In this document: positions 1-64,000 of the stretch, piece after piece
Numbering within the stretch: position 1 is the stretch's first letter
Layout: the number at the start of each line of letters is the position of its first letter
Assembly: GCA_963813105.1 (NCBI GenBank)
Contig: CAWEXT010000003.1
Location: 31,790 to 95,789 of the forward strand
DNA: 64,000 nucleotides
Source of the DNA: an uncultured Simkaniaceae bacterium
Lineage (GTDB): Bacteria > Chlamydiota > Chlamydiia > Chlamydiales > Rhabdochlamydiaceae
Direction: 5' to 3'
Made by a program: the position numbers and the translations under genes
Notes under the pieces: generated by a model
What the model was told of the DNA's origin: nothing
Seen by the model: only the letters and a program-made list of their open reading frames with translations
Database searches by the model: none

Positions 1-750
1 ACCGCATGTGCGATTGCCGGCCTCGCTGGAATCGCTGTTTGGGAATATGTGCAGTTGGCGCAGGCCAAGAATTTCCATCCTGATTCAAAGTTGATGATCG
101 TCGTTACAGTCGTCGAGGTATTCGCCTTTTATTTTGCCCAGCGGCACCTGGTATTTCCTCTGCTCCCTCTTATGGTTCTATTCATCGGGGTGATCGTATT
201 TTTCCTGGCGCATTTTCATCATTCCTATAAAGCGCTTGCGCAAGTGGCCATCGAACTCTTCGGCATCATCTACATCGCGATCCCACTTTGTTTCATGCTC
301 GGCATTCTCTATCCAGATGCCGATCAAGATGGGCGCTGGTGGCTAGCATATCTGATCGTGGTCACGAAAATCACCGATGTCGGCGCTTATTTCGTCGGGC
401 GTTTATGGGGAAAAAAGAAGCTTGCCCCCTTGCTTAGCCCCAAAAAAACGGTCGAGGGAGCAATCGCCGGGTTCGTTTGCGCTGTTCTTGCGAGTGTTTT
501 CTTAAGCTGGATAAGCGGCCGTTATTTAGCGGACTCTTTTGATTTGGAACTCATGCAAGCTCTTTGGCTCGGCGCTTTGATCGGCGTTTTGGCACAGATC
601 GGAGATCTTGCAGAATCTCTATTGAAGCGAGATGCTTTTGTCAAAGATAGCAATCGTCTGCCAGGTCTTGGAGGAATTTTCGATATGGTCGATTCGCTGC
701 TTCTCACGACCCCAATCATCTACTTCTATCTTTCTACACTTGCCTCATGA
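1..750 (+). CDS. cdsA: Phosphatidate cytidylyltransferase (CDP-diglyceride synthase), 5'-truncated by the window edge
   Basis: Frame 1 is open from base 1. Motifs KITDVGAYFVGRLWGKKKL..SPKKTVEGAIAGF and GDLAESLLKRD are typical of the CTP-transferase-1 family. The protein is multi-pass hydrophobic. The stop overlaps the cmk ATG (ATGA). Confidence 0.9.
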   Translation, partial: TACAIAGLAGIAVWEYVQLAQAKNFHPDSKLMIVVTVVEVFAFYFAQRHLVFPLLPLMVLFIGVIVFFLAHFHHSYKALAQVAIELFGIIYIAIPLCFMLGILYPDADQDGRWWLAYLIVVTKITDVGAYFVGRLWGKKKLAPLLSPKKTVEGAIAGFVCAVLASVFLSWISGRYLADSFDLELMQALWLGALIGVLAQIGDLAESLLKRDAFVKDSNRLPGLGGIFDMVDSLLLTTPIIYFYLSTLAS

Positions 751-1409
751 TCATCACTATCGACGGTCCTTCTGGAACGGGTAAATCTACTGTAGCGAAA
801 AAAGTGGCCGAGGCATTGGGCTTTTCTTTTTTCGATACCGGCGCCATGTATCGCGCTGTGACACTCTTCATGCTGAAGAAAAATATCCCTATCAAGGATC
901 TGAAAGCTATCGAACATCTATTGGAGAATTTCGCCTTTCGGATCGAAGAGAAGAACGGAAAAAAACGGTATTTTGTCGGAAGCGAAGATGTCACAGAGAC
1001 GATCCGCTCTAGAGAAGTCACTTCTCATGTATCGGCGGTCTCAGCGATTCCCATCGTCAGGCAAAAAATATGGGGCATCCAACGCCGTTTTGGCGAGCAG
1101 ATGGACGGCGTATTTGAAGGTAGAGATATGGGATCGACCGTATTTCCGACGGCCGATCTTAAAATCTACCTCACGGCGCGTCCAGAAATTCGAGCTGAAA
1201 GACGCTTTAAGGAACTGGAAAAAACCGGAACATGGCCACCCGGTCTAACCCATGAAGAGATTCTCAAAGAAATCATGGCACGCGATGAGGCCGATTCGAC
1301 AAGAGAGCTCTCCCCCCTTAAAAAGCCCTCGGATGCCGTTGAAATCGATACTTCGGATCTCACCCTTGATCAAGTCGTGAAAAAGATCCTTACTTTGGTG
1401 AAACTGTAA
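747..1409 (+). CDS. cmk: Cytidylate kinase
   Basis: N-terminal P-loop IDGPSGTGKST followed by FDTGAMYRA. Length 220 aa. Start overlaps the cdsA stop. Confidence 0.9.
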   Translation: MIITIDGPSGTGKSTVAKKVAEALGFSFFDTGAMYRAVTLFMLKKNIPIKDLKAIEHLLENFAFRIEEKNGKKRYFVGSEDVTETIRSREVTSHVSAVSAIPIVRQKIWGIQRRFGEQMDGVFEGRDMGSTVFPTADLKIYLTARPEIRAERRFKELEKTGTWPPGLTHEEILKEIMARDEADSTRELSPLKKPSDAVEIDTSDLTLDQVVKKILTLVKL

Positions 1410-2041
1410 TGCTCTATTGGATCGTTATCCGCTCAGCCCGTTTTCTTGCTAAGGTTTTTTATCGGCTTAAGATTTACGGAAGGGAGCATATTCTTCCTGG
1501 CTCGGCGATTCTAGCGTCCAATCATGCTTCTTTCCTCGATCCTCCTATACTCTCTGTTTCATGCCCCGAGGATGTCTATTTTCTTGCTCGCAAGACGCTT
1601 TTTCGTGGATTGTTCGGCAAATTCATTTACGCGCTAAATGCCAGACCTGTCAGCGCTGGATCGGCCAACCTCGAAGTATTTCGGCAAATCGCCGCGCTTT
1701 TGGGAGAAGGAAAAAAGGTGATCCTTTTTCCCGAGGGTACTCGCAGCACCGATGGTAAGCTTGGCGAATTTAAGCCCGGGATATTCTTGCTTTTTCATCG
1801 TACTGGCTGTGCTGTGCAACCTGCCTATATTGCAGGTACCGATACTATTTGGGGACGTACAAGAAAACTACCCAAGCTATTTGGAAAAACGGCCTGTGTT
1901 TTTGGAACCGCTATCCTATGGGATAGTTATGAAACGATGCCAAAAAGAGAAGCTGAAGCACAATTTTCCAAAGACCTTAGAAAGTCGATTGAAGAGTTGA
2001 AGACATGGTATGAATCGGGAGCTAAGGGGACGCCTCCATGA
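1409..2041 (+). CDS. plsC: 1-acyl-sn-glycerol-3-phosphate acyltransferase
   Basis: Acyltransferase motifs NHASFLD (HX4D) and FPEGTRS. Start overlaps the cmk stop (TAATG). Confidence 0.85.
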   Translation: MLYWIVIRSARFLAKVFYRLKIYGREHILPGSAILASNHASFLDPPILSVSCPEDVYFLARKTLFRGLFGKFIYALNARPVSAGSANLEVFRQIAALLGEGKKVILFPEGTRSTDGKLGEFKPGIFLLFHRTGCAVQPAYIAGTDTIWGRTRKLPKLFGKTACVFGTAILWDSYETMPKREAEAQFSKDLRKSIEELKTWYESGAKGTPP

Positions 2042-2654
2042 AACAGAGTAGATCTCCTTGAGACACCGAAATCGAAATCTCCTTATCTAGACATATATTC
2101 GAAAGGCTCAAGAAGCGTTTATCGAGTGTAGCGTCGTGCAATTCCCATTTTAGACCTCGTGTCGTCACTCCTTGCGCCGGACCATTGATAGGAAGAAGAG
2201 AAAGAGTTTGTCCGGGGAGAGTTTTCATCGTATTTTCTTTGCCGAGAGCAAAGACCCGTTCATTTTTGGTCCTATATTCCAAGCGTCCTGGAAAACGTGA
2301 GAGAAGCACGAGATTATACAAAGAATGATCGGTTCTTCCCCCAAGGGCGGCATATACGTGTAGAGGGCCGGATGACATCTTAAAAGCGATGTCTAAAGCG
2401 AGTTCGAGATCGGATTGATCTTTTTCTTCGGAAAAAAGATGCGTTTCGATTTTGGGAAACCGGTCGAGATCTTCTTGAGAAGTCGAATCGAAATCCCCGA
2501 CATAGATCGTCGGTTTCAATCCCAAACGATGGCAGTGTTTAAGTCCCCCGTCGACGGCGATGAGATAGGGAGTTTTTTTCAGATATTCGATCTGCTCATG
2601 CGAGAGTTCGCAAGATCCATTGGCAATTAGGCAGAGGGGCAAGTGAGAAGTCAT
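2022..2654 (-). CDS. Thiamine pyrophosphokinase
   Basis: IAVDGG..VGDFDS, DQSDLELALD and the C-terminal thiamin-binding-like GLKWEL pattern. 210 aa. Converges on and overlaps the plsC 3' end. Confidence 0.7.
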   Translation of the reverse strand: MTSHLPLCLIANGSCELSHEQIEYLKKTPYLIAVDGGLKHCHRLGLKPTIYVGDFDSTSQEDLDRFPKIETHLFSEEKDQSDLELALDIAFKMSSGPLHVYAALGGRTDHSLYNLVLLSRFPGRLEYRTKNERVFALGKENTMKTLPGQTLSLLPINGPAQGVTTRGLKWELHDATLDKRFLSLSNICLDKEISISVSQGDLLCFMEASP

Positions 2655-2750
2655 GTGGCAATGTTAGCCAGAGGCTCTTTTCTTGACAGCAGCATTTATG
2701 CGCGCTGCCCGCTCGAGAAGGTTAGTAAAAAAATCTTTGAAAAGTAGGTT

Positions 2751-2834
2751 TGCGGCCAAGATGACTCGAACATCCACCGAGTTGCCCCGACTAGAACCTG
2801 AATCTAGCGCGTCTACCAATTCCGCCATGGCCGC
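2751..2834 (-). tRNA. tRNA-Leu (anticodon CAG)
   Basis: Reverse complement reads GCGGCCA-TG-GCGGAATTGGTAGACGC-GCTAGA TTCAGGT TCTAG-long variable arm-GGATGTTCGAGTCATCT-TGGCCGC-A. It has a 7-bp acceptor stem, a CAG anticodon in a 7-nt loop, and the long variable arm typical of Leu. No CCA is encoded. Confidence 0.9.
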
Positions 2835-2969
2835 ATAGTGCGAAGATAGTATAGGTCGGATACGCCGTTTTCTTCAATCTTTCCCTCTAATGGCCCTTCC
2901 TATATAATGGCCTAATCATTTAATGAATTCTTAAGGGCGTATCGTTCTTAGGAAAGGCAGGAGGATATT

Positions 2970-3302
2970 ATGGCCGGTGAGCACATCAAGCACATAACTG
3001 AAGATTCTTTTTATAAGGATATCGAGAAAGGGCTTACCCTGGTCGATTTTTTTGCCGATTGGTGCGGTCCCTGCCGCATGCTAGCCCCTGTCCTGGAAAA
3101 AGTTGCCAAAGAACTCTCTGGGACGGCTGTCGTCGGCCATCTCGATATCGATAGTGCCCAAAAGGTTGCTTCTTCTTTCCAAGTGACTTCGATTCCTACC
3201 TTGATTCTTTTTGATAATGGCAAAGAAGTCGGCCGTCTAGTGGGTCTACGCGATCAGACAGCGATTATGTCGTTTGTCAAAAGCAAGGGCAAATCGAGCT
3301 AA
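2970..3302 (+). CDS. trxA: Thioredoxin
   Basis: WCGPC active site. 110 aa with thioredoxin-fold spacing (PTLILF..G). Confidence 0.92.
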   Translation: MAGEHIKHITEDSFYKDIEKGLTLVDFFADWCGPCRMLAPVLEKVAKELSGTAVVGHLDIDSAQKVASSFQVTSIPTLILFDNGKEVGRLVGLRDQTAIMSFVKSKGKSS

Positions 3303-3304
3303 TT

Positions 3305-5437
3305 CTACCACTGAAAGATATTCCTCAAGATCGACCAACGCGGTGGTATCGCATTGGCGCCTTGTGTCTTCCCAAGAACCCAGAGATTGTACTGTTCATT
3401 AGAAAAACCATCGTTTTTCTTAAGCTCAAGCCATAGATTTACGTAGTTCAGAAAGAGGTTCGCACCTTGGGGCATGGCATAACTAAGCGTGTCGATGCCG
3501 AGTGCAGGACAGGGATGGACAATCGTATAGCCCGGGTGCAAAACTACCCATGCAATCGCCTGTGTTTCTGATAATAAGAGCGCCTCGGCTCCGCTAGCTG
3601 GGAATTCATCACAGTTTTCTATAGATACAATAGTCTGATCAGAGAAATACATTTTTGCCAGGGCTTCATAGGAAGAGCCTTTCAGGACAGCGATCTTCAT
3701 ATGGTCGTTGCCGCTAGTGGCTTCTGGCGAGGAAAATTCTTTTTTTTGCGTTTCTTTCACGACGAAGATATTTTCCGATTCTGAATAGGGCGTTGTGAAG
3801 TAAAGCTGGGAAAGCCTTTCTTCCGTCATCGTGACAGCCGACATGCCGATATCGAATTCTCCTTGAGAAAGTTGCTCGACGAGTCTCCCAAACTCCATGG
3901 GAACTAAGACGAGCTGGCAGCCTAAATCTTGCGCGAGCTGCTGCGCAAAAGCGATGTCATAACCCGAAATTTGCCCGTGGGCATTTGTGAAGCAAAACGG
4001 AACGACGGTGGGATTGAAACCCACTTTCAGCACTTTAGTTCGAAGGATTCTCTCGAGGGGATCGCCAACTATTGCTTGTTTTTCAGGAGCCATGATCGTT
4101 TGAGACGAAGTGAATTCGATATCGTAAATGCTGGGCGTACAGTTTTGAATGATAGGCAGGGGATTGTAGGCTTTTATCGCGACTACTAGGAGAAATATCG
4201 GAGCCGCAGTGAAAAGACTTTTTCGTAAGACGCGCCCGATTTTTGGGAGCATCAGCTTGTGGCAGGAGAGTGTAATCAGGAGGGAAAGCGAAGCGATCTC
4301 CATAGCGGAGAGCATCGATTGAAACCCTGCTGTGAAGGGAAGAGTCGTCAGATAAATATTCACGGCGTCTGTTGGAAGTCCAAGTGTATCCAGAATGAAA
4401 TTCAGGGAATTGATCCAAGCGCCGAGACCCACTGCTCCTAAACTCGTAAGGAAAGCGCTGATGAAAAGCTGGATTTGTCCGGTGGCTTGAAGAGGGCTGC
4501 CGTAGAAAATCGCTATGAAAAAAATAAAAACGGTAATGAATAGAGACCCGAGCGGCATGTTGAATACAACTGAAACAGTGCCTTGGATCTGGCTTTGCAT
4601 TTGTTCATCGGTGGCGCGGAATTGTTGGATTTCTCGCTTGATGAGTTCGATGATGAACGGCAGGCAGACGATGATGACATTCGTCGTATACGCCAGTAAA
4701 AGGATCGGAAAAAGATCCCTCACCCAACGAAAAGAGCGGATATTGGTGAGAGAACTGACGATCCTGGGAAAAATCCAAAAGACAATGAGGCAAATGATCA
4801 GGATGTAGATGATGATATAGGTGCTAACCTGCTTGATGGTATCGAGTTGAATCGTGCCGACCTGATTGGCAATGATGAGAAAAGTTCCAAACGGCGTGAT
4901 GCGGCTGATCCAGGAAGTCACTCTTGTCAGAGCATCGACCAAGGAGCCCATCATCGTCATGAAGGAGCCTTTTTCTCGGATATGCATGAGTGAAATGCCG
5001 AGGACTAAACCGAAAACGACGATGGCCGGGACGACATTGTTACTAAGTGCATAAAAGATGTTTTCTGGAATGAGAATACTCGCAAAATCGATGGAAGCGG
5101 AAGAGCCTTCGATAAAGCTTGCCATCGTCGCTCCACCCCGATGGGGGAAAAGAGAAACGGAAAGATAGATCATGACGATGTTGATCGCCCAAGCAAGCGC
5201 AATGAAAAACAGCCCTTTTTTGAGGATCTGCAGCGCCTGCCCTGTATGGAGCTGCCCAATACCGTGAATGATGGCGCAGATCAAATACGGGATCGTCGTC
5301 ACCTTGAGGATCATGATGTACGCGGCAGTCCACGGCGCGAAAACGGAGCAATATTCTCCGAAGAATAGACCGGTGATAATCCCCAGAATCGTTCCGAGGA
5401 CCATTTGCCAGGTCAATGAGATTTTAAATAATTTCAT
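3305..5437 (-). CDS. Fusion protein: sodium:dicarboxylate/amino-acid symporter (DAACS/SDF-like) membrane domain plus a C-terminal type-3 periplasmic solute-binding domain
   Basis: The N-terminal ~430 aa are polytopic and GltP-like (LTWQMVLGTILGIITGLFFG.., KVTTIPYLICAIIHGI). The C-terminal ~250 aa resemble amino-acid ABC substrate-binding proteins (LKVGFNPTVVPFCF..GQISGYDIAFAQQLAQDLG..FDIGMSAVTMTEER). Single uninterrupted 710-aa ORF. Confidence 0.65.
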   Translation of the reverse strand: MKLFKISLTWQMVLGTILGIITGLFFGEYCSVFAPWTAAYIMILKVTTIPYLICAIIHGIGQLHTGQALQILKKGLFFIALAWAINIVMIYLSVSLFPHRGGATMASFIEGSSASIDFASILIPENIFYALSNNVVPAIVVFGLVLGISLMHIREKGSFMTMMGSLVDALTRVTSWISRITPFGTFLIIANQVGTIQLDTIKQVSTYIIIYILIICLIVFWIFPRIVSSLTNIRSFRWVRDLFPILLLAYTTNVIIVCLPFIIELIKREIQQFRATDEQMQSQIQGTVSVVFNMPLGSLFITVFIFFIAIFYGSPLQATGQIQLFISAFLTSLGAVGLGAWINSLNFILDTLGLPTDAVNIYLTTLPFTAGFQSMLSAMEIASLSLLITLSCHKLMLPKIGRVLRKSLFTAAPIFLLVVAIKAYNPLPIIQNCTPSIYDIEFTSSQTIMAPEKQAIVGDPLERILRTKVLKVGFNPTVVPFCFTNAHGQISGYDIAFAQQLAQDLGCQLVLVPMEFGRLVEQLSQGEFDIGMSAVTMTEERLSQLYFTTPYSESENIFVVKETQKKEFSSPEATSGNDHMKIAVLKGSSYEALAKMYFSDQTIVSIENCDEFPASGAEALLLSETQAIAWVVLHPGYTIVHPCPALGIDTLSYAMPQGANLFLNYVNLWLELKKNDGFSNEQYNLWVLGKTQGANAIPPRWSILRNIFQW

Positions 5438-5920
5438 TTTGCCAAAAGCGTATCGAAGCCCTTCTGCCTAAGGGCCTCGTATAACACTATCGAAACAGCA
5501 TTTGCGAGATTTAGGCAACCGTAATCTAGGGGGTTTTCTTTACGGATAATAGGTGCGCAAGGAATCGTATAAAAATGATCGGACCACTCTTCTCGGAAGA
5601 GCGGGGGAAGGCCGCTTGTTTCAGAGCCAAAGATCAATAGGGCATTTTCAGGATAGGAAGCTTCGGTATAGAGTTTCTCGGCGCGCCGTGAGAAAAAAAA
5701 ACGCCGGCGCACCGCTTTGCCGAAGATAACCGGGTAGATCGTCGATGACCTCGATTTGCGTAGAAGACCAATAATCGAGGCCCGCTCGTTTGAGATGTCT
5801 TTGTGCAAGACTAAAGCCAAGAGGGCGCACGAGGACGAGACTCGACTTGGTCAATGCGCAGCTACGAACGATATTCCCGGTATTTTGGGGGATCTCCGGC
5901 TGAAATAGGACGACCTTCAC
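5434..5920 (-). pseudogene. trmL: tRNA 2'-O-methyltransferase (SpoU/TrmL family), split by one frameshift in a T9 (coding-strand) homopolymer
   Basis: The N-terminal piece is MKVVLFQPEIPQNTGNIVRSCA. The C-terminal piece is LLIFGSETSGLP...LNLANAVSIVLYEALRQ. The two ORFs (5648-5920 and 5434-5820) switch frame at the A9/T9 run at 5693-5701. Confidence 0.8.
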
Positions 5921-6723
5921 TGTGCTTTTTTGTCGCTCGTCGTCTCGTTAGCAGCAGTCTGTTTTGCATCTTCTTTTTTCGTCTCGGAAGTCGCTGCAGT
6001 ATCTTTTGCAGGTTGACCATTTGCTTTAATGAGCTCGATTTCGAAGATCAAAAGAGAATTGGGAGGAAGTTGCCCCATCGTGCCATAAGCGAGATCAGGA
6101 TGGATGTAGAGGATGCGCTTTTCTCCTTCTTTCATTCCCATGAGACCCTTGCCAAAACCAGGGATAGTCTCATCGAGAACAACGAGGTCGTCTTCTTTGG
6201 AGGTGCCAAAAACTGTGCCATCGAGGAATTTGCCGGTGTAGCGAATCACAGGGCTGCAGCCTTCCTGTACGACGGCTCCTTGTCCTGGTTTCTCGACTCG
6301 ATAATGGAGTTTGCCCTTTTCGATCGTGGCAATTGTGGAGTCTTTCAGGTTCTCTTGCATGAAGCTATTGGCCTTATCGAGGTTGGCAGCTGAGAGTTCT
6401 TTAAAAGCGGCTTCACGTTTTTTCGTGATCGCCTCGATACACTCGTTATCAGTCATAGGAGAAATTTTGCCTGCTTCGGCATCTTTCAATCCCTTGATCA
6501 CGCTTGCGATATCGAAATTGACGCCGATCGATTCGATGTGTTTGGCGATGATGTGGCCAAAGGCTTCGGAGATCACAGCGATTTTTTCCGCTTGTTTGTC
6601 TTCCAAATCAACATCGAGCAATTCAACTTGCGCTTCTTCAGCAGCAGCTGCGGTGGCTGGTTCATCTGCATGGAGCCCGAAGCTCGCCATGAGCATGAAT
6701 AAAATAGAAAGATGCTTCGTCAT
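5917..6723 (-). CDS. mip: Mip-like FKBP-type peptidyl-prolyl cis-trans isomerase with signal peptide
   Basis: N-terminal hydrophobic leader. C-terminal FKBP domain (VIRYTGKFLDGTVFG...IPGFGKGLMGMKEGEKRILYIHPDLAYG...LLIFEIELI). Located between trmL and hisS, as in Chlamydia. Confidence 0.85.
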   Translation of the reverse strand: MTKHLSILFMLMASFGLHADEPATAAAAEEAQVELLDVDLEDKQAEKIAVISEAFGHIIAKHIESIGVNFDIASVIKGLKDAEAGKISPMTDNECIEAITKKREAAFKELSAANLDKANSFMQENLKDSTIATIEKGKLHYRVEKPGQGAVVQEGCSPVIRYTGKFLDGTVFGTSKEDDLVVLDETIPGFGKGLMGMKEGEKRILYIHPDLAYGTMGQLPPNSLLIFEIELIKANGQPAKDTAATSETKKEDAKQTAANETTSDKKAQ

Positions 6724-8027
6724 GAAAATCCCTTTTTTTGGATATAAAGTTTTTGGATCTGTGAAAAAAGCTCGTCGAGGAAAACGGGTTGGGATTGTCT
6801 TGTGGCCATTTCCTTGAGCATAGCTTTTTTCGATTGAAGTTCTTCATCGCCGATGACTAAGGCGTAGGTAGCCTTCGATTGATCGGCGAGTTGAAGGGCT
6901 TGTTGAAGTTTTTTGCCGAGAAGATCGATCTCCACCGGTATCCCTGCATGTCGAAGTTTTGCTCCAATATGAATGGATAGACGACGCGCCTCGTCTCCAA
7001 GACCGATAAAATACACGAACGGTCCTGCTGGAGCGGGAAAATCGACTCCTTGCCTTTGCATAGTTTGCAAGATCCTCTCGATGCCGGTTGCAAAACCGAC
7101 GGAGGGAATCTCGGGTCCACCCAGCGAAGCAATAAGACCGTCATAGCGTCCACCTCCACCAAGTGCATTTTGAGCGCCTAAGTGGCTGCTGGAAACTTCA
7201 AAAACTGTGTGGTTGTAGTAGTCCAATCCTCTGACTAAACGAGGTTGGATTTTCCAATCGAGGCCAAGATCCGAAAGAAGCTGGCAAACAGTGGTAAAAT
7301 GCTTGGCGGCAGATGGGGAAAGGAATTCTTGGATCGTGGGCGCTTTTGCAATAGCCTCTTGATCTTCAGGAGATTTCGAATCCAAAATGCGCAGGATATT
7401 TTTTTCGAAACGGATTTTGCTTTCTTCGCTTAAAGAAGGAAGATGCGTGGAGAAATAGTCGCGCAAAGCGGCTTTGTAAGCATCGCGGCTTTGTTGATCT
7501 CCCACGGTATTTACCATCACGGAGAGTTCCTTGAGACCAAGTCTTCGGTAGAGCTCGCAGGCCATATCGATGATTTCGACATCTTGCTCAGGAGAGCCGG
7601 AACCGATCATCTCGACGCCGAGTTGGTTGTGTTGCCGGTAGCGCCCTGCTTGTGGCCGTTCGTAGCGGAACATGGGCCCGATATAGAACCATTTATGCAT
7701 GGGGCCGTGGGCATAGACTTTCTTTTCGACAAAAGCGCGAATGGTGGGCGCGGTTCCTTCAGGACGCAGGGTCATGGAACGATCGCTCTTATCGAGGAAA
7801 GTATACATTTCCTTGGACACGATGTCTGAGCTTTCTCCAACGCCGCGGACAAAAAGCTCGGTCCTTTCGAAAATGGGCGTGCGGATTTCTTGGCATTGAT
7901 AATCGCGGGCCAGCGTGCGCATGACCCCCTCGATATATTGCCAATTCGAGGAAATGCGCCATCGGTCCTCTTCACGAGGCTCGAAAGGAAGAATGTCGTA
8001 AAGACCTTTAGGGATTGCGTAGTCCAT
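6720..8027 (-). CDS. hisS: Histidine--tRNA ligase
   Basis: 435 aa with class II aaRS HisRS pattern (KGLYDILP, MYTFLDKSDRSMTLRPEGT, FRYERPQAGRYRQHNQ, GGGRYDGL). Confidence 0.92.
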   Translation of the reverse strand: MDYAIPKGLYDILPFEPREEDRWRISSNWQYIEGVMRTLARDYQCQEIRTPIFERTELFVRGVGESSDIVSKEMYTFLDKSDRSMTLRPEGTAPTIRAFVEKKVYAHGPMHKWFYIGPMFRYERPQAGRYRQHNQLGVEMIGSGSPEQDVEIIDMACELYRRLGLKELSVMVNTVGDQQSRDAYKAALRDYFSTHLPSLSEESKIRFEKNILRILDSKSPEDQEAIAKAPTIQEFLSPSAAKHFTTVCQLLSDLGLDWKIQPRLVRGLDYYNHTVFEVSSSHLGAQNALGGGGRYDGLIASLGGPEIPSVGFATGIERILQTMQRQGVDFPAPAGPFVYFIGLGDEARRLSIHIGAKLRHAGIPVEIDLLGKKLQQALQLADQSKATYALVIGDEELQSKKAMLKEMATRQSQPVFLDELFSQIQKLYIQKKGFS

Positions 8028-8093
8028 TATCCGTCAAAAAGCAAAACAAGAAGATCTTATATGACTGAGGAGAAAAAGACTAGTGAGCAGAAT

Positions 8094-8705
8094 TTAAAAG
8101 AGTCCGATAATTTCATTGATTTTGCGTACCCATTCCCCAAGTTTTGACTTCTCGGGGTTCTCGAGATCTTCTTCATGAAGAGAAGAGAGAAGTTTCATGA
8201 AGGGAAACGGAATCCATTCCTGTCCAGCGTGTTCCGTCAGATAATAGCCAAGGGTGAAATCTTCCCCGGGGGGATATTTGTCGATTTCCTTGATGAGTTT
8301 TAGGATTTCGCTCGCCAATGTATCAAGATGTCCAACTTTGTCTTCGAGGCCGCTGCAATTTTCATAGACATGCTGCCATTGATGACTAAGCCTTTGTGTA
8401 TATTCGGGATTGTGGCCTTTATCTTCGGCGCGCAATTCATCAAGAAGTTTTTTGAATTCCCGCAGATCAGTTAACGCTTTATCGGTATTAATCGATGTTG
8501 TAAGTGATTTGGCTACATTGACGAAATGATCGATGAATTTTTTAAAATAAAGAGTTGCTGCAGTTAAAGCGAAAATTTTGGATTTGGGATTATTCAGTAC
8601 TTCTTCGCCGGTAGTCCGATCTTTATCTTTTTGCAATTGTGCCAGATAAAGAGGATCATTCATCCCTCCCCTTCCAAAATTATCTCGCCCGCCAATAGTA
8701 CCCAT
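8094..8705 (-). CDS. Hypothetical protein (203 aa, hydrophilic, helical-looking)
   Basis: Uninterrupted ORF in the gap between hisS and uhpC. No recognisable motif. Confidence 0.45.
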   Translation of the reverse strand: MGTIGGRDNFGRGGMNDPLYLAQLQKDKDRTTGEEVLNNPKSKIFALTAATLYFKKFIDHFVNVAKSLTTSINTDKALTDLREFKKLLDELRAEDKGHNPEYTQRLSHQWQHVYENCSGLEDKVGHLDTLASEILKLIKEIDKYPPGEDFTLGYYLTEHAGQEWIPFPFMKLLSSLHEEDLENPEKSKLGEWVRKINEIIGLF

Positions 8706-8775
8706 ATTCCTTATTGCATAGCATTCTTGATAAAATTATTTCTAATCATTCTCATACTAGGGATGGGAAAAAGGG

Positions 8776-8804
8776 TTGACGATAGATCGTTTGCCCCTTA
8801 GACT
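8776..8804 (+). promoter_or_regulatory. Candidate sigma-70-type promoter upstream of uhpC
   Basis: TTGACG (8776-8781), a 17-nt spacer, then TAGACT (8799-8804), about 85 nt upstream of the uhpC start. Sequence match only. Confidence 0.3.
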
Positions 8805-8887
8805 TTTTTCTTTCGATTTCATAAGCCGTAGTTGTTTCTTAAAGCGAGATATCCTCAGGAAAAAGACAACCTAATAAAGGTAGAAGA

Positions 8888-10264
8888 GTGAGTTTTACCA
8901 ATATCCTTCGTCCTGCCCCTCATATCCCCCCAATCGAAGATGAAAACGCCGTCAAAGAAAACTATAAATATTGGCGTATGCGGATCTTCTTCGGAATGTA
9001 TATCGGCTATGTTTTCTACTATTTCACCCGTAAAAGTTTTACCTTTGCCATGCCCTCGCTCATGCAGGATCTCGGCTTTGAAAAAAGCGATATGGGGATC
9101 TTGGCGAGCATCATGGCCATTACTTATGGCCTAAGTAAATTCTTAAGCGGCGTTCTAGCCGACCGTTCAAATCCTCGATTCTTCATGGCATTTGGCCTTA
9201 TTATGACGGGGGTCGCGAATATTTGTTTTGGATTCTCTTCCAGCATTTTATTTTTTGCGCTTTTCTGGGGGCTTAATGGATGGTTCCAAGGATGGGGATG
9301 GCCTCCCTGCGCCCGCCTATTAACCCATTGGTATTCTCAGAAAGAACGGGGAACTTGGTGGGGCTTTTGGAATACGTCCCATAGTATCGGGGGAGCGGCG
9401 ATCCCGATTCTCGCTGCATTTTGCGCGACCTATTTCGGCTGGCGTTCGGCAATGTACGTACCCGGCGTTCTTTGCATCTTCATTGGTTTGCTTTTGATCA
9501 ATCGTCTACGCGATACCCCCCAATCGCTCGGACTTCCCCCGATTGAAAAATTTCGCAATGATTATCCCTATTCAAAAGAATCGGTCGAAAGAGAAAGGGA
9601 ATTGACCGCCAAGGAAATCCTCTTCAAATACGTCCTCAACAATCGGTATATCTGGATCCTGGCGTTCTCCTATTTCTTCGTCTATATGATCCGGCAAGGG
9701 ATCAACGATTGGGGCATGCTCTATCTATGCGAAATCAAAGGATATACAAAACTTTTTGCCAGCTCTTGCATTGTGAGTTTTGAGATCGGCGGCGTGTGCG
9801 GCAGTTTGGCTGCAGGCTGGGCGTCGGATAAGATCTTCAAAGGAAAGCGAGGTCCGATCAACGTACTCTTCAGCTTGCTCGTCATCTTCGCGATTCTCGG
9901 ATTGTGGTTTTCTCCGATGAATGCCGAATTGCTCGATTCGATCCTCATGTTCATCATCGGGTTCCTCATCTTTGGACCGCAGATGCTCATCGGCATGGCA
10001 GCAGCTGAGCTCTCTCATAAAAAGGCTGCAGGAAGTGCTACTGGTTTCATTGGTTGGGTGGCGTATTTAGGCGCGGCGACAGCCGGCTATCCTCTCAGCT
10101 TGATCACCCAACTCTGGGGTTGGGAAGCGTTCTTCATCGCTCTCGGCATAAGCGGCGTTGTGTCGGTCTTACTCCTTCTTCCTCTCTGGAAGGTCAAGAG
10201 CAATCCCAGATATCAAGACGTCACTGCACCAGCTCCTTTGAAGGAAACATCAGAACAAGCATAA
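8888..10264 (+). CDS. uhpC: Hexose-phosphate transporter, MFS organophosphate:Pi antiporter family (UhpC/GlpT-like)
   Basis: 458 aa, 12-TM-like, with a YWRMRIFFGMYIGYVFYYFTRKSF N-terminus and GLSKFLSGVLADRSNPR (MFS motif A). Sits next to dnaE, as in Chlamydia. GTG start. Confidence 0.85.
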   Translation: MSFTNILRPAPHIPPIEDENAVKENYKYWRMRIFFGMYIGYVFYYFTRKSFTFAMPSLMQDLGFEKSDMGILASIMAITYGLSKFLSGVLADRSNPRFFMAFGLIMTGVANICFGFSSSILFFALFWGLNGWFQGWGWPPCARLLTHWYSQKERGTWWGFWNTSHSIGGAAIPILAAFCATYFGWRSAMYVPGVLCIFIGLLLINRLRDTPQSLGLPPIEKFRNDYPYSKESVERERELTAKEILFKYVLNNRYIWILAFSYFFVYMIRQGINDWGMLYLCEIKGYTKLFASSCIVSFEIGGVCGSLAAGWASDKIFKGKRGPINVLFSLLVIFAILGLWFSPMNAELLDSILMFIIGFLIFGPQMLIGMAAAELSHKKAAGSATGFIGWVAYLGAATAGYPLSLITQLWGWEAFFIALGISGVVSVLLLLPLWKVKSNPRYQDVTAPAPLKETSEQA

Positions 10265-10304
10265 TAGTTCCTTCGGTATATAGTTCAGAAAAGGGGAGAT
10301 TTCC

Positions 10305-13300
10305 GTGACCTGGGTGCCGTTGCATGTTCGTTCGCAATTCTCCATCCTTTCTTCATCGGCTTCTGTACAGGCTCTTGTCGACCGGGCAAAAGAATGGGGG
10401 CTTCCTGCTTTTGCTCTTACCGATCAAGGAAATCTCTATGGCGCAGTCGAGTTTTATAAGGCTTGTAAAGCAGCGGGCATTCATCCCATCATCGGCTGCG
10501 AGCTGAGCGTTGCGCCGCAATCGCGCTTGGAAAAAAAGAAAATTCCCGGACATCCTAGCGGCTATCCCATCGTCCTTCTAGTCAAAGATCGCGAAGGCTA
10601 TACGAACCTTTGCAAGCTCAGTTCGAAAGGATTTCTCGAGGGTTTCTATTACACTCCACGCATCGACAAAGAACTCTTGAGACAGCATGCAAAAGGTCTG
10701 ATCTGTCTATCGGGTTCTTTAACAGGTTCCATCGCTTCATTAATCCTTCAGGGAAAAGACGAAGAGCTAGCAAAAGAGATCGAGTTTTATCGAGAAATCT
10801 TCGGCGATGATTATTATTTCGAAATCCAAAGACATCCGCTCGATCAGCAAAAAATCGACGCCTATCGGATCGAGCAGGAAGTGTGGTTCTATCAAAAGAT
10901 GCTCGATTTTCGAGAGAAAGAAAAACTCGTCGAAGAAAAACTCAAAGTCTTAAGCGATCAATGGAAGATCCCGCTCGTTGCGACGAATGATTCTCGTTAT
11001 CTCGAAACGGAAGATTGGAAAGCTCATGAGATCCTTGTGAATATTCTTTCGGGCGAACCTTGCGAGATTTGGGAGACGGATTCTCATGGCAATCCCAAAC
11101 AACGGATTCCAAATCCTAAACGCGATGTAGAGCCGACGTTGGAATATCCTTCAAATCTCCCGAGCAAATGGCCGCGCTTTTTCACGATCTGCCAAAGGCA
11201 GTGGAAGCGACGCAAAAAATCGCCGATGCTTGCACGTTCGAACTCGATTTCAAATCCAAGTTTTATCCTGTCTTCATTCCTCCAGAGCTGGAAGGCAAAT
11301 CGTACACGGCGAAATCGCGGCTTAAAGCAGTGGAAAACTATCTCAAGCAGCTATGCGAAGAAGGAATTCCCATCCGCTATACCCCTCAGGCGCTTGAAAA
11401 AGTGCAAGAAAAATTTCCCGGGAAAGAGCCCCTCGATGTCGTAAGAGAGCGGCTTGCCTATGAGCTCGAAGTGATTATCTCCAAAGGGATGTGCGACTAT
11501 CTGCTGATCGTTTACGATTTCATAGCTTGGGCCAAACGCAAGGCATCCCGATGGGTCCTGGACGCGGTTCGGGACTGGTTCGATCATTCTCTATCTGATC
11601 GGCATCACCGATATCGAACCGCTCCGCTTCAATCTTTTCTTCGAGCGATTCATCAATCCTGAGCGGATTTCCTATCCCGATATCGACGTCGACATCTGCA
11701 TGGATCGGCAGGCAGAGAAGTGATCGATTATATCGTCGCAAAATATGGCAAAGACAAGGTCGCTCAGATCATCACATTCGGCACGATGAAAGCGAAGATG
11801 GCGATCAAAGATGTCGGGCGCGTTCTTCAGCGTTCCTCTTGTCAAAGTCAATGCGATCGCCAAGCTCGTTCCCGAAGATCCCAACATGACGCTTGAAAAA
11901 GCGCTGGAGATCGATCCCGAACTGCACAATCGCTCTATCGAGACCGATGAGGAAGCGCGCGACGTTCATCGACATTGCCAAAAAGCTCGAAGGCTCGGTC
12001 CGCAATACCGGCATCCATGCGGCTGGGATCATCATCAGCGGCGATCCGCTCACCGACCATATCCCTGTCTGCACAGCGAAAGATTCTGAAATGGCCGTCA
12101 CGCAATATTCGATGAAGCCCGTCGAAGCGTCGGCATGCTGAAGATCGATTTTCTTGGGTTAAAAACGCTGACCTCGATCCAAAAACGCTGTCGATGCGAT
12201 TCAAAAAACGAAGAGGGATCGACATCGATTGGGTCAATTTTCCCCTCGACGACAAGGCGACATTTGATCTGCTGAACCAGGGCAAGACACTCGGGGTATT
12301 CCAGCTCGAGTCTGGCGGAATGCAGGATCTCTCGCAAACAGCTCCATATCGATACGTTTGAAGAGATCATCGCCGTCGGCGCCCTCTATCGTCCAGGCCC
12401 CATGGAGATGATCCCTTCGTTCATCAATCGCAAACATGGGCGAGAACCGATCGAAATCGACCATCCTCTCATGAAAGACATTCTCGCTGAGACCTACGGC
12501 ATCATGGTCTACCAAGAGCAGGTGATGCAGATCGCCAGCTACTTGCCGGATATACGCTTGGAGAGGGCGATGTGCTCCGCCGCGCCATGGGGAAAAAAGA
12601 CCAAGAAGAGATGGCCAGCCAGAGGGAGAAATTTCGACAAGGCGCTCTCGAACAAGGGAATCGACGAAGATGACGTCGATGCGTATTTTCGACAAGGTCG
12701 AAAAGTTTGCCTCCTACGGATTCAACAAATCCCATGCCGCAGCCTATGGCTATTTCACCTATGTCACCGCCTATTTAAAGGCAAATTATCCCGAGCGAAT
12801 GGATGGCCGCGCTCATGACCTGCGATCGGGACGATGATCTCGACAAAGTCGCAAAAATCATCCGCGAAGCCAGAGCTCTTGCAATTCGCCATTTTGCCTC
12901 CGGATGTCAACGAATCAGGAAAAGAATTTGTTGCGACTGCCAATGGAATTCGTTTTGCCATGGCCGGGATCAAAGGCGTTGGAGAAGGAGTCGTCGAAGT
13001 CATCATCTCGGAAAGAGAGTTGAAAGGAATTTTCTCCTCCTTCAACGAATTTTTGAAGAGAGTCGATACGCGCAAAATCGGCAAAAAAGCCATTGAGCAG
13101 CTCATCGAAGCCGGTGCATTTGATTTTACGAAACTCCCACGAAGCCGTTTGCTAAAGCAGCTCGATCCTCTCTATCAAGAAGCCTCGAAATCGCAGAAAG
13201 AAGCAGGCCTTGGAATTCTCACGCTCTTTTCCTTCGAAGACAAGCCACAGGATCCTGCTGAACTAGAACCACAAGAAAATTCCCCAACATCGCTGCTGCA

Positions 13301-14036
13301 GATTCTCAAAAAAGAAAAAGAGCTCCTTGGGTTTTATCTCACCGGCCATCCGCTCGATCAATACCGCGAAAAAATGAAAACGCTGTCTTGTGTCGATCTT
13401 GCGCAAGCTTTAGAAATGGACCACGATGCTGTTTTTCGCAGTATCTTCATCATCGAGAGCATTCAGATCAAACTCGCAAGCCGCAGTGGTCGCAAGTTCG
13501 CGATTCTCACAATTAGCGATGGTGAAGAACATCAAGAGCTTCCAATCTGGTCCGATCTCTACGAGACAAAATCCGCATTATTTCAGGAAGGCAAACTTCT
13601 CTATGGAGTTTTGCAGATCGACAAGCGGGATGGAACACCCAAATTGCAAAGCAAATGGGTCGATGATCTCGCTTGTGTCGATGAGGCGATGATCAAAGCA
13701 TGCGATGTTGCATATGATCGCGCAAAAAGACAGAGTCGATCTCCATCAGAAACAAAAGATTTTCGTTCCCGAGGAACCATGCCAAAATCCGAAGAAAAAA
13801 AGGGTCGTCTAGTCATTAAGATGCATTTAGACAAGGTGCGCCTTAGCCATATCATCGAACTAAAAAAAACCTTCCGGCGCCATAGCGGCAATCAGCCCAT
13901 CATCGTCCGGTTTCAGGAAGATGAGCATGTAAAAGGAGATCTTCATATCGATGCATCTTGGGGTGTGACGCTCAACCCTGAATTAGAAAAAGGGGTAAAA
14001 AACATTCCCTCCGTAATCCAATTTTCAGTAGAATAG
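10305..14036 (+). pseudogene. dnaE: DNA polymerase III alpha subunit, full length (~1243 codons) but interrupted by at least ten frameshifts between ~11.13 and ~12.89 kb; disruption is probably artefactual
   Basis: N-terminal PHP domain (VPLHVRSQFSILSSSASV..ALTDQGNLYGAVEFY). Recognisable DnaE peptides continue across all three frames ([98 protein letters not shown]). The 3' 1.2 kb is intact. Confidence 0.9.
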
Positions 14037-14042
14037 GTTCCT

Positions 14043-15020
14043 ATGCTTCGTATTACTTTAGCTTTTTTTCTTTGTTCGCTCGCTTCCGTGGATGCTGCCT
14101 ATGCCGTGAAAGATGGCAAGCTCATCCATCATGACAATCTCGCTACGATGTCGGTGCAAGAGCATCATGGCCTAGCCCTCGAGGCGCTTCATTCTCAGAA
14201 ATGGGAAGAGCTCATCAAGCAAGCGACGATCATCATAAAGAACTTTTCCGGCACCCCCTTTAGCCAGGAAGCGCAGTTTTTTCTTGGAAAAGGCTACCTA
14301 GAACTCAAAGATTACGATTTGGCTAACCGCCATTTTACCCAATATCTCAAAAGACAGGGCGCCCCGAAGCATTTCGTGGAAACCATGGAAGGCAAGCTTT
14401 GCATCGCCGAGAATTTCAGCAAAGGCGCCGGCAAACATCTCATGGGATGGGAAACGATGCCCAAGTGGCTTCCCGCCTATGATGAAGCTCTAAAAATCTT
14501 CGACGAAGTCGCTACCGCTATGCCCAATCACGAAATGGCGGCAAGAGCCCTCATGGGCAAATCGCTCCTTCTCTATCAGCAAGATGAATATAAATCGGGC
14601 ATCGAGCATCTGCATACCCTAATCCGAAGGTTTCCCAATAACGATTTGGCAGCCGAAGCTTTCATGGAGATCAACCGGTTTTACTTGAAACAAGTACAGA
14701 AGGAATTTCCCGATCCCGGCCTTCTCGAGCTTGCCGAAATCAATATGCGGAAATTTTATGCAGAATTCCCCGGAGATCGCCGTCTAGAAACAGCGCAAAA
14801 TCATCTCCATGAGATGCAGGAACTCTTCGCAGAACGGCTTTTCGATACCGGCCAATTTTTCGAAAGAACGAAAAAACCCCACGCCGCTCTCATTTACTAC
14901 GCAAGAATCCAGCGAGATTTTCCAGTGACGCAAGTCGCCAAACGTGCGCAAGGAAGAATTGCAGTATTGAAGCCTGAGACCCCAGCGTCAGGCGAGATCG
15001 TCAAGAATGAAACCAAGTAA
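14043..15020 (+). CDS. Secreted TPR-repeat protein, BamD/YfiO-like outer-membrane assembly factor candidate
   Basis: Signal peptide (MLRITLAFFLCSLASVDAAYA). Repeated helical A/Y/L-rich TPR-like units. Lies immediately downstream of dnaE. Assignment rests on architecture and position only. Confidence 0.45.
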   Translation: MLRITLAFFLCSLASVDAAYAVKDGKLIHHDNLATMSVQEHHGLALEALHSQKWEELIKQATIIIKNFSGTPFSQEAQFFLGKGYLELKDYDLANRHFTQYLKRQGAPKHFVETMEGKLCIAENFSKGAGKHLMGWETMPKWLPAYDEALKIFDEVATAMPNHEMAARALMGKSLLLYQQDEYKSGIEHLHTLIRRFPNNDLAAEAFMEINRFYLKQVQKEFPDPGLLELAEINMRKFYAEFPGDRRLETAQNHLHEMQELFAERLFDTGQFFERTKKPHAALIYYARIQRDFPVTQVAKRAQGRIAVLKPETPASGEIVKNETK

Positions 15021-15600
15021 CTATTTACCCGCGCTCCTGCTCCTTTTCTCCTCTTGTGGTTATCGGTTCGATGGTCCCTCTTTAAAGGATGGGACCGCTA
15101 CGTTGACCATTCCTTATGTCGACGGCGATATCAACGGCCAACTCACCGATGAACTCGTACGGGCCTTTGCCTCCTCAGGATGTTATCGGTATCGAGATAG
15201 TAACGGAAGGCTCGAACTTCGCGTCTCGCTCAAGGAGAAAAAGACCGATCCCATCGGCTGGCGGCGACAAAGAAAAATCGATGGGGAACTGCAAAAGGAA
15301 TTGATCGATATCGAAAGAAGATTCCACCTCATCGCCAATGTGGAGCTCGTCGATACCGCTACGGAAGAAGTCCTCTTCGGTCCAATCATGATCAGCGCGA
15401 ATGAAGATTACGATTATGTCGAGCCCGAGAACATCCGCGATCTCAGTTTCATCGATTCAGCAGGTGTCAGGCAAACCTCCATCCAATTTTCCTTGGGACA
15501 GCTCGACTCGACCGAAGGAGCTTATGATGATGCCTATCTCCCAGTAAGTCGAAAGTTGGCTAAAAAAATTGTTGACCGCATTTTGCGCGCAAGGTACTAA
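15007..15600 (+). CDS. Lipoprotein, LptE-like candidate
   Basis: Lipobox-like LLFSSC followed by GYRFDG, resembling LptE N-termini (CG-aromatic-x-L/F-R/D-G). 197 aa. Overlaps the upstream gene by 14 nt. Confidence 0.4.
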   Translation: MKPSNYLPALLLLFSSCGYRFDGPSLKDGTATLTIPYVDGDINGQLTDELVRAFASSGCYRYRDSNGRLELRVSLKEKKTDPIGWRRQRKIDGELQKELIDIERRFHLIANVELVDTATEEVLFGPIMISANEDYDYVEPENIRDLSFIDSAGVRQTSIQFSLGQLDSTEGAYDDAYLPVSRKLAKKIVDRILRARY

Positions 15601-15636
15601 TGGGTTTTATCGAATCTTTAAAAACCCGTTATCGAA

Positions 15637-16062
15637 ATGCAGGCTCATATCGCATTTTCAGCGCGCATTGAAAACCTCGAACCCATGATCGCTTGGGTAC
15701 GCGAGAGAATCGAAAGTTCACCCTTCAAAGAAGCCGAACGCCGTAGAATCGAACTCGCTATGGAAGAGGCACTTGTCAATGTCATCATCCATGCATACCC
15801 GAGGCGGTCTTCGAAAGCTATCGTAGAAATTATCGTCCAAGGATTGAGCGATCAGCAGATCGAATTCAAGATCATCGACAAGGGACTTCCCTTCAATCCC
15901 TTATTGCAATCTTCAAAATGCAATCCTTATGCAGGGCTGGAAGAACGTGAGGAAGGGGGGCTCGGTATCCATTTCATGCGACAGTGCATGGACGAGGTTC
16001 ATTATGAAAGGCACCATCCCTTCAATATTCTGACTTTGATCAAAAAAGCCGAGAAAAGTTAG
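15637..16062 (+). CDS. rsbW: Anti-sigma factor / serine protein kinase of the partner-switching type (RsbW-like, HATPase_c)
   Basis: 141 aa with an EEALVNVIIHAY N-box and a GGLGIHFMRQCMDEV G-box. Confidence 0.8.
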   Translation: MQAHIAFSARIENLEPMIAWVRERIESSPFKEAERRRIELAMEEALVNVIIHAYPRRSSKAIVEIIVQGLSDQQIEFKIIDKGLPFNPLLQSSKCNPYAGLEEREEGGLGIHFMRQCMDEVHYERHHPFNILTLIKKAEKS

Positions 16063-16496
16063 CTCTTCTTTTTGCCGATTGAAGAAATGACGGCCTCGGT
16101 GTCGAGCACTTCAGAAATGAAGTGTTGTAAGACCTTGAGGATGTACTTCGGTGTATTATAAACGCCTGTCGTAGAAAAGACGATCTCGAGGTGGGGCTTA
16201 GTGCTATTGTTCAAAAAGGCGATGAAGGTCAAGGTCGTCGGCTGTTCATCGATGACTTTTGGCACGATCCACACTGCGAACTGCTGATTGAAGAGAGTGA
16301 CTTTCTCTTGCGTCTCCAGCACATGGAAGAAATGCGCGAAGGTATCGCTGGAGCTCTGCTCGAAGTGAGCATGGTGCAAGAGACCTAGCTCATTGAGCAA
16401 TGTCAAATTCACCGGAATAACGCCATCAGGAACCCACTTACTAAAGTTCTCACTGAATTCCTTAAAAGCCTCTTCAAGTTCTGCTGGGCTGATCAT
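16059..16496 (-). CDS. Hypothetical protein (145 aa)
   Basis: Clean ORF converging on rsbW (4-nt overlap). No motif recognised. Confidence 0.45.
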   Translation of the reverse strand: MISPAELEEAFKEFSENFSKWVPDGVIPVNLTLLNELGLLHHAHFEQSSSDTFAHFFHVLETQEKVTLFNQQFAVWIVPKVIDEQPTTLTFIAFLNNSTKPHLEIVFSTTGVYNTPKYILKVLQHFISEVLDTEAVISSIGKKKS

Positions 16497-16785
16497 TGAT
16501 TCTCCACGAGTTATTCGGCTCGACCGGTACCCTCATTTTATCGTGCCACAGGCCACCTTGTCAAGCAGCGCTGCCGAAAACCCTAAGGAAGCAGCTCACC
16601 TTTTTTTTCGCAATACCTACTCAAAAAAACTGAAAAAAAAATTTCGGAGAAAAAAACTCAAAGTGGAAGAATTGCTGCCGAAGTCGATCTCTCTTAATTA
16701 TTTACCTTTGATGCCCGCTTAAGGCATATTGACCCATGCTCATCGAAAAAAAGTTAAATCTGGTACAAGGACATCATAACTTTTC

Positions 16786-18084
16786 ATGAAAACGACGTGG
16801 ATTTTTGCCATTTTTGTGTGGACATCGGCTCTATCTGCAGGGCAACTTCGCGTTCCCGTCCGTGCGGAAGCGGCTCTTCTCCTCAATGCAGAGACAGGTG
16901 CGATCCTCTATGAAAAAAATGGCGATCAGCCCCGCGCGCCTGGCAGCATTACCAAAATTGCTACCCTCTGGTACATCCTGGAAAAATATGGACATCGTCT
17001 CGATGAAACGGTGGTCGTCCCTAAGCTAGCCCTCGATTTCTGTACGACGCGACTAAAGAGAGCCTTTCCCGAGAAATATCCCTCCTATCTCCATGAAGAG
17101 GGAAGCACGAAAATGAACTTGAAGCTCGGTGAAAAAGTGCCCATGCGCACGCTTCTGCATGGCCTCATGATGGTATCCGCGAATGATGCTGCCAATGCCC
17201 TCGCCCTCCATCTTGGCGGCACGATCGAGCAGTTTATGGGGGATCTCAACCAATTCCTCAGAGAGAAGGGGATCAAAGACACCTGGTTCTTGAATCCTCA
17301 TGGTCTTCATGGAGAAAAGCACCTAACAACGGCTAAAGAGATAGCCCAAATCACCGCTATGGCGATCCGCCATCCACAGTTCAATACGTATTTCACAGCG
17401 AAAACCTATGAAAAAGCCGCTACCAATATACAGCCTCCGGCCTTGATCAAACAGTTTAACCGCATGATCCTTCCCGGAAGGTATTTCTATCCCAAAGCCA
17501 TTGGGGGCAAAACAGGGCATCATTCGAAAGCAGGGTTTACCTATGTAGCCGTAGCAAAACATGGCGAGCGAACGTTAATTGCGGTTCTGCTCAATAACAA
17601 GGAAGTGAATGATCGCTATATCGATACTAAAGCCTTATTCGAAGCCGCTTTTAACGAGAAAAAGCAGATACGCACCCTCCTTACAGAGCAATACGATCAA
17701 TTTTCTCTTCCTCTAAAGGGGGCTAAACAACCCAACCTTTTGGCGAAATTGACCGCGGATCTCAAGCTCCAATACTATCCTTCAGAAGAGCCGAAGCTCA
17801 AATCCAGCATCCAATGGGTGTTGCCCAGATTCCCCATTCAAGCAGGGCAGAATGTCGGCGACCTCGTGCTTCAGGATGAAAAAGGTCGTATCGTCTTGCG
17901 CCGTCCTATTGTCGCAATGAACACTGTCGAGCCGACCTTTTTTAAACAAGGCAGCAGTATTCTTGGCAAGCTCATCAGCTCCAAGAGGACATTGCCGCTT
18001 TTGACGATGATGGGAGCGGTGAGCCTGGCTTCTGGCGGGATTCTTTGGGTTCTCAACAAGAGAAAACGGCCTCGTAAAAAGTGA
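16786..18084 (+). CDS. D-alanyl-D-alanine carboxypeptidase (class C low-MW PBP, PBP5/6-like)
   Basis: Signal peptide. SxxK (GSITKIAT), SxN (VSANDAA) and KTG (GGKTGHH) motifs in the correct order. C-terminal membrane anchor. Confidence 0.88.
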   Translation: MKTTWIFAIFVWTSALSAGQLRVPVRAEAALLLNAETGAILYEKNGDQPRAPGSITKIATLWYILEKYGHRLDETVVVPKLALDFCTTRLKRAFPEKYPSYLHEEGSTKMNLKLGEKVPMRTLLHGLMMVSANDAANALALHLGGTIEQFMGDLNQFLREKGIKDTWFLNPHGLHGEKHLTTAKEIAQITAMAIRHPQFNTYFTAKTYEKAATNIQPPALIKQFNRMILPGRYFYPKAIGGKTGHHSKAGFTYVAVAKHGERTLIAVLLNNKEVNDRYIDTKALFEAAFNEKKQIRTLLTEQYDQFSLPLKGAKQPNLLAKLTADLKLQYYPSEEPKLKSSIQWVLPRFPIQAGQNVGDLVLQDEKGRIVLRRPIVAMNTVEPTFFKQGSSILGKLISSKRTLPLLTMMGAVSLASGGILWVLNKRKRPRKK

Positions 18085-18886
18085 GGAATTGCTCCATTGA
18101 GAGCTCCTCAGGACGCGCCTCTGCAGCAATGCCCGTGCGCTCGAATATCGCGGGAATTCTATCTGTTTCTACAAGACCTTTCAATGAAGAGCGGAGCATT
18201 TTGCGTCGTTTGCCGAAGACCGTGCGAAGAAGCTTTTCGAATTTCACAGGGTCGACTTTGGCAAGGGGGGCGTGAAGCAGTAATTGCACTACAGCCGACG
18301 TCACAGAAGGTTTGGGATAAAAGCAGCTCGGTGAGACGTCGAAGCAATACCGGGGATCGCTGAAGAGACGGACAAAAAGTGAGAGAGAGCTCGTATTCTT
18401 AGTTCCGGGTAGTGCCGTCATCCTCTGGCCCACTTCTTTTTGCACCATGACAGTCAGGCTTTCAAGCTGGTGATGAAGCGGCAAAAAGCGCTCGATGAGA
18501 GGCGTCGTCAAATGATAGGGAAGGTTCGAAACGAGCTTGGCCCGTTTGCCTTTAGAAAAAAGCTTCTTTAGATCGGTCTTAAGCGCATCTTCTTGAAAGA
18601 CTGTTAGACGATGGTCGGGGGTTTGCAGACGCTCGAGAAGCTTGGCAAACTTCCTGTCCAATTCGATGGCGATCACAGAGGCTCCCTGTTCTAGAAGCGC
18701 TTCCGTCAAAGCTCCAGGCCCCGGGCCTATCTCGATGATCGCATCCCCTTCTTCCACTCGGGCAGCGGCCAAGATTTTCCGGATGATGTTCCCATCGATG
18801 AGGAAATTCTGGGATAAGCCCTTTAGTGCAGCGACTCCTTCAACTTCGAGAAACTCTTTAAGTTCGCTGGGCCTAAAAATCCTCAT
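18053..18886 (-). CDS. rsmA: 16S rRNA (adenine1518/1519-N6)-dimethyltransferase
   Basis: LSQNFLID, the SAM motif IIEIGPGPGALT, and NLPYHLTTP. Confidence 0.9.
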   Translation of the reverse strand: MRIFRPSELKEFLEVEGVAALKGLSQNFLIDGNIIRKILAAARVEEGDAIIEIGPGPGALTEALLEQGASVIAIELDRKFAKLLERLQTPDHRLTVFQEDALKTDLKKLFSKGKRAKLVSNLPYHLTTPLIERFLPLHHQLESLTVMVQKEVGQRMTALPGTKNTSSLSLFVRLFSDPRYCFDVSPSCFYPKPSVTSAVVQLLLHAPLAKVDPVKFEKLLRTVFGKRRKMLRSSLKGLVETDRIPAIFERTGIAAEARPEELSMEQFLTFYEAVFSC

Positions 18887-20007
18887 TGCTTGGTCGCGAA
18901 TTCCAAAGAGAACGGTTCGAAATGCGAGGGAAGCTCTTCTTGGACCAAAAAATGGCCATAGCGCTGTCTAAGTTTATTCTTATAGGCGAGGTCTTCTCTT
19001 TGCATCACTTCTTCGATTCTCTTCTGTTGAAGCTTATCTTTGAGTTCCTGGAAAGCCGGGGCTGCTTTGACCCCATGCTGTTTTAGATAGAAGATCCTCT
19101 GCACAGGATTTTTCTCATTGCCGCCGCCGCTGATCTGCAAGATGGGCTGGCTGCATTCTCCATCTTTCAAACCTTCCAGACCTTTGCGATGCGCCTGAGA
19201 GATCGATCGTTCTGTGGCTATGAGTTCATCAGAGATGACGAAGGAAATCGCCTCATTTTGTTTTTTCCTCTCTTCGAGAGTATTCTTAAGCGCGGCGAAA
19301 TCGCTTTTTGCACCATGTAAGAGGGTATACGCTTCGCGTGCAATCTGCTCGGACATCTGGGCTTCGGGAGTGCGGATGGAAATGACCTGATAGGTCCAAG
19401 TTTCCTCGCTCGGATGCTTCGTCAGATAGTCTTTATACTCATCGCGAACGTCTTGGGGACCCACTTGCTGTAGGGACTTCGATTGCACTTTGAACCAGGT
19501 CATCCTTTGCAGAATGAGCTCATCCTTGGTAATTTTCTTCGCTTCTTCATAGGTGAGGCCGCATCTATCCAGCGTGGCCATGACATTCGGCCCGAACTTT
19601 TGCAAAATCGCTTCGCGGACATCGCCTTCTGTGATTTTGAGATCCTTCTCTCCCACATCGTTCAAGACAAGCTCGGAATCGATCATCTGTTCGAAGACCG
19701 CCCGCCAATTCGAGGAATAGAATTGGTAACGAAGAAGCCTCGACTCCATGGCCTGTGGGTAGTTGGCCGTGAGAAAGATATCCATCTTCTTGACCACATC
19801 AAGAACCGAGATCGTCTTGCTGCCGACCTTAGCTAAGATCCGGTTATAGATGATGATGTCTTGGGGTTCTTCGTAAGCAGCGGGAGATGGCATATCTGCC
19901 TGCAATAGGGATCCGACGAGAAGAAATGCGATAGAGAGCGATCGAGTGAACATAGGTTTCCTCTTAATAATCCTGCTACTATAAAGCTTTTTGTAAAATG
20001 ACGCCAA
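18883..20007 (-). CDS. Periplasmic SurA-N-domain-like chaperone candidate
   Basis: Internal Met followed by a signal peptide (MFTRSLSIAFLLVGSLLQA). SurA-like N-terminal pattern (IYNRILAKVGSKTISVLDVVKKMD). No clear PPIase catalytic signature. Confidence 0.4.
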   Translation of the reverse strand: MASFYKKLYSSRIIKRKPMFTRSLSIAFLLVGSLLQADMPSPAAYEEPQDIIIYNRILAKVGSKTISVLDVVKKMDIFLTANYPQAMESRLLRYQFYSSNWRAVFEQMIDSELVLNDVGEKDLKITEGDVREAILQKFGPNVMATLDRCGLTYEEAKKITKDELILQRMTWFKVQSKSLQQVGPQDVRDEYKDYLTKHPSEETWTYQVISIRTPEAQMSEQIAREAYTLLHGAKSDFAALKNTLEERKKQNEAISFVISDELIATERSISQAHRKGLEGLKDGECSQPILQISGGGNEKNPVQRIFYLKQHGVKAAPAFQELKDKLQQKRIEEVMQREDLAYKNKLRQRYGHFLVQEELPSHFEPFSLEFATKQ

Positions 20008-21151
20008 AAAAACCGTCCATCTCTCCTAAACAAGGAAGACTGCGGAAGGGTTCTTTCAACTGTTTTAGTCCATATTCTTTCAGGAATCCCTCAATTTGGG
20101 CGTCGTTTTCTTGTGGAAGCACGCTGCAAGTCGCATAAACGAGGAAGCCGCCGGGTTTCACGAACTGTAAAGCTTCTTGAACAATTGCCTTCTGCAGTTC
20201 GACAAGCCTATCGAGTTCTTCGTACTGGAATTTCCACTTCCTGTCGGGATTTCTTCGCAATGTTCCTGTTCCTGTGCAAGGAACATCGACCAAGACCCAA
20301 TCCATGCGTCCCTTCAAAATGTTCTTTTTCGAGGGATCGACGATCTGCGCATTTTGGATACCGGCTCTCGCCAGCCTTTTTTTTGCCTCGACCAGAGCTT
20401 TTTGACGAACATCGTGAAGATAGATCTGCCCCTTGCCGCCGAGTTTATGAGCAAAGGCAAGCGTCTTGCCTCCAGAGCCTGCGCAATAATCGAGAACATG
20501 ATCGCCGCTCTTTGCTTCGACAAGATCCGCGATGAGTTGGCTTCCCTCATCTTGCACTTCGAAGAGTCCCTGCGTAAATTCCTCCATCGCGAAAAAGTTC
20601 TCTCTTTTCCCGAACTGGATTCCATAAGGGCTTATCTTTGTTGGCATAACCTCATAGAGCTTTTCCCAACGCTTCATCAAAGCTTCTCGAGAAGTCTTCA
20701 ACGTATTCACACGAAGTGTCGTCGGCGCTGGATAATTGCTCGCCAGGCAAAAATCCCACGCCTCTTTTTCCCCCAGGCTTTCAACAAGAAGTTCATAAAA
20801 TGCCTTTGGAAAACTCAAGCGGACATGGGCAGGGAGTGAAAGGTCCTGGAGATACCGTTCGGGTTGCAAGGAAATGAAGGCTTCGATGCGCCCCTGCCAA
20901 GAGATCGGTTTTTTGAGCAAATGATCGAGAAGTCCCTGCCATCTTGTGATCCCATAGACGATTTCGCTTAAGATCTTCCGATCTTTGGAACCGATCGCCT
21001 TGTTGGTGCGGAAATAATGAGCAAGGTAGCCATCCAAGGGGCAGTCCATAGAGGCGAACTCATTCAATAGAATGCTGAGGTGGTTCTTACGAAAGGGATT
21101 GATTTCGAGCATAGTGGCTAGGAGTATACTGGAACCTCCGCCAGCCAGCAA
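19979..21151 (-). CDS. rsmB: rRNA cytosine-C5 methyltransferase (RsmB/Sun family)
   Basis: SAM motif LDYCAGSGGKT, catalytic DVPCTGTGTLRRNPD and VYATCS. Confidence 0.8.
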   Translation of the reverse strand: MLAGGGSSILLATMLEINPFRKNHLSILLNEFASMDCPLDGYLAHYFRTNKAIGSKDRKILSEIVYGITRWQGLLDHLLKKPISWQGRIEAFISLQPERYLQDLSLPAHVRLSFPKAFYELLVESLGEKEAWDFCLASNYPAPTTLRVNTLKTSREALMKRWEKLYEVMPTKISPYGIQFGKRENFFAMEEFTQGLFEVQDEGSQLIADLVEAKSGDHVLDYCAGSGGKTLAFAHKLGGKGQIYLHDVRQKALVEAKKRLARAGIQNAQIVDPSKKNILKGRMDWVLVDVPCTGTGTLRRNPDRKWKFQYEELDRLVELQKAIVQEALQFVKPGGFLVYATCSVLPQENDAQIEGFLKEYGLKQLKEPFRSLPCLGEMDGFFGVILQKAL

Positions 21152-21168
21152 TCGATTGTAACAAGTAG

Positions 21169-21771
21169 CTAGAACTTATTTTGAAGAGCGCGCAGACGAT
21201 TCTTTTTCTCTCGATACACGGTTTTCAGCACAGCCGCGTATTGAGGCCACTTCGTGATCGTCGTAAAATATTTAGAGTCAAGATCCTCGAGGTTTGTTGC
21301 TTCTTGAATAGGGGAAACATCGAGCATGTTGAGCACGGAAGATGCTTGGAATGATTGAATTTTTTTATTTATCTTCCACATTTTGTAATTCAAAATAGTA
21401 TTCCAACAAGTAATAAGCGAATGAATTACAAAGATCGGTGTGAACTGATTCGTAGGATGGAGTATTTCGCGAAGGATGATGAAGAGGCTAATGGGGGTCA
21501 GTAAGAGAAAAATCCCTAATAAACGGGTTCCAGGCTTTTGGTATGCAAAACGATAGAAAATATTTGTGAAACCTAAAAACAGACAGAACCCTGAGATAAG
21601 AATCCAAATGGAGATTTCCACTTCCGGATTTCGTCGTGGAACAAGGCCGACATATTCAAAGCAATTGTAAAGATGCCCGAAGAAGAAAGTCGTTAGTAAA
21701 CTGAAGAACCAAAGCTTTCTGGTTCGTAGTTCTTTTTCACTCAAGATATGGGAGAGTCCAATATTGCTCAT
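21169..21771 (-). CDS. Hypothetical integral membrane protein (about 4 TM segments plus a basic C-terminal tail)
   Basis: Uninterrupted 200-aa ORF with clear hydrophobic segments. No motif recognised. Confidence 0.45.
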   Translation of the reverse strand: MSNIGLSHILSEKELRTRKLWFFSLLTTFFFGHLYNCFEYVGLVPRRNPEVEISIWILISGFCLFLGFTNIFYRFAYQKPGTRLLGIFLLLTPISLFIILREILHPTNQFTPIFVIHSLITCWNTILNYKMWKINKKIQSFQASSVLNMLDVSPIQEATNLEDLDSKYFTTITKWPQYAAVLKTVYREKKNRLRALQNKF

Positions 21772-21991
21772 GCCTAGCGATAAGATCCATTAAAGAAATC
21801 AAGCTTGCGCAAGGCGATTTTTTTTGTCGACGGTTTTTAGGGAAATCGTGTGGGGAATTTTGCGATATGTATTTAACGAATAAATCAATTTCACTACTAT
21901 TCGAGAATGACTTTATTTTGAAAATCCTTATTATTAGTAGAAAAATAAAGAACGTTCTGTCATTTCGAAACTAGACATTCTGTGAGGGAAT

Positions 21992-22471
21992 ATGAAGGCG
22001 TTGCAGATGATCATAGCTTGCCTGGGTAGATTATGCTTGGGCGCGATCTTTATTATGACTGGCCTCAATGTGGTTCTCAATTGGAACGGCTCGCTGCAGA
22101 TGTTCCAGAACGCGCTTTGTAACTGGTCGTATCAGGCAGCTGCACTTCCCATTGCGGAGCCTCTTGTAAATACACTGCTTCTTTGGCTTCCGACGATCTT
22201 GATCATTGCGGTCGTTTTCCTTCTCTTGGGCGGATTGCTCGTATTCTTTGGTGTGAAGCCTCGTTTTGGCGCATTTCTGTTGATCCTCTTCGTGCTCGCG
22301 CAGACGCTTGTATATCATTCATTTTGGATGGCTGCGCCCGAAGATAAATCGATGCAAATGGCCTTGTTTATGAAAAACCTCGCGATCTTGGGCGGGTTGC
22401 TCATTCTTTTGGCCTTTGGCAATGGGGGCAGTGGAAAGAAGAGCGCATCTCAGGGTTCTAAAGGTTCATGA
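21992..22471 (+). CDS. DoxX-family small membrane protein
   Basis: 159 aa, 4 TM segments, N-terminus LGRLCLGAIFIMTGLNVVLNW typical of DoxX. Stop overlaps the lnt start. Confidence 0.55.
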   Translation: MKALQMIIACLGRLCLGAIFIMTGLNVVLNWNGSLQMFQNALCNWSYQAAALPIAEPLVNTLLLWLPTILIIAVVFLLLGGLLVFFGVKPRFGAFLLILFVLAQTLVYHSFWMAAPEDKSMQMALFMKNLAILGGLLILLAFGNGGSGKKSASQGSKGS

Positions 22472-24108
22472 AATCTACCAAGGTAAGCGGCTTATTCTTG
22501 TATGTCGTGAGCCTTCTCTTGGTAGGATTCGGACAGCCCTCTTGGGTTTCTTGGCTAGCTCCTATTGCAGCGGTTGGAGGATACGGCCTTCTTTGGATGT
22601 CCTTAAAGGACATGCCATCGAATAAGACCCGGTTTTGGGCAGCCCTTCTGTGGTTCACCTTCGTTCAGACGATCCAACTCTCTTGGATGACATCGATAGA
22701 ATACCAAGGGATCTACATTCTTTTCGTCTACATCGGCTTGTCCTTGGCCTTGGGATTTGAGTTCGCCATTTTTACCCATTTACTTCTAAAGAATACGCTG
22801 CTGACCATGCCGCGTATTCTGGCATTTTCAGGATTCTGGACCCTGATTGAATGGAGCCGGTATCACATCCTTTGCGGCTTTAGTTGGAATCCGGCGGGAA
22901 TGGCGCTCGCGAGTTTTCCCGTCAGCATGCAACTCGCTTCGATAGGAGGAGTGCTGGCTTTGAGTTTTTGGGTCATTGCGACCAATCTTTTGGCTTTTCG
23001 CAGCAAGATGGAGAATTTCGCAAAAAAGCCGGTCATGCTTTGGTGCGGCGCTGCTGTTATCCCTTACATTCTCGGTTCAGGGATTTTATTTCATCATCAG
23101 ACACAGATGGAAAAACATGGCACACTTCGAGCGCTGCTCGTCCAGCCTGGGCTTCTTCCCTCACAGAAAATCCCCCTCGATGGACACATTGCTGATTTCA
23201 TGTCTCCATGGGATCAGTGGACCTCGATTTTCCGCGCTTTGAAAGAACATCATGGGAATCCAATCGATCTGATCGTGCTACCAGAGTCTGCCGTTCCTTT
23301 CTGCGTGAAACAAACGGTCTATGATTATTCGACAGCGCGTAGCTTGATCACGCGTGAATTCGGCAAGGATGCGCTTAAAGCCTTTCCCGATCTAGTAAAG
23401 CCCTATACAGATGCAGGCAAGGTCTCCAATGCTTTCTTCAGTCAGTTCCTAGCGAATTATTTTCGCACGAATTTCATCATCGGGGTGGATGATCAGGAAG
23501 GAAAGCAGTTTTTCAGCTCCGCGCTCCAATTCACGCCTTGGCAAGATAAACACGATCATTATGCGAAAAGGGTTCTCGTGCCACTGGCGGAGTATTTGCC
23601 TTTTCAATGGTGTTTGGAATTTACGAAGGCGTATGGAATCGAGTCCTTTTATACGCATGGGACTGAGGCGAAAGTGTTTTCTGGCCCGCTTCCACTCTCA
23701 GTTTCGATTTGCTACGAAGAGACATTCCCGGATCTCATCCGCGAAGGCAGGCTGAAAGGCGCCTTGGTCTTTGTAAACATCACCAACGATAATTGGTACC
23801 CGAATTCTAACCTTGCTGAGCAGCATTTCGACCATGGAAAACTTCGGGCAGTAGAAAATGGGGTGCCGGTTCTAAGGGCCTGCAATTCGGGAGTCACGGC
23901 AGCTGTCGATGCTTTGGGACGCACAATGGGTCGTTTAGATGCAAAGAGCGGAACCCTTCTTGCCGAAGTACCCAATTATCAAGTCACGACGATCTATACC
24001 TATATTGGCGATGCGCTGATCGTGGGCTTAAGTCTAGGTTTTATCCTCTTCTATCTAGTATTTAAAAGAGCAATTACTAGGAAAATAAAATTCTTTAAAA
24101 AGCGATAA
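22468..24108 (+). CDS. lnt: Apolipoprotein N-acyltransferase
   Basis: 546 aa: a polytopic N-terminal half plus a CN-hydrolase domain (LIVLPESAVP, SVSICYEETFPDL, NITNDNWY). Confidence 0.85.
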   Translation: MKSTKVSGLFLYVVSLLLVGFGQPSWVSWLAPIAAVGGYGLLWMSLKDMPSNKTRFWAALLWFTFVQTIQLSWMTSIEYQGIYILFVYIGLSLALGFEFAIFTHLLLKNTLLTMPRILAFSGFWTLIEWSRYHILCGFSWNPAGMALASFPVSMQLASIGGVLALSFWVIATNLLAFRSKMENFAKKPVMLWCGAAVIPYILGSGILFHHQTQMEKHGTLRALLVQPGLLPSQKIPLDGHIADFMSPWDQWTSIFRALKEHHGNPIDLIVLPESAVPFCVKQTVYDYSTARSLITREFGKDALKAFPDLVKPYTDAGKVSNAFFSQFLANYFRTNFIIGVDDQEGKQFFSSALQFTPWQDKHDHYAKRVLVPLAEYLPFQWCLEFTKAYGIESFYTHGTEAKVFSGPLPLSVSICYEETFPDLIREGRLKGALVFVNITNDNWYPNSNLAEQHFDHGKLRAVENGVPVLRACNSGVTAAVDALGRTMGRLDAKSGTLLAEVPNYQVTTIYTYIGDALIVGLSLGFILFYLVFKRAITRKIKFFKKR

Positions 24109-24302
24109 ACAAATCGCTTAAGTTTAATAGTATTTTATTTCGTTTGTTTTTATCTTAAGACCTTTTTTGATGCTGTCTTGCTGAAAAAGAGGCATTTTCG
24201 CTAATCTCTCGACGATTACTTTGTCCTAGATTCTAGAAAAAAAGAAAAGGGTTGCGATTGTCCGCGGAAATCATAACGCTCGATAAAGCCTCTTTAAGGC
24301 CG

Positions 24303-25157
24303 ATGCCCTTCAGGCAGCGGACCTTGCGTCGATCTATTTCGTATTCGGGAGACGGGCTTTTTACCGGCAAACCCATTGAACTCGTTATCCATCCTGCCCC
24401 GGCTGGCCATGGTATCGTCTTCGAAAGGCTCGATTGCCCTGGTTCTTCTCCTATAAGGGCAAGGCTCGAATCGGTGAAGTCAACCCCTCGATGTACGATT
24501 CTTGGAAATGACCAAGCCCAGGTGCAAACCGTCGAACACCTCTTATCCGCCCTTCGAGCTTCGTACATAGACAACGCCCTGATCACGATTACCGGTCCAG
24601 AAGTGCCCATTGCCGACGGAAGCGCGCTTCCGTTTGTCGAAATGATCAAAAATGGGGGCATTGAAGAGCTTCGAGAGTTTAGAAAGCCCAAAATGTTAAC
24701 GGCGCCCGTCTTCTTTTCTCAAGATGACATCCACCTTATCGCCTTGCCTGCCCAAGAATTTCGCATTAGCTACACGCTGCACTATCCCCATTCACCGCTG
24801 ATCGGAACGCAATTCTATTCTTTTGCCCTCGATGAAGAAAGCTATGAAAAAGAAATCGCGCCTTCACGTACTTTTTGTCTCTATGAAGATATCGCGCCGA
24901 TGGTCGAAAAGGGGCTTCTTAAAGGAGGCGGATTGGAGAGCGGCGTCGTCGTCGCAGAAGACCGCATCTTGAATCCCGAAGGGCTCCGTTTCCCCGATGA
25001 AATGGCGCGCCATAAAATCCTCGATTTGATCGGTGATCTTTCTCTTCTAGAATTTCCGATTCTTGCGCACATTCTCGCGATTCGTTCCGGGCACGCAACT
25101 AATATAGCATTTGCTAAAGTGCTCTTTAACCAGCTTAATAGGGAGTCCTATCGATGA
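24303..25157 (+). CDS. lpxC: UDP-3-O-acyl-N-acetylglucosamine deacetylase
   Basis: RQRTL near the N-terminus, TVEHLLSAL, HKILDLIGDL. An upstream TTG at 24252 is an alternative start. The ATG at 24303 is preferred because LpxC usually starts a few residues before QRTL. Confidence 0.88.
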   Translation: MPFRQRTLRRSISYSGDGLFTGKPIELVIHPAPAGHGIVFERLDCPGSSPIRARLESVKSTPRCTILGNDQAQVQTVEHLLSALRASYIDNALITITGPEVPIADGSALPFVEMIKNGGIEELREFRKPKMLTAPVFFSQDDIHLIALPAQEFRISYTLHYPHSPLIGTQFYSFALDEESYEKEIAPSRTFCLYEDIAPMVEKGLLKGGGLESGVVVAEDRILNPEGLRFPDEMARHKILDLIGDLSLLEFPILAHILAIRSGHATNIAFAKVLFNQLNRESYR

Positions 25158-25621
25158 GTGTCCATACCACGAAACGCCCCTTCGTCTTTGGCATTAAGGA
25201 GATTTCGCGCATTTTACCGCATCGTTATCCCTTTTTGCTCGTCGACAAAATCCTCTTTTTGAATCTCGAAGAGAACCTCATCATCGGCCTTAAAAGCGTC
25301 ACTATGAACGAGCCGTTCTTTCAAGGGCATTTTCCTGGAACTCCGATCATGCCCGGCGTCCTCGTGCTCGAAGCTATGGCGCAAACAGCCGGTATTTTGA
25401 TCCATCAGAAAGGCTTTACCGATAAGATCGCGGTTTTAATGAGCGTCAACAATGCGAAATTCCGGCGTCCTGTTGTGCCGGGAGATGCGCTCCATTTGCA
25501 TGCGTCCGGTGTTCATGTTTCATCGAAAGGCGGAAGGGTACAAGCAAAAGCTACTGTTAACGACCAGCTTGTGGCGGAAGCAGAGATAGGTTTTGCCTTA
25601 GTCGATATGGACCAACTCTAA
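25154..25621 (+). CDS. fabZ: 3-hydroxyacyl-ACP dehydratase
   Basis: LPHRYPFLLVDKI, FFQGHFPG.PIMPGVL..EAMAQ. Confidence 0.92.
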   Translation: MSVHTTKRPFVFGIKEISRILPHRYPFLLVDKILFLNLEENLIIGLKSVTMNEPFFQGHFPGTPIMPGVLVLEAMAQTAGILIHQKGFTDKIAVLMSVNNAKFRRPVVPGDALHLHASGVHVSSKGGRVQAKATVNDQLVAEAEIGFALVDMDQL

Positions 25622-25628
25622 GAAATGG

Positions 25629-26492
25629 GTGCTCATGTCAAACATTCATCCTAGCGCGATCATCGAAGACGGTGCGCAGATCGGAAAAAATGTCACGATC
25701 GAAGCGTACGCCATTGTCAAAAAGAATGTGACTTTGGAAGAAGGGGTCGTCATTAAGTCTCATGCCTATATCGATGGTTATACGACCATCGGCGCAGGCA
25801 CGATCATTTGGCCCTCTGCCAGCGTTGGAACCAAGACGCAGGATCTAAAATTCCGTGGTGAGAAGACCTTCGTCGTCATCGGTAGGAATTGCGAGATTCG
25901 CGAATTCGCTACAATCAATTCATCCTGCCAAGAAAATTCGGTTGTCCGCATCGGCGATAACTGCCTCATCATGGCGTATTGCCACGTCGCGCATAACTGC
26001 GAAATCGGCAACCGCGTCATCATGTCTAATGCCGCGATGCTTGCAGGCCATGTCATCGTCGAAGATTGCGCCATCATCGGCGGCATGACGCCGATCCATC
26101 AATTTTGCCGCATCGGCGCTTATGCGATGGTGGGAGGGTTCAGTCGTATTTCCCATGACGTACCGCCTTATACGATCGGCGCAGGATCACCTTACAAAAT
26201 CGGCGGCCTCAACCTCGTAGGCCTAAAACGGCATGGTTTTCCTCTTGCCGTGCGAAGACAACTTGCGCGAGCCTTCAAATTGACCTATCGCTCCGGCCAT
26301 AAGCTCAACGAAGCCCTCGATATTATCGAAAAAGAAGGCGTGCAAAACGTGCATGTCGCCCACTGGCTCAATTTCTGTAAAACGACTAAGCGTGGACTCA
26401 TCGGCTTCCAGAATCCTCTCTTCGATGGCCCTGAAGAAGATGCCGAGGAAGATATGGAAGAAATCGAAAAACTGTTGGAAGAGCGGCTTTGA
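25629..26492 (+). CDS. lpxA: Acyl-ACP--UDP-N-acetylglucosamine O-acyltransferase
   Basis: Left-handed beta-helix hexapeptide repeats from the N-terminus (IHPSAIIEDGAQIGKNVTIEAYAIV...) plus a helical C-terminal domain. Sits in an lpxC-fabZ-lpxA arrangement. ATG at 25635 is an alternative to the GTG at 25629. Confidence 0.88.
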   Translation: MLMSNIHPSAIIEDGAQIGKNVTIEAYAIVKKNVTLEEGVVIKSHAYIDGYTTIGAGTIIWPSASVGTKTQDLKFRGEKTFVVIGRNCEIREFATINSSCQENSVVRIGDNCLIMAYCHVAHNCEIGNRVIMSNAAMLAGHVIVEDCAIIGGMTPIHQFCRIGAYAMVGGFSRISHDVPPYTIGAGSPYKIGGLNLVGLKRHGFPLAVRRQLARAFKLTYRSGHKLNEALDIIEKEGVQNVHVAHWLNFCKTTKRGLIGFQNPLFDGPEEDAEEDMEEIEKLLEERL

Positions 26493-27433
26493 AAGTTGTC
26501 TTTTTTGGCACCTCGTATTTTTCAGCTGGCGTGCTCGAATTTTTGCATACGCAACCTGAATGCAAAATCCTCGGTATCGTCACACGGCCCGATAAGCCCA
26601 AGGGACGATCTCTCGAAGTTCTGCCATCTCCCGTGAAAGAAAAAGCGCTCTCTTTGCAATTCTCATGCCCGATTTTCCAACCCGCTAAAGCTTCGACAGA
26701 GGAATTTGCAGAAGTCCTCAAGAATCTTCATCCCGATCTTTTTCTCGTCGTCTCCTATGGCGAAATCATCAAGCAAAACCTGCTCGATATCCCTAAATAT
26801 GGCTGCATCAATATCCATCCTAGTCTTCTTCCCAAATATCGCGGAGCTACCCCTATTCATCGCGCCATTATGCATGGCGATAAAGAGACAGGTATCACGA
26901 TCATCGAAATGGTCCTGGCTATGGACGCGGGCCCCATGCTCAAGAAAAAAGTCGTGGCGATCGGAGAAAATGCGATATTTGCCGAAGTGGAACGCGACCT
27001 CATCCACGCGGCCTGCCAAGCTGTCATGGAGACGCTTCATGATATTCAAAAGGGCAGGGTCGTTAAAGAAGAGCAAGATTCTAACCATGCGACATACACG
27101 ACAAAGCTAACGGCGGAAGAAGAGAAGATCGATTGGCAAAAGTCAGCGCATGGCATCCACAATCAAATTCGCGCATTTTCCCCAACTCCCGGAGCGTGGT
27201 GCACAGTGCTGATAGGAGGCGCAGAAAAACGATTAAAAATTAAAAAATCTCTTGCGCGAGAAGATCTTTCAGGCCAGCCGGGCCAGATAGTGGAGAGGTC
27301 AAAAAACTCTTTACTTGTCGCCTGTGGGCGAGGGACTTTGCAGATTCTCGAGGTGCAACTCGAAGGTAAAAAAACCATGTCTATTGAAGAATATCTCCGA
27401 GGTCTTCAACCCGGTTTTCAAATAAAGTCTTAG
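26489..27433 (+). CDS. fmt: Methionyl-tRNA formyltransferase
   Basis: MKVVFFGT, INIHPSLLPKYRGATPI, and a C-terminal formyltransferase domain. Confidence 0.9.
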   Translation: MKVVFFGTSYFSAGVLEFLHTQPECKILGIVTRPDKPKGRSLEVLPSPVKEKALSLQFSCPIFQPAKASTEEFAEVLKNLHPDLFLVVSYGEIIKQNLLDIPKYGCINIHPSLLPKYRGATPIHRAIMHGDKETGITIIEMVLAMDAGPMLKKKVVAIGENAIFAEVERDLIHAACQAVMETLHDIQKGRVVKEEQDSNHATYTTKLTAEEEKIDWQKSAHGIHNQIRAFSPTPGAWCTVLIGGAEKRLKIKKSLAREDLSGQPGQIVERSKNSLLVACGRGTLQILEVQLEGKKTMSIEEYLRGLQPGFQIKS

Positions 27434-27473
27434 GATTGCTGTTATCTCGCTAAATGGTGATAATCCTAACAGA

Positions 27474-28334
27474 TTGTTGACACTTTCTTCACAAACGAGG
27501 TATTTCATGGGTTCCGTATCCGCAGTATGTCCTAGTGTCGTGCGCTGTAAAGCAGAAGCTCCGGGCAAGTCCTCCAATAAGCCTGAGAAACAGACTGATC
27601 GATGCTATAGCGAAATCTTCCGCGACTATCTCAAAGACTGGAGTGGTGTGAAGAACGTCGTATTCAAATCTTCCACGCAGCTGCTTGAAGGGATTAGCAT
27701 GTACAATCCTAGCATGACGGGTGCTGCAGCTTTGGGAGCAGCGACCAAACAAGCTAAGAACCTCGGTGAAGCCAGCATGCTTCCTAAGGCGACGAAAGAG
27801 TTATTTGAGAAAACCACCGTCTTTACGGCAAATCCTTCTGTTCATGGCCTAGGCGGAATCATCAATAAACTTGCTGGTTGGTACGTGCCGTTTTGGGATG
27901 CGTTCAATGCCGTCACAAAAATCGCTATGCCTCTTACTGAGAGAGTCGCGAAGATTATGGGCGCTATGGGTTCATCCGCTACCCTTACTGCGATGAGTTT
28001 TGGCATCAATGAAGAAATGACGAAAATTGCCAAGGCAACCGCCCTGATCGCTAAAGATAAAGCTAGCAGAGTGGGATACGAAGCGCAGATCACCAATAGC
28101 CATATCACCATCGCTAGAAACCTCAACTATGCGGCATTGGGAGCTTTCGGTCTCGCTGCTACGATCCTAGGGATGACGGCACCACCGCTTCTGATGTGGA
28201 CATTCGCAACAGGCGGAGTCTCCACGACGATCGGCGCGCACGTCCATAAAGAAAAATTTGTTCCAAAGGCAATATCGGATGCGGTTGACCCTGATAAGGC
28301 TTCCAAGTCTAAAAAGGCCGCTGCAGCAGCTTAG
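27474..28334 (+). CDS. Hypothetical protein with a bilobed hydrophobic segment (Inc-like candidate); ATG at 27507 is a likely alternative start
   Basis: About 40 aa with two hydrophobic lobes (NYAALGAFGLAATILGMTAPPLLMWTFATGGVSTTIGA) near the C-terminus, and a Lys/Ala tail. Lies between fmt and rplC. Followed by a strong terminator. Confidence 0.5.
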   Translation: MLTLSSQTRYFMGSVSAVCPSVVRCKAEAPGKSSNKPEKQTDRCYSEIFRDYLKDWSGVKNVVFKSSTQLLEGISMYNPSMTGAAALGAATKQAKNLGEASMLPKATKELFEKTTVFTANPSVHGLGGIINKLAGWYVPFWDAFNAVTKIAMPLTERVAKIMGAMGSSATLTAMSFGINEEMTKIAKATALIAKDKASRVGYEAQITNSHITIARNLNYAALGAFGLAATILGMTAPPLLMWTFATGGVSTTIGAHVHKEKFVPKAISDAVDPDKASKSKKAAAAA

Positions 28335-28365
28335 TATCCTTGTAAAACAAATTTTGTTTTCAATT

Positions 28366-28391
28366 AAACCCGCTTTTTAGCGGGTTTTTTT
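28366..28391 (+). terminator. Rho-independent terminator
   Basis: AAACCCGC-TTTTTA-GCGGGTTT followed by a T-run, 30 nt after the stop at 28334. Confidence 0.8.
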
Positions 28392-28431
28392 ATTAATACT
28401 CTATTTCTCGTGTTTTTGATATAATTAAAGC

Positions 28432-29145
28432 ATGAAAATAGATGGATATAGTTCTGTTAGTAATCCTGTTTTTGATATTAACGGCAAAGCAGATACGCTT
28501 GTCGATAATCTCGGCGCATTCGAATACATCTGTTCATGGATATTAAAAAGCGATCCTAGGGGCGCATGGGTAGACGCTCTCAAAGGCGCTTATAAGCAAA
28601 CTAAAATTTTTCGTCATATCGGGATGGCGGTCGATTTAACAAGCAGCGTTCAAAAACTTGCTACTACGCTTGAGTCCCCCGGTAAATATTCTCATCGAAT
28701 CATTGAAGCAGGATCGCTGGTCTTTGCTAATGGCTTGAATGTCGTACTTTGGCTCAGCTCCAAGGGGCTTTTCGCTCTGACTTTTTTCGGCAAGGATTTG
28801 ACGTCTCTTGGCTCTAAAACCCTATCCGCGATCTTTTTGCCCAATGATTTGTTGAAACTCGGAAGAGCTGCTTTGTCCTTGAAAGCAAGCCCCAGCGATG
28901 CTGTGAAATGGCTTAAGGTCGCAAGAGCTACCGGTCAAGTCGGGATTTCCCTTTTCTATACGGCTGCTGCTTTCAATCCCAATGTAGTCATCGGCAAGAG
29001 CGCTCTCTTTCTAGGCTTGCAGACAACCAACTCGATCATGGGGCTCGCGAAGAGATATCTTCTGACAAGTCCGAAAGGGGCTCAGGACGACAGCTTAGGC
29101 TTGCCGAAATACTCTGAAAACGCCATTTCGTTTGCAGGCGGCTAA
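28432..29145 (+). CDS. Hypothetical protein with paired hydrophobic segments (second Inc-like candidate)
   Basis: 237-aa ORF. Hydrophobic pairs AGSLVFANGLNVVLWLSSKGLFALTFFG and VGISLFYTAAAF..SALFLGLQ. No enzymatic motif. Confidence 0.45.
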   Translation: MKIDGYSSVSNPVFDINGKADTLVDNLGAFEYICSWILKSDPRGAWVDALKGAYKQTKIFRHIGMAVDLTSSVQKLATTLESPGKYSHRIIEAGSLVFANGLNVVLWLSSKGLFALTFFGKDLTSLGSKTLSAIFLPNDLLKLGRAALSLKASPSDAVKWLKVARATGQVGISLFYTAAAFNPNVVIGKSALFLGLQTTNSIMGLAKRYLLTSPKGAQDDSLGLPKYSENAISFAGG

Positions 29146-30221
29146 TCTAAAATAAATCTTTGGCAATACTTCTGTATTGCGAAGTAGAGATACGTCAAAT
29201 TTTCCATGATCGTGATATGGCTTAAGGCAAACTCGCGGCAATTTTCTGCGATCTTCCTGGCTTCATCATCATGTTCTGAGGACCATAGGAGTTTTTCCAC
29301 TAAATCGCTGAGGTCCTGTCGAACGGGGATGTAATGCACATAGGGGATCAATGCCTGGGTATACCACTGGATCCAATCGGAATCAGGTTTACAAATCAGG
29401 GAATTGCCAAAGAACTTCCATCCTGAAGTCGAATAGGGGCAGGTATTTCCATCGATGAGAATGTGGTATTTATACTGCAGCTGCTCCTCATAGCTAAGCC
29501 GCTCTCCTTTAAATTGTTTCAAGTAGGGGATCTTCTCTCCCCCTTGAGCGAAAATCGTAAATTTTGCATCGACCCATTCTGGAGAAGTTTGACTCAGTTC
29601 GCATAATTTGATGCGTGAAAAAAGATGAAGGTTATTTTCGGTTATCTTTGTCCATAGCTGGGCGGTCGATCCTCGCCAAATCAGCTTTTCCCTCTTCGTT
29701 TCCCAGGGGAAAACGTTCTTGGTGATATCGCCTTCTTTTAGAACTTGGTAGCGAGATCCTAGCGCTTCATAATCAGGAAGTAGGATGATCTGATTCGAAT
29801 CTTTTTTACACATGGCAAAGATCGGCATTCCTTCCTTTACGTTGAGCCCATCGTTCACAGACAGAAGAAAGGTCGTATTGGGAAGGCCCGCTGCTTGACA
29901 CAGCAACTGAAGAGCCTGGCGATAGCGTTCATAACGCGCTCCATCGTTCGCTGGGTGGACGAATTTTTTGTCTATGTCGACATGGTTGTTTTCAAGAGTA
30001 ATTTTGACGAGTTGTAAGTAATCTCCCCGTCTTTCATAGAACTCTTCAAGTTCCTCAAGCGAAAAAGAGCGGTTTTTGAAATAGGCAAAATCTATATCGA
30101 GCTGCTGCTGCATCCAGGGAGCTATTCCTTCATCGATTTTTCTTTTGATGGCATTTTCGGTTGGCAAATAGGCGTAGGCGGAGGCGATCTCTAAGAAGAA
30201 AAGAAAAACCTTCTTAAACAT
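29142..30221 (-). CDS. Secreted glycosyltransferase family 90 (CAP10 / protein O-glucosyltransferase-like) protein
   Basis: N-terminal signal-like leader. The LIWRGS...DAKFT...YKYHILIDGNTCPYSTSGWKFFGNSLI...LIPYVHYIPVRQDLSDL..HDDEARKIAENCREFA pattern matches the layout of the eukaryotic POGLUT/KDELC/CAP10 domain as recalled. Confidence 0.65.
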   Translation of the reverse strand: MFKKVFLFFLEIASAYAYLPTENAIKRKIDEGIAPWMQQQLDIDFAYFKNRSFSLEELEEFYERRGDYLQLVKITLENNHVDIDKKFVHPANDGARYERYRQALQLLCQAAGLPNTTFLLSVNDGLNVKEGMPIFAMCKKDSNQIILLPDYEALGSRYQVLKEGDITKNVFPWETKREKLIWRGSTAQLWTKITENNLHLFSRIKLCELSQTSPEWVDAKFTIFAQGGEKIPYLKQFKGERLSYEEQLQYKYHILIDGNTCPYSTSGWKFFGNSLICKPDSDWIQWYTQALIPYVHYIPVRQDLSDLVEKLLWSSEHDDEARKIAENCREFALSHITIMENLTYLYFAIQKYCQRFILD

Positions 30222-30662
30222 GAAGAGCCCTCATACTGTAAAAAAACACGACATCATATAGAATCTTTGCTCCGAAAGTATCTGAAAAAAAAGCTGTCCC
30301 ATGCTGACTCGTGAACTCTGCGCCATGATCCTGATCCTCGGCATTCTCTTTGCCGTAATCTTCGCTTCTCACAAGAGGGCCGGCCGAGTGGAAACGCTTG
30401 TGCGCCAGTCGCAACAGATCCAGCAAAAATAATTTAAGCTTTGTCAAAAATCACTCCTCTGCTAGATTGTCCGCTTTGATCTTGTTTGAGATCATGAACT
30501 TGGAGAAGGCAGCATTGCTGCTTTCGCCGGATAAGAAGAGCAGAGCCGTTCGACGCTTCTTGCAGACCTTATCTTAAATCGCTTAAAGCTTCTTTGTTCA
30601 CCCTAAAGGGAAAGACAAGAAAGTACTCATGCGGTAGCGAACATTCGATCGATAGGTACATT

Positions 30663-31334
30663 ATGACTTTGAAACTCATGGGCATCAAAAAAGGGATGGC
30701 GCGCATCTACGACAAAGAGGGAAATCTCGTCGTATGCACCGTTATTGCCGCAGAGCCCAATATCGTGTCACAGATCAAGCGCGTTGAAAAAGACGGATAC
30801 AATGCGATTCAGCTTTCCGCGATCAAAGTTACGGCTCCCAAAGTGCAAGGGGTGACAAAGCCTCTGCGCGGCCACTTCAAAAAAGCCGGCATTGAGCCAA
30901 GAAAACATCTCGCCGAATCGCGCATCCAAAACCCTGAAGAATATCAGATCGGCCAAGAGATCGGCGTCGGATACTTCGATGGCTGCGAGTTCGTCGATGT
31001 CGTCGGCGATTCAAAGGGCAAGGGCTACCAGGGCGTAATCAAGAGACACCATTTTGCCGGCGGACCTGCAGCGCATGGTTCTGGCTTCCATAGACACGGC
31101 GGATCCTGCGGTATGAGAACGTCTCCAGGACGTTGCTTGCCGGGACAAAAGAAAGCAGGCCGTATGGGCCATGAGCGTGTCACGCAGCAAAATCTCAAAG
31201 TCGTCATGGTCGATGCAGAAAAGAATGTTCTCGTCGTTCAGGGTGCGATTCCGGGTGCTAGAGGCGGTCTCGTGTACATCACGAAAGCCATTAAGAAGCC
31301 TGCGAAAGACATGAAACAACAGAAGAAGAGATAG
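30663..31334 (+). CDS. rplC: 50S ribosomal protein L3
   Basis: MTLKLMGIKKGMARIYD... and FKKAG..HGSG... A longer TTG-initiated ORF from 30594 is unlikely. Confidence 0.92.
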   Translation: MTLKLMGIKKGMARIYDKEGNLVVCTVIAAEPNIVSQIKRVEKDGYNAIQLSAIKVTAPKVQGVTKPLRGHFKKAGIEPRKHLAESRIQNPEEYQIGQEIGVGYFDGCEFVDVVGDSKGKGYQGVIKRHHFAGGPAAHGSGFHRHGGSCGMRTSPGRCLPGQKKAGRMGHERVTQQNLKVVMVDAEKNVLVVQGAIPGARGGLVYITKAIKKPAKDMKQQKKR

Positions 31335-31343
31335 AGGTACACC

Positions 31344-31988
31344 GTGGCTTCGATTAAAAAATACAACTTAGCTGGCAAACTTCTCGAAGAAGTTGCTATT
31401 GACGGCGAGCTTCTTTCTCAAGAGATCTGCTCCCAGCTCATTAAAGATTATCTAGTCGCTTTGCGCGCCAATGCAAGACAGTGGTCTGCAAGCACCAAAA
31501 AGCGTTCTGAAGTTTCGCACTCCGGACAAAAACCTCACCCGCAAAAAGGCACCGGAAAAGCTCGTCAGGGCTATCTCGGAGCTCCTCAATATAAGGGTGG
31601 CGGAAGGGTTTTCTCTCCAAGACCGAAATTCGATCAATTCGTCCACGTCAACAGAAAAGAACGACGAGCAGCGATTGGTTATCTACTCTCAGAAAAAATC
31701 CGAGAATCCCGCCTCCATCTTCTCGAATTCAAAGACATGAAAGAACCCAAAACGAAACATGTTGCGGATTTCCTGAGCAAACTAGCGCTTGAAGGTAAAA
31801 GAGTGCTCTTCCTAGCTCCTGTAAAAAGCGAGCATGGAAATTTCCAAAAAAGTCTGCGCAATATCCCTAAAATGGCCTTTCGATTGGCACAGAACGTCAA
31901 TGGTTATGACCTGACGGTTAGCCACGATATCGTCGTCATGGCGGGCGCGCTCGACGAACTCAAATCGCTTTTGAAGAGCGAGGTATAA
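31344..31988 (+). CDS. rplD: 50S ribosomal protein L4
   Basis: 214 aa, GTGKARQG motif, position after rplC. GTG start. Confidence 0.9.
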   Translation: MASIKKYNLAGKLLEEVAIDGELLSQEICSQLIKDYLVALRANARQWSASTKKRSEVSHSGQKPHPQKGTGKARQGYLGAPQYKGGGRVFSPRPKFDQFVHVNRKERRAAIGYLLSEKIRESRLHLLEFKDMKEPKTKHVADFLSKLALEGKRVLFLAPVKSEHGNFQKSLRNIPKMAFRLAQNVNGYDLTVSHDIVVMAGALDELKSLLKSEV

Positions 31989-31989
31989 C

Positions 31990-32328
31990 ATGTTGAAAAA
32001 AACACCTTACGACATCATCAAAAATCGCCACGTGACGGAAAAAGCGCGTGTTCTCGAGCAGCTGCAATACAATAGCAGCAATCCAAGCGTAAAGAAATGC
32101 GACGCTCCTAAAGCTGTCTTCATCGTAAACGGCAAGAGCAACAAATTTGAAATCGCGAGAGCCGTCGAAGAAATTTACAGCGACAAGAAAGTGCAAGTCG
32201 TAAAAGTCAACATTGTCAATATGAAACCAAGATCGCGAATCTACCGAGGAAGATTGTCCATGGTGAAAGGATACAAAAAAGCCATTGTGACATTCCGGCC
32301 CGGCGATAGCATCGATGAAAAAGTTTAA
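31990..32328 (+). CDS. rplW: 50S ribosomal protein L23
   Basis: 112 aa, PYDIIKNRHVTEKA N-terminus, operon position. Confidence 0.9.
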   Translation: MLKKTPYDIIKNRHVTEKARVLEQLQYNSSNPSVKKCDAPKAVFIVNGKSNKFEIARAVEEIYSDKKVQVVKVNIVNMKPRSRIYRGRLSMVKGYKKAIVTFRPGDSIDEKV

Positions 32329-32346
32329 TCGGGAGCTCTTACTAGT

Positions 32347-33185
32347 ATGACGAAAAAATTTCGACCAGTCACACCAGGACAGCGTGAGCTAATTCTCAAT
32401 AGCAACGAAGAGCTGACACGTGTAAAAGGGCGTGCTACGGTAGCCCCGCTTAAGTCTCTTATGCAGCATAAGCGAAGAACCAACGGCCGCAACCACCATG
32501 GGCATATTACTTGCCGCCATCGCGGCGGAGGCGTGAAGAGCTTTTACCGTCTTGTCGATTTCAAACGCGACAAAGAGAAAATCGCTGCAAAAGTAGCTTC
32601 CATTGAATACGATCCTAATAGAACAGCGCACATTGCTCTTCTTCACTATGCAGATGGGGAAAAGCGATATATCATCGCTCCTCAAGGGCTCAAAGTAGGC
32701 GATACCATCTCATCCGGCCCTGAAGCGCGAGTTCAATGTCGGATGCTGCATGCGGCTGAAGAACATGCCGCTGGGTTCCGTGATTCACAACATTGAAATG
32801 TATCCAGGACGCGGTGCTAAGCTCGTCCGCTCTGCAGGGCTTTCTGCCAGCTGATGGCGAGAAGCGGTGGCTATGTGACGCTCAAAATGCCATCAGGCGA
32901 AGTGCGCATGGTCAATGAAAATTGCAGAGCGACATTTGGCGCAATCTCCAATGCGGAGCGCAACTTGCGCGTAGAAGGAAAAGCTGGACGTATGCGTTGG
33001 AAAGGGATTCGTCCGACAGTTCGCGGTACGGCGATGAACCCTGTCGACCACCCGCACGGTGGCGGTGAAGGGAAGCACAATGGATACCTACCCCAGACAC
33101 CATGGGCGATGTACACCAAAGGATTTCAGAACTCGATCTAAGCGCAAATCTAACGAAAATGATCGTAAAAGATCGCAGAAAATAG
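32347..33185 (+). pseudogene. rplB: 50S ribosomal protein L2, frameshifted as assembled (at least 3 shifts)
   Basis: L2 peptides occur in three frames: [14 protein letters not shown]; [26 protein letters not shown]; [24 protein letters not shown]; tail KMIVKDRRK. Confidence 0.88.
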
Positions 33186-33199
33186 AGTAGGGAAAGATT

Positions 33200-33553
33200 A
33201 TGGGAAGATCCTGAAGAAAAGGACCTTTTGTCGACCACCATCTGATGGACAAAGTGATCAAAATGAATAAAGGCGGACAAAAAAGATCCGATGAAAACGT
33301 GGTCGCGCCGTTCGATGATCGTGCCCGATATGGTCGGTCATACGTTTGAAGTTCACAACGGAAGAAAATTCATCACCGTGTTTGTTTCTGAAAACATGGT
33401 CGGACATCGCTTAGGAGAGTTTTCTCCGACGCGCATCTTCAAAGGACACGGTTCTAAGAAGATCGCTGAAGCGGCTGCATCTGCGGAAGCGGCAAAACAA
33501 GCTCCTGCAGCGGAGCAGCACCGGCAGCAGCGCCAGCACCAGCAAAGGAATAA
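33200..33553 (+). pseudogene. rpsS: 30S ribosomal protein S19, frameshifted as assembled, with an apparent Ala/Pro-rich C-terminal extension
   Basis: MGRSLKKGPFVDHHLM (contains a stop in the given frame), then [37 protein letters not shown]. The tail is [16 protein letters not shown].. ending APAPAKE-stop in a shifted frame. Confidence 0.8.
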
Positions 33554-33557
33554 TGAT

Positions 33558-33908
33558 ATGCAAAAGGCAAGAGCTAAAACAAAATATGTACGAATCCGCC
33601 GCGCAAAGCGCGTCTTGCTGCTGATCTGATCCGCGGCTTAAAAGTGTGAAGAAGCGACAGTGCAGCTGCAACTATTGCAAGCTAAAAGCGGGAAGACTCT
33701 TGCAAAAGACGCTCGACAGCGCTGTGGCCAATGCAGAGATGCAGCTCAATGTGCAAAGACGCGATCTTAAAATTAAAGAAGTGCGAGTCGATGCAGGTCC
33801 AGTCATGAAACGAGCAAAATCGAAAAACAAAGGCGGCCGCGTGCCAGTTATGAAACGCACAAGCCATTTTACAGTCGTTGTCGGCAGCAGAATAAAAGGA
33901 GAGAATAA
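33558..33908 (+). pseudogene. rplV: 50S ribosomal protein L22, frameshifted as assembled (3' end approximate)
   Basis: [13 protein letters not shown]..., then LLQKTLDSAVANAE...VRVDAGPVMKRAKSKNKGGRVPVMKRTSHFTVVVG in another frame. Confidence 0.8.
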
Positions 33909-33909
33909 C

Positions 33910-34559
33910 ATGGGACAAAAAACATCTCCAACTGGTTTCAGATTAGTCCGTAATAAGAAGCTGGAGATCTGTGTGGTATGCCAATAAGCAAGAATTCGGC
34001 AATCTCCTCGGTGAAGATCAATGATCCGCAAATTTCTGATGACAAAGCCTGCTGCCAAGGCACTTCCCAGCTCACGATCAAGCGAATGAGCGGCAAAATT
34101 GAAGTGACAATTCACACCGCGAGACCTGGCCTTGTCATCGGGAAAAAAGGCGCTGAGATCGATATCCTGAAAAGCGAGCTTGAGAAACTGACAGGAAAAG
34201 AAATCTGGATCGAAGTCGAAGAGATCAAACGACCCGACCTCGATGCAAAACTCGTTGCTGATGGAATCGCAAAGCAACTCGAGCGACGGTCCCTTTCAGA
34301 CGAATTATGAAAAAAGCGATGCAGGCGTCGATGGATGCAGGCGCTGCTGGCATTAAAGTCCAAATTTCAGGACGTATCGGCGGAGCTGAAATCGCTCGAA
34401 CAGAATGGTACAAAGAAGGACGAATTCCTCTGCAAACTATTCGAGCCGATATCGATTATGCCCAGGGACGAGCTGAGACGACTTATGGATCGATCGGTGT
34501 CAAAGTGTGGATCAATAAAGGCGAAGACCAACTCTACCAAAGTCGCAGTAGGAGGCTGA
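33910..34559 (+). pseudogene. rpsC: 30S ribosomal protein S3, frameshifted as assembled
   Basis: MGQKTSPTGFRL; [22 protein letters not shown]; [37 protein letters not shown], spread over three frames. Confidence 0.88.
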
Positions 34560-34562
34560 TCT

Positions 34563-34981
34563 ATGGCCTTGATGCCAGTACGAACCAAATATAGAAAAAT
34601 GCAAAAAGGCCAGCATGCTGGCCTAAGCAAAGCAGCCAATTTCGTCGATTTCGGCGAATTTGGAATGCAAGTTCTCGAACGAGGACGCATCACTAACCAT
34701 CAAATCGAAGCATGCCGCGTGGCGATCAACCGCTATTTCAACCGAAGAGGCAAGGTATGGATCCGCATTTTCCCCGACAAGTCGGTGTCGAAGAAACCAG
34801 CTGAAACGCGGATGGGTAAAGGAAAAGGAGCGCCGGATCATTGGGTTGCGGTGGTTCGTCCAGGACGAGTCATGTTTGAAGTGGGCGGCGTTCCGAAAGA
34901 GATCGCGCAAAATGCTTGAGAAGAGCAGCTGCAAAGCTGGGTCTTAAGACCCGATTTGTCGAACGCGTAGAAAGAGTATAG
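34563..34981 (+). pseudogene. rplP: 50S ribosomal protein L16, one frameshift near the 3' end
   Basis: [13 protein letters not shown]...[25 protein letters not shown]. The tail [18 protein letters not shown] is in a shifted frame. Confidence 0.88.
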
Positions 34982-34992
34982 GAGCGAAAGTT

Positions 34993-35219
34993 ATGAAAAA
35001 AGCAGCCGATTTCAAGATCAAACCGCAGAAGAGCTGAAAGCTCTCTACCACGAGACTTTCGAAAGAGATATTCGCCATGCGCAATGAACAAGCTATTTCG
35101 AGAAAATCGAAAAACCGCATCTGCTCAAAGAAAAAAAGAAAGATCGCGCTCGCGCTCTTACCTTCTTGAGACAGAAAGGCGGAAGTCTCATCTTCATGAT
35201 GAGGAAATATGGAAGATAA
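34993..35219 (+). pseudogene. rpmC: 50S ribosomal protein L29, at least 3 frameshifts (3' end uncertain)
   Basis: MKKAADFK / DQTAEELKALYHE / KEIFAMRNEQAIS / IEKPHLLKEKKKDRARALT lie in different frames. One shift coincides with an A-run at ~35103. Confidence 0.7.
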
Positions 35220-35468
35220 CAAAAGAAACGCCAGAAAAGTTCGAGAAGGCGTCGTCGTTTCGAACAAAATGCAGAAGACGGTAACCGTCCAAGTAGAAAG
35301 GACATTCCGACACCGACATTTGAAAAAATCGTCAGACGAGCAAAAAAATATTATGCTCACGTCGAAGATGCGCAAAAAATCGCCGTAGGCCAAAAGGTCG
35401 TCATCGAAGAAACACGTCCACTTTCCAAGCTGAAACGCTGGCGAGTTGTGGAAGTCTGTAGAGAATGA
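35209..35468 (+). pseudogene. rpsQ: 30S ribosomal protein S17, frameshifted as assembled
   Basis: [20 protein letters not shown], then [36 protein letters not shown] in another frame. The span length is not a multiple of 3. Confidence 0.8.
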
Positions 35469-35484
35469 AGCTGAATGAGACGTC

Positions 35485-35851
35485 ATGATTCAACAGGAAA
35501 CAGAATCTCGAAGTAGCTGACAACACCGGCGCCAAGAGGGTGCGTTGTTTTAAAGTCCTGAAAGGATCGAAGCGGCGATATGCCGAATTGGCGATATCAT
35601 CATTTGCTCCGTCAAAGAAGCAGATCCAAAGGGAGCGTAAAAAAAGGCGAAGTTGTTAGAGCTGTGATCGTACGAACGAAGAGCTATATCCGACGAGCAG
35701 ATGGTTCTTTCTTCCGCTTTTACGATAACAGTTGTGTGATCATCGATGATAAAGACAATCCCCGGGAACCCGTATATTTGGGCCTGTCGCACGAGAAGTG
35801 CGCGAAAGCGGATTTGTCAAGATTAGTTCCCTTGCACCAGAAGTGATATAG
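35485..35851 (+). pseudogene. rplN: 50S ribosomal protein L14, frameshifted as assembled
   Basis: MIQQET / VADNTGAKR / [28 protein letters not shown] / [14 protein letters not shown]... across frames. Confidence 0.85.
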
Positions 35852-35866
35852 AGATTGGGAGCTAGC

Positions 35867-36206
35867 ATGAGCAAATGGATAAAAAAAGGTGATAAAGTCG
35901 TGGTCATCGCAGGAAACGAAAAAGGAAAGTCGGGGACGTAGTCGCACGACATGAAGACAAGATCGTCGTCAAAGGCGTGAATATTCGAAAAAAACACGTA
36001 AAGAGCAAGGATCGCGCTGCAACTTCGCGCGATCGAAGAGATGGAAATGCCTGTACACATTTCAAATGTCGCTCTTTGCGATGCCGATGGAAAGAGAATC
36101 CACGTGAAGGTCCGCGAAACGTCGAAAGGCGGAAAAGAATTTTTCTACGTCGAAGATGGCAAAGAAGACGGTCTACCGTGAGCTGAAAAAAACACTCAAA
36201 GAGTAG
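35867..36206 (+). pseudogene. rplX: 50S ribosomal protein L24, frameshifted as assembled (3' end approximate)
   Basis: MSKWIKKGDKVVVIAGNEKGK, then KGVNIRKKHVK and MPVHISNVALCDADGKR in shifted frames. Confidence 0.8.
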
Positions 36207-36213
36207 ATGAGCA

Positions 36214-36779
36214 ATGTCTAGGTTACAGAAAAGATATAAAGAAGAAGTGAAACGCAGCTTCAGGAGAAGTTCAAGTATTAAGAACGTGATGCTAAGTTCC
36301 TGTCCTGAAGAAAATTGTCATCAGCATGGGAATCGCGGAAGCGACGAAAGATAAAAACGCTATCCAAGATTGCCTGAAAGAAATGACGATGCTTTCCGGC
36401 CAAAAACCGATTTTGACAAAGTCCAAAAAAGCGATTGCGAACTTTAAGCTCCGAGAAGATCAACCGATCGGTGTGAAAGTGACGCTGCGCAAGAAAAGAA
36501 TGTACGATTTTCTTGATCGCTTTTGCAACATCGTGTCTCCGCGTATTCGCGACTTTCGTGGATTTCCCTTAAAGGCGATGGACAGGGAACTATTCTTTGG
36601 GTCTTGAAGACCAGCAGATTTATCCAGAGATCAATCTCGATGAAGTGAAAAGAACGCAAGGGATGAATATCACGTTTGTCACATCAGCGCAGAACGATGA
36701 AGAATGCATAGAATTGCTGAGATTGCTCGGCATGCCTTTCAAAGAAGAAGCAGGAGAGAAAACGAATGTCAATGCATGA
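36214..36779 (+). pseudogene. rplE: 50S ribosomal protein L5, frameshifted as assembled
   Basis: MSRLQKRYKEEV / [37 protein letters not shown] / [27 protein letters not shown] in different frames. Confidence 0.85.
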
Positions 36780-37158
36780 TCCCATCGCTGACCTTTTGAC
36801 AAGGATTCGTAATGCGAGGCAAGCTCGGCATCGCTATGTCGATTTCCACGTAAGCAAGATGCAAGTCAATGTCATCAGAGTTCTTCAAGAGCAAGGATTT
36901 GTAGAGCAATTTCTCGTCGACGATGAATCGGGAAAGGGAAGAATCATATTGAAATACGCCCAAGGAAGAGAGCCTGTTATTCAGGGTCTCAAGCGAATTT
37001 CTTCTCCTGGCCTTCGCCGGTATGTTTCCGCGAACAAAATTCCCAAGGTGCTTAGCGGTCTTGGCATCGCCATCGTATCGACTTCGAAAGGCATTATGGA
37101 CGGAGAATCGGCACGCAAGCAAAAGCTAGGCGGCGAACTCTTGTGTTTGGTTTGGTAA
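36766..37158 (+). CDS. rpsH: 30S ribosomal protein S8
   Basis: Intact 130-aa ORF with [13 protein letters not shown] and STSKGIM. Confidence 0.92.
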
Positions 37159-37174
37159 TTTAAGGAACTCATAT

Positions 37175-37723
37175 ATGTCACGACTTGGTAAAAGCCCCAT
37201 CGAGCTTCCGAAAAACGTCGAAGTGAAGATCCAAGATGGAAAAGTACACGTAAAAGGCCCAAAAGGGACACTAGATTTCCCTAGCACAGAGGGACTAAAA
37301 TTCCGCGTAGACGGACAAACGCTTTTTATCGAATTCGATGAAGGCGTCAAAATGTCTAACGTACAACATGGTCTCTACCGCGCAACGATCAATAATATGG
37401 TCATCGGCGTGAGCAAAGGATTTGAAAAAAGACTCGGACTCGTCGGTGTAGGTTACAGGGCGGCTATTCAAGGCCACCTCCTCGATCTGCAACTTGGGTT
37501 TTCCCATCCGACGCAAGTGCCGATCCCGAAAAATGTAAAAGTCGAAGTGGATAAAAGCGTGACGATCATCGTCACAGGAATGGACAAACAGGCCGTAGGG
37601 CAATTTGCCGCAACGGTCCGTGGGAAACGTCCTCCTGAGCCCTATAAAGGCAAAGGGATCCGCTACGAAAATGAATATGTACGTAAGAAAGCCGGAAAAG
37701 CCGCTAAAGGCAAAGCCGCATAA
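37175..37723 (+). CDS. rplF: 50S ribosomal protein L6
   Basis: Intact 182-aa ORF with MSRLGKSPIELP and GVGYRA. Confidence 0.92.
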   Translation: MSRLGKSPIELPKNVEVKIQDGKVHVKGPKGTLDFPSTEGLKFRVDGQTLFIEFDEGVKMSNVQHGLYRATINNMVIGVSKGFEKRLGLVGVGYRAAIQGHLLDLQLGFSHPTQVPIPKNVKVEVDKSVTIIVTGMDKQAVGQFAATVRGKRPPEPYKGKGIRYENEYVRKKAGKAAKGKAA

Positions 37724-37741
37724 CGCTTAAGGAAGACTACT

Positions 37742-38107
37742 ATGGAAAAAGCTCTTATCAAGAGAAACGGACGTCGCCAAAGACGCATATTCCGGGTAAG
37801 AAAACATGTTCGCGGATCGGCCGAAAAACCACGTCTTTGCGTATACAAGACAAACCAGCACATATCCGCGCAGATCATCGATGATGATAACCAAATCACC
37901 ATCGTTAGCGCCGGAACGCAGCATAAAGACTTCGGCAAAAAAGGCGGCAAGAGCAAAGAAACTGCGCGCCAAGTTGGAGCGCTTCTCGCTAAAAAAGCTA
38001 AAGATAAATCGATCTCGGTCGTCGTTTTTGATCGAGGAAGATACAAATTTCATGGAATCATCGCCGAACTTGCCACTGGTGCACGCGAAGCGGGATTGCA
38101 GTTTTAA
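37742..38107 (+). CDS. rplR: 50S ribosomal protein L18
   Basis: Intact 121-aa ORF with PRLCVYKTNQHISAQIID and FDRGRYKFHG. Confidence 0.92.
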   Translation: MEKALIKRNGRRQRRIFRVRKHVRGSAEKPRLCVYKTNQHISAQIIDDDNQITIVSAGTQHKDFGKKGGKSKETARQVGALLAKKAKDKSISVVVFDRGRYKFHGIIAELATGAREAGLQF

Positions 38108-38132
38108 GGACAACGGGGATTAGAGGGTCATA

Positions 38133-38639
38133 ATGGCACATCAACAGCAGAATAGGCGCCAAGAAAAAGAAAACGCTAACTCTGAATACGAAGAAAAAGT
38201 ATTGTACATCAACCGCTGCGCTAAGGTCGTTAAAGGCGGAAGAAAATTCAGTTTTTCCGCTCTGATTCTCGTCGGCGACGGCAAGGGCAAAGTCGGATTT
38301 GGATTTGCAAAAGCTAACGAAGTCTCCGACGCAATCCGAAAAGGCGGCGAGGCGGCTCGTAAAAATGTCCGTAGTTTCGAAATGGAAGGAACGACGATCC
38401 CTCATGAAGTGACTGTGGAATGGGATGGGGCGAAAGTGATGTTGAAGCCTGCTCCGGAAGGTACAGGTGTGATCGCCGGCTCTAAAGTACGAGCGGTCCT
38501 CGAACTTGGCGGCGTCAAAGACGTCGTTGCTAAAAGCCTCGGGTCGAGCAATCCATTGAACCAAGTCCGCGCGACAATCCGCGCACTCGGCTTGCTGCGT
38601 AATCGCAAAAAAGCTCTGGAAATACGAGGAATGGCATGA
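38133..38639 (+). CDS. rpsE: 30S ribosomal protein S5
   Basis: Intact 168-aa ORF with INRCAKVVKGGRKFSF and GDGKGKVGFGFAKA. Confidence 0.92.
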   Translation: MAHQQQNRRQEKENANSEYEEKVLYINRCAKVVKGGRKFSFSALILVGDGKGKVGFGFAKANEVSDAIRKGGEAARKNVRSFEMEGTTIPHEVTVEWDGAKVMLKPAPEGTGVIAGSKVRAVLELGGVKDVVAKSLGSSNPLNQVRATIRALGLLRNRKKALEIRGMA

Positions 38640-39088
38640 TTACACTATCGACACTCCAAAATACGACACGACCTAGAAAGAAGATCCAACGCATTGGTCG
38701 TGGCATTGGCTCAGGCCGCGGCAAAACATGCTGCCGAGGAGTAAAAGGTGACAAAGCCAGATCGGGCTCTAAACGCCGCTTTGGACATGAAGGCGGACAA
38801 ATGCCGCTTTACAAAAAGCTGCCGATTCGCGGATTTTCTAATGCGCGATTCAAGACACAAGTCTTCGCTATCAATCTTGGGATGATCGAAAAATTCTATA
38901 AAGATGGCGAGATCGTCAATCTAGAGACTTTGAAAGCGAAACGACTCTTAAACCGCAAATCTTCTAAAGCGTTCAAAATTCTCGCTGGCGGAAAGCTGAC
39001 GAAAAAAGTAAAATTTGATGTTGCTACGCTCTCTGATAAAGCGCGTAAAGAACTCGAAAAACGTTCCTTGCTCGTAAACAAGCAGTAA
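38636..39088 (+). CDS. rplO: 50S ribosomal protein L15
   Basis: Intact 150-aa ORF with RIGRGIGSGRGKT and GHEGGQMPLY. Confidence 0.92.
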   Translation: MITLSTLQNTTRPRKKIQRIGRGIGSGRGKTCCRGVKGDKARSGSKRRFGHEGGQMPLYKKLPIRGFSNARFKTQVFAINLGMIEKFYKDGEIVNLETLKAKRLLNRKSSKAFKILAGGKLTKKVKFDVATLSDKARKELEKRSLLVNKQ

Positions 39089-39117
39089 CCTAAGAGACTT
39101 CAAGAAGTTTTACAGCC

Positions 39118-40502
39118 ATGAAAATGCTGCAAGCGATAAAAAATATTTTGTCCGTCGAAGAACTCAAGGAGAAAATCGTCTTTACGCTTCTGATTCTTGT
39201 CGTTTGCCGCATTGGTGCTTATATTCCTGTTCCCGGCATCAATGGCGATGCGGCAGCAGCAGTTTTCGGCAGCACAGGCGGAGGCCAAAATCTCTTCCAG
39301 TTGATGGATGTTTTTTCCGGTGGCGCATTTGCGCAGATGACGATCATAGCGCTTGGCGTGATGCCTTATATCTCCGCCTCGATCATCATGCAGCTTCTCA
39401 TGGCGCTCGTTCCAGTCTTTCAAAGAGAGATCAGAGAGAATCCTGAGGCAGGCCGGAGAAAGATGGGCAAGTGGACCCGGATGTTGACTGTTGCTGGCGT
39501 TCTTTCAGGCTGGACTCTTTGCGAAATATGCTGTTCAGCTTAACGCGGGCACAGCCCAGGCATCATCGTCAATGAACTGCTCGATGTCCAAGATTTTTGG
39601 AGTCCCTGGCTGTTTTATCTTCATCGTCATGTCGACGATGACTGCCGGAACGATTATGCTCATGTGGATCGGCGAGCAGATCACCGAAAAAGGGGTAGGC
39701 AATGGCATCAGCTTGATCATCACGATCGGCATCCTCTCTGCCTTCCGAGCACGCTCGGATCGGTCATCCAGCAGCTCAATCTCGATTCGCAAGAACCCGG
39801 CCAGACTGACCTTTTCCACGCTCTTAGTTCTACTTTGCGTCTTTGTCTTCATCATCATAGGAACGATTTTGATCATCCAAGGACAGCGAAGAATTCCTTT
39901 GCAGTATGCACGGCGAGGCGGCAGCGCAGAAGAGGTACAGGGCGGAAATGCTCATATTCCTCTAAAGATCAACTATGCAGGCGTAATTCCCGTTATTTTC
40001 GCCTCCTCGCTCCTGATGTTCCCGGCGACGATCGGCCAATTCGTCGGACAAGGGAACATGGCTAGGCACAGTTCGCGAATTGGCTATCGCCTGGACAATG
40101 GCTTTATCTCATCGTCTATGTACTGCTCATCATCTTTTTCACTTATTTTTGGACAGCGACCCAATTCCACCCCGAGCAGATCGCCTCCGATATGAAGAAA
40201 AATGGAGCTTTTATTCCAGGGATTCGCCAAGGCAAACCGACACAAGATTATCTTGAATCGACGATGAATCGCATCACCTTTGCCGGTGCGATTTTTTTGC
40301 GGCTATCGCGATTTTGCCAACCCTTGTAGGAAAATTTTTACAGTGTAGATGCCACTATCACCTATTTTTTGGAGGAACCTCCCTGTTGATTCTAGTCGGG
40401 GTTGTTTTGGACACGACGAAGCAGATTGAGTCTCATCTACTTATGAAACGCTACGACGGATTTATGAAAGGGTCGTTTGCGAGGAAGATGAGAGCGTTAT
40501 AA
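39118..40502 (+). pseudogene. secY: Preprotein translocase subunit SecY, multiple frameshifts as assembled
   Basis: The first ~125 aa are intact (RIGAYIPVPGIN, FSGGAFAQMTIIALGVMPYISASII). Later SecY peptides fall in other frames (MLMWIGEQITEKGVGNGISLIITIGI; [23 protein letters not shown]). Confidence 0.88.
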
Positions 40503-40561
40503 CAACTTGAGTTTTAACCAGTAAGCCTGTTAAATTTTTCAGAGAAAAAAGGAAAATAGAC

Positions 40562-40930
40562 ATGCCTAGAGTCATTGGGATCGACATCCCGGATAATAAG
40601 CGTTTGGAAGTGAGCCTTACCTATATTTATGGGATCGGGAGGAAACTTCTCAAACGAAATCATCGAAAAGCTTGGCCTGAATAAGGACATGCGTGCCAAA
40701 ATGCTCACGGAAGAAGATATCGCAAAGCTCAATGCGATTCTGACATCGGAATATATAGTCGAAGGGGATCTGCGCCGACAGTTCAAAACAACATCAAGCG
40801 CTTGATCAGCATCCATTGTTATCGAGGCATGCGCCATCGTTTAGGCCTACCAGTTCGAGGCCAGCGAACACGCACCAACGCACGTACCCGCAAAGGCAAA
40901 CGCAAAACGGTTGCTAACAAGAAAAAATAA
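40562..40930 (+). pseudogene. rpsM: 30S ribosomal protein S13, frameshifted as assembled
   Basis: [26 protein letters not shown], then [31 protein letters not shown] in a shifted frame. There is no long + ORF in the track because of the shifts. Confidence 0.85.
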
Positions 40931-40942
40931 AGGAGAGATCCC

Positions 40943-41366
40943 TTGGCTAAGCAGGAAGCAGAAAAGACAACAGCCATTGCTAAAAAACCGACTGTCGCAA
41001 AAAGAAGAAAGTCGCACGTTCTGTCCCAGTGGAATCGTTCATGTAAAAGCGACATTTAACAATACGATTGTTGCGATCACCGATCTGGCTGGCAATGTAA
41101 TCTCTTGGGCATCAGCAGGAAAAGTCAACTTTTCCGGGTCGCGCAAATCATCCGCATTTGCAGCGACAGTGGCAGCGCAAGATGCCGCAAAAGCAGCGAT
41201 GGCTGCAAGGAATGAAAGAAGTCGAAGTCAATCTAAAGGGCCTGGAGCTGGACGAGAATCCGCAGTTCGCGGCCTGCAAAGCTCAGGACTTATCATCACG
41301 ATCATCCGCGACAAGACCCCGGTTCCCCATAACGGATGCCGTCCTCGCAAGCGAAGACGCGTTTAA
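40943..41366 (+). pseudogene. rpsK: 30S ribosomal protein S11, internal compensating frameshifts as assembled
   Basis: A TTG start after AGGAGAG gives [22 protein letters not shown]. This is followed by [29 protein letters not shown] (other frame) and [33 protein letters not shown]. Confidence 0.85.
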
Positions 41367-41391
41367 TCAATATTCCATAGGAGAGCTGTAC

Positions 41392-42468
41392 ATGGCAGTA
41401 AAGTATGGCAAGTTTGAGTTGCCGAGAAAAATCAAAGTCGATGAAACGATCGCGTAAACCTCATCATGCTCGTTTCATCGCAGAGCCATTTGAAAGAGGA
41501 TTTGGGCATACCGTCGGGAATGCTCTAAGAAGAATCATGCTCACCTCTCTGGAAGCGCCAGCCATTATGTCCTTCCGCATTGAAGGCGTTCCTCACGAAT
41601 ATATGGCTGTCGAAGGAATCATCGAAGACATGACGCACATCGTCCTCAACCTGAAAGGTGCGCTCCTCCGCAAACTTCCGACCGAAGAAGAGTCGGGAAC
41701 ACGCGAAAATCGCATCATCACCAAAATGCTCGATATTACACCTGAGCAGCTCGAAAAAGCTGGCGGCCAGTATTTCGTGACACTGAAAGATCTTATCGGC
41801 AGAATCCGACTTCGACCTCGTCAATCCCGATCTTGCTCATTTTCACGGTGACAAAGCCGATGATCAAACGAGTCGATCTCAAAGTCGGCGTCGGCAGAGG
41901 ATATGTCCCTTCTGAACGCCATCATGTCTTGGACAAAGTCGTCGATGAGATCGTCATCGACTCTGCTTTTTCTCCGGTGCGCCTCGTCAATTATTTTGTC
42001 GAGAACACACGCGTCGGACAAGATACCGACTACGACCGTTTGATTCTCGAAGTGACGACCGATGGACGGATCACCCCCGAAGAAGCGCTTACATTTGCAA
42101 CGCAGATCGGCATCTTCCACTTTGAAGTGTTCGATCAGATCAAGCTCCACAACATTTCTTTCGAACGCGATCAAGTCGAACTCAACACCGACCGCGATGC
42201 GATGATGGCCAAACTCGCTCTCAAGATCAACGAGATCGAACTTTCTGTTCGTTCGACCAACTGCTTAGCAGGCGCTAACATCGATACGATCGCCGAACTC
42301 GTCGTCATGCCAGAATCCGAAATGCTGAAGTTCCGAAATTTCGGAAAAAAATCGCTCAATGAAATCAAAGCCAAACTCGAAGAAATGGGACTTTATCTCG
42401 GCATGGACCTCAGCCAAATTCGGCATCACTCGCGACAACGTCAAGACAAGTCATCACAGAATATTTGA
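41392..42468 (+). pseudogene. rpoA: DNA-directed RNA polymerase alpha subunit, frameshifted as assembled (3' end approximate)
   Basis: FIAEPFERGFGHTVGNALRRIMLTSLEAPAI; GRGYVPSE; C-terminal domain [35 protein letters not shown]. At least 3 shifts. Confidence 0.88.
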
Positions 42469-42490
42469 CAGAAAAAGCAGGAAAGGAAGT

Positions 42491-42913
42491 ATGAGACACG
42501 GAAAACACACATTTAAAATCGGCCGCACAGCATCCCACCGTCGATGCATGATCGCCAACATGCTCAAATCGCTGATCGAGCACGGACGCATCGAGACGAC
42601 CGTAACCAAAGCAAAAGAACTTCGCCGCCATGCAGACAAAATGATCACCCTGGCCAAAGAAGATACACTTGCCAGCAGACGCAAAGCGATTGCTGCACTC
42701 ATGGTTACTTACAATGCTCTTACCCCTAAAGAAGCGCGAGCTGCAAAAGCAGGCGACAAGAGTGCTTATAATAACGACCGTCAAGTCATCGGCAAGCTGC
42801 TCGATTTGGGCAAACGTTTTGCAACACGCAATGGCGGATATACCCGCATCATCAAGAAACAACGCGTCGGCGATAACGCTCCTACTTGCTTCATCGAATA
42901 TCTCCCAGAATAA
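42491..42913 (+). CDS. rplQ: 50S ribosomal protein L17
   Basis: [18 protein letters not shown]..., and GGYTRI. Intact from the internal ATG of ORF 42359-42913. Confidence 0.9.
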
Positions 42914-42920
42914 CGAAATT

Positions 42921-42959
42921 ATCGTGTGCGAGCTTCAGGCTTAGCACACGATTTTTTTT
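42921..42959 (+). terminator. Rho-independent terminator ending the ribosomal/rpoA operon
   Basis: ATCGTGTGC, a 14-nt loop, GCACACGAT, then T8. Lies 8 nt after the rplQ stop. Confidence 0.8.
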
Positions 42960-43045
42960 GTCCTAATTTCTTCAATTTTTTTGCTTTACAGCTTTGGAGA
43001 AGTTCCTTACCATTTGATGTGCATCTATCAAGGAAGGCATCCCCA

Positions 43046-44051
<1,006 letters not shown>

Positions 44052-44107
44052 AGAAATGATTATAAATCTCGTACGAGTCTCGTGCGATCTTAAATTGGAT
44101 TATCACC

Positions 44108-44819
44108 GTGCATTATACACGCGAACCTATTATCGAAACTGTCATCACTGCCCGCGACGGCTTCAAGTTGACCGTCCGCAACAGCAAGGGGAGTGAGAAT
44201 GAAGAATACTCAGTAGAAGCCGTAGAAGTCGTCTCCTTCGGCAGCGCGCTTTTTTTCCGTTGTCTGGAAAAACCTAAAGCGTTTCTTCTACCTGTAAGTG
44301 ATTACGAAGTTCTCGAAACAAAAGAAACACGCGTTCTCTTAAAGAGCGCATCTGTCGAGAAATCGATCAAAATCGGCGGAGGCCGCGAAGCGCCACTCCG
44401 AAGAGAAGCTCCCGTCGAAGCTCTGAAACCGTCGTCGAAGAAGAACCTCAGAAGGGGGTCTGCAACCTCCTCGAGAAGGCTCTCGTATGGATAAACGTCG
44501 CGATCGTCGTCGTCATCGCCGTCGTCGTACCAACGATGAACGGACCGAATTGAAAGAATGGAGCGAGAAAAAGGCAGAAGAAACTTCCCTGGCGAATCTA
44601 GAACCCACAGAAGAAAATATCGAAGAGCCACCAGCCACACCTTCGCCGCTTTTCGGAACGCTCATTCCTCCTCCGACAACGCTCATATCCGAGTCGCTGG
44701 CTCGTTATAAAGATACGATCCACATGGAGAATCCACATCCTCCTACGAAAGTGAATGAACCTAAAGCGGAGGAACAATCCGCCGAGACAGTTTCTGCTTC
44801 CGAGGAAGAATTTCAATAA
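44108..44819 (+). CDS. Hypothetical protein(s) with an Arg-rich basic centre (RRDRRRHRRRR); read as two ORFs overlapping by 8 nt, possibly one frameshifted gene
   Basis: ORFs 44108-44494 and 44487-44819 are on the same strand. No motif recognised. Occupies the position downstream of gapA. Confidence 0.4.
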
Positions 44820-44823
44820 GACT

Positions 44824-44997
44824 CCTCAGAAGCTGTCCTAAAAGCAGATTTTATTAAGCTTTGAGGACTTTTTGATGAGATTTTATGATGTCCGACGAGG
44901 ACAATATGCGAAGCTGCATATGGCCGAGGAGGACAGCTTAAAAGATCGCAAAAAGCCCCAAAGATTATAAAATCTAGTTTTAGGATAGCTTCTCAAG
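44824..44997. repeat. Imperfect inverted repeat (~50-55-bp arms, ~60-bp spacer) abutting the 5' end of tRNA-Leu(UAA)
   Basis: The left arm is CCTCAGAAGCTGTCCTAAAAGCAGATTTTATTAAGCTTTGAGGACTTTTTG. The reverse complement of the right arm is CCTTGAGAAGCTATCCTAAAACTAGATTTTATAATCTTTGGGGCTTTTTG. Roughly 80 percent identity by eye. The spacer has its own small hairpins and a second copy of AGGACAGCTT. Confidence 0.6.
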
Positions 44998-45081
44998 GCT
45001 CGGATGGTGGAACGGTAGACACTGGGGACTTAAAATCCCTTGGCTGAATAAGCCGTGCAGGTTCAAATCCTGTTCCGAGCA
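44998..45081 (+). tRNA. tRNA-Leu (anticodon TAA)
   Basis: GCTCGGA acceptor pairing with TCCGAGC plus discriminator A. Anticodon stem GGGGA/TCCCT with loop CTTAAAA. Long variable arm (GGCT..AGCC). T-loop GGTTCAAATCC. Confidence 0.9.
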
Positions 45082-45143
45082 ATTTGAGAGGAAAGCAAGC
45101 CAACTGCTTGGCTTGCGTCAGGATTTGAAGAAGATAGGGCAAC

Positions 45144-45434
45144 ATGTTATTGAAAGAAGCAAAAAAGATATTAAATGGTCACAAGAAAGATCTTGTGCGG
45201 CTAGGTGTTCGTGCACTAGCTCTTTTTGGCTCTGTAGCCAAAAATAAGGCATCAACTAAGAGCGATGTTGATATCTTAGTTGATTTTGATGCGAAAAAGG
45301 GACTATTTGGCTTCATGAATCTTAAGAACTATCTAGAGGAACTTCTTCATTGCGATGTTGACTTGGTGACTAAAAATGCCCTACACCCAGCCTTAAAAAA
45401 GAGAATTCTGAATGAAGCAAAAAATATCTTCTAA
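45144..45434 (+). CDS. Nucleotidyltransferase-domain antitoxin (MNT/MntA type)
   Basis: 96 aa with LFGSVAKN....SDVDILVDF (the GS-x10-DxD minimal nucleotidyltransferase signature). Overlaps the downstream HEPN gene. Confidence 0.8.
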   Translation: MLLKEAKKILNGHKKDLVRLGVRALALFGSVAKNKASTKSDVDILVDFDAKKGLFGFMNLKNYLEELLHCDVDLVTKNALHPALKKRILNEAKNIF

Positions 45435-45775
45435 GGAATGGGTATTTCGAGTTCAAGATATTCTCCAAGCGATTGTGAAAATCGAGCGTTATGTGGATGA
45501 CATGACTTTAGCGAAATTTAAACAAAATCAGCTCGTGATCGATGCCGAAGTAAGGAGTTATAGAGATTATCGGCGAGAAGCAGAAGTGTCCCTGTTCTGT
45601 TCAACATTTTCAACCTGATATCCTTTGGAAGGAGATGATGGGCATGAGGGATGTTTTAATACATAAATATGCTAATGTTGATGTCAAAATTCTTTGGCAT
45701 ACCATGAAAAATGACCTACCAACTCTGAAGAAGCAGCTCAAAGCGCTACTTCAAAATATCAAAAGCAAGTCATAA
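45412..45775 (+). pseudogene. HEPN/DUF86-family toxin (HepT type), one frameshift near 45.55 kb
   Basis: The N-terminal part is QDILQAIVKIERYV. The shifted frame gives IEIIGE...WKEMMGMRDVLIHKYANVD (the R-x4-H HEPN motif) ending at 45775. Confidence 0.7.
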
Positions 45776-45792
45776 TAGCTTTTGCTTGTAAA

Positions 45793-46329
45793 ATGACTGC
45801 ACCAATACTTCTATTCGAAAGTCACGCTACATCAGAAGATAATGAGAGAGGCCTAGCCTCTGGACACTTTGACTCTCCGCTTTCAGAAAAAGGCGTATTG
45901 CAAGCTCTCGAGCTTGGAGCGCGCTATAAAGAAACACCACCAGACATCATACTATGTTCCGATCTTCACCGTTCCTACAAGACCGCAGAGCTCGCTTTTT
46001 CACAAAAAGCTATTCCTATTCTTCGAGATCGCCGATTAAGGGAATGGAATTATGGAAACTACAATGGTAGCCCCGTAGCTGAAGTAGACGTGTTGAAACC
46101 CACATTTATCCACTCCTCTTTTTCTGACGGGGAAAGCCTTCAAGACGCTGTGAAACGGATTTTGCTTTGTGTTGATGAATATCTAAAAAAATATCCTCAA
46201 AAAACGTTGCTGCTCATTGGACATAGAGCTACTTACTATGCGCTCGAGAATAGATACAACGGCATCTCTCTTGAAAGGATCTGCCAAGCTCCCTGGAAAT
46301 GGCAACCAGGATGGCGCTTTAAGGCCTGA
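45793..46329 (+). CDS. Histidine phosphatase (phosphoglycerate mutase-like) family protein
   Basis: 178 aa. The N-terminal LFESHATSEDN motif (an RHG-like variant with catalytic His), SDL.RS and a later GHR pattern. Confidence 0.6.
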   Translation: MTAPILLFESHATSEDNERGLASGHFDSPLSEKGVLQALELGARYKETPPDIILCSDLHRSYKTAELAFSQKAIPILRDRRLREWNYGNYNGSPVAEVDVLKPTFIHSSFSDGESLQDAVKRILLCVDEYLKKYPQKTLLLIGHRATYYALENRYNGISLERICQAPWKWQPGWRFKA

Positions 46330-47772
46330 TTAGTCAATTGGTGGATCAAAGATCGACATACCAAAAGTTTCGCCATTCATCTGTCTGGCGATTTTTTTCG
46401 CACCCGCAAGAGCCTGTAGGATTCCAATTCCATTACACCCGAGATTATACCAGAGATGGGGATGATCGCGATCTTCGCCGACCCACCTGAGCCCATTGTG
46501 GGTATAGCCCATAGTTCCATGCCAGAAATAAGGAATTGAAGTGGGATGCTCAAGCCGCTTACTGAGGAATTCTTCCATAAGCGCAAGACTTTCTTCTGCT
46601 TGGTCCGTTGTATCTTCGGGAGTGAGTGGCGAAGAGAGGGTATATTCGGGTCCTCCGATGACACAGACTCTATGATCGCCATTGCTTTGCGATACAGGAG
46701 CCTCTGAGAGATACCAGTACCGCACCGCGGGATGGGAATCCTCTTCGTTCATAAAACCTATCAATGAAGAGCGAGTCGCTTGGCTTGGATAAGCCGCCAA
46801 ATAGCCTTCTCTTTGAAAGATGAGTTTCTTCAATTTTGTGACGGTCTTTTGTATTCGTTCATCAAAGATGACAAAATCTGTGTAGGCATTGGTGCAAAGG
46901 ATTACATCTTTTGTAAAAATCTTACCGAAAGCATGATGCAAAACTTGCTCATCGTCTCGTAAATCGATTCGGGAAATTTCGCTTTTTTCAAAAATCAGGC
47001 AGCGATCGGGAAACGTCTTTGCCAGGTATTGCAATATTCGGTCGCAAAACAGCGGGTTATTCATACGGACTCTGCTTCTTGCGTCCATCGCCATGGCAAT
47101 GTACTCTGTGCCTTTGATTTCTAAAGCCTTGCTTATTTGCTCCTGAGAAACCCACTGGATTAGATGATGAAAACGGGAAGGGATTTGCTGTTTGATCTCT
47201 TCATCATCGAGTACCCAATAGGTCCAATGAAGATGCCCTATTTGTCCAGCAGGCTCGCCTCCTTCCAAAAACTGAAGAAGTATAGAAGCAGAAGGCAATC
47301 CAAAATAGACCCCAGGAATAGGAAACAGTTCTGACTCAAATCCAATTTCTGCGGAGATGTCATAGAGCAGCTGCATGCCGGACTGAATCTCATTATACGC
47401 TTGCTTGACAGGTTCAAATCCGAATTCTTCGATCAATTCTGTGATCGGCCTTTCTATGTACACTGTTGGGAGACCCGCATTATGCCCAGAGGCGCCACTG
47501 GCCACAAAAGCTCTTTCAAAAAGAGCCACTTTCTTGTCTGTATGGATCAATAAATAGTAGAGGGTTGCTACACCCGAAATGCCAGCGCCGACAACGGCAA
47601 CATCGCAATCCAAGTTAGCCTTGAGTTGCGGCCAAGAGGCTCTTTTCGAATCTAACCAAAGAGAACGGTATTCCATGGCGTAACAATGGATGGGTAATAG
47701 TTGGATGAGGAGTAAAAGAAGAACCCTGAGTGCATGATAGCCGCAAATAGCCAAAAGGTTATCCCTTACCAA
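46330..47772 (-). CDS. FAD-dependent oxidoreductase (DAO/GlpA-like fold) with a hydrophobic N-terminal leader
   Basis: Dinucleotide-binding motif DVAVVGAGISGVATLYYL. 480-aa ORF from TTG. An internal ATG at 47676 is an alternative start. Confidence 0.65.
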   Translation of the reverse strand: MVRDNLLAICGYHALRVLLLLLIQLLPIHCYAMEYRSLWLDSKRASWPQLKANLDCDVAVVGAGISGVATLYYLLIHTDKKVALFERAFVASGASGHNAGLPTVYIERPITELIEEFGFEPVKQAYNEIQSGMQLLYDISAEIGFESELFPIPGVYFGLPSASILLQFLEGGEPAGQIGHLHWTYWVLDDEEIKQQIPSRFHHLIQWVSQEQISKALEIKGTEYIAMAMDARSRVRMNNPLFCDRILQYLAKTFPDRCLIFEKSEISRIDLRDDEQVLHHAFGKIFTKDVILCTNAYTDFVIFDERIQKTVTKLKKLIFQREGYLAAYPSQATRSSLIGFMNEEDSHPAVRYWYLSEAPVSQSNGDHRVCVIGGPEYTLSSPLTPEDTTDQAEESLALMEEFLSKRLEHPTSIPYFWHGTMGYTHNGLRWVGEDRDHPHLWYNLGCNGIGILQALAGAKKIARQMNGETFGMSIFDPPID

Positions 47773-47995
47773 ATTTCAAGGCATTTTCTGGTGCTTCGCG
47801 CTATGGCCATCACACGAACCCGACACTATAAAAGGATCGCTTTTTCTATGCTATTCTGCAAAGAGTTTTACTTGAATTAGAATCTTCCTTTTTTTGACCA
47901 TTCGTCACTTAACAAAAATTGGGAAAGTCAGCTGACGACTGATTGTTTTTTTGAAAATTGCCGAATTCCAAAAACAATGGCAACGAGAAGCACAG

Positions 47996-48859
47996 TTATA
48001 CCAATGCCCTCAAGCAAGGGCGGAAGCCTTTGTGCAAGGATATAGTAGAATAGAACGCCGAAGATCGTTTCAAAGATGGATAATTGCCCGCCAGCGAAAC
48101 AGGAAGATAGACACTTGCTTTATTCCAGAAATAGGCTCCCACCCAAGAGCAGAATATCCCGAGAATGCCGCAGCCGACAATGAACCTTAGAAGTTCATTA
48201 CTCCATGAGAGATACTTTACCGTATCGACTCCAGCAAAGGCTCCATAGATAGCCCCCATGACGATCGCCCAGAATAGTGTCGTGACACCAAACAGAGTGG
48301 ACCAATCACTCGAACTCACTTCCGGATGGTTTTTCAAAAAGCGAGAATTAGCGACCACATACCAACTCCAAGAAATCAACGCGACAAGAGCGCAGAGGAG
48401 TCCCAAAGCATAGGTGGAAAGCGAGCCGCTAGTTTCGATATGTGGAAGATTGATGATGAGCAAACCTACAAGAATGAGCACCGAGGGAAGAATGAGGCTG
48501 CGAAAGGAAACTTCTCTTTGTTTCCAGTTGCCATAGAAGGCAATCGTGATTGGACTGATGCCGATGATCAAAGCGCAAATGGCGGGCGTAGAATAGCGCA
48601 ACGCAAGAACGATGAAGGGATAATACCCTACGCAGAATCCCAAAGAAAGACTGAGGACTTTGACCCAAACATGTTTTGGGTAGCGGCAGGTGCCTTGGGT
48701 TCTTGCCTTGAAAAAAAGCAAACAAGAAATGATGCCATAGACTAAATAGCGTCCTAAAGCGACTTCGAGCGCATCAAAGCCGTTCATGAACTCTGGAACA
48801 ACGAAAATTAGGCCCCAAATAAAACAGGCGCCAAGTGCGAAGAAAATTCCCGTAATCAA
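47996..48859 (-). CDS. EamA/DMT-superfamily transporter
   Basis: 287 aa, ~10 TM segments in two similar halves, typical EamA layout. Confidence 0.65.
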   Translation of the reverse strand: MITGIFFALGACFIWGLIFVVPEFMNGFDALEVALGRYLVYGIISCLLFFKARTQGTCRYPKHVWVKVLSLSLGFCVGYYPFIVLALRYSTPAICALIIGISPITIAFYGNWKQREVSFRSLILPSVLILVGLLIINLPHIETSGSLSTYALGLLCALVALISWSWYVVANSRFLKNHPEVSSSDWSTLFGVTTLFWAIVMGAIYGAFAGVDTVKYLSWSNELLRFIVGCGILGIFCSWVGAYFWNKASVYLPVSLAGNYPSLKRSSAFYSTISLHKGFRPCLRALV

Positions 48860-49016
48860 AGTCGTATCTTTTTTTTGCAGAGTAGTTTAGCAAAAACAAG
48901 GGAAGTCTACAATGGAATGCTGGTCGAGAATCTAAAATTATTTTTTTATATCTTACTAGTTCGATAACAAAGAATCCTTCATTCATAAAAGAGCTTTTGT
49001 TAGAATTCTCCCCTAC

Positions 49017-50285
49017 ATGAAACTTTTTTTGACGCTCTTAGTTCTTTTGTTGAACGTATCTATTTTCGGCAATCCATTATCGCTTGCCGAATTAGTCGAT
49101 ATTGGTTTGAAAAATAATCCAGAAACAGAAAAAGCCTGGGCCAATACCAAACGTGCACAAGCCGCGCTGGGCATTTCCAGAAGCACGAATTATCCCACCG
49201 TCGATGCAACGGGAAATGTGATGCACGGAAGGGAACTTAAATTCCCCAACGGCCCCAACACCAACTTTACAAGCGTCGGAGCCGAACTTTGCCTTACCTA
49301 CCTTCTCTATGATTTTGGAGAAAGGAATGCCACGATTGAGGCCACTAAGGATGCATTGCGTGTAGCCAATTGGGGAGCCGACTTTACGATGCAGCAAGTC
49401 ATCTACAAAGTTTGCTCGCACTACTACGAATATTTGAATGCAGTCGAATTGCTCAAGATGAAAGAAAGCACCTTGAAAGATGCGAATCTAATCTGCGATG
49501 CAGCAGGGGAGCTCCATAAAGCCGGGCTTCGCCGTGGTGGCGATCTCAATTTGAGCAAGGCTGAAGTTGCGCAGATCCAGATGGATGTCGCGCAGCAAAA
49601 GGCGCAGGTGGCGATTGCCTACGGCAAGCTTCTCACAAGTCTTGGCCTTCCGATCGAATCGAAAATCGAAGTGCAGACCAATGCCGAAGGTATGGAAATC
49701 CCCTTTTTTTCTGAAGGGACTTCTCAATTGATCGCTGTTGCGGAAGACCAACGCGCCGATCTCATGGCCAAAAAAGCGAGTCTTGGAGAAATGAAGCAAT
49801 TAGTAAAGCGGGCAAACCGCGCGCCACTGCCGAAATTTCGTGCATTAGGTCAGGGCGGATGGCTGCAATACAACAAGCACCAGGGCAGCAGTTATAACTA
49901 CAATGTCGGAATTGCTCTTGAAATGCCGATTTTCAAAGGCTTCGAATATACCTACAACAAGCGGCTTGCTCTTGCGAATGAAGAAATTACTCTCGCCGAA
50001 CTCAAAGAACTGCAAGATGCAATTGCCCTAGAAGTTTTGACTTATAGTGAATCGGTCAAAGCCGCTCAAGAAGCGCTCAAGTGGAGCGACGAGTACATGG
50101 ATGAGTCGATGAAATCCTATGAAGGATCCCTGGAGGCCTATAAAGCTGGGTTGCAGAACATCTTCGATCTCATCCAGTCGCAAAGATTTCTTGGCGACGC
50201 ACGCATCAGAAAAGCGCAAGCGAGAACGCAATGGCTCGTATCCCTTGCTGAGCTCGCATTTGCAACAGGGAGCATCATGAAATGA
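49017..50285 (+). CDS. TolC-like outer-membrane efflux protein
   Basis: Signal peptide. Two-fold repeat with OEP-type heptad-rich segments. The N-terminus LSLAELVDIGLKNNPE is typical of the family. First gene of a three-gene efflux operon. Confidence 0.8.
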   Translation: MKLFLTLLVLLLNVSIFGNPLSLAELVDIGLKNNPETEKAWANTKRAQAALGISRSTNYPTVDATGNVMHGRELKFPNGPNTNFTSVGAELCLTYLLYDFGERNATIEATKDALRVANWGADFTMQQVIYKVCSHYYEYLNAVELLKMKESTLKDANLICDAAGELHKAGLRRGGDLNLSKAEVAQIQMDVAQQKAQVAIAYGKLLTSLGLPIESKIEVQTNAEGMEIPFFSEGTSQLIAVAEDQRADLMAKKASLGEMKQLVKRANRAPLPKFRALGQGGWLQYNKHQGSSYNYNVGIALEMPIFKGFEYTYNKRLALANEEITLAELKELQDAIALEVLTYSESVKAAQEALKWSDEYMDESMKSYEGSLEAYKAGLQNIFDLIQSQRFLGDARIRKAQARTQWLVSLAELAFATGSIMK

Positions 50286-51343
50286 AATATATCCTTTTAG
50301 GCCTTGTCCTAGCTAGCTGCTCAGGAAAAGCTCCTCAGCAAACCAACTTTGTTCCTCCCGCTGTGCCTGTCACGACAGCGGAAGTAGCTATTCGCGATGT
50401 CCCTCTTTATTTCGAAGAGATGGGAATAGTCACACCTTATCAAACGGCAGAAGTCAAACCGCAAGTCAATGGGCTCATCACTTCTGTGCATTTCCAAGAA
50501 GGACAATGGGTCGAGCAGGGCGAGCTACTCTATATCATCGAAGAAGCACCTTATAGCATTAAAGTACAAGAAGCCGAAGCGCAGCTTGCGCAGAATATGG
50601 CGAATCTTCAAAACGCAAAGAAAAAACTCGATCGCTACAAAAGCTTAAGCAAACAAGATCTCATTGCGCAGGTGGAGTGGGATGAACTCGAAACACGTAT
50701 TACCCTTTCTGAAGCGATGGTCAAAGGCGATGAAGCAAGACTTGCCGCAGCGAAACTCGATCTTGCTCGTTGCCGAATCGTCGCGTCGATTTCTGGAAGG
50801 ACGAGTAAAACTTCTCTGCAAGCAGGCAACATGGTCGCCAGCCACACGACACTCGTCACCTTGTCGCAAGAAAAGTCGCTCTTTGTCGATTTCTCGATCA
50901 CAGAAAGAGAGCTTTACCAACTTCCTTCTTCCAAAATTTCTTTCGAAGTATTCGCGGCAGGTGAAGAGGAATGCCTTGCGTCAGGAGAAGTGACATTCAT
51001 CGACCATACGATCGACCCTGAATCAGGAATGATCGCGGCTAGTGGCTTGCTTACCCATATGCACAAGCCCCTTTTTACAGGGCAAATTGTCCGACTCCAT
51101 GTCTTCTTCGGCAATAAGCTTCAGGCTAAACTCGTTCCTCTCAGAGCGATCAAGACCAATCAATCAGGCGCCTATCTTTTTTCCGTGAAGGAAGATAGCA
51201 CTGTGGAACTACGCAACGTCAAACTCGGACCTGAAGAAAAAGGAATGATCGTCGTCGAAGAAGGTCTTGACGGCGCAACTAAAGTCGTCACCGAAGGACA
51301 ACTACGGCTTTTCCCTGGGTTAAAAGTTGAGGAAGTTCACTGA
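50282..51343 (+). CDS. RND efflux periplasmic adaptor (membrane fusion protein)
   Basis: Lipoprotein-like start (LVLASCSG). Lipoyl/hairpin pattern (VKPQVNGLITSVHFQEGQWVEQGELLYIIE...AKLDLARCRIVASISGR). Overlapping start and stop with both neighbours. Confidence 0.82.
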   Translation: MKYILLGLVLASCSGKAPQQTNFVPPAVPVTTAEVAIRDVPLYFEEMGIVTPYQTAEVKPQVNGLITSVHFQEGQWVEQGELLYIIEEAPYSIKVQEAEAQLAQNMANLQNAKKKLDRYKSLSKQDLIAQVEWDELETRITLSEAMVKGDEARLAAAKLDLARCRIVASISGRTSKTSLQAGNMVASHTTLVTLSQEKSLFVDFSITERELYQLPSSKISFEVFAAGEEECLASGEVTFIDHTIDPESGMIAASGLLTHMHKPLFTGQIVRLHVFFGNKLQAKLVPLRAIKTNQSGAYLFSVKEDSTVELRNVKLGPEEKGMIVVEEGLDGATKVVTEGQLRLFPGLKVEEVH

Positions 51344-54300
51344 TGAACCCTTCTGCGCCGTTTATCAAAAAACCGGTAATGACCATCATCCTCATGGCAG
51401 CGATTGTCCTGATGGGGATTCTCTCGTTTTTCAAACTCCCTGTCACAGATCTCCCGAGCGTCGATTATCCGATGCTCAATGTTTCCGCGATGTATACAGG
51501 CGCAAGCCCCGAGGTCATGGCGCGTACTGTTGCAGCGCCTCTGGAAAAAGAACTCGTCAACATCAATGGCCTCAAGCACATCACTTCACAAAGCAGTCGA
51601 GGAATGACATGGATTACCCTCATGTTCGATCTCGATCGCGACATGAACGACCTCGTCCAAGATGTGCAAAGTGCTTTAAAAAAAGCGGAAAATGCTCTTC
51701 CTCCCGACCTCGATCAAAGGCCAACCTATTACAAAGCCGATGCCCATTCAGGATGCGATCATCTATCTCATCCTCACTTCGTCCTCGTCTACCTCTTTCT
51801 GAGCTTTATGATTATGCACATGCCCGCATCGAACAACGCATAGCGCGCATCGAAGGCGTCGGCAAAGTCGAAGTTCATGGATCTCCCTATGCTGTCCGCA
51901 TTTCTCTCAATCCCGAACTGATGACTGCCCGAGGACTCACCTTTGAAGAAGTGCGCACATCGATTGCGCAAGCAACAGGCACCCTTCCTTTAGGCAGGCT
52001 CGATACTCCCGGCCGCAAGTTCACTCTCGAACTTCCTGGCAGGTTCCAAAATGCCGCCGACTTTGCCAACCTTGCTCTCACTCCTCATGTGCATTTAAAA
52101 GATATTGCCGAAGTGAATGACGGTCTGGAAGCAGGAAGAAGTTTTCCACTATGTCACCAAAGACCAAGACAATCTCGCAGTCATCTTCGGCATCCAAAAA
52201 CAAAATAATGCCAACGCCGTCAAGATTTCTCAAGAACTGAAAAAACTCTTACCCGAACTAAGAGCAGAACTTCCCTCTACCATGCAGCTCGAACTCTGGT
52301 TCGACAAAGCGAACTGGATCAAAGAAGCGATTCAAGATGTCGAATGGTCCCTAATCCTAGCATTTATTCTCGTTCTCGGCGTCATCTATTTAAGTCTTGG
52401 GCGCCTCCGAGAAACTCTCGTTGCAGCCGCAGCGCTTCCTCTTTCGATCATCGGCACGCTCATCGTCATGCAGCTGCTCCATTTCAACCTCGATCTGCTT
52501 TCTCTGCTCGCGCTAACGCTTGCCATGGGATTCGTCATCGACGATGCCATCGTCGTCCTTGAGAATATCGTCCGTCATCGAGAAAAAGGTCTTTCCCCAC
52601 TGCAAGCGGCTCTACAAGGATCCAAGCAGATCTGCTTTACAATTTTTTCCATGACCCTCTCGCTCGTCGCTGTTTTCATCCCCATGCTCTTCATGCAAGA
52701 CATCACCGGCAGGCTTTTTAGAGAGTTCAGCGTCACTCTTGCCATCTCGATCCTAGTTTCAGGTTTTGTCTCGCTCACGCTTACACCGATGCTCGCGAGC
52801 AAATTTAGCTCTTCGCATCAGAAGCCCGCTCCGCTGTTCAATACCGCGCTTCTCAGTTTCTACAAACGCACTCTCCATTGGTGCTTGAACCACAGAAAAA
52901 CAACGCTCTCTTTTGCCTGCGGAATGGTCGGACTTACCGTCATGCTTTTCCGTTTTCTTCCGATCAATCTCTTCCCGGAAGAAGATCGCGGATTCATTTG
53001 GAGCTTCGTGCAAATGCCGGGCGGCATGTCAAAAAAAGACACCGAACTCTATCAAGGCAAACTCAACAGGATCGTCCAAGAACATCCTGCCGTCGATACC
53101 TTCGCTACCCTCAATTTCAAAGATTTCCAAATTTATCTCATCCGTCTGATGCAGTCCGATCGCGTCCCCCAAGCAGCTGTCGTAGGCGAACTGCAGACCC
53201 AACTCAATAGCATTCCAGGAACACAAGCCTTCATGCGCGGGATTCAGCTCATCTCGAATACCATGGGTGGTTTTACACGAAATAACTACCAGTACTTTTA
53301 CGGGGCTCCGACCTCGATGAAGTGCGCGTTGCCGCGGAAGTCTTAAAGCAAAAACTCACGCTAGATCCGAGCTTCATCTATCCCGACCTCAACATGAAAG
53401 CCGACGATCCCAAGCTCGAAATCACTATCTTCACGCAGCTTGCCGAAAAGCTCGGCCTCACACGCCAGTCTATTCAAACCCTTCTGCAAAATGCCTATGC
53501 CGGTGGAAGCATCGGCAAAATCGAGAAAAACTCCGAGCAGTACAACGTCTTCCTCGAACTCGGACCGCAATTCCAAAAAAATACCGCCGCGCTTTCCAAG
53601 CTCTACTTAAAGACTCCCGCCGGCAATAACGTTCCTCTTAAATCCATCGCCTCCTGGAAAGAAAGTGTTGGCCTGCAGACTATCGAACACATCGATCTTC
53701 TTTCTTCCGCTGTACTTTCCTTTGACGTTTCCAAGGAAATCCCCCTTACCGAAGCCCTGGATAAACTCAAAAAAATCGCGGCTGACACACTCCCTCTTCC
53801 GTCTGCGGCAAACTCGAAGGTCTTGCGGAAATGGTCGACAAAACCAGCAACGATACCGCCATCCTTCTCCTTCTCGCCATCGTCGCCATGTATGTCGTCT
53901 TAGGAATTCTCTACGAGAGTTTCATCCATCCTTTCACGATTCTCTCAGCGCTTCCCTTTGCTTGCCTCGGCGGGATTCTTACCCTCCTCATTTTTCAAGA
54001 GCCCCTTTCGCTTTACAGTATGGTCGGATTCCTTCTCCTGATCGGCATCGTGAAGAAGAATGGCATCATGATGGTCGACTATGCTCTGGAAATTCAGCGT
54101 TCGGAAAATAAACTCTCCCCTCAACGCAATCCAAGAAGCATGCCAGATACGATTCCGGCCCATCATGATGACGACCATCGCTGCTGTCATGGGCGCAGTC
54201 CCCATTGCCATCGGCATCGGCGCCGGCTCAGAAACTAGCCGCGGACTTGGTCTTGTCATTGCCGGTGGTTTGATCTTCTCGCAGTTCCTCACTCTGTTCA

Positions 54301-54377
54301 TCACGCCGATTCTGTATCTCTATCTTGAGAAACTCCGATCAAGAAAGAAGAAAACACCGATTCTTCAACAGCAGTAA
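51343..54377 (+). pseudogene. RND efflux permease (AcrB/MdtB-like), about 1011 codons, at least 5 frameshifts as assembled
   Basis: The N-terminus FIKKPVMTIILMAAIVLMGILSFFKLPV..LP is followed by family peptides across frames (LAMGFVIDDAIVVLENIVRHRE; ILYESFIHPFTILSALP; IGIVKKNGIMMVDYA; RFRPIMMTTIAAVMGAVPIA). Confidence 0.85.
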
Positions 54378-54597
54378 ACCAACTTCATCCTTCCTTAAAA
54401 TTTCCTCAAGAGACAACACTCAAAAATTTGTTGTCTTTAAGCGCATGTCTGCGTAAAAATCAAATTCTATAAATTGCCATCAAATTTCAAAAATTTATTT
54501 AAATGTATCACGTTCTTTTTAAAAAAATCTTTTCACATATTCAGCTAGTGAAATTACGAACAATTTTCATGCAACCTCGAGTTCATGCAGATAAAAA

Positions 54598-57626
<3,029 letters not shown>

Positions 57627-57723
57627 TTTCCGAAATCCGACGAAATAAATGGTCGATTGTTGAAGAATGGTTTTACGAATGAATTTAGGATTTCATTAGA
57701 TGTATTTAAATTTAAGGCAAAAA

Positions 57724-58638
57724 ATGATCTCTACTATTAGAGTTTGCTGTTTTGTAATATTTACTTTTTCCCCATTGCTGAATATTCTGAGCCGAAGAAT
57801 TAGAAAAAAGAAGAAAAGAAATATGCTTTATCTGTTTGTGCGGTTTTTAAAAATGAAGCGAAGTACTTGAAAGAGTGGATCGAATATCATCAATTGGTAG
57901 GAGTCGATCATTTTTATTTATATAACACAGCTAGCAAAGATCGTTCAGTTAGTGTACTGCAACCATATATTAGAAAGGGGCTTGTCACACTGATCAATTG
58001 GTACGATTTGCCTAGTCGCGCAAAAGGATGATGCCACATGGGCTTTAGCTTTACAAATTCCGGCTTATGAACATGCGGCAAAATATAAATCTGTCAAGGA
58101 TACAAAATGGTTGGTTTTTCTCGAGGTCGATGAATTTTTAGTTCCACAGGGAGAAAGCAAGATTACCGATTTATTGGAAAAATATGATGAATATCCAGGC
58201 ATTGTCTTAAAGAGCGATTATTTTGATGCCTCTACCGACACGTTTCCTAAACCAAAACTACTCATTGAAGCGGTAACACTAACAGGAAGAGCAGATCAAA
58301 GTCTCGAAAGAAGTGTCGAAAAAACGATCATGAAACCGGAGTTTTGCGAAACATTTATATGGCCACCGTATCAATGCAGATTTAAAAGCGGGAAAACTGC
58401 TATGCGGGCGAATCGGAATGAATTGCGGGTTAATCGCTATGCAAAACGCAATTCTGCCGATTCTCTTTTTGGAAAAATCAAAAATAAGCTATACATTGAT
58501 ACCCGAATGTTCTCCGAAGATGAAATCAGAGAACTTCTGGAAGTCGGCTATGAAATTGAAGATCAGGAGCGAGTCATCTTTCGGTTCGTGCCCGATCTGC
58601 AAAAAAAAATGGGATACGATTCCGGATGGGGGTGGTGA
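57724..58638 (+). pseudogene. Glycosyltransferase family 92 (DUF23)-like protein, at least 2 frameshifts as assembled
   Basis: N-terminal hydrophobic anchor (MISTIRVCCFVIFTFSPLL). A shifted frame gives LSVCAVFKNEAKYLKEWIEYHQLVGVDHFYLYN. Then comes WLVFLEVDEFLVP (a DxD-like acidic motif). Confidence 0.6.
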
Positions 58639-58729
58639 AACTCCTTTATATCTCAAAGACTCAAGGAGGCAATAAACGTGACATTGCGTGTTTAAGAAAC
58701 AATCCAAAACATCTCCAAAGAAGGTGAAT

Positions 58730-60311
58730 ATGAAAAGAGCCTTGATGATCGTTTCTCTGAATGTTTTCTTTTTCTTCGCTATCAGGTGGGCCCATTGTCT
58801 GGAACACTCCTATTACTATTTCTTCTGCAACTGGGACTGCAACAAATGCGGATATCGCTACGGATCCGAGCGGAAATCTTGTAGCAGTATGGGTGGAAAA
58901 CAACACCGTTCAGGCCAGCACACAGCCCGTGAATGGAAGCTGGAGCACTCCAACCACATTGTCTTCAGCAACCGCATCTTCTCCAAAAGTTGTGGTCGAT
59001 TCTAATGGAAACGCTACGGCAATTTGGATAGATGGTGGTGCGGCTACAACAGCGACTCTTCCTTTCAATGGCAGCTGGAGTGCGCAGACAACCCTATCGG
59101 TGACAGGTGCAAGCGCCCCAGACCTTGCAGTGGATGCAAGTGGAGATGTCGTGGCAATTTGGACACTAAGTGGGACAATTCAATCGGCAACCCATCTTTT
59201 CGGCGGGATCTGGCCTTTATTACCGGATACAATATCAGTTACCGGAGTCACGTCTGATACTCCGCATATCGCTATTGGAGGACCCAATAAAACGGCTGTT
59301 GCGACATGGCATGGTTTTAATACCATTGATACGGTCTATGCAGTATCGAAAAATTTGGGTGGTCTTAATATTTGGGGGACCGTTCAAACAATTTCTCCTG
59401 CGACAATCAGTAGCGCAAATCCGAGAGTTGCGGTAGGCCCAGCAGGGAACGCCTTGGTGAGTTTTTTTGAATTCGTCCTCAAGGACGCCAATGAGTATTC
59501 TGCTGTCGGTCTGAGCGCAGCTTTTATACCCTATGGCGGCGTAGCGAGGATATCTGCCACTATAGAGGGTATAGGGATCGTCAATCCTGCAAACTTATCA
59601 TCAAGTCTCGTTGTCGATAGTTCTGGAAACGCTCTTGCTACTTGGACGAGTTCTATTGATGGTGCCAACTTTAGTCTGAATTCTGTCGTGCTGCAATCGA
59701 ATGGAACTTTGTCTGAATTGGTGGAACTTTATTCTGATCTCTATATTTATCAACAGGATCTAATGGTAGATTCTGTTGGAAACGCTTTTCTTGCTTTTAT
59801 GAGTACAAATCCTAGTAATCCTTCTTCTTTGGTTATCCAAACTGAAGAGATAAGTATCGATTCTTTTTCACCCAATTCTTGGTATAATCAGGCCATAGTT
59901 TCTACCAATACTATCGCAGGGTATCCTCGAATTGCAGCTACTTACTCAAATGGGACAACGTTGACCGCCGCTATCTGGGAAAGCACGGATGGGACGAACA
60001 CCTTTATTCAAGCAGCAACAGGATCAGGAAGAGTGCTTAGCCCTGCTTCGAATCTTACGATTGTCCAGAATGTGAATGATTTTACGATTTTTAATGAGTA
60101 TTACAACACACTAAGCTGGTCGGCGAGCACAGATCCCAATCTTCAGGGATATGTGATTTATCGCAATGGCGACATCATCGCAGTGGTCTCTTCTGCCGTA
60201 TTACAATGGGTCGATGATAACAGGAATCCTAGCGTTTCGGACACCTATGGTGTTGCGGCATATGGTTCTGGATTGGATCAGAGTATAACCATAACCGCCA
60301 CCTATCCGTAA
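58730..60311 (+). pseudogene. Secreted repeat protein, paralogue A: signal peptide, ~8 propeller-blade-like repeats and a C-terminal FN3-like domain; one frameshift in the leader
   Basis: AAGGTG-N5-ATG, then MKRALMIVSLNVFFFFAI, then a shift into ORF 58761-60311. Repeats of D-x-x-G-N-x-[VA]-A-[VI]-W ... G-x-W-S ... L-S occur every ~45-55 aa. The C-terminus is YNTLSWSASTDPNLQGYVIYRNGDII...YGVAAYG. Confidence 0.75.
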
Positions 60312-60330
60312 TTATTAATTAGGAGAAAAA

Positions 60331-61894
60331 ATGAATAGAATATTAGCGATCTTATTTACAGTGCTTTTTGTTCCCTCTTCAGTGTTCCTATTACTTGGTC
60401 AAATCCACCTGTTGTTCTTTCATTGACAGGAGTCAATGCTTCAGATCCGCATATTGCCATGGACACAAGTGGAAATCTAGTCGCCGTTTGGGTAGAAAGC
60501 AATATGGTTTTAGCGAAAACCAAATTGGTTTCTGGAAGCTGGAGTTCTGCGACAACACTTTCTAGTGCGACGGCTTCTTCTCCAAGATTGGTCATTGATC
60601 CGAGTGGGAACGCTACGGCTATTTGGCTAGATGGCGGTGTCGTCACCGCTGCTACGATTCCTTTCAATGGGAGCTGGGGTGCAAGAACAGCATTATCAGG
60701 TTCTGGAGCAACTAATCCCGAACTTGCTATCGATCCCAATGGAAATGTCGTTGCCATTTGGACGACAGGGGGGATCATTCAATCAGCGACAAAGCTTTTC
60801 AACGGGAATTGGCCAATTTTTTTTGACACGCTTTCTCTTACCGGAATTCCATCGGATTTCGCGCATGTTGCCATAGGGAATAATGGCAATGTTGTTGCCA
60901 TCTGGTATGGCGTTGAGAATTCAGTCGATACGATCTATGCTGTGAGCAAACCTGTCAATGGATCATGGGGTCTTGTCCAAGTTGTTTCTGGGGCTATGAA
61001 TGGCAACTACCCGAAAATCGCAGTTGATCCGAATGGAAATGCTGTAGCGGTTTGGTATGCGTTTAATACATCGAATAATTTTTATTCTGATGTGATAGTC
61101 CAAGCTGCCTCATTGCCGATGAATGGAACCTGGGAAGCTCCCGTCACTATTTCAAATGTAATGGGACTGATGAATCCCGCTAATTTCGATGCTCATGTCC
61201 GTTTCGATGGCGCGGGCAATGCGATCGCGGTATGGAATACCTCTTCCGATGGGGAAACATTCACCTTGCAATCCTCTGTTCTTCAAGTGAACGGATCCTG
61301 GTATCGCCAGCGGTTGTGGTTTCTGGCCTCTATGCCTTCACTGAAGATTTAGCGGTGGATGCAAATGGAGATGTGCTTCTCGCCTTCATGAATGCGAATG
61401 GAGCCTCGATCACCGTCTATTCGACGGAGATGAGCGTAGCCGCAGTTACGCCGAATATCTGGGCGAGTGCAACGACCATTTCTTCGGGAACTCGCAATGG
61501 GTATCCTCGTATTGCTGAAACAAACAATGGAAATAATGTTCATGCGGCTGCACTTTGGCTCAGTTACAGCGGAACAGCTGACGTCGCTTGTAGCGCTAAC
61601 GGGAACGAGGAGGACATATTACCTCCCACGAGTCCAACAGTTGTTCAAACAATGACTGGTTATGGGCTGTTTACGGATTATATCAATACAGTGAGTTGGC
61701 ATGCCAGCACTCAGCATAGTCTTTCGGGTTATGCCGTGTACCGAAATGGCGAAGTGATTGCAAAAGTCAATAATACTACTACGCAGTTCGTCGATCACAA
61801 TAGGAATCCTGCTGTAGCGGATACTTATTGAATGGCAGCGGCATTCGGTAGTGGGAGCGAACAGAGCGCGATTGTTTTTGTGATAGCTCCGTAA
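60331..61894 (+). pseudogene. Secreted repeat protein, paralogue B; 2 frameshifts and one in-frame TGA (61829-61831)
   Basis: AGGAG-N7-ATG. Leader MNRILAILFTVLFVP. Same repeat architecture and FN3-like tail (YINTVSWHASTQHSLSGYAVYRNGEVI). After the TGA the frame continues as MAAAFGSGSEQSAIVFVIAP, homologous to the tails of A and C. Confidence 0.75.
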
Positions 61895-61907
61895 AGAAAG
61901 CAATTCG

Positions 61908-61946
61908 AAAACCCTCGTCTTTTGAAAGAAATCCGAGGGTTTTTTT
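61908..61946 (+). terminator. Rho-independent terminator after paralogue B
   Basis: AAAACCCTCG, a 16-nt loop, CGAGGGTTTT, then a T-run. Confidence 0.7.
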
Positions 61947-62002
61947 ATTTGCTCATCAAACCTGTAATTTCCTATTCTTAAGAAAACAATAAAGAGCGAA
62001 AG

Positions 62003-63556
62003 ATGAAAAAAATGTTCATAGCATTGTTCTTTATCGCTTTCTCTACTCCTTTGCTGGGTGTTCCTATTACGTGGGCTACACCTTCTACCTTATCCACCTT
62101 AGGGGTCAATTCACTCGATCCCCACGTGGCTTTCGATTCAAGCGGAAATATCGTTGCTGTTTGGAATGAAAATGGTGTTATTAAAGCGAGCACCCAGCCT
62201 GTCAGCGGAAATTGGGGTACGGCTGTTGCTATTTCAAGTTCTGGAGCATCCGCTCCTAGATTGTTTGTCGATCCCAGTGGAAATGCTACGGCAATATGGA
62301 TCGATAGTGGAGGTGTAAAAGCCGCAACGCTTCCCTCTGGAGGAAGCTGGAGTGCTGCGACGAGTGTTTCTTTAGCAGGAGCTTCTACTCCTCAGCTTGC
62401 TGGGGATCATAGCGGAAATGTCGTTGCCATTTGGGAGAGCAGTGGCGGTGGTATTCAATCAGCGACAAAATCTTTTGGTGGGAGTGGCCTTTGCCATTAT
62501 TAGTCGATACACTTTCGACAACAGGTGATAACCCTCAAGTAGCTATAGGCGCCAATGGAACAGTTGTTGCCATCTGGCATGATGTTACTTCCATCGGTAC
62601 CATTTATGCTGCGACGAAAATCCTGAATCTTGTTTGGCGGCGAAACAAGCGATTTCGAATTCCACACAAGATAGTGCCTATCCGAAGATAGCGGTCGATT
62701 CGAATGGAAATGCCTTAGCTCTTTGGTATCGATATGCACTAACAAATTCCGTCTATAGGAACGTTGTACAATCTGCATCACTTCCAGTGAGTGGAAGCTG
62801 GACCGCCCCTGTCGATATTTCAACTGTAGGTTTTCACAATCCAGCTAATTTAATCTTACGAGTTGCTTTCGATGGCAATGGAAATGCTCTTGGAGCTTGG
62901 ACTTCTTCTCAAGATGAGAGTTATTACCAGGTTAATACTGCGGTATTACCTGCTAATGGAGTCTGGACAGAACCGAGTACGCTCTTTTATGATCTATACA
63001 CTACCGCGCAAGATATAGCGGTTGATGCATTAGGGGATGCATTTATCGCTTATATGCAGACTGCCTCCTTGGTGATTGTATCATCCTATACAAATTTAGC
63101 GAGTAGTATGTCGATTTCTGGACTGATAAGGCTCTTGTGTCCAATGGAGCAAATAATGCGTTTCCTCGTATTGCTGTAGTGAACAACGGAAATACGATTT
63201 ATGCAGCAACAACTTGGATACGATACAATGGTTCTAATACCGTTATAAGGGTAGCAACAGGAACAGGCTCGGTTTTTTTACCACCGTCGAATCTTATGGT
63301 GACACAGAGCACGAATAATTTTGGAGTTTTAACGGAGTATTACAATACCCTTACTTGGACAGCAAGTTCTGATCCCAATCTTACTGGATATATCATCTTT
63401 CGAAATGGGGTAGAGATTGGAAATTTAACTTCGAGCTATTTGCAATTTACTGACCATAATCGACAGATAAGCTCATCGGTTACGCTAACCTATGGAGTAG
63501 CGGCAGTTGGAGCTGGAAGTAATCAAAGCGCAACGGTTTCTGTAAGCTTCCCTTAA
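62003..63556 (+). pseudogene. Secreted repeat protein, paralogue C; about 3 frameshifts
   Basis: Leader MKKMFIALFFIAFSTPLLG. Same DxxGN..A.W repeats across ORFs 62003-62503, 62431-62691, 62634-63179 and 63137-63556. FN3-like tail YNTLTWTASSDPNLTGYIIFRNGVEI...YGVAAVG. Confidence 0.75.
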
Positions 63557-64000
63557 TTCGCTTTTTGCGCGAGGGCTTCATTAGCTTTTGCAGCGAGTTT
63601 TTCGACAGCAAAGGCGAGATTCTTTTCCACGCATTCTTTCACATGCGCAGGCAAGTCTTTTATCGAAAGGAGTTGTTGGCAAGCTGTCATAGACTCTTCA
63701 TACCGTCATCCAATAAGCGCAAATGGAATACTCTTAAAGTATCCCGTAATTATAAATCCACGATTCGACAAAAAGAGGATCGGAGGAGAGAGGGACGCTC
63801 AGGTCGAAATTGGCGAAGAGATAGCCTAGAAGATAGTTTTCCTTCATCCGGTAGTAATGGCTGAGTCGATAGAGAGGCTCTGTGCGTGAAGGACGAAATT
63901 GAAAGGCTTTGGTGTAGCTGTTGCTAATAGTTGATTCGGGCATATTCAGGGTTTCTTGCAAAACAGCGATTTGGTACATCGACCAGAAAACCTCTTGATC
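63553..64000 (-). pseudogene. 3' part of a gene running off the window: helical (TPR-like) C-terminal region of the kind found on some family-2 glycosyltransferases; contains an in-frame TAA (63734-63736) and a frameshift
   Basis: The minus-strand peptide is ...RPSRTEPLYRLSHYYRMKENYLLGYLFANFDLSVPLSSDPLFVESWIYNYGIL-stop-EYSICAYWM.. It is then followed, in a shifted frame, by YEESMTACQQLLSIKDLPAHVKECVEKNLAFAVEKL. The family assignment is from memory of similar tails and has low certainty. Confidence 0.35.

Follow-up and report, generated by a model that had tools for sequence, protein, structure and literature searches.

A tandem array of three predicted eight-bladed beta-propeller proteins beside glycosyltransferase and collagen-like genes in an uncultured chlamydia

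A stretch of 64,000 nucleotides from an uncultured Simkaniaceae bacterium, here called the window, was analyzed around three adjacent genes (A, B and C) for which a preliminary description, made from the sequence alone, had proposed a common origin. A family HMM obtained from database homologues verified this proposal: it detected three copies and no more in the window, each of them on the plus strand and at the coordinates given in Table 1. The frame-repaired proteins share 47-49% pairwise amino acid identity over their full length and 54-58% over the first 150 residues, where 50-60% had been estimated by eye. A is the most divergent copy, with 3 of the 15 Trp positions that are conserved in the family being replaced. 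As the paralogues share merely 47-49% amino acid identity, an assembly duplication is rejected; the copies are far too divergent for it (in a blastn comparison with contig L044, paralogous copies are approximately 65-69% identical at the nucleotide level), and the triplet recurs intact on this independent contig, which belongs to a sister lineage. A scan for promoters and terminators gave no signal above chance.

Table 1. Coordinates of the propeller genes, their predicted parts and sequence disruptions, and the adjoining features in the window
Feature	Position	Strand	Details
Collagen-like (GPT/GxY repeat) gene(s)	54598..57626	+	Pfam Collagen; BclA_C-like globular C-terminal domain
GT92-family glycosyltransferase	57700..58638	+	PF01697, 54.8 and 24.3 bits on two fragments (cut-off 23)
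Paralogue A	58730..60311	+	526 aa after frame repair; HMM match E 6e-182
A, putative signal peptide	~58730-58790	+
A, predicted eight-blade propeller	~58794-60035	+
A, predicted FN3/Ig-like tail	~60042-60308	+
A, disruption	~58760		1-nt insertion between signal peptide and mature part
Paralogue B	60331..61894	+	521 aa after frame repair; HMM segments 60360-61310 and 61304-61828
B, disruptions	~60375; ~61301; 61829-61831		1-nt deletion; 1-nt deletion; in-frame TGA
Paralogue C	62003..63556	+	518 aa after frame repair; HMM segments in three frames
C, disruptions	~62484; ~62640; ~63116		1-nt deletion at each
Start of downstream opposite-strand block	63556..64000	-	130-aa ORF of L044, 89% identity at 63707-63943 (tblastn)

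None of the paralogues can be read as one clean ORF from signal peptide to stop, and seven disruptions were found in the 4.8 kb of A to C, even though the mature part of A (58761-60311) forms an unbroken ORF of 516 aa. Such a density of lesions would suit a decaying pseudogene cluster in which the frameshifts and the stop codon are real and the genes non-functional. This reading can also draw on the break of C at ~63111-63118, which is common to the window and a second contig (L048), on a patch that separates the signal peptide of A from its mature part and is aberrant in both assemblies, and on protein A itself, in which three conserved Trp positions are lost and whose gene shows the highest dN/dS of the three. 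Against it stands the observation that secY, rpoA and rplB of the same window are frameshifted likewise. Contig L048, 98-100% identical to the window, is free of five of the seven lesions and introduces approximately 20 other indel differences across A-C; it reads CCCC where the window has CCC at ~60375, contains TAT GGG ATC GCG (YGIA) at the in-frame stop codon of B, and carries neither of the first two breaks of C. The four copies in another Nanopore-type metagenome-assembled genome (L032) are shattered alike, all three genes of the orthologous triplet in L044 are intact, and only one stop codon is left in 1,565 codons of A-C after frame repair. Because these three essential genes are broken as well and L048 lacks most of the lesions, the disruptions are mainly long-read assembly errors, the less certain cases being the shared break of C, which may be real, and the signal-peptide patch of A. 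Decay is thus rejected as the main reading and is very improbable, and these sequence comparisons indicate that A, B and C are most likely functional genes.

The window is a noisy and probably blended long-read consensus. From 49.9 to 51.7 kb it agrees with L044 and from 54.5 to 64 kb with L048, the change-over being blurred within acrB; its identity to L044 is 100% across the efflux-pump genes and 51-82% in the propellers. A hypervariable locus between near-identical strains was considered for this pattern and rejected, as the window is first L044-like and then L048-like. Between the two lineages, identities were 79% for TolC, 70% for MFP, 84-88% for GT92, 71% for A, 82% for B (orthologue L044_2) and 51% for C, which alone stands out among the genes compared. 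Apparent pseudogenes or hypervariability are not to be taken at face value in a consensus of this kind. Gene-wide dN/dS in the three orthologue pairs was 0.33 for A and 0.18 and 0.18 for the other two, showing purifying selection across each gene; the diversifying selection that had been suggested is therefore unsupported on a gene-wide scale. A lineage-specific expansion had been proposed as well. This holds only in part, as the triplet predates the split from the sister lineage represented by L044 and tandem arrays are the norm in Chlamydiota.

All three proteins are putatively Sec-exported, with a mature form of approximately 500 aa. Their N-termini were read by eye and consist of a K/R-rich start and a hydrophobic stretch of 12-16 residues without a lipobox Cys, and signal-like N-terminal sequences of this type are found throughout the family. 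Only C possesses an in-frame signal peptide as sequenced; those of A and B emerge after frame repair, which is backed by the homologues P0001 and P0002 and by loci L044 and L048.

Each protein contains eight repeats of approximately 45-57 aa with the consensus GxW(S)..T(L)S....P..A(V)D..GNA.A.W....(I/V)QAAT.P, in agreement with the number of repeats counted previously. A single-blade HMM that was built without any window sequence, and for which shuffled controls reached a best E-value of 0.22, detected eight repeats in B (E 1e-19 to 4e-4), seven clear repeats and a weak seventh blade in C, and seven repeats in A, whose divergent seventh blade was missed. In the AlphaFold2 model of protein A (pLDDT 94.5, pTM 0.91), an all-beta propeller, to which each repeat contributes four strands, is joined to a sandwich; seven beta-strands (residues 430-515) make up the C-terminal ~90 aa. 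The top Foldseek matches to this model were all propellers. The repeats and the model of A are in accord with the fold anticipated from the sequence, and each protein is predicted to combine an eight-bladed beta-propeller with a single FN3/Ig-like beta-sandwich at its C-terminus. Two Trp residues per repeat are near-invariant; of the 16 Trp positions in the repeats, 15 show conservation of at least 90% among 88 homologues. Blade 1 additionally contains a near-invariant, non-repeated Glu-Asn pair (Glu46 and Asn47 in the motif AVWVEN). The tail gave sub-threshold matches to the N-terminal beta-sheet domain of YesW (PDB 2z8r, E 0.027), ZmpA, the FN3-like region of NagJ, Ig_RIMBP2 and PF18370, the last of which matches below threshold in 30 of the 88 family members.

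Neither Pfam nor NCBIfam provides a model that covers the propeller. The Pfam BNR, Kelch and NHL repeat models detected nothing significant on the window proteins, and among the 88 members no WD40 or Kelch match and a single NHL match (E 0.063) were obtained. SBBP (PF06739) scored 17.8 bits on a fragment of B and 21.6 bits on a fragment of C (cut-off 20.5) with no significant stretches and matched four of the 88 members, while BNR models gave sub-threshold, non-localised scores; BNR_4 and SBBP turn up in distant relatives. These weak repeat-level matches to SBBP and to BNR_4/BNR_2 of the sialidase-like clan go along with a DxxGN...W hairpin that recalls the Asp-box. Nevertheless, the repeat is neither WD40 nor a canonical Asp-box, as had been judged by eye: compared with SxDxGxTW, its Asp and Gly lie three apart and its Gly and Trp six apart, and it is present in eight copies. 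The propeller family is thus undescribed as far as curated libraries are concerned. Outside these libraries it is loosely connected to SBBP and BNR_4, and at E<=1e-30 the profile finds approximately 3,900 cluster representatives, of which some may be matched only in the tail. Of the 150 top-ranking cluster representatives, ~130 possess the full ~520-aa architecture, and distant relatives combine the propeller with extracellular adhesin-type domains (Big_5, TIG, LysM, PKD and invasin D3). In environmental Chlamydiota the family is common, and tandem arrays of 2-4 copies were found in 27 of 33 loci. A literature search on chlamydial collagen-like or propeller families returned no relevant paper in the collection searched. 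The family is uncharacterised, yet its fold is known.

The best PDB matches of the model of A in Foldseek were the lectins PLL, PLL2, PLL4, PHL and CV39L (E 1.6e-12 to 6e-10), with target-normalised TM-scores of 0.64-0.72 and 14-16% identity in the structural alignments; the viral structure library yielded generic propellers. Like these "bangle" lectins (Photorhabdus PLL, PLL2-5 and PHL; Chromobacterium CV39L), the chlamydial proteins are all-beta propellers whose blades of ~45-50 aa carry conserved Trp residues (the "W-motif"), and several homologous proteins are encoded together in one genome. In contrast, PLL lectins possess seven blades and no FN3-like tail, the chlamydial family eight blades and a tail as well as a Sec-type signal peptide, and the likeness is structural only, with no detectable sequence homology. 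When full-length and single-blade profiles were searched against the PDB at E<=10, no PLL or PHL chain was returned for the propeller, and a sequence-profile link of the propeller to PLL lectins or any solved structure was discarded. The published accounts describe that PLL lectins bind sugars between blades via CH-pi stacking on Trp, and that one genome of Photorhabdus, a bacterium associated with eukaryotic hosts, encodes several homologous PLL lectins (PMC6943638; PMC12203525). As PLL-family lectins are the top structural neighbours of protein A, a lectin or adhesin role is plausible and, by this analogy, the propeller family is probably sugar-binding, although the conserved Trp residues may serve core packing instead of sugar contact.

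Enzymes also appeared among the Foldseek matches: sialidases, PL25 and L-rhamnose-alpha-1,4-D-glucuronate lyases and CylK were recovered at E 1e-10 to 1e-7. As these values lie within two orders of magnitude of those of the lectins, the ranking leaves room for an enzyme, and the propeller could be a secreted glycosidase, lyase or transglycosylase that acts on neighbour-made or host glycans. The near-invariant Glu-Asn pair of blade 1, the presence of a GH130 gene in one neighbourhood (L045) and the likeness of the tail to the N-terminal beta-sheet domain of YesW would fit such an activity. YesW, a PL11 rhamnogalacturonan lyase, is an eight-bladed propeller enzyme carrying a small beta-sandwich domain. 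However, the chlamydial tail is C-terminal, the sequence match is confined to this small domain, and YesW is absent among the 50 Foldseek matches listed. The TM-scores of the enzymes are 0.33-0.52 as opposed to ~0.7 for the lectins; sialidase-type BNR/Asp-box propellers, with their six-bladed catalytic domain and Arg triad, differ in repeat spacing and reach TM 0.33-0.5. Conservation lies mostly at the level of the repeat and is not focused on a few blade-specific polar residues, and no CAZy-type family matched. An enzymatic role is considered distinctly unlikely.

Additional clues come from the neighbouring genes. Among the 91 ORFs nearest to the propeller genes at 32 chlamydial loci, Pfam identified 19 GT92 (25 if the overlapping PF13704 model is included), 15 Collagen, nine GT2 and four GT25 proteins, and seven were inverse-autotransporter beta-domain proteins. 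A GT92 glycosyltransferase, nearly always found beside the arrays, is their conserved and most constant neighbour, and collagen-like (BclA-type) genes are often close by. The fibre gene reported next to the triplet is indeed present and of the collagen-like BclA type, but the glycosyltransferase is the more consistent neighbour. In the window, the GT92 gene encodes an N-terminal hydrophobic anchor and is fragmented by frameshifts (its orthologue in L044 is an intact protein of 303 aa), and the collagen-like reading frames are scrambled, with L044 encoding collagen proteins of 480 and 375 aa. L044 presents the order GT92, three propeller genes and, in the continuation of the downstream block, several genes with GT2 domains, including one that additionally encodes a GT10 (fucosyltransferase-family) domain. 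GT2, GT10 and GT25 glycosyltransferases or O-methyltransferases often lie near the arrays in general; L045 carries GT10, GT25, GH130, GT2, two propeller genes, GT92 and BclA_C, and L047 four propeller genes and GT92. The gene neighbourhood suggests a link to glycans rather than a particular task for the propeller itself.

The neighbouring gene, and not the propellers, resembles BclA-type exosporium glycoproteins of Bacillus and Clostridioides in its (GPT)n repeats and BclA_C-like domain, and glycosyltransferases are encoded beside the collagen-like gene as in BclA systems. Unlike these, the present organism is a Gram-negative intracellular chlamydia without exosporium proteins, and the BclA_C match in the window (E 2e-5, 24.8 bits) is below the Pfam cut-off of 38. 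In the Bacillus exosporium BclA is anchored by BxpB, which offers a model for propellers that would form a protein-binding scaffold or basal layer and dock collagen-like fibres or envelope proteins without recognizing sugars. Beta-propellers often serve as protein-interaction platforms, and the recurrence of Collagen/BclA_C-type genes and of inverse-autotransporter beta-domain proteins beside the arrays is consistent with such a scaffold. On the other hand, GT92 outnumbers collagen among the neighbours, lectins are the best structural matches and no similarity to BxpB-type proteins was detected, so that a pure scaffold appears rather unlikely.

By analogy, the tentatively preferred reading, held at slightly less than an even chance, is that A, B and C are secreted multivalent lectin-like proteins that act together with the co-encoded glycosylation and collagen-fibre genes. 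On the bacterial surface or inside the inclusion, the propellers would bind carbohydrates multivalently; as in the Photorhabdus PLL lectins, their sugar pockets would lie between neighbouring blades, with the repeated Trp residues forming the lining, and the Ig-like tail would be a spacer or anchor. The bound glycan might belong to the host, or it might be made by the adjacent transferases and displayed, for instance, on the collagen-like fibre; the paralogues might differ in specificity or partner.

To our knowledge, little is known about surface decoration and host recognition of environmental chlamydiae. The arrays constitute a large unannotated family, modelled with very high confidence, in a recurring GT92 and collagen-like neighbourhood. 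In a speculative extension, to which only a low probability is attached, GT92 (with GT2, GT10 and GT25) would glycosylate BclA-like collagen fibres and the lectin arrays would bind this or a matching host glycan through paralogues of different sugar specificities. Such a surface module would coat the infectious particle with an exosporium-like or giant-virus-like glycosylated "nap", which would control how amoebae or other hosts take the particle up. The combination of lectins and a glycosylated fibre provides a concrete, testable hypothesis for "hypothetical proteins" in many chlamydial metagenome-assembled genomes.

Three homologous coding regions, A, B and C, were found on the forward strand by ORF listing and three-frame translation, and an HMM made from database homologues matched only these three genes in the 64-kb window. 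All three sources agree with the coordinates of the preliminary description. Once frame breaks were corrected, the proteins measured 526 aa (A), 521 aa (B) and 518 aa (C). Pairwise identity of the repaired proteins is 47-49% overall and 54-58% across the first 150 aa, where 50-60% had been estimated. As the copies are only 47-49% identical, an assembly duplication, named earlier as a possible origin, is excluded. The homologues are "hypothetical proteins" of about 520 aa from metagenome-assembled genomes of environmental Chlamydiota, including Rhabdochlamydiaceae and Parachlamydiales, and no Pfam domain was found on them. By sequence pattern, the N-termini of A-C and of the family are putatively of secreted type.

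Coordinates of the propeller genes, their reading-frame disruptions and other genes of the window (L044 and L048, related database loci)
Feature	Position	Strand	Detail
A	58730-60311	+	HMM match 58761-60308, single piece
B	60331-61894	+	HMM match 60360-61310, 61304-61828; two pieces, different frames
C	62003-63556	+	HMM match 62003-62485, 62467-62649, 62640-63110, 63113-63553; four pieces, three frames
A disruption	~58760	+	1-nt insertion
B disruption	60372	+	1-nt deletion; CCC where L048 has CCCC
B disruption	61299	+	1-nt deletion; extra base in L048
B disruption		+	in-frame TGA; TAT GGG ATC GCG (YGIA) in L048
C disruption	62484	+	1-nt deletion; AGC TGG (SW) in L048
C disruption	62640	+	1-nt deletion; extra base in L048
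C disruption	~63111-63118	+	1-nt deletion; identical in L048
rplB	32347-32796		C-terminal half in another frame
secY	39118-40195		split, Pfam profile positions 51/53
rpoA	41405-42468		split within dimerisation domain
Membrane-fusion protein gene	50282-51343		353 aa, overlapping acrB start
acrB haplotype switch	51700-54500 (flanks 49474-64000)		informative sites shift gradually from L044 to L048
Collagen-like gene(s)	54598-57626		long GPT/GxY repeats, BclA_C-like C-terminal domain, frames scrambled
GT92 glycosyltransferase gene	57700-58638 (L044: 8910-9821)		N-terminal hydrophobic signal or anchor

Seven disruptions in total interrupt A-C. Essential genes of the ribosomal-protein operon (rplB, secY and rpoA) are frameshifted in the same window with their Pfam domains continuing in another frame, so the indels of the window are largely assembly errors; acrB and the GT92 gene are likewise split. 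L048, which is 98-100% identical to the window over 57.5-64 kb, is free of five of the seven lesions and shows about 20 further indel differences in A-C, mostly single bases absent from L048. The orthologous triplet of L044 consists of intact ORFs (524, 520 and 521 aa), and in L032, another long-read metagenome-assembled genome, four tandem copies (6479-13012) are shattered into 14 ORF fragments in the same pattern. On these grounds most of the disruptions are assembly noise. Two may be real, namely the C frameshift shared with L048 and the patch between signal peptide and mature part of A (58756-58760), which is aberrant in both sequences in different ways (an extra A in the window, an in-frame TAA in L048). 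It is very unlikely that A-C are real pseudogenes. L044 has indel errors too, as a single additional C (GGACCCTG versus GGACCTG) leaves its membrane-fusion protein gene (809-1762) with 317 aa.

Both L044 (contig_29974) and L048 (contig_29973) carry the same locus and come from one ENA sample, ERZ25039540. The window is identical to L044 at 49.9-51.7 kb (100%) and matches L048 from 54.5 kb onward at 98-100%. The intervening acrB gene, where the haplotype changes, is frameshifted several times and differs from L044 by six single-base indels. The switch probably reflects blending or chimerism in the long-read consensus, with natural recombination as the alternative. Owing to this mosaic, an initial reading of the propellers as hypervariable among near-identical strains was withdrawn.

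Cutting the proteins at a recurrent GxW motif yielded eight units of 45-57 aa each, with the consensus GxW(S)..T(L)S....P..A(V)D..GNA.A.W....(I/V)QAAT.P. A blade HMM made solely from other family members detected eight repeats in B; C gave seven clear repeats and a weak signal for its seventh blade, and A gave seven repeats, its divergent seventh blade being missed. The best E value among 300 shuffled control sequences was 0.22. The AlphaFold2 model of A (88-sequence alignment; pLDDT 94.5, pTM 0.91) is all-beta: each repeat contributes four strands, and a unit of seven strands (residues 430-515) comes after the repeats. The repeat units and this model bear out the eight-repeat beta-propeller proposed earlier, and A-C are predicted to be eight-bladed propellers with an Ig-like tail. 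In the family alignment, 15 of 16 repeat tryptophan positions are at least 90% conserved and Met replaces the second Trp of blade 7; three conserved repeat tryptophans are replaced in A. The C-terminal unit gave sub-threshold matches to the YesW N-terminal beta-sheet domain, ZmpA and the FN3-like region of NagJ, and PF18370 matched below threshold in 30 of 88 family members.

In a Foldseek search of the PDB the top ranks went to the seven-bladed lectins of the PLL family from Photorhabdus and to CV39L (E 1.6e-12 to 6e-10, target-normalised TM 0.64-0.72, 12-16% identity). Next came sialidases, polysaccharide lyases and CylK (E 1e-10 to 1e-7) at lower TM. A role of the propellers as a carbohydrate-active enzyme is ranked as quite unlikely. 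Two reports describe PLL lectins as binding fucose and O-methylated sugars in inter-blade pockets via Trp stacking, and one Photorhabdus genome as encoding several homologous PLL lectins (PMC6943638; PMC12203525). Because A-C have eight blades, in contrast to seven, and share no detectable sequence homology with PLL lectins, they are not members of the PLL family. Neither a full-length nor a single-blade profile found a solved relative of the propeller by sequence. The family had been suggested to be undescribed, which holds in that Pfam and NCBIfam contain no model for the propeller, but its fold class is familiar and weak SBBP and BNR_4 signals were obtained.

A profile search over 1.84 billion cluster representatives returned 32,721 matches at E<=1e-3, of which 3,869 also reached E<=1e-30. 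The full architecture of about 520 aa occurs in about 130 of the best 150 representatives; other matches are large multidomain proteins, and some match via the FN3-like part alone. Outside Chlamydiota the propeller is joined to Big_5, TIG, LysM, PKD, invasin D3 or Flg_new domains; such partners suggest extracellular proteins. Distant relatives there, at 23-31% identity (L035, L036 and L041 from Nitrosomonas, L038 from Pseudoduganella, L039 from Steroidobacter, L040 and L043), are fused to Big_5, LysM, PKD, invasin D3 or thrombospondin-type repeats. In a Foldseek search of BFVD with the model of A (58761-60308), proteins of the giant viruses Indivirus and Fadolivirus annotated as collagen-like and carrying a similar propeller appeared at ranks 12 and 42. 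They may echo the pairing of collagen and propeller genes, a lead only, as propeller matches are generic.

A has the first L044 gene as its one-to-one partner (71%) and B the second (82%); C pairs only loosely with the third (51%). The six proteins form their own clade in a neighbour-joining tree calculated without bootstrap support. From this clade and the A and B pairs, the triplication is older than the split of the window and L044 lineages, yet specific to those two. The rest of Chlamydiota shows an older split into "first-copy" and "last-copy" clades, plus further local duplications. The proposed lineage-specific expansion thus stands for the triplet itself, but two to four copies are usual (27 of 33 loci). 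Gene-wide Nei-Gojobori dN/dS against the L044 counterparts was 0.33 for A, 0.18 for B and 0.18 for C (dS saturated). GT92 gave 0.07-0.09 and the membrane-fusion protein 0.08. These values indicate purifying selection on A-C, somewhat relaxed in A, and give no gene-wide sign of the diversifying selection suggested earlier.

In the window, genes for TolC, the membrane-fusion protein and AcrB are followed by the collagen-like gene(s), GT92, A, B, C and an opposite-strand block. L044 has the same order, with two collagen genes (480 and 375 aa) at the same place and then several GT2-domain genes, one also with a GT10 domain. The order is GT10, GT25, GH130, GT2, two propeller genes, GT92 and BclA_C in L045, and four propeller genes followed by GT92 in L047. 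Among the 91 ORFs nearest to propeller arrays in 32 chlamydial loci, GT92 was the commonest Pfam family (19 hits, or 25 counting the overlapping PF13704 model) and its link is therefore a trait of the propeller family. Collagen-like genes are frequently linked to the arrays (15 hits), followed by GT2 (9), the inverse-autotransporter beta-domain (7), GT25 (4) and a few O-methyltransferase families. The BclA_C-like domain of the window scored 24.8 bits, below the Pfam cut-off of 38. A role of the propellers as a protein-binding scaffold for fibres is considered unlikely. Across Chlamydiota, GT92 accompanies the arrays more constantly than any other neighbour, and its N-terminal signal or anchor gives it a topology that is unusual among bacterial transferases. 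At L003, L009, L022, L024 and other chlamydial loci, inverse-autotransporter beta-domains, TPR proteins and O-methyltransferases recur by the arrays and may also belong to the same surface module as the propellers.

The favoured reading, held at slightly below even odds, is that A-C are multivalent lectin-like proteins. They would recognise either host glycans or the glycan that the adjacent transferases produce, which could for instance be carried by the collagen-like fibre. That they work like a PLL lectin is offered as a hypothesis, not as a classification. The preliminary description was of a real and well-described finding, and its interpretation was right in part only. A-C belong to a conserved chlamydial family in tandem arrays with a glycosyltransferase and collagen neighbourhood. 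The family is uncharacterised, its fold class is familiar and its conserved neighbourhood is informative; it merits annotation but does not represent a novel type of system.
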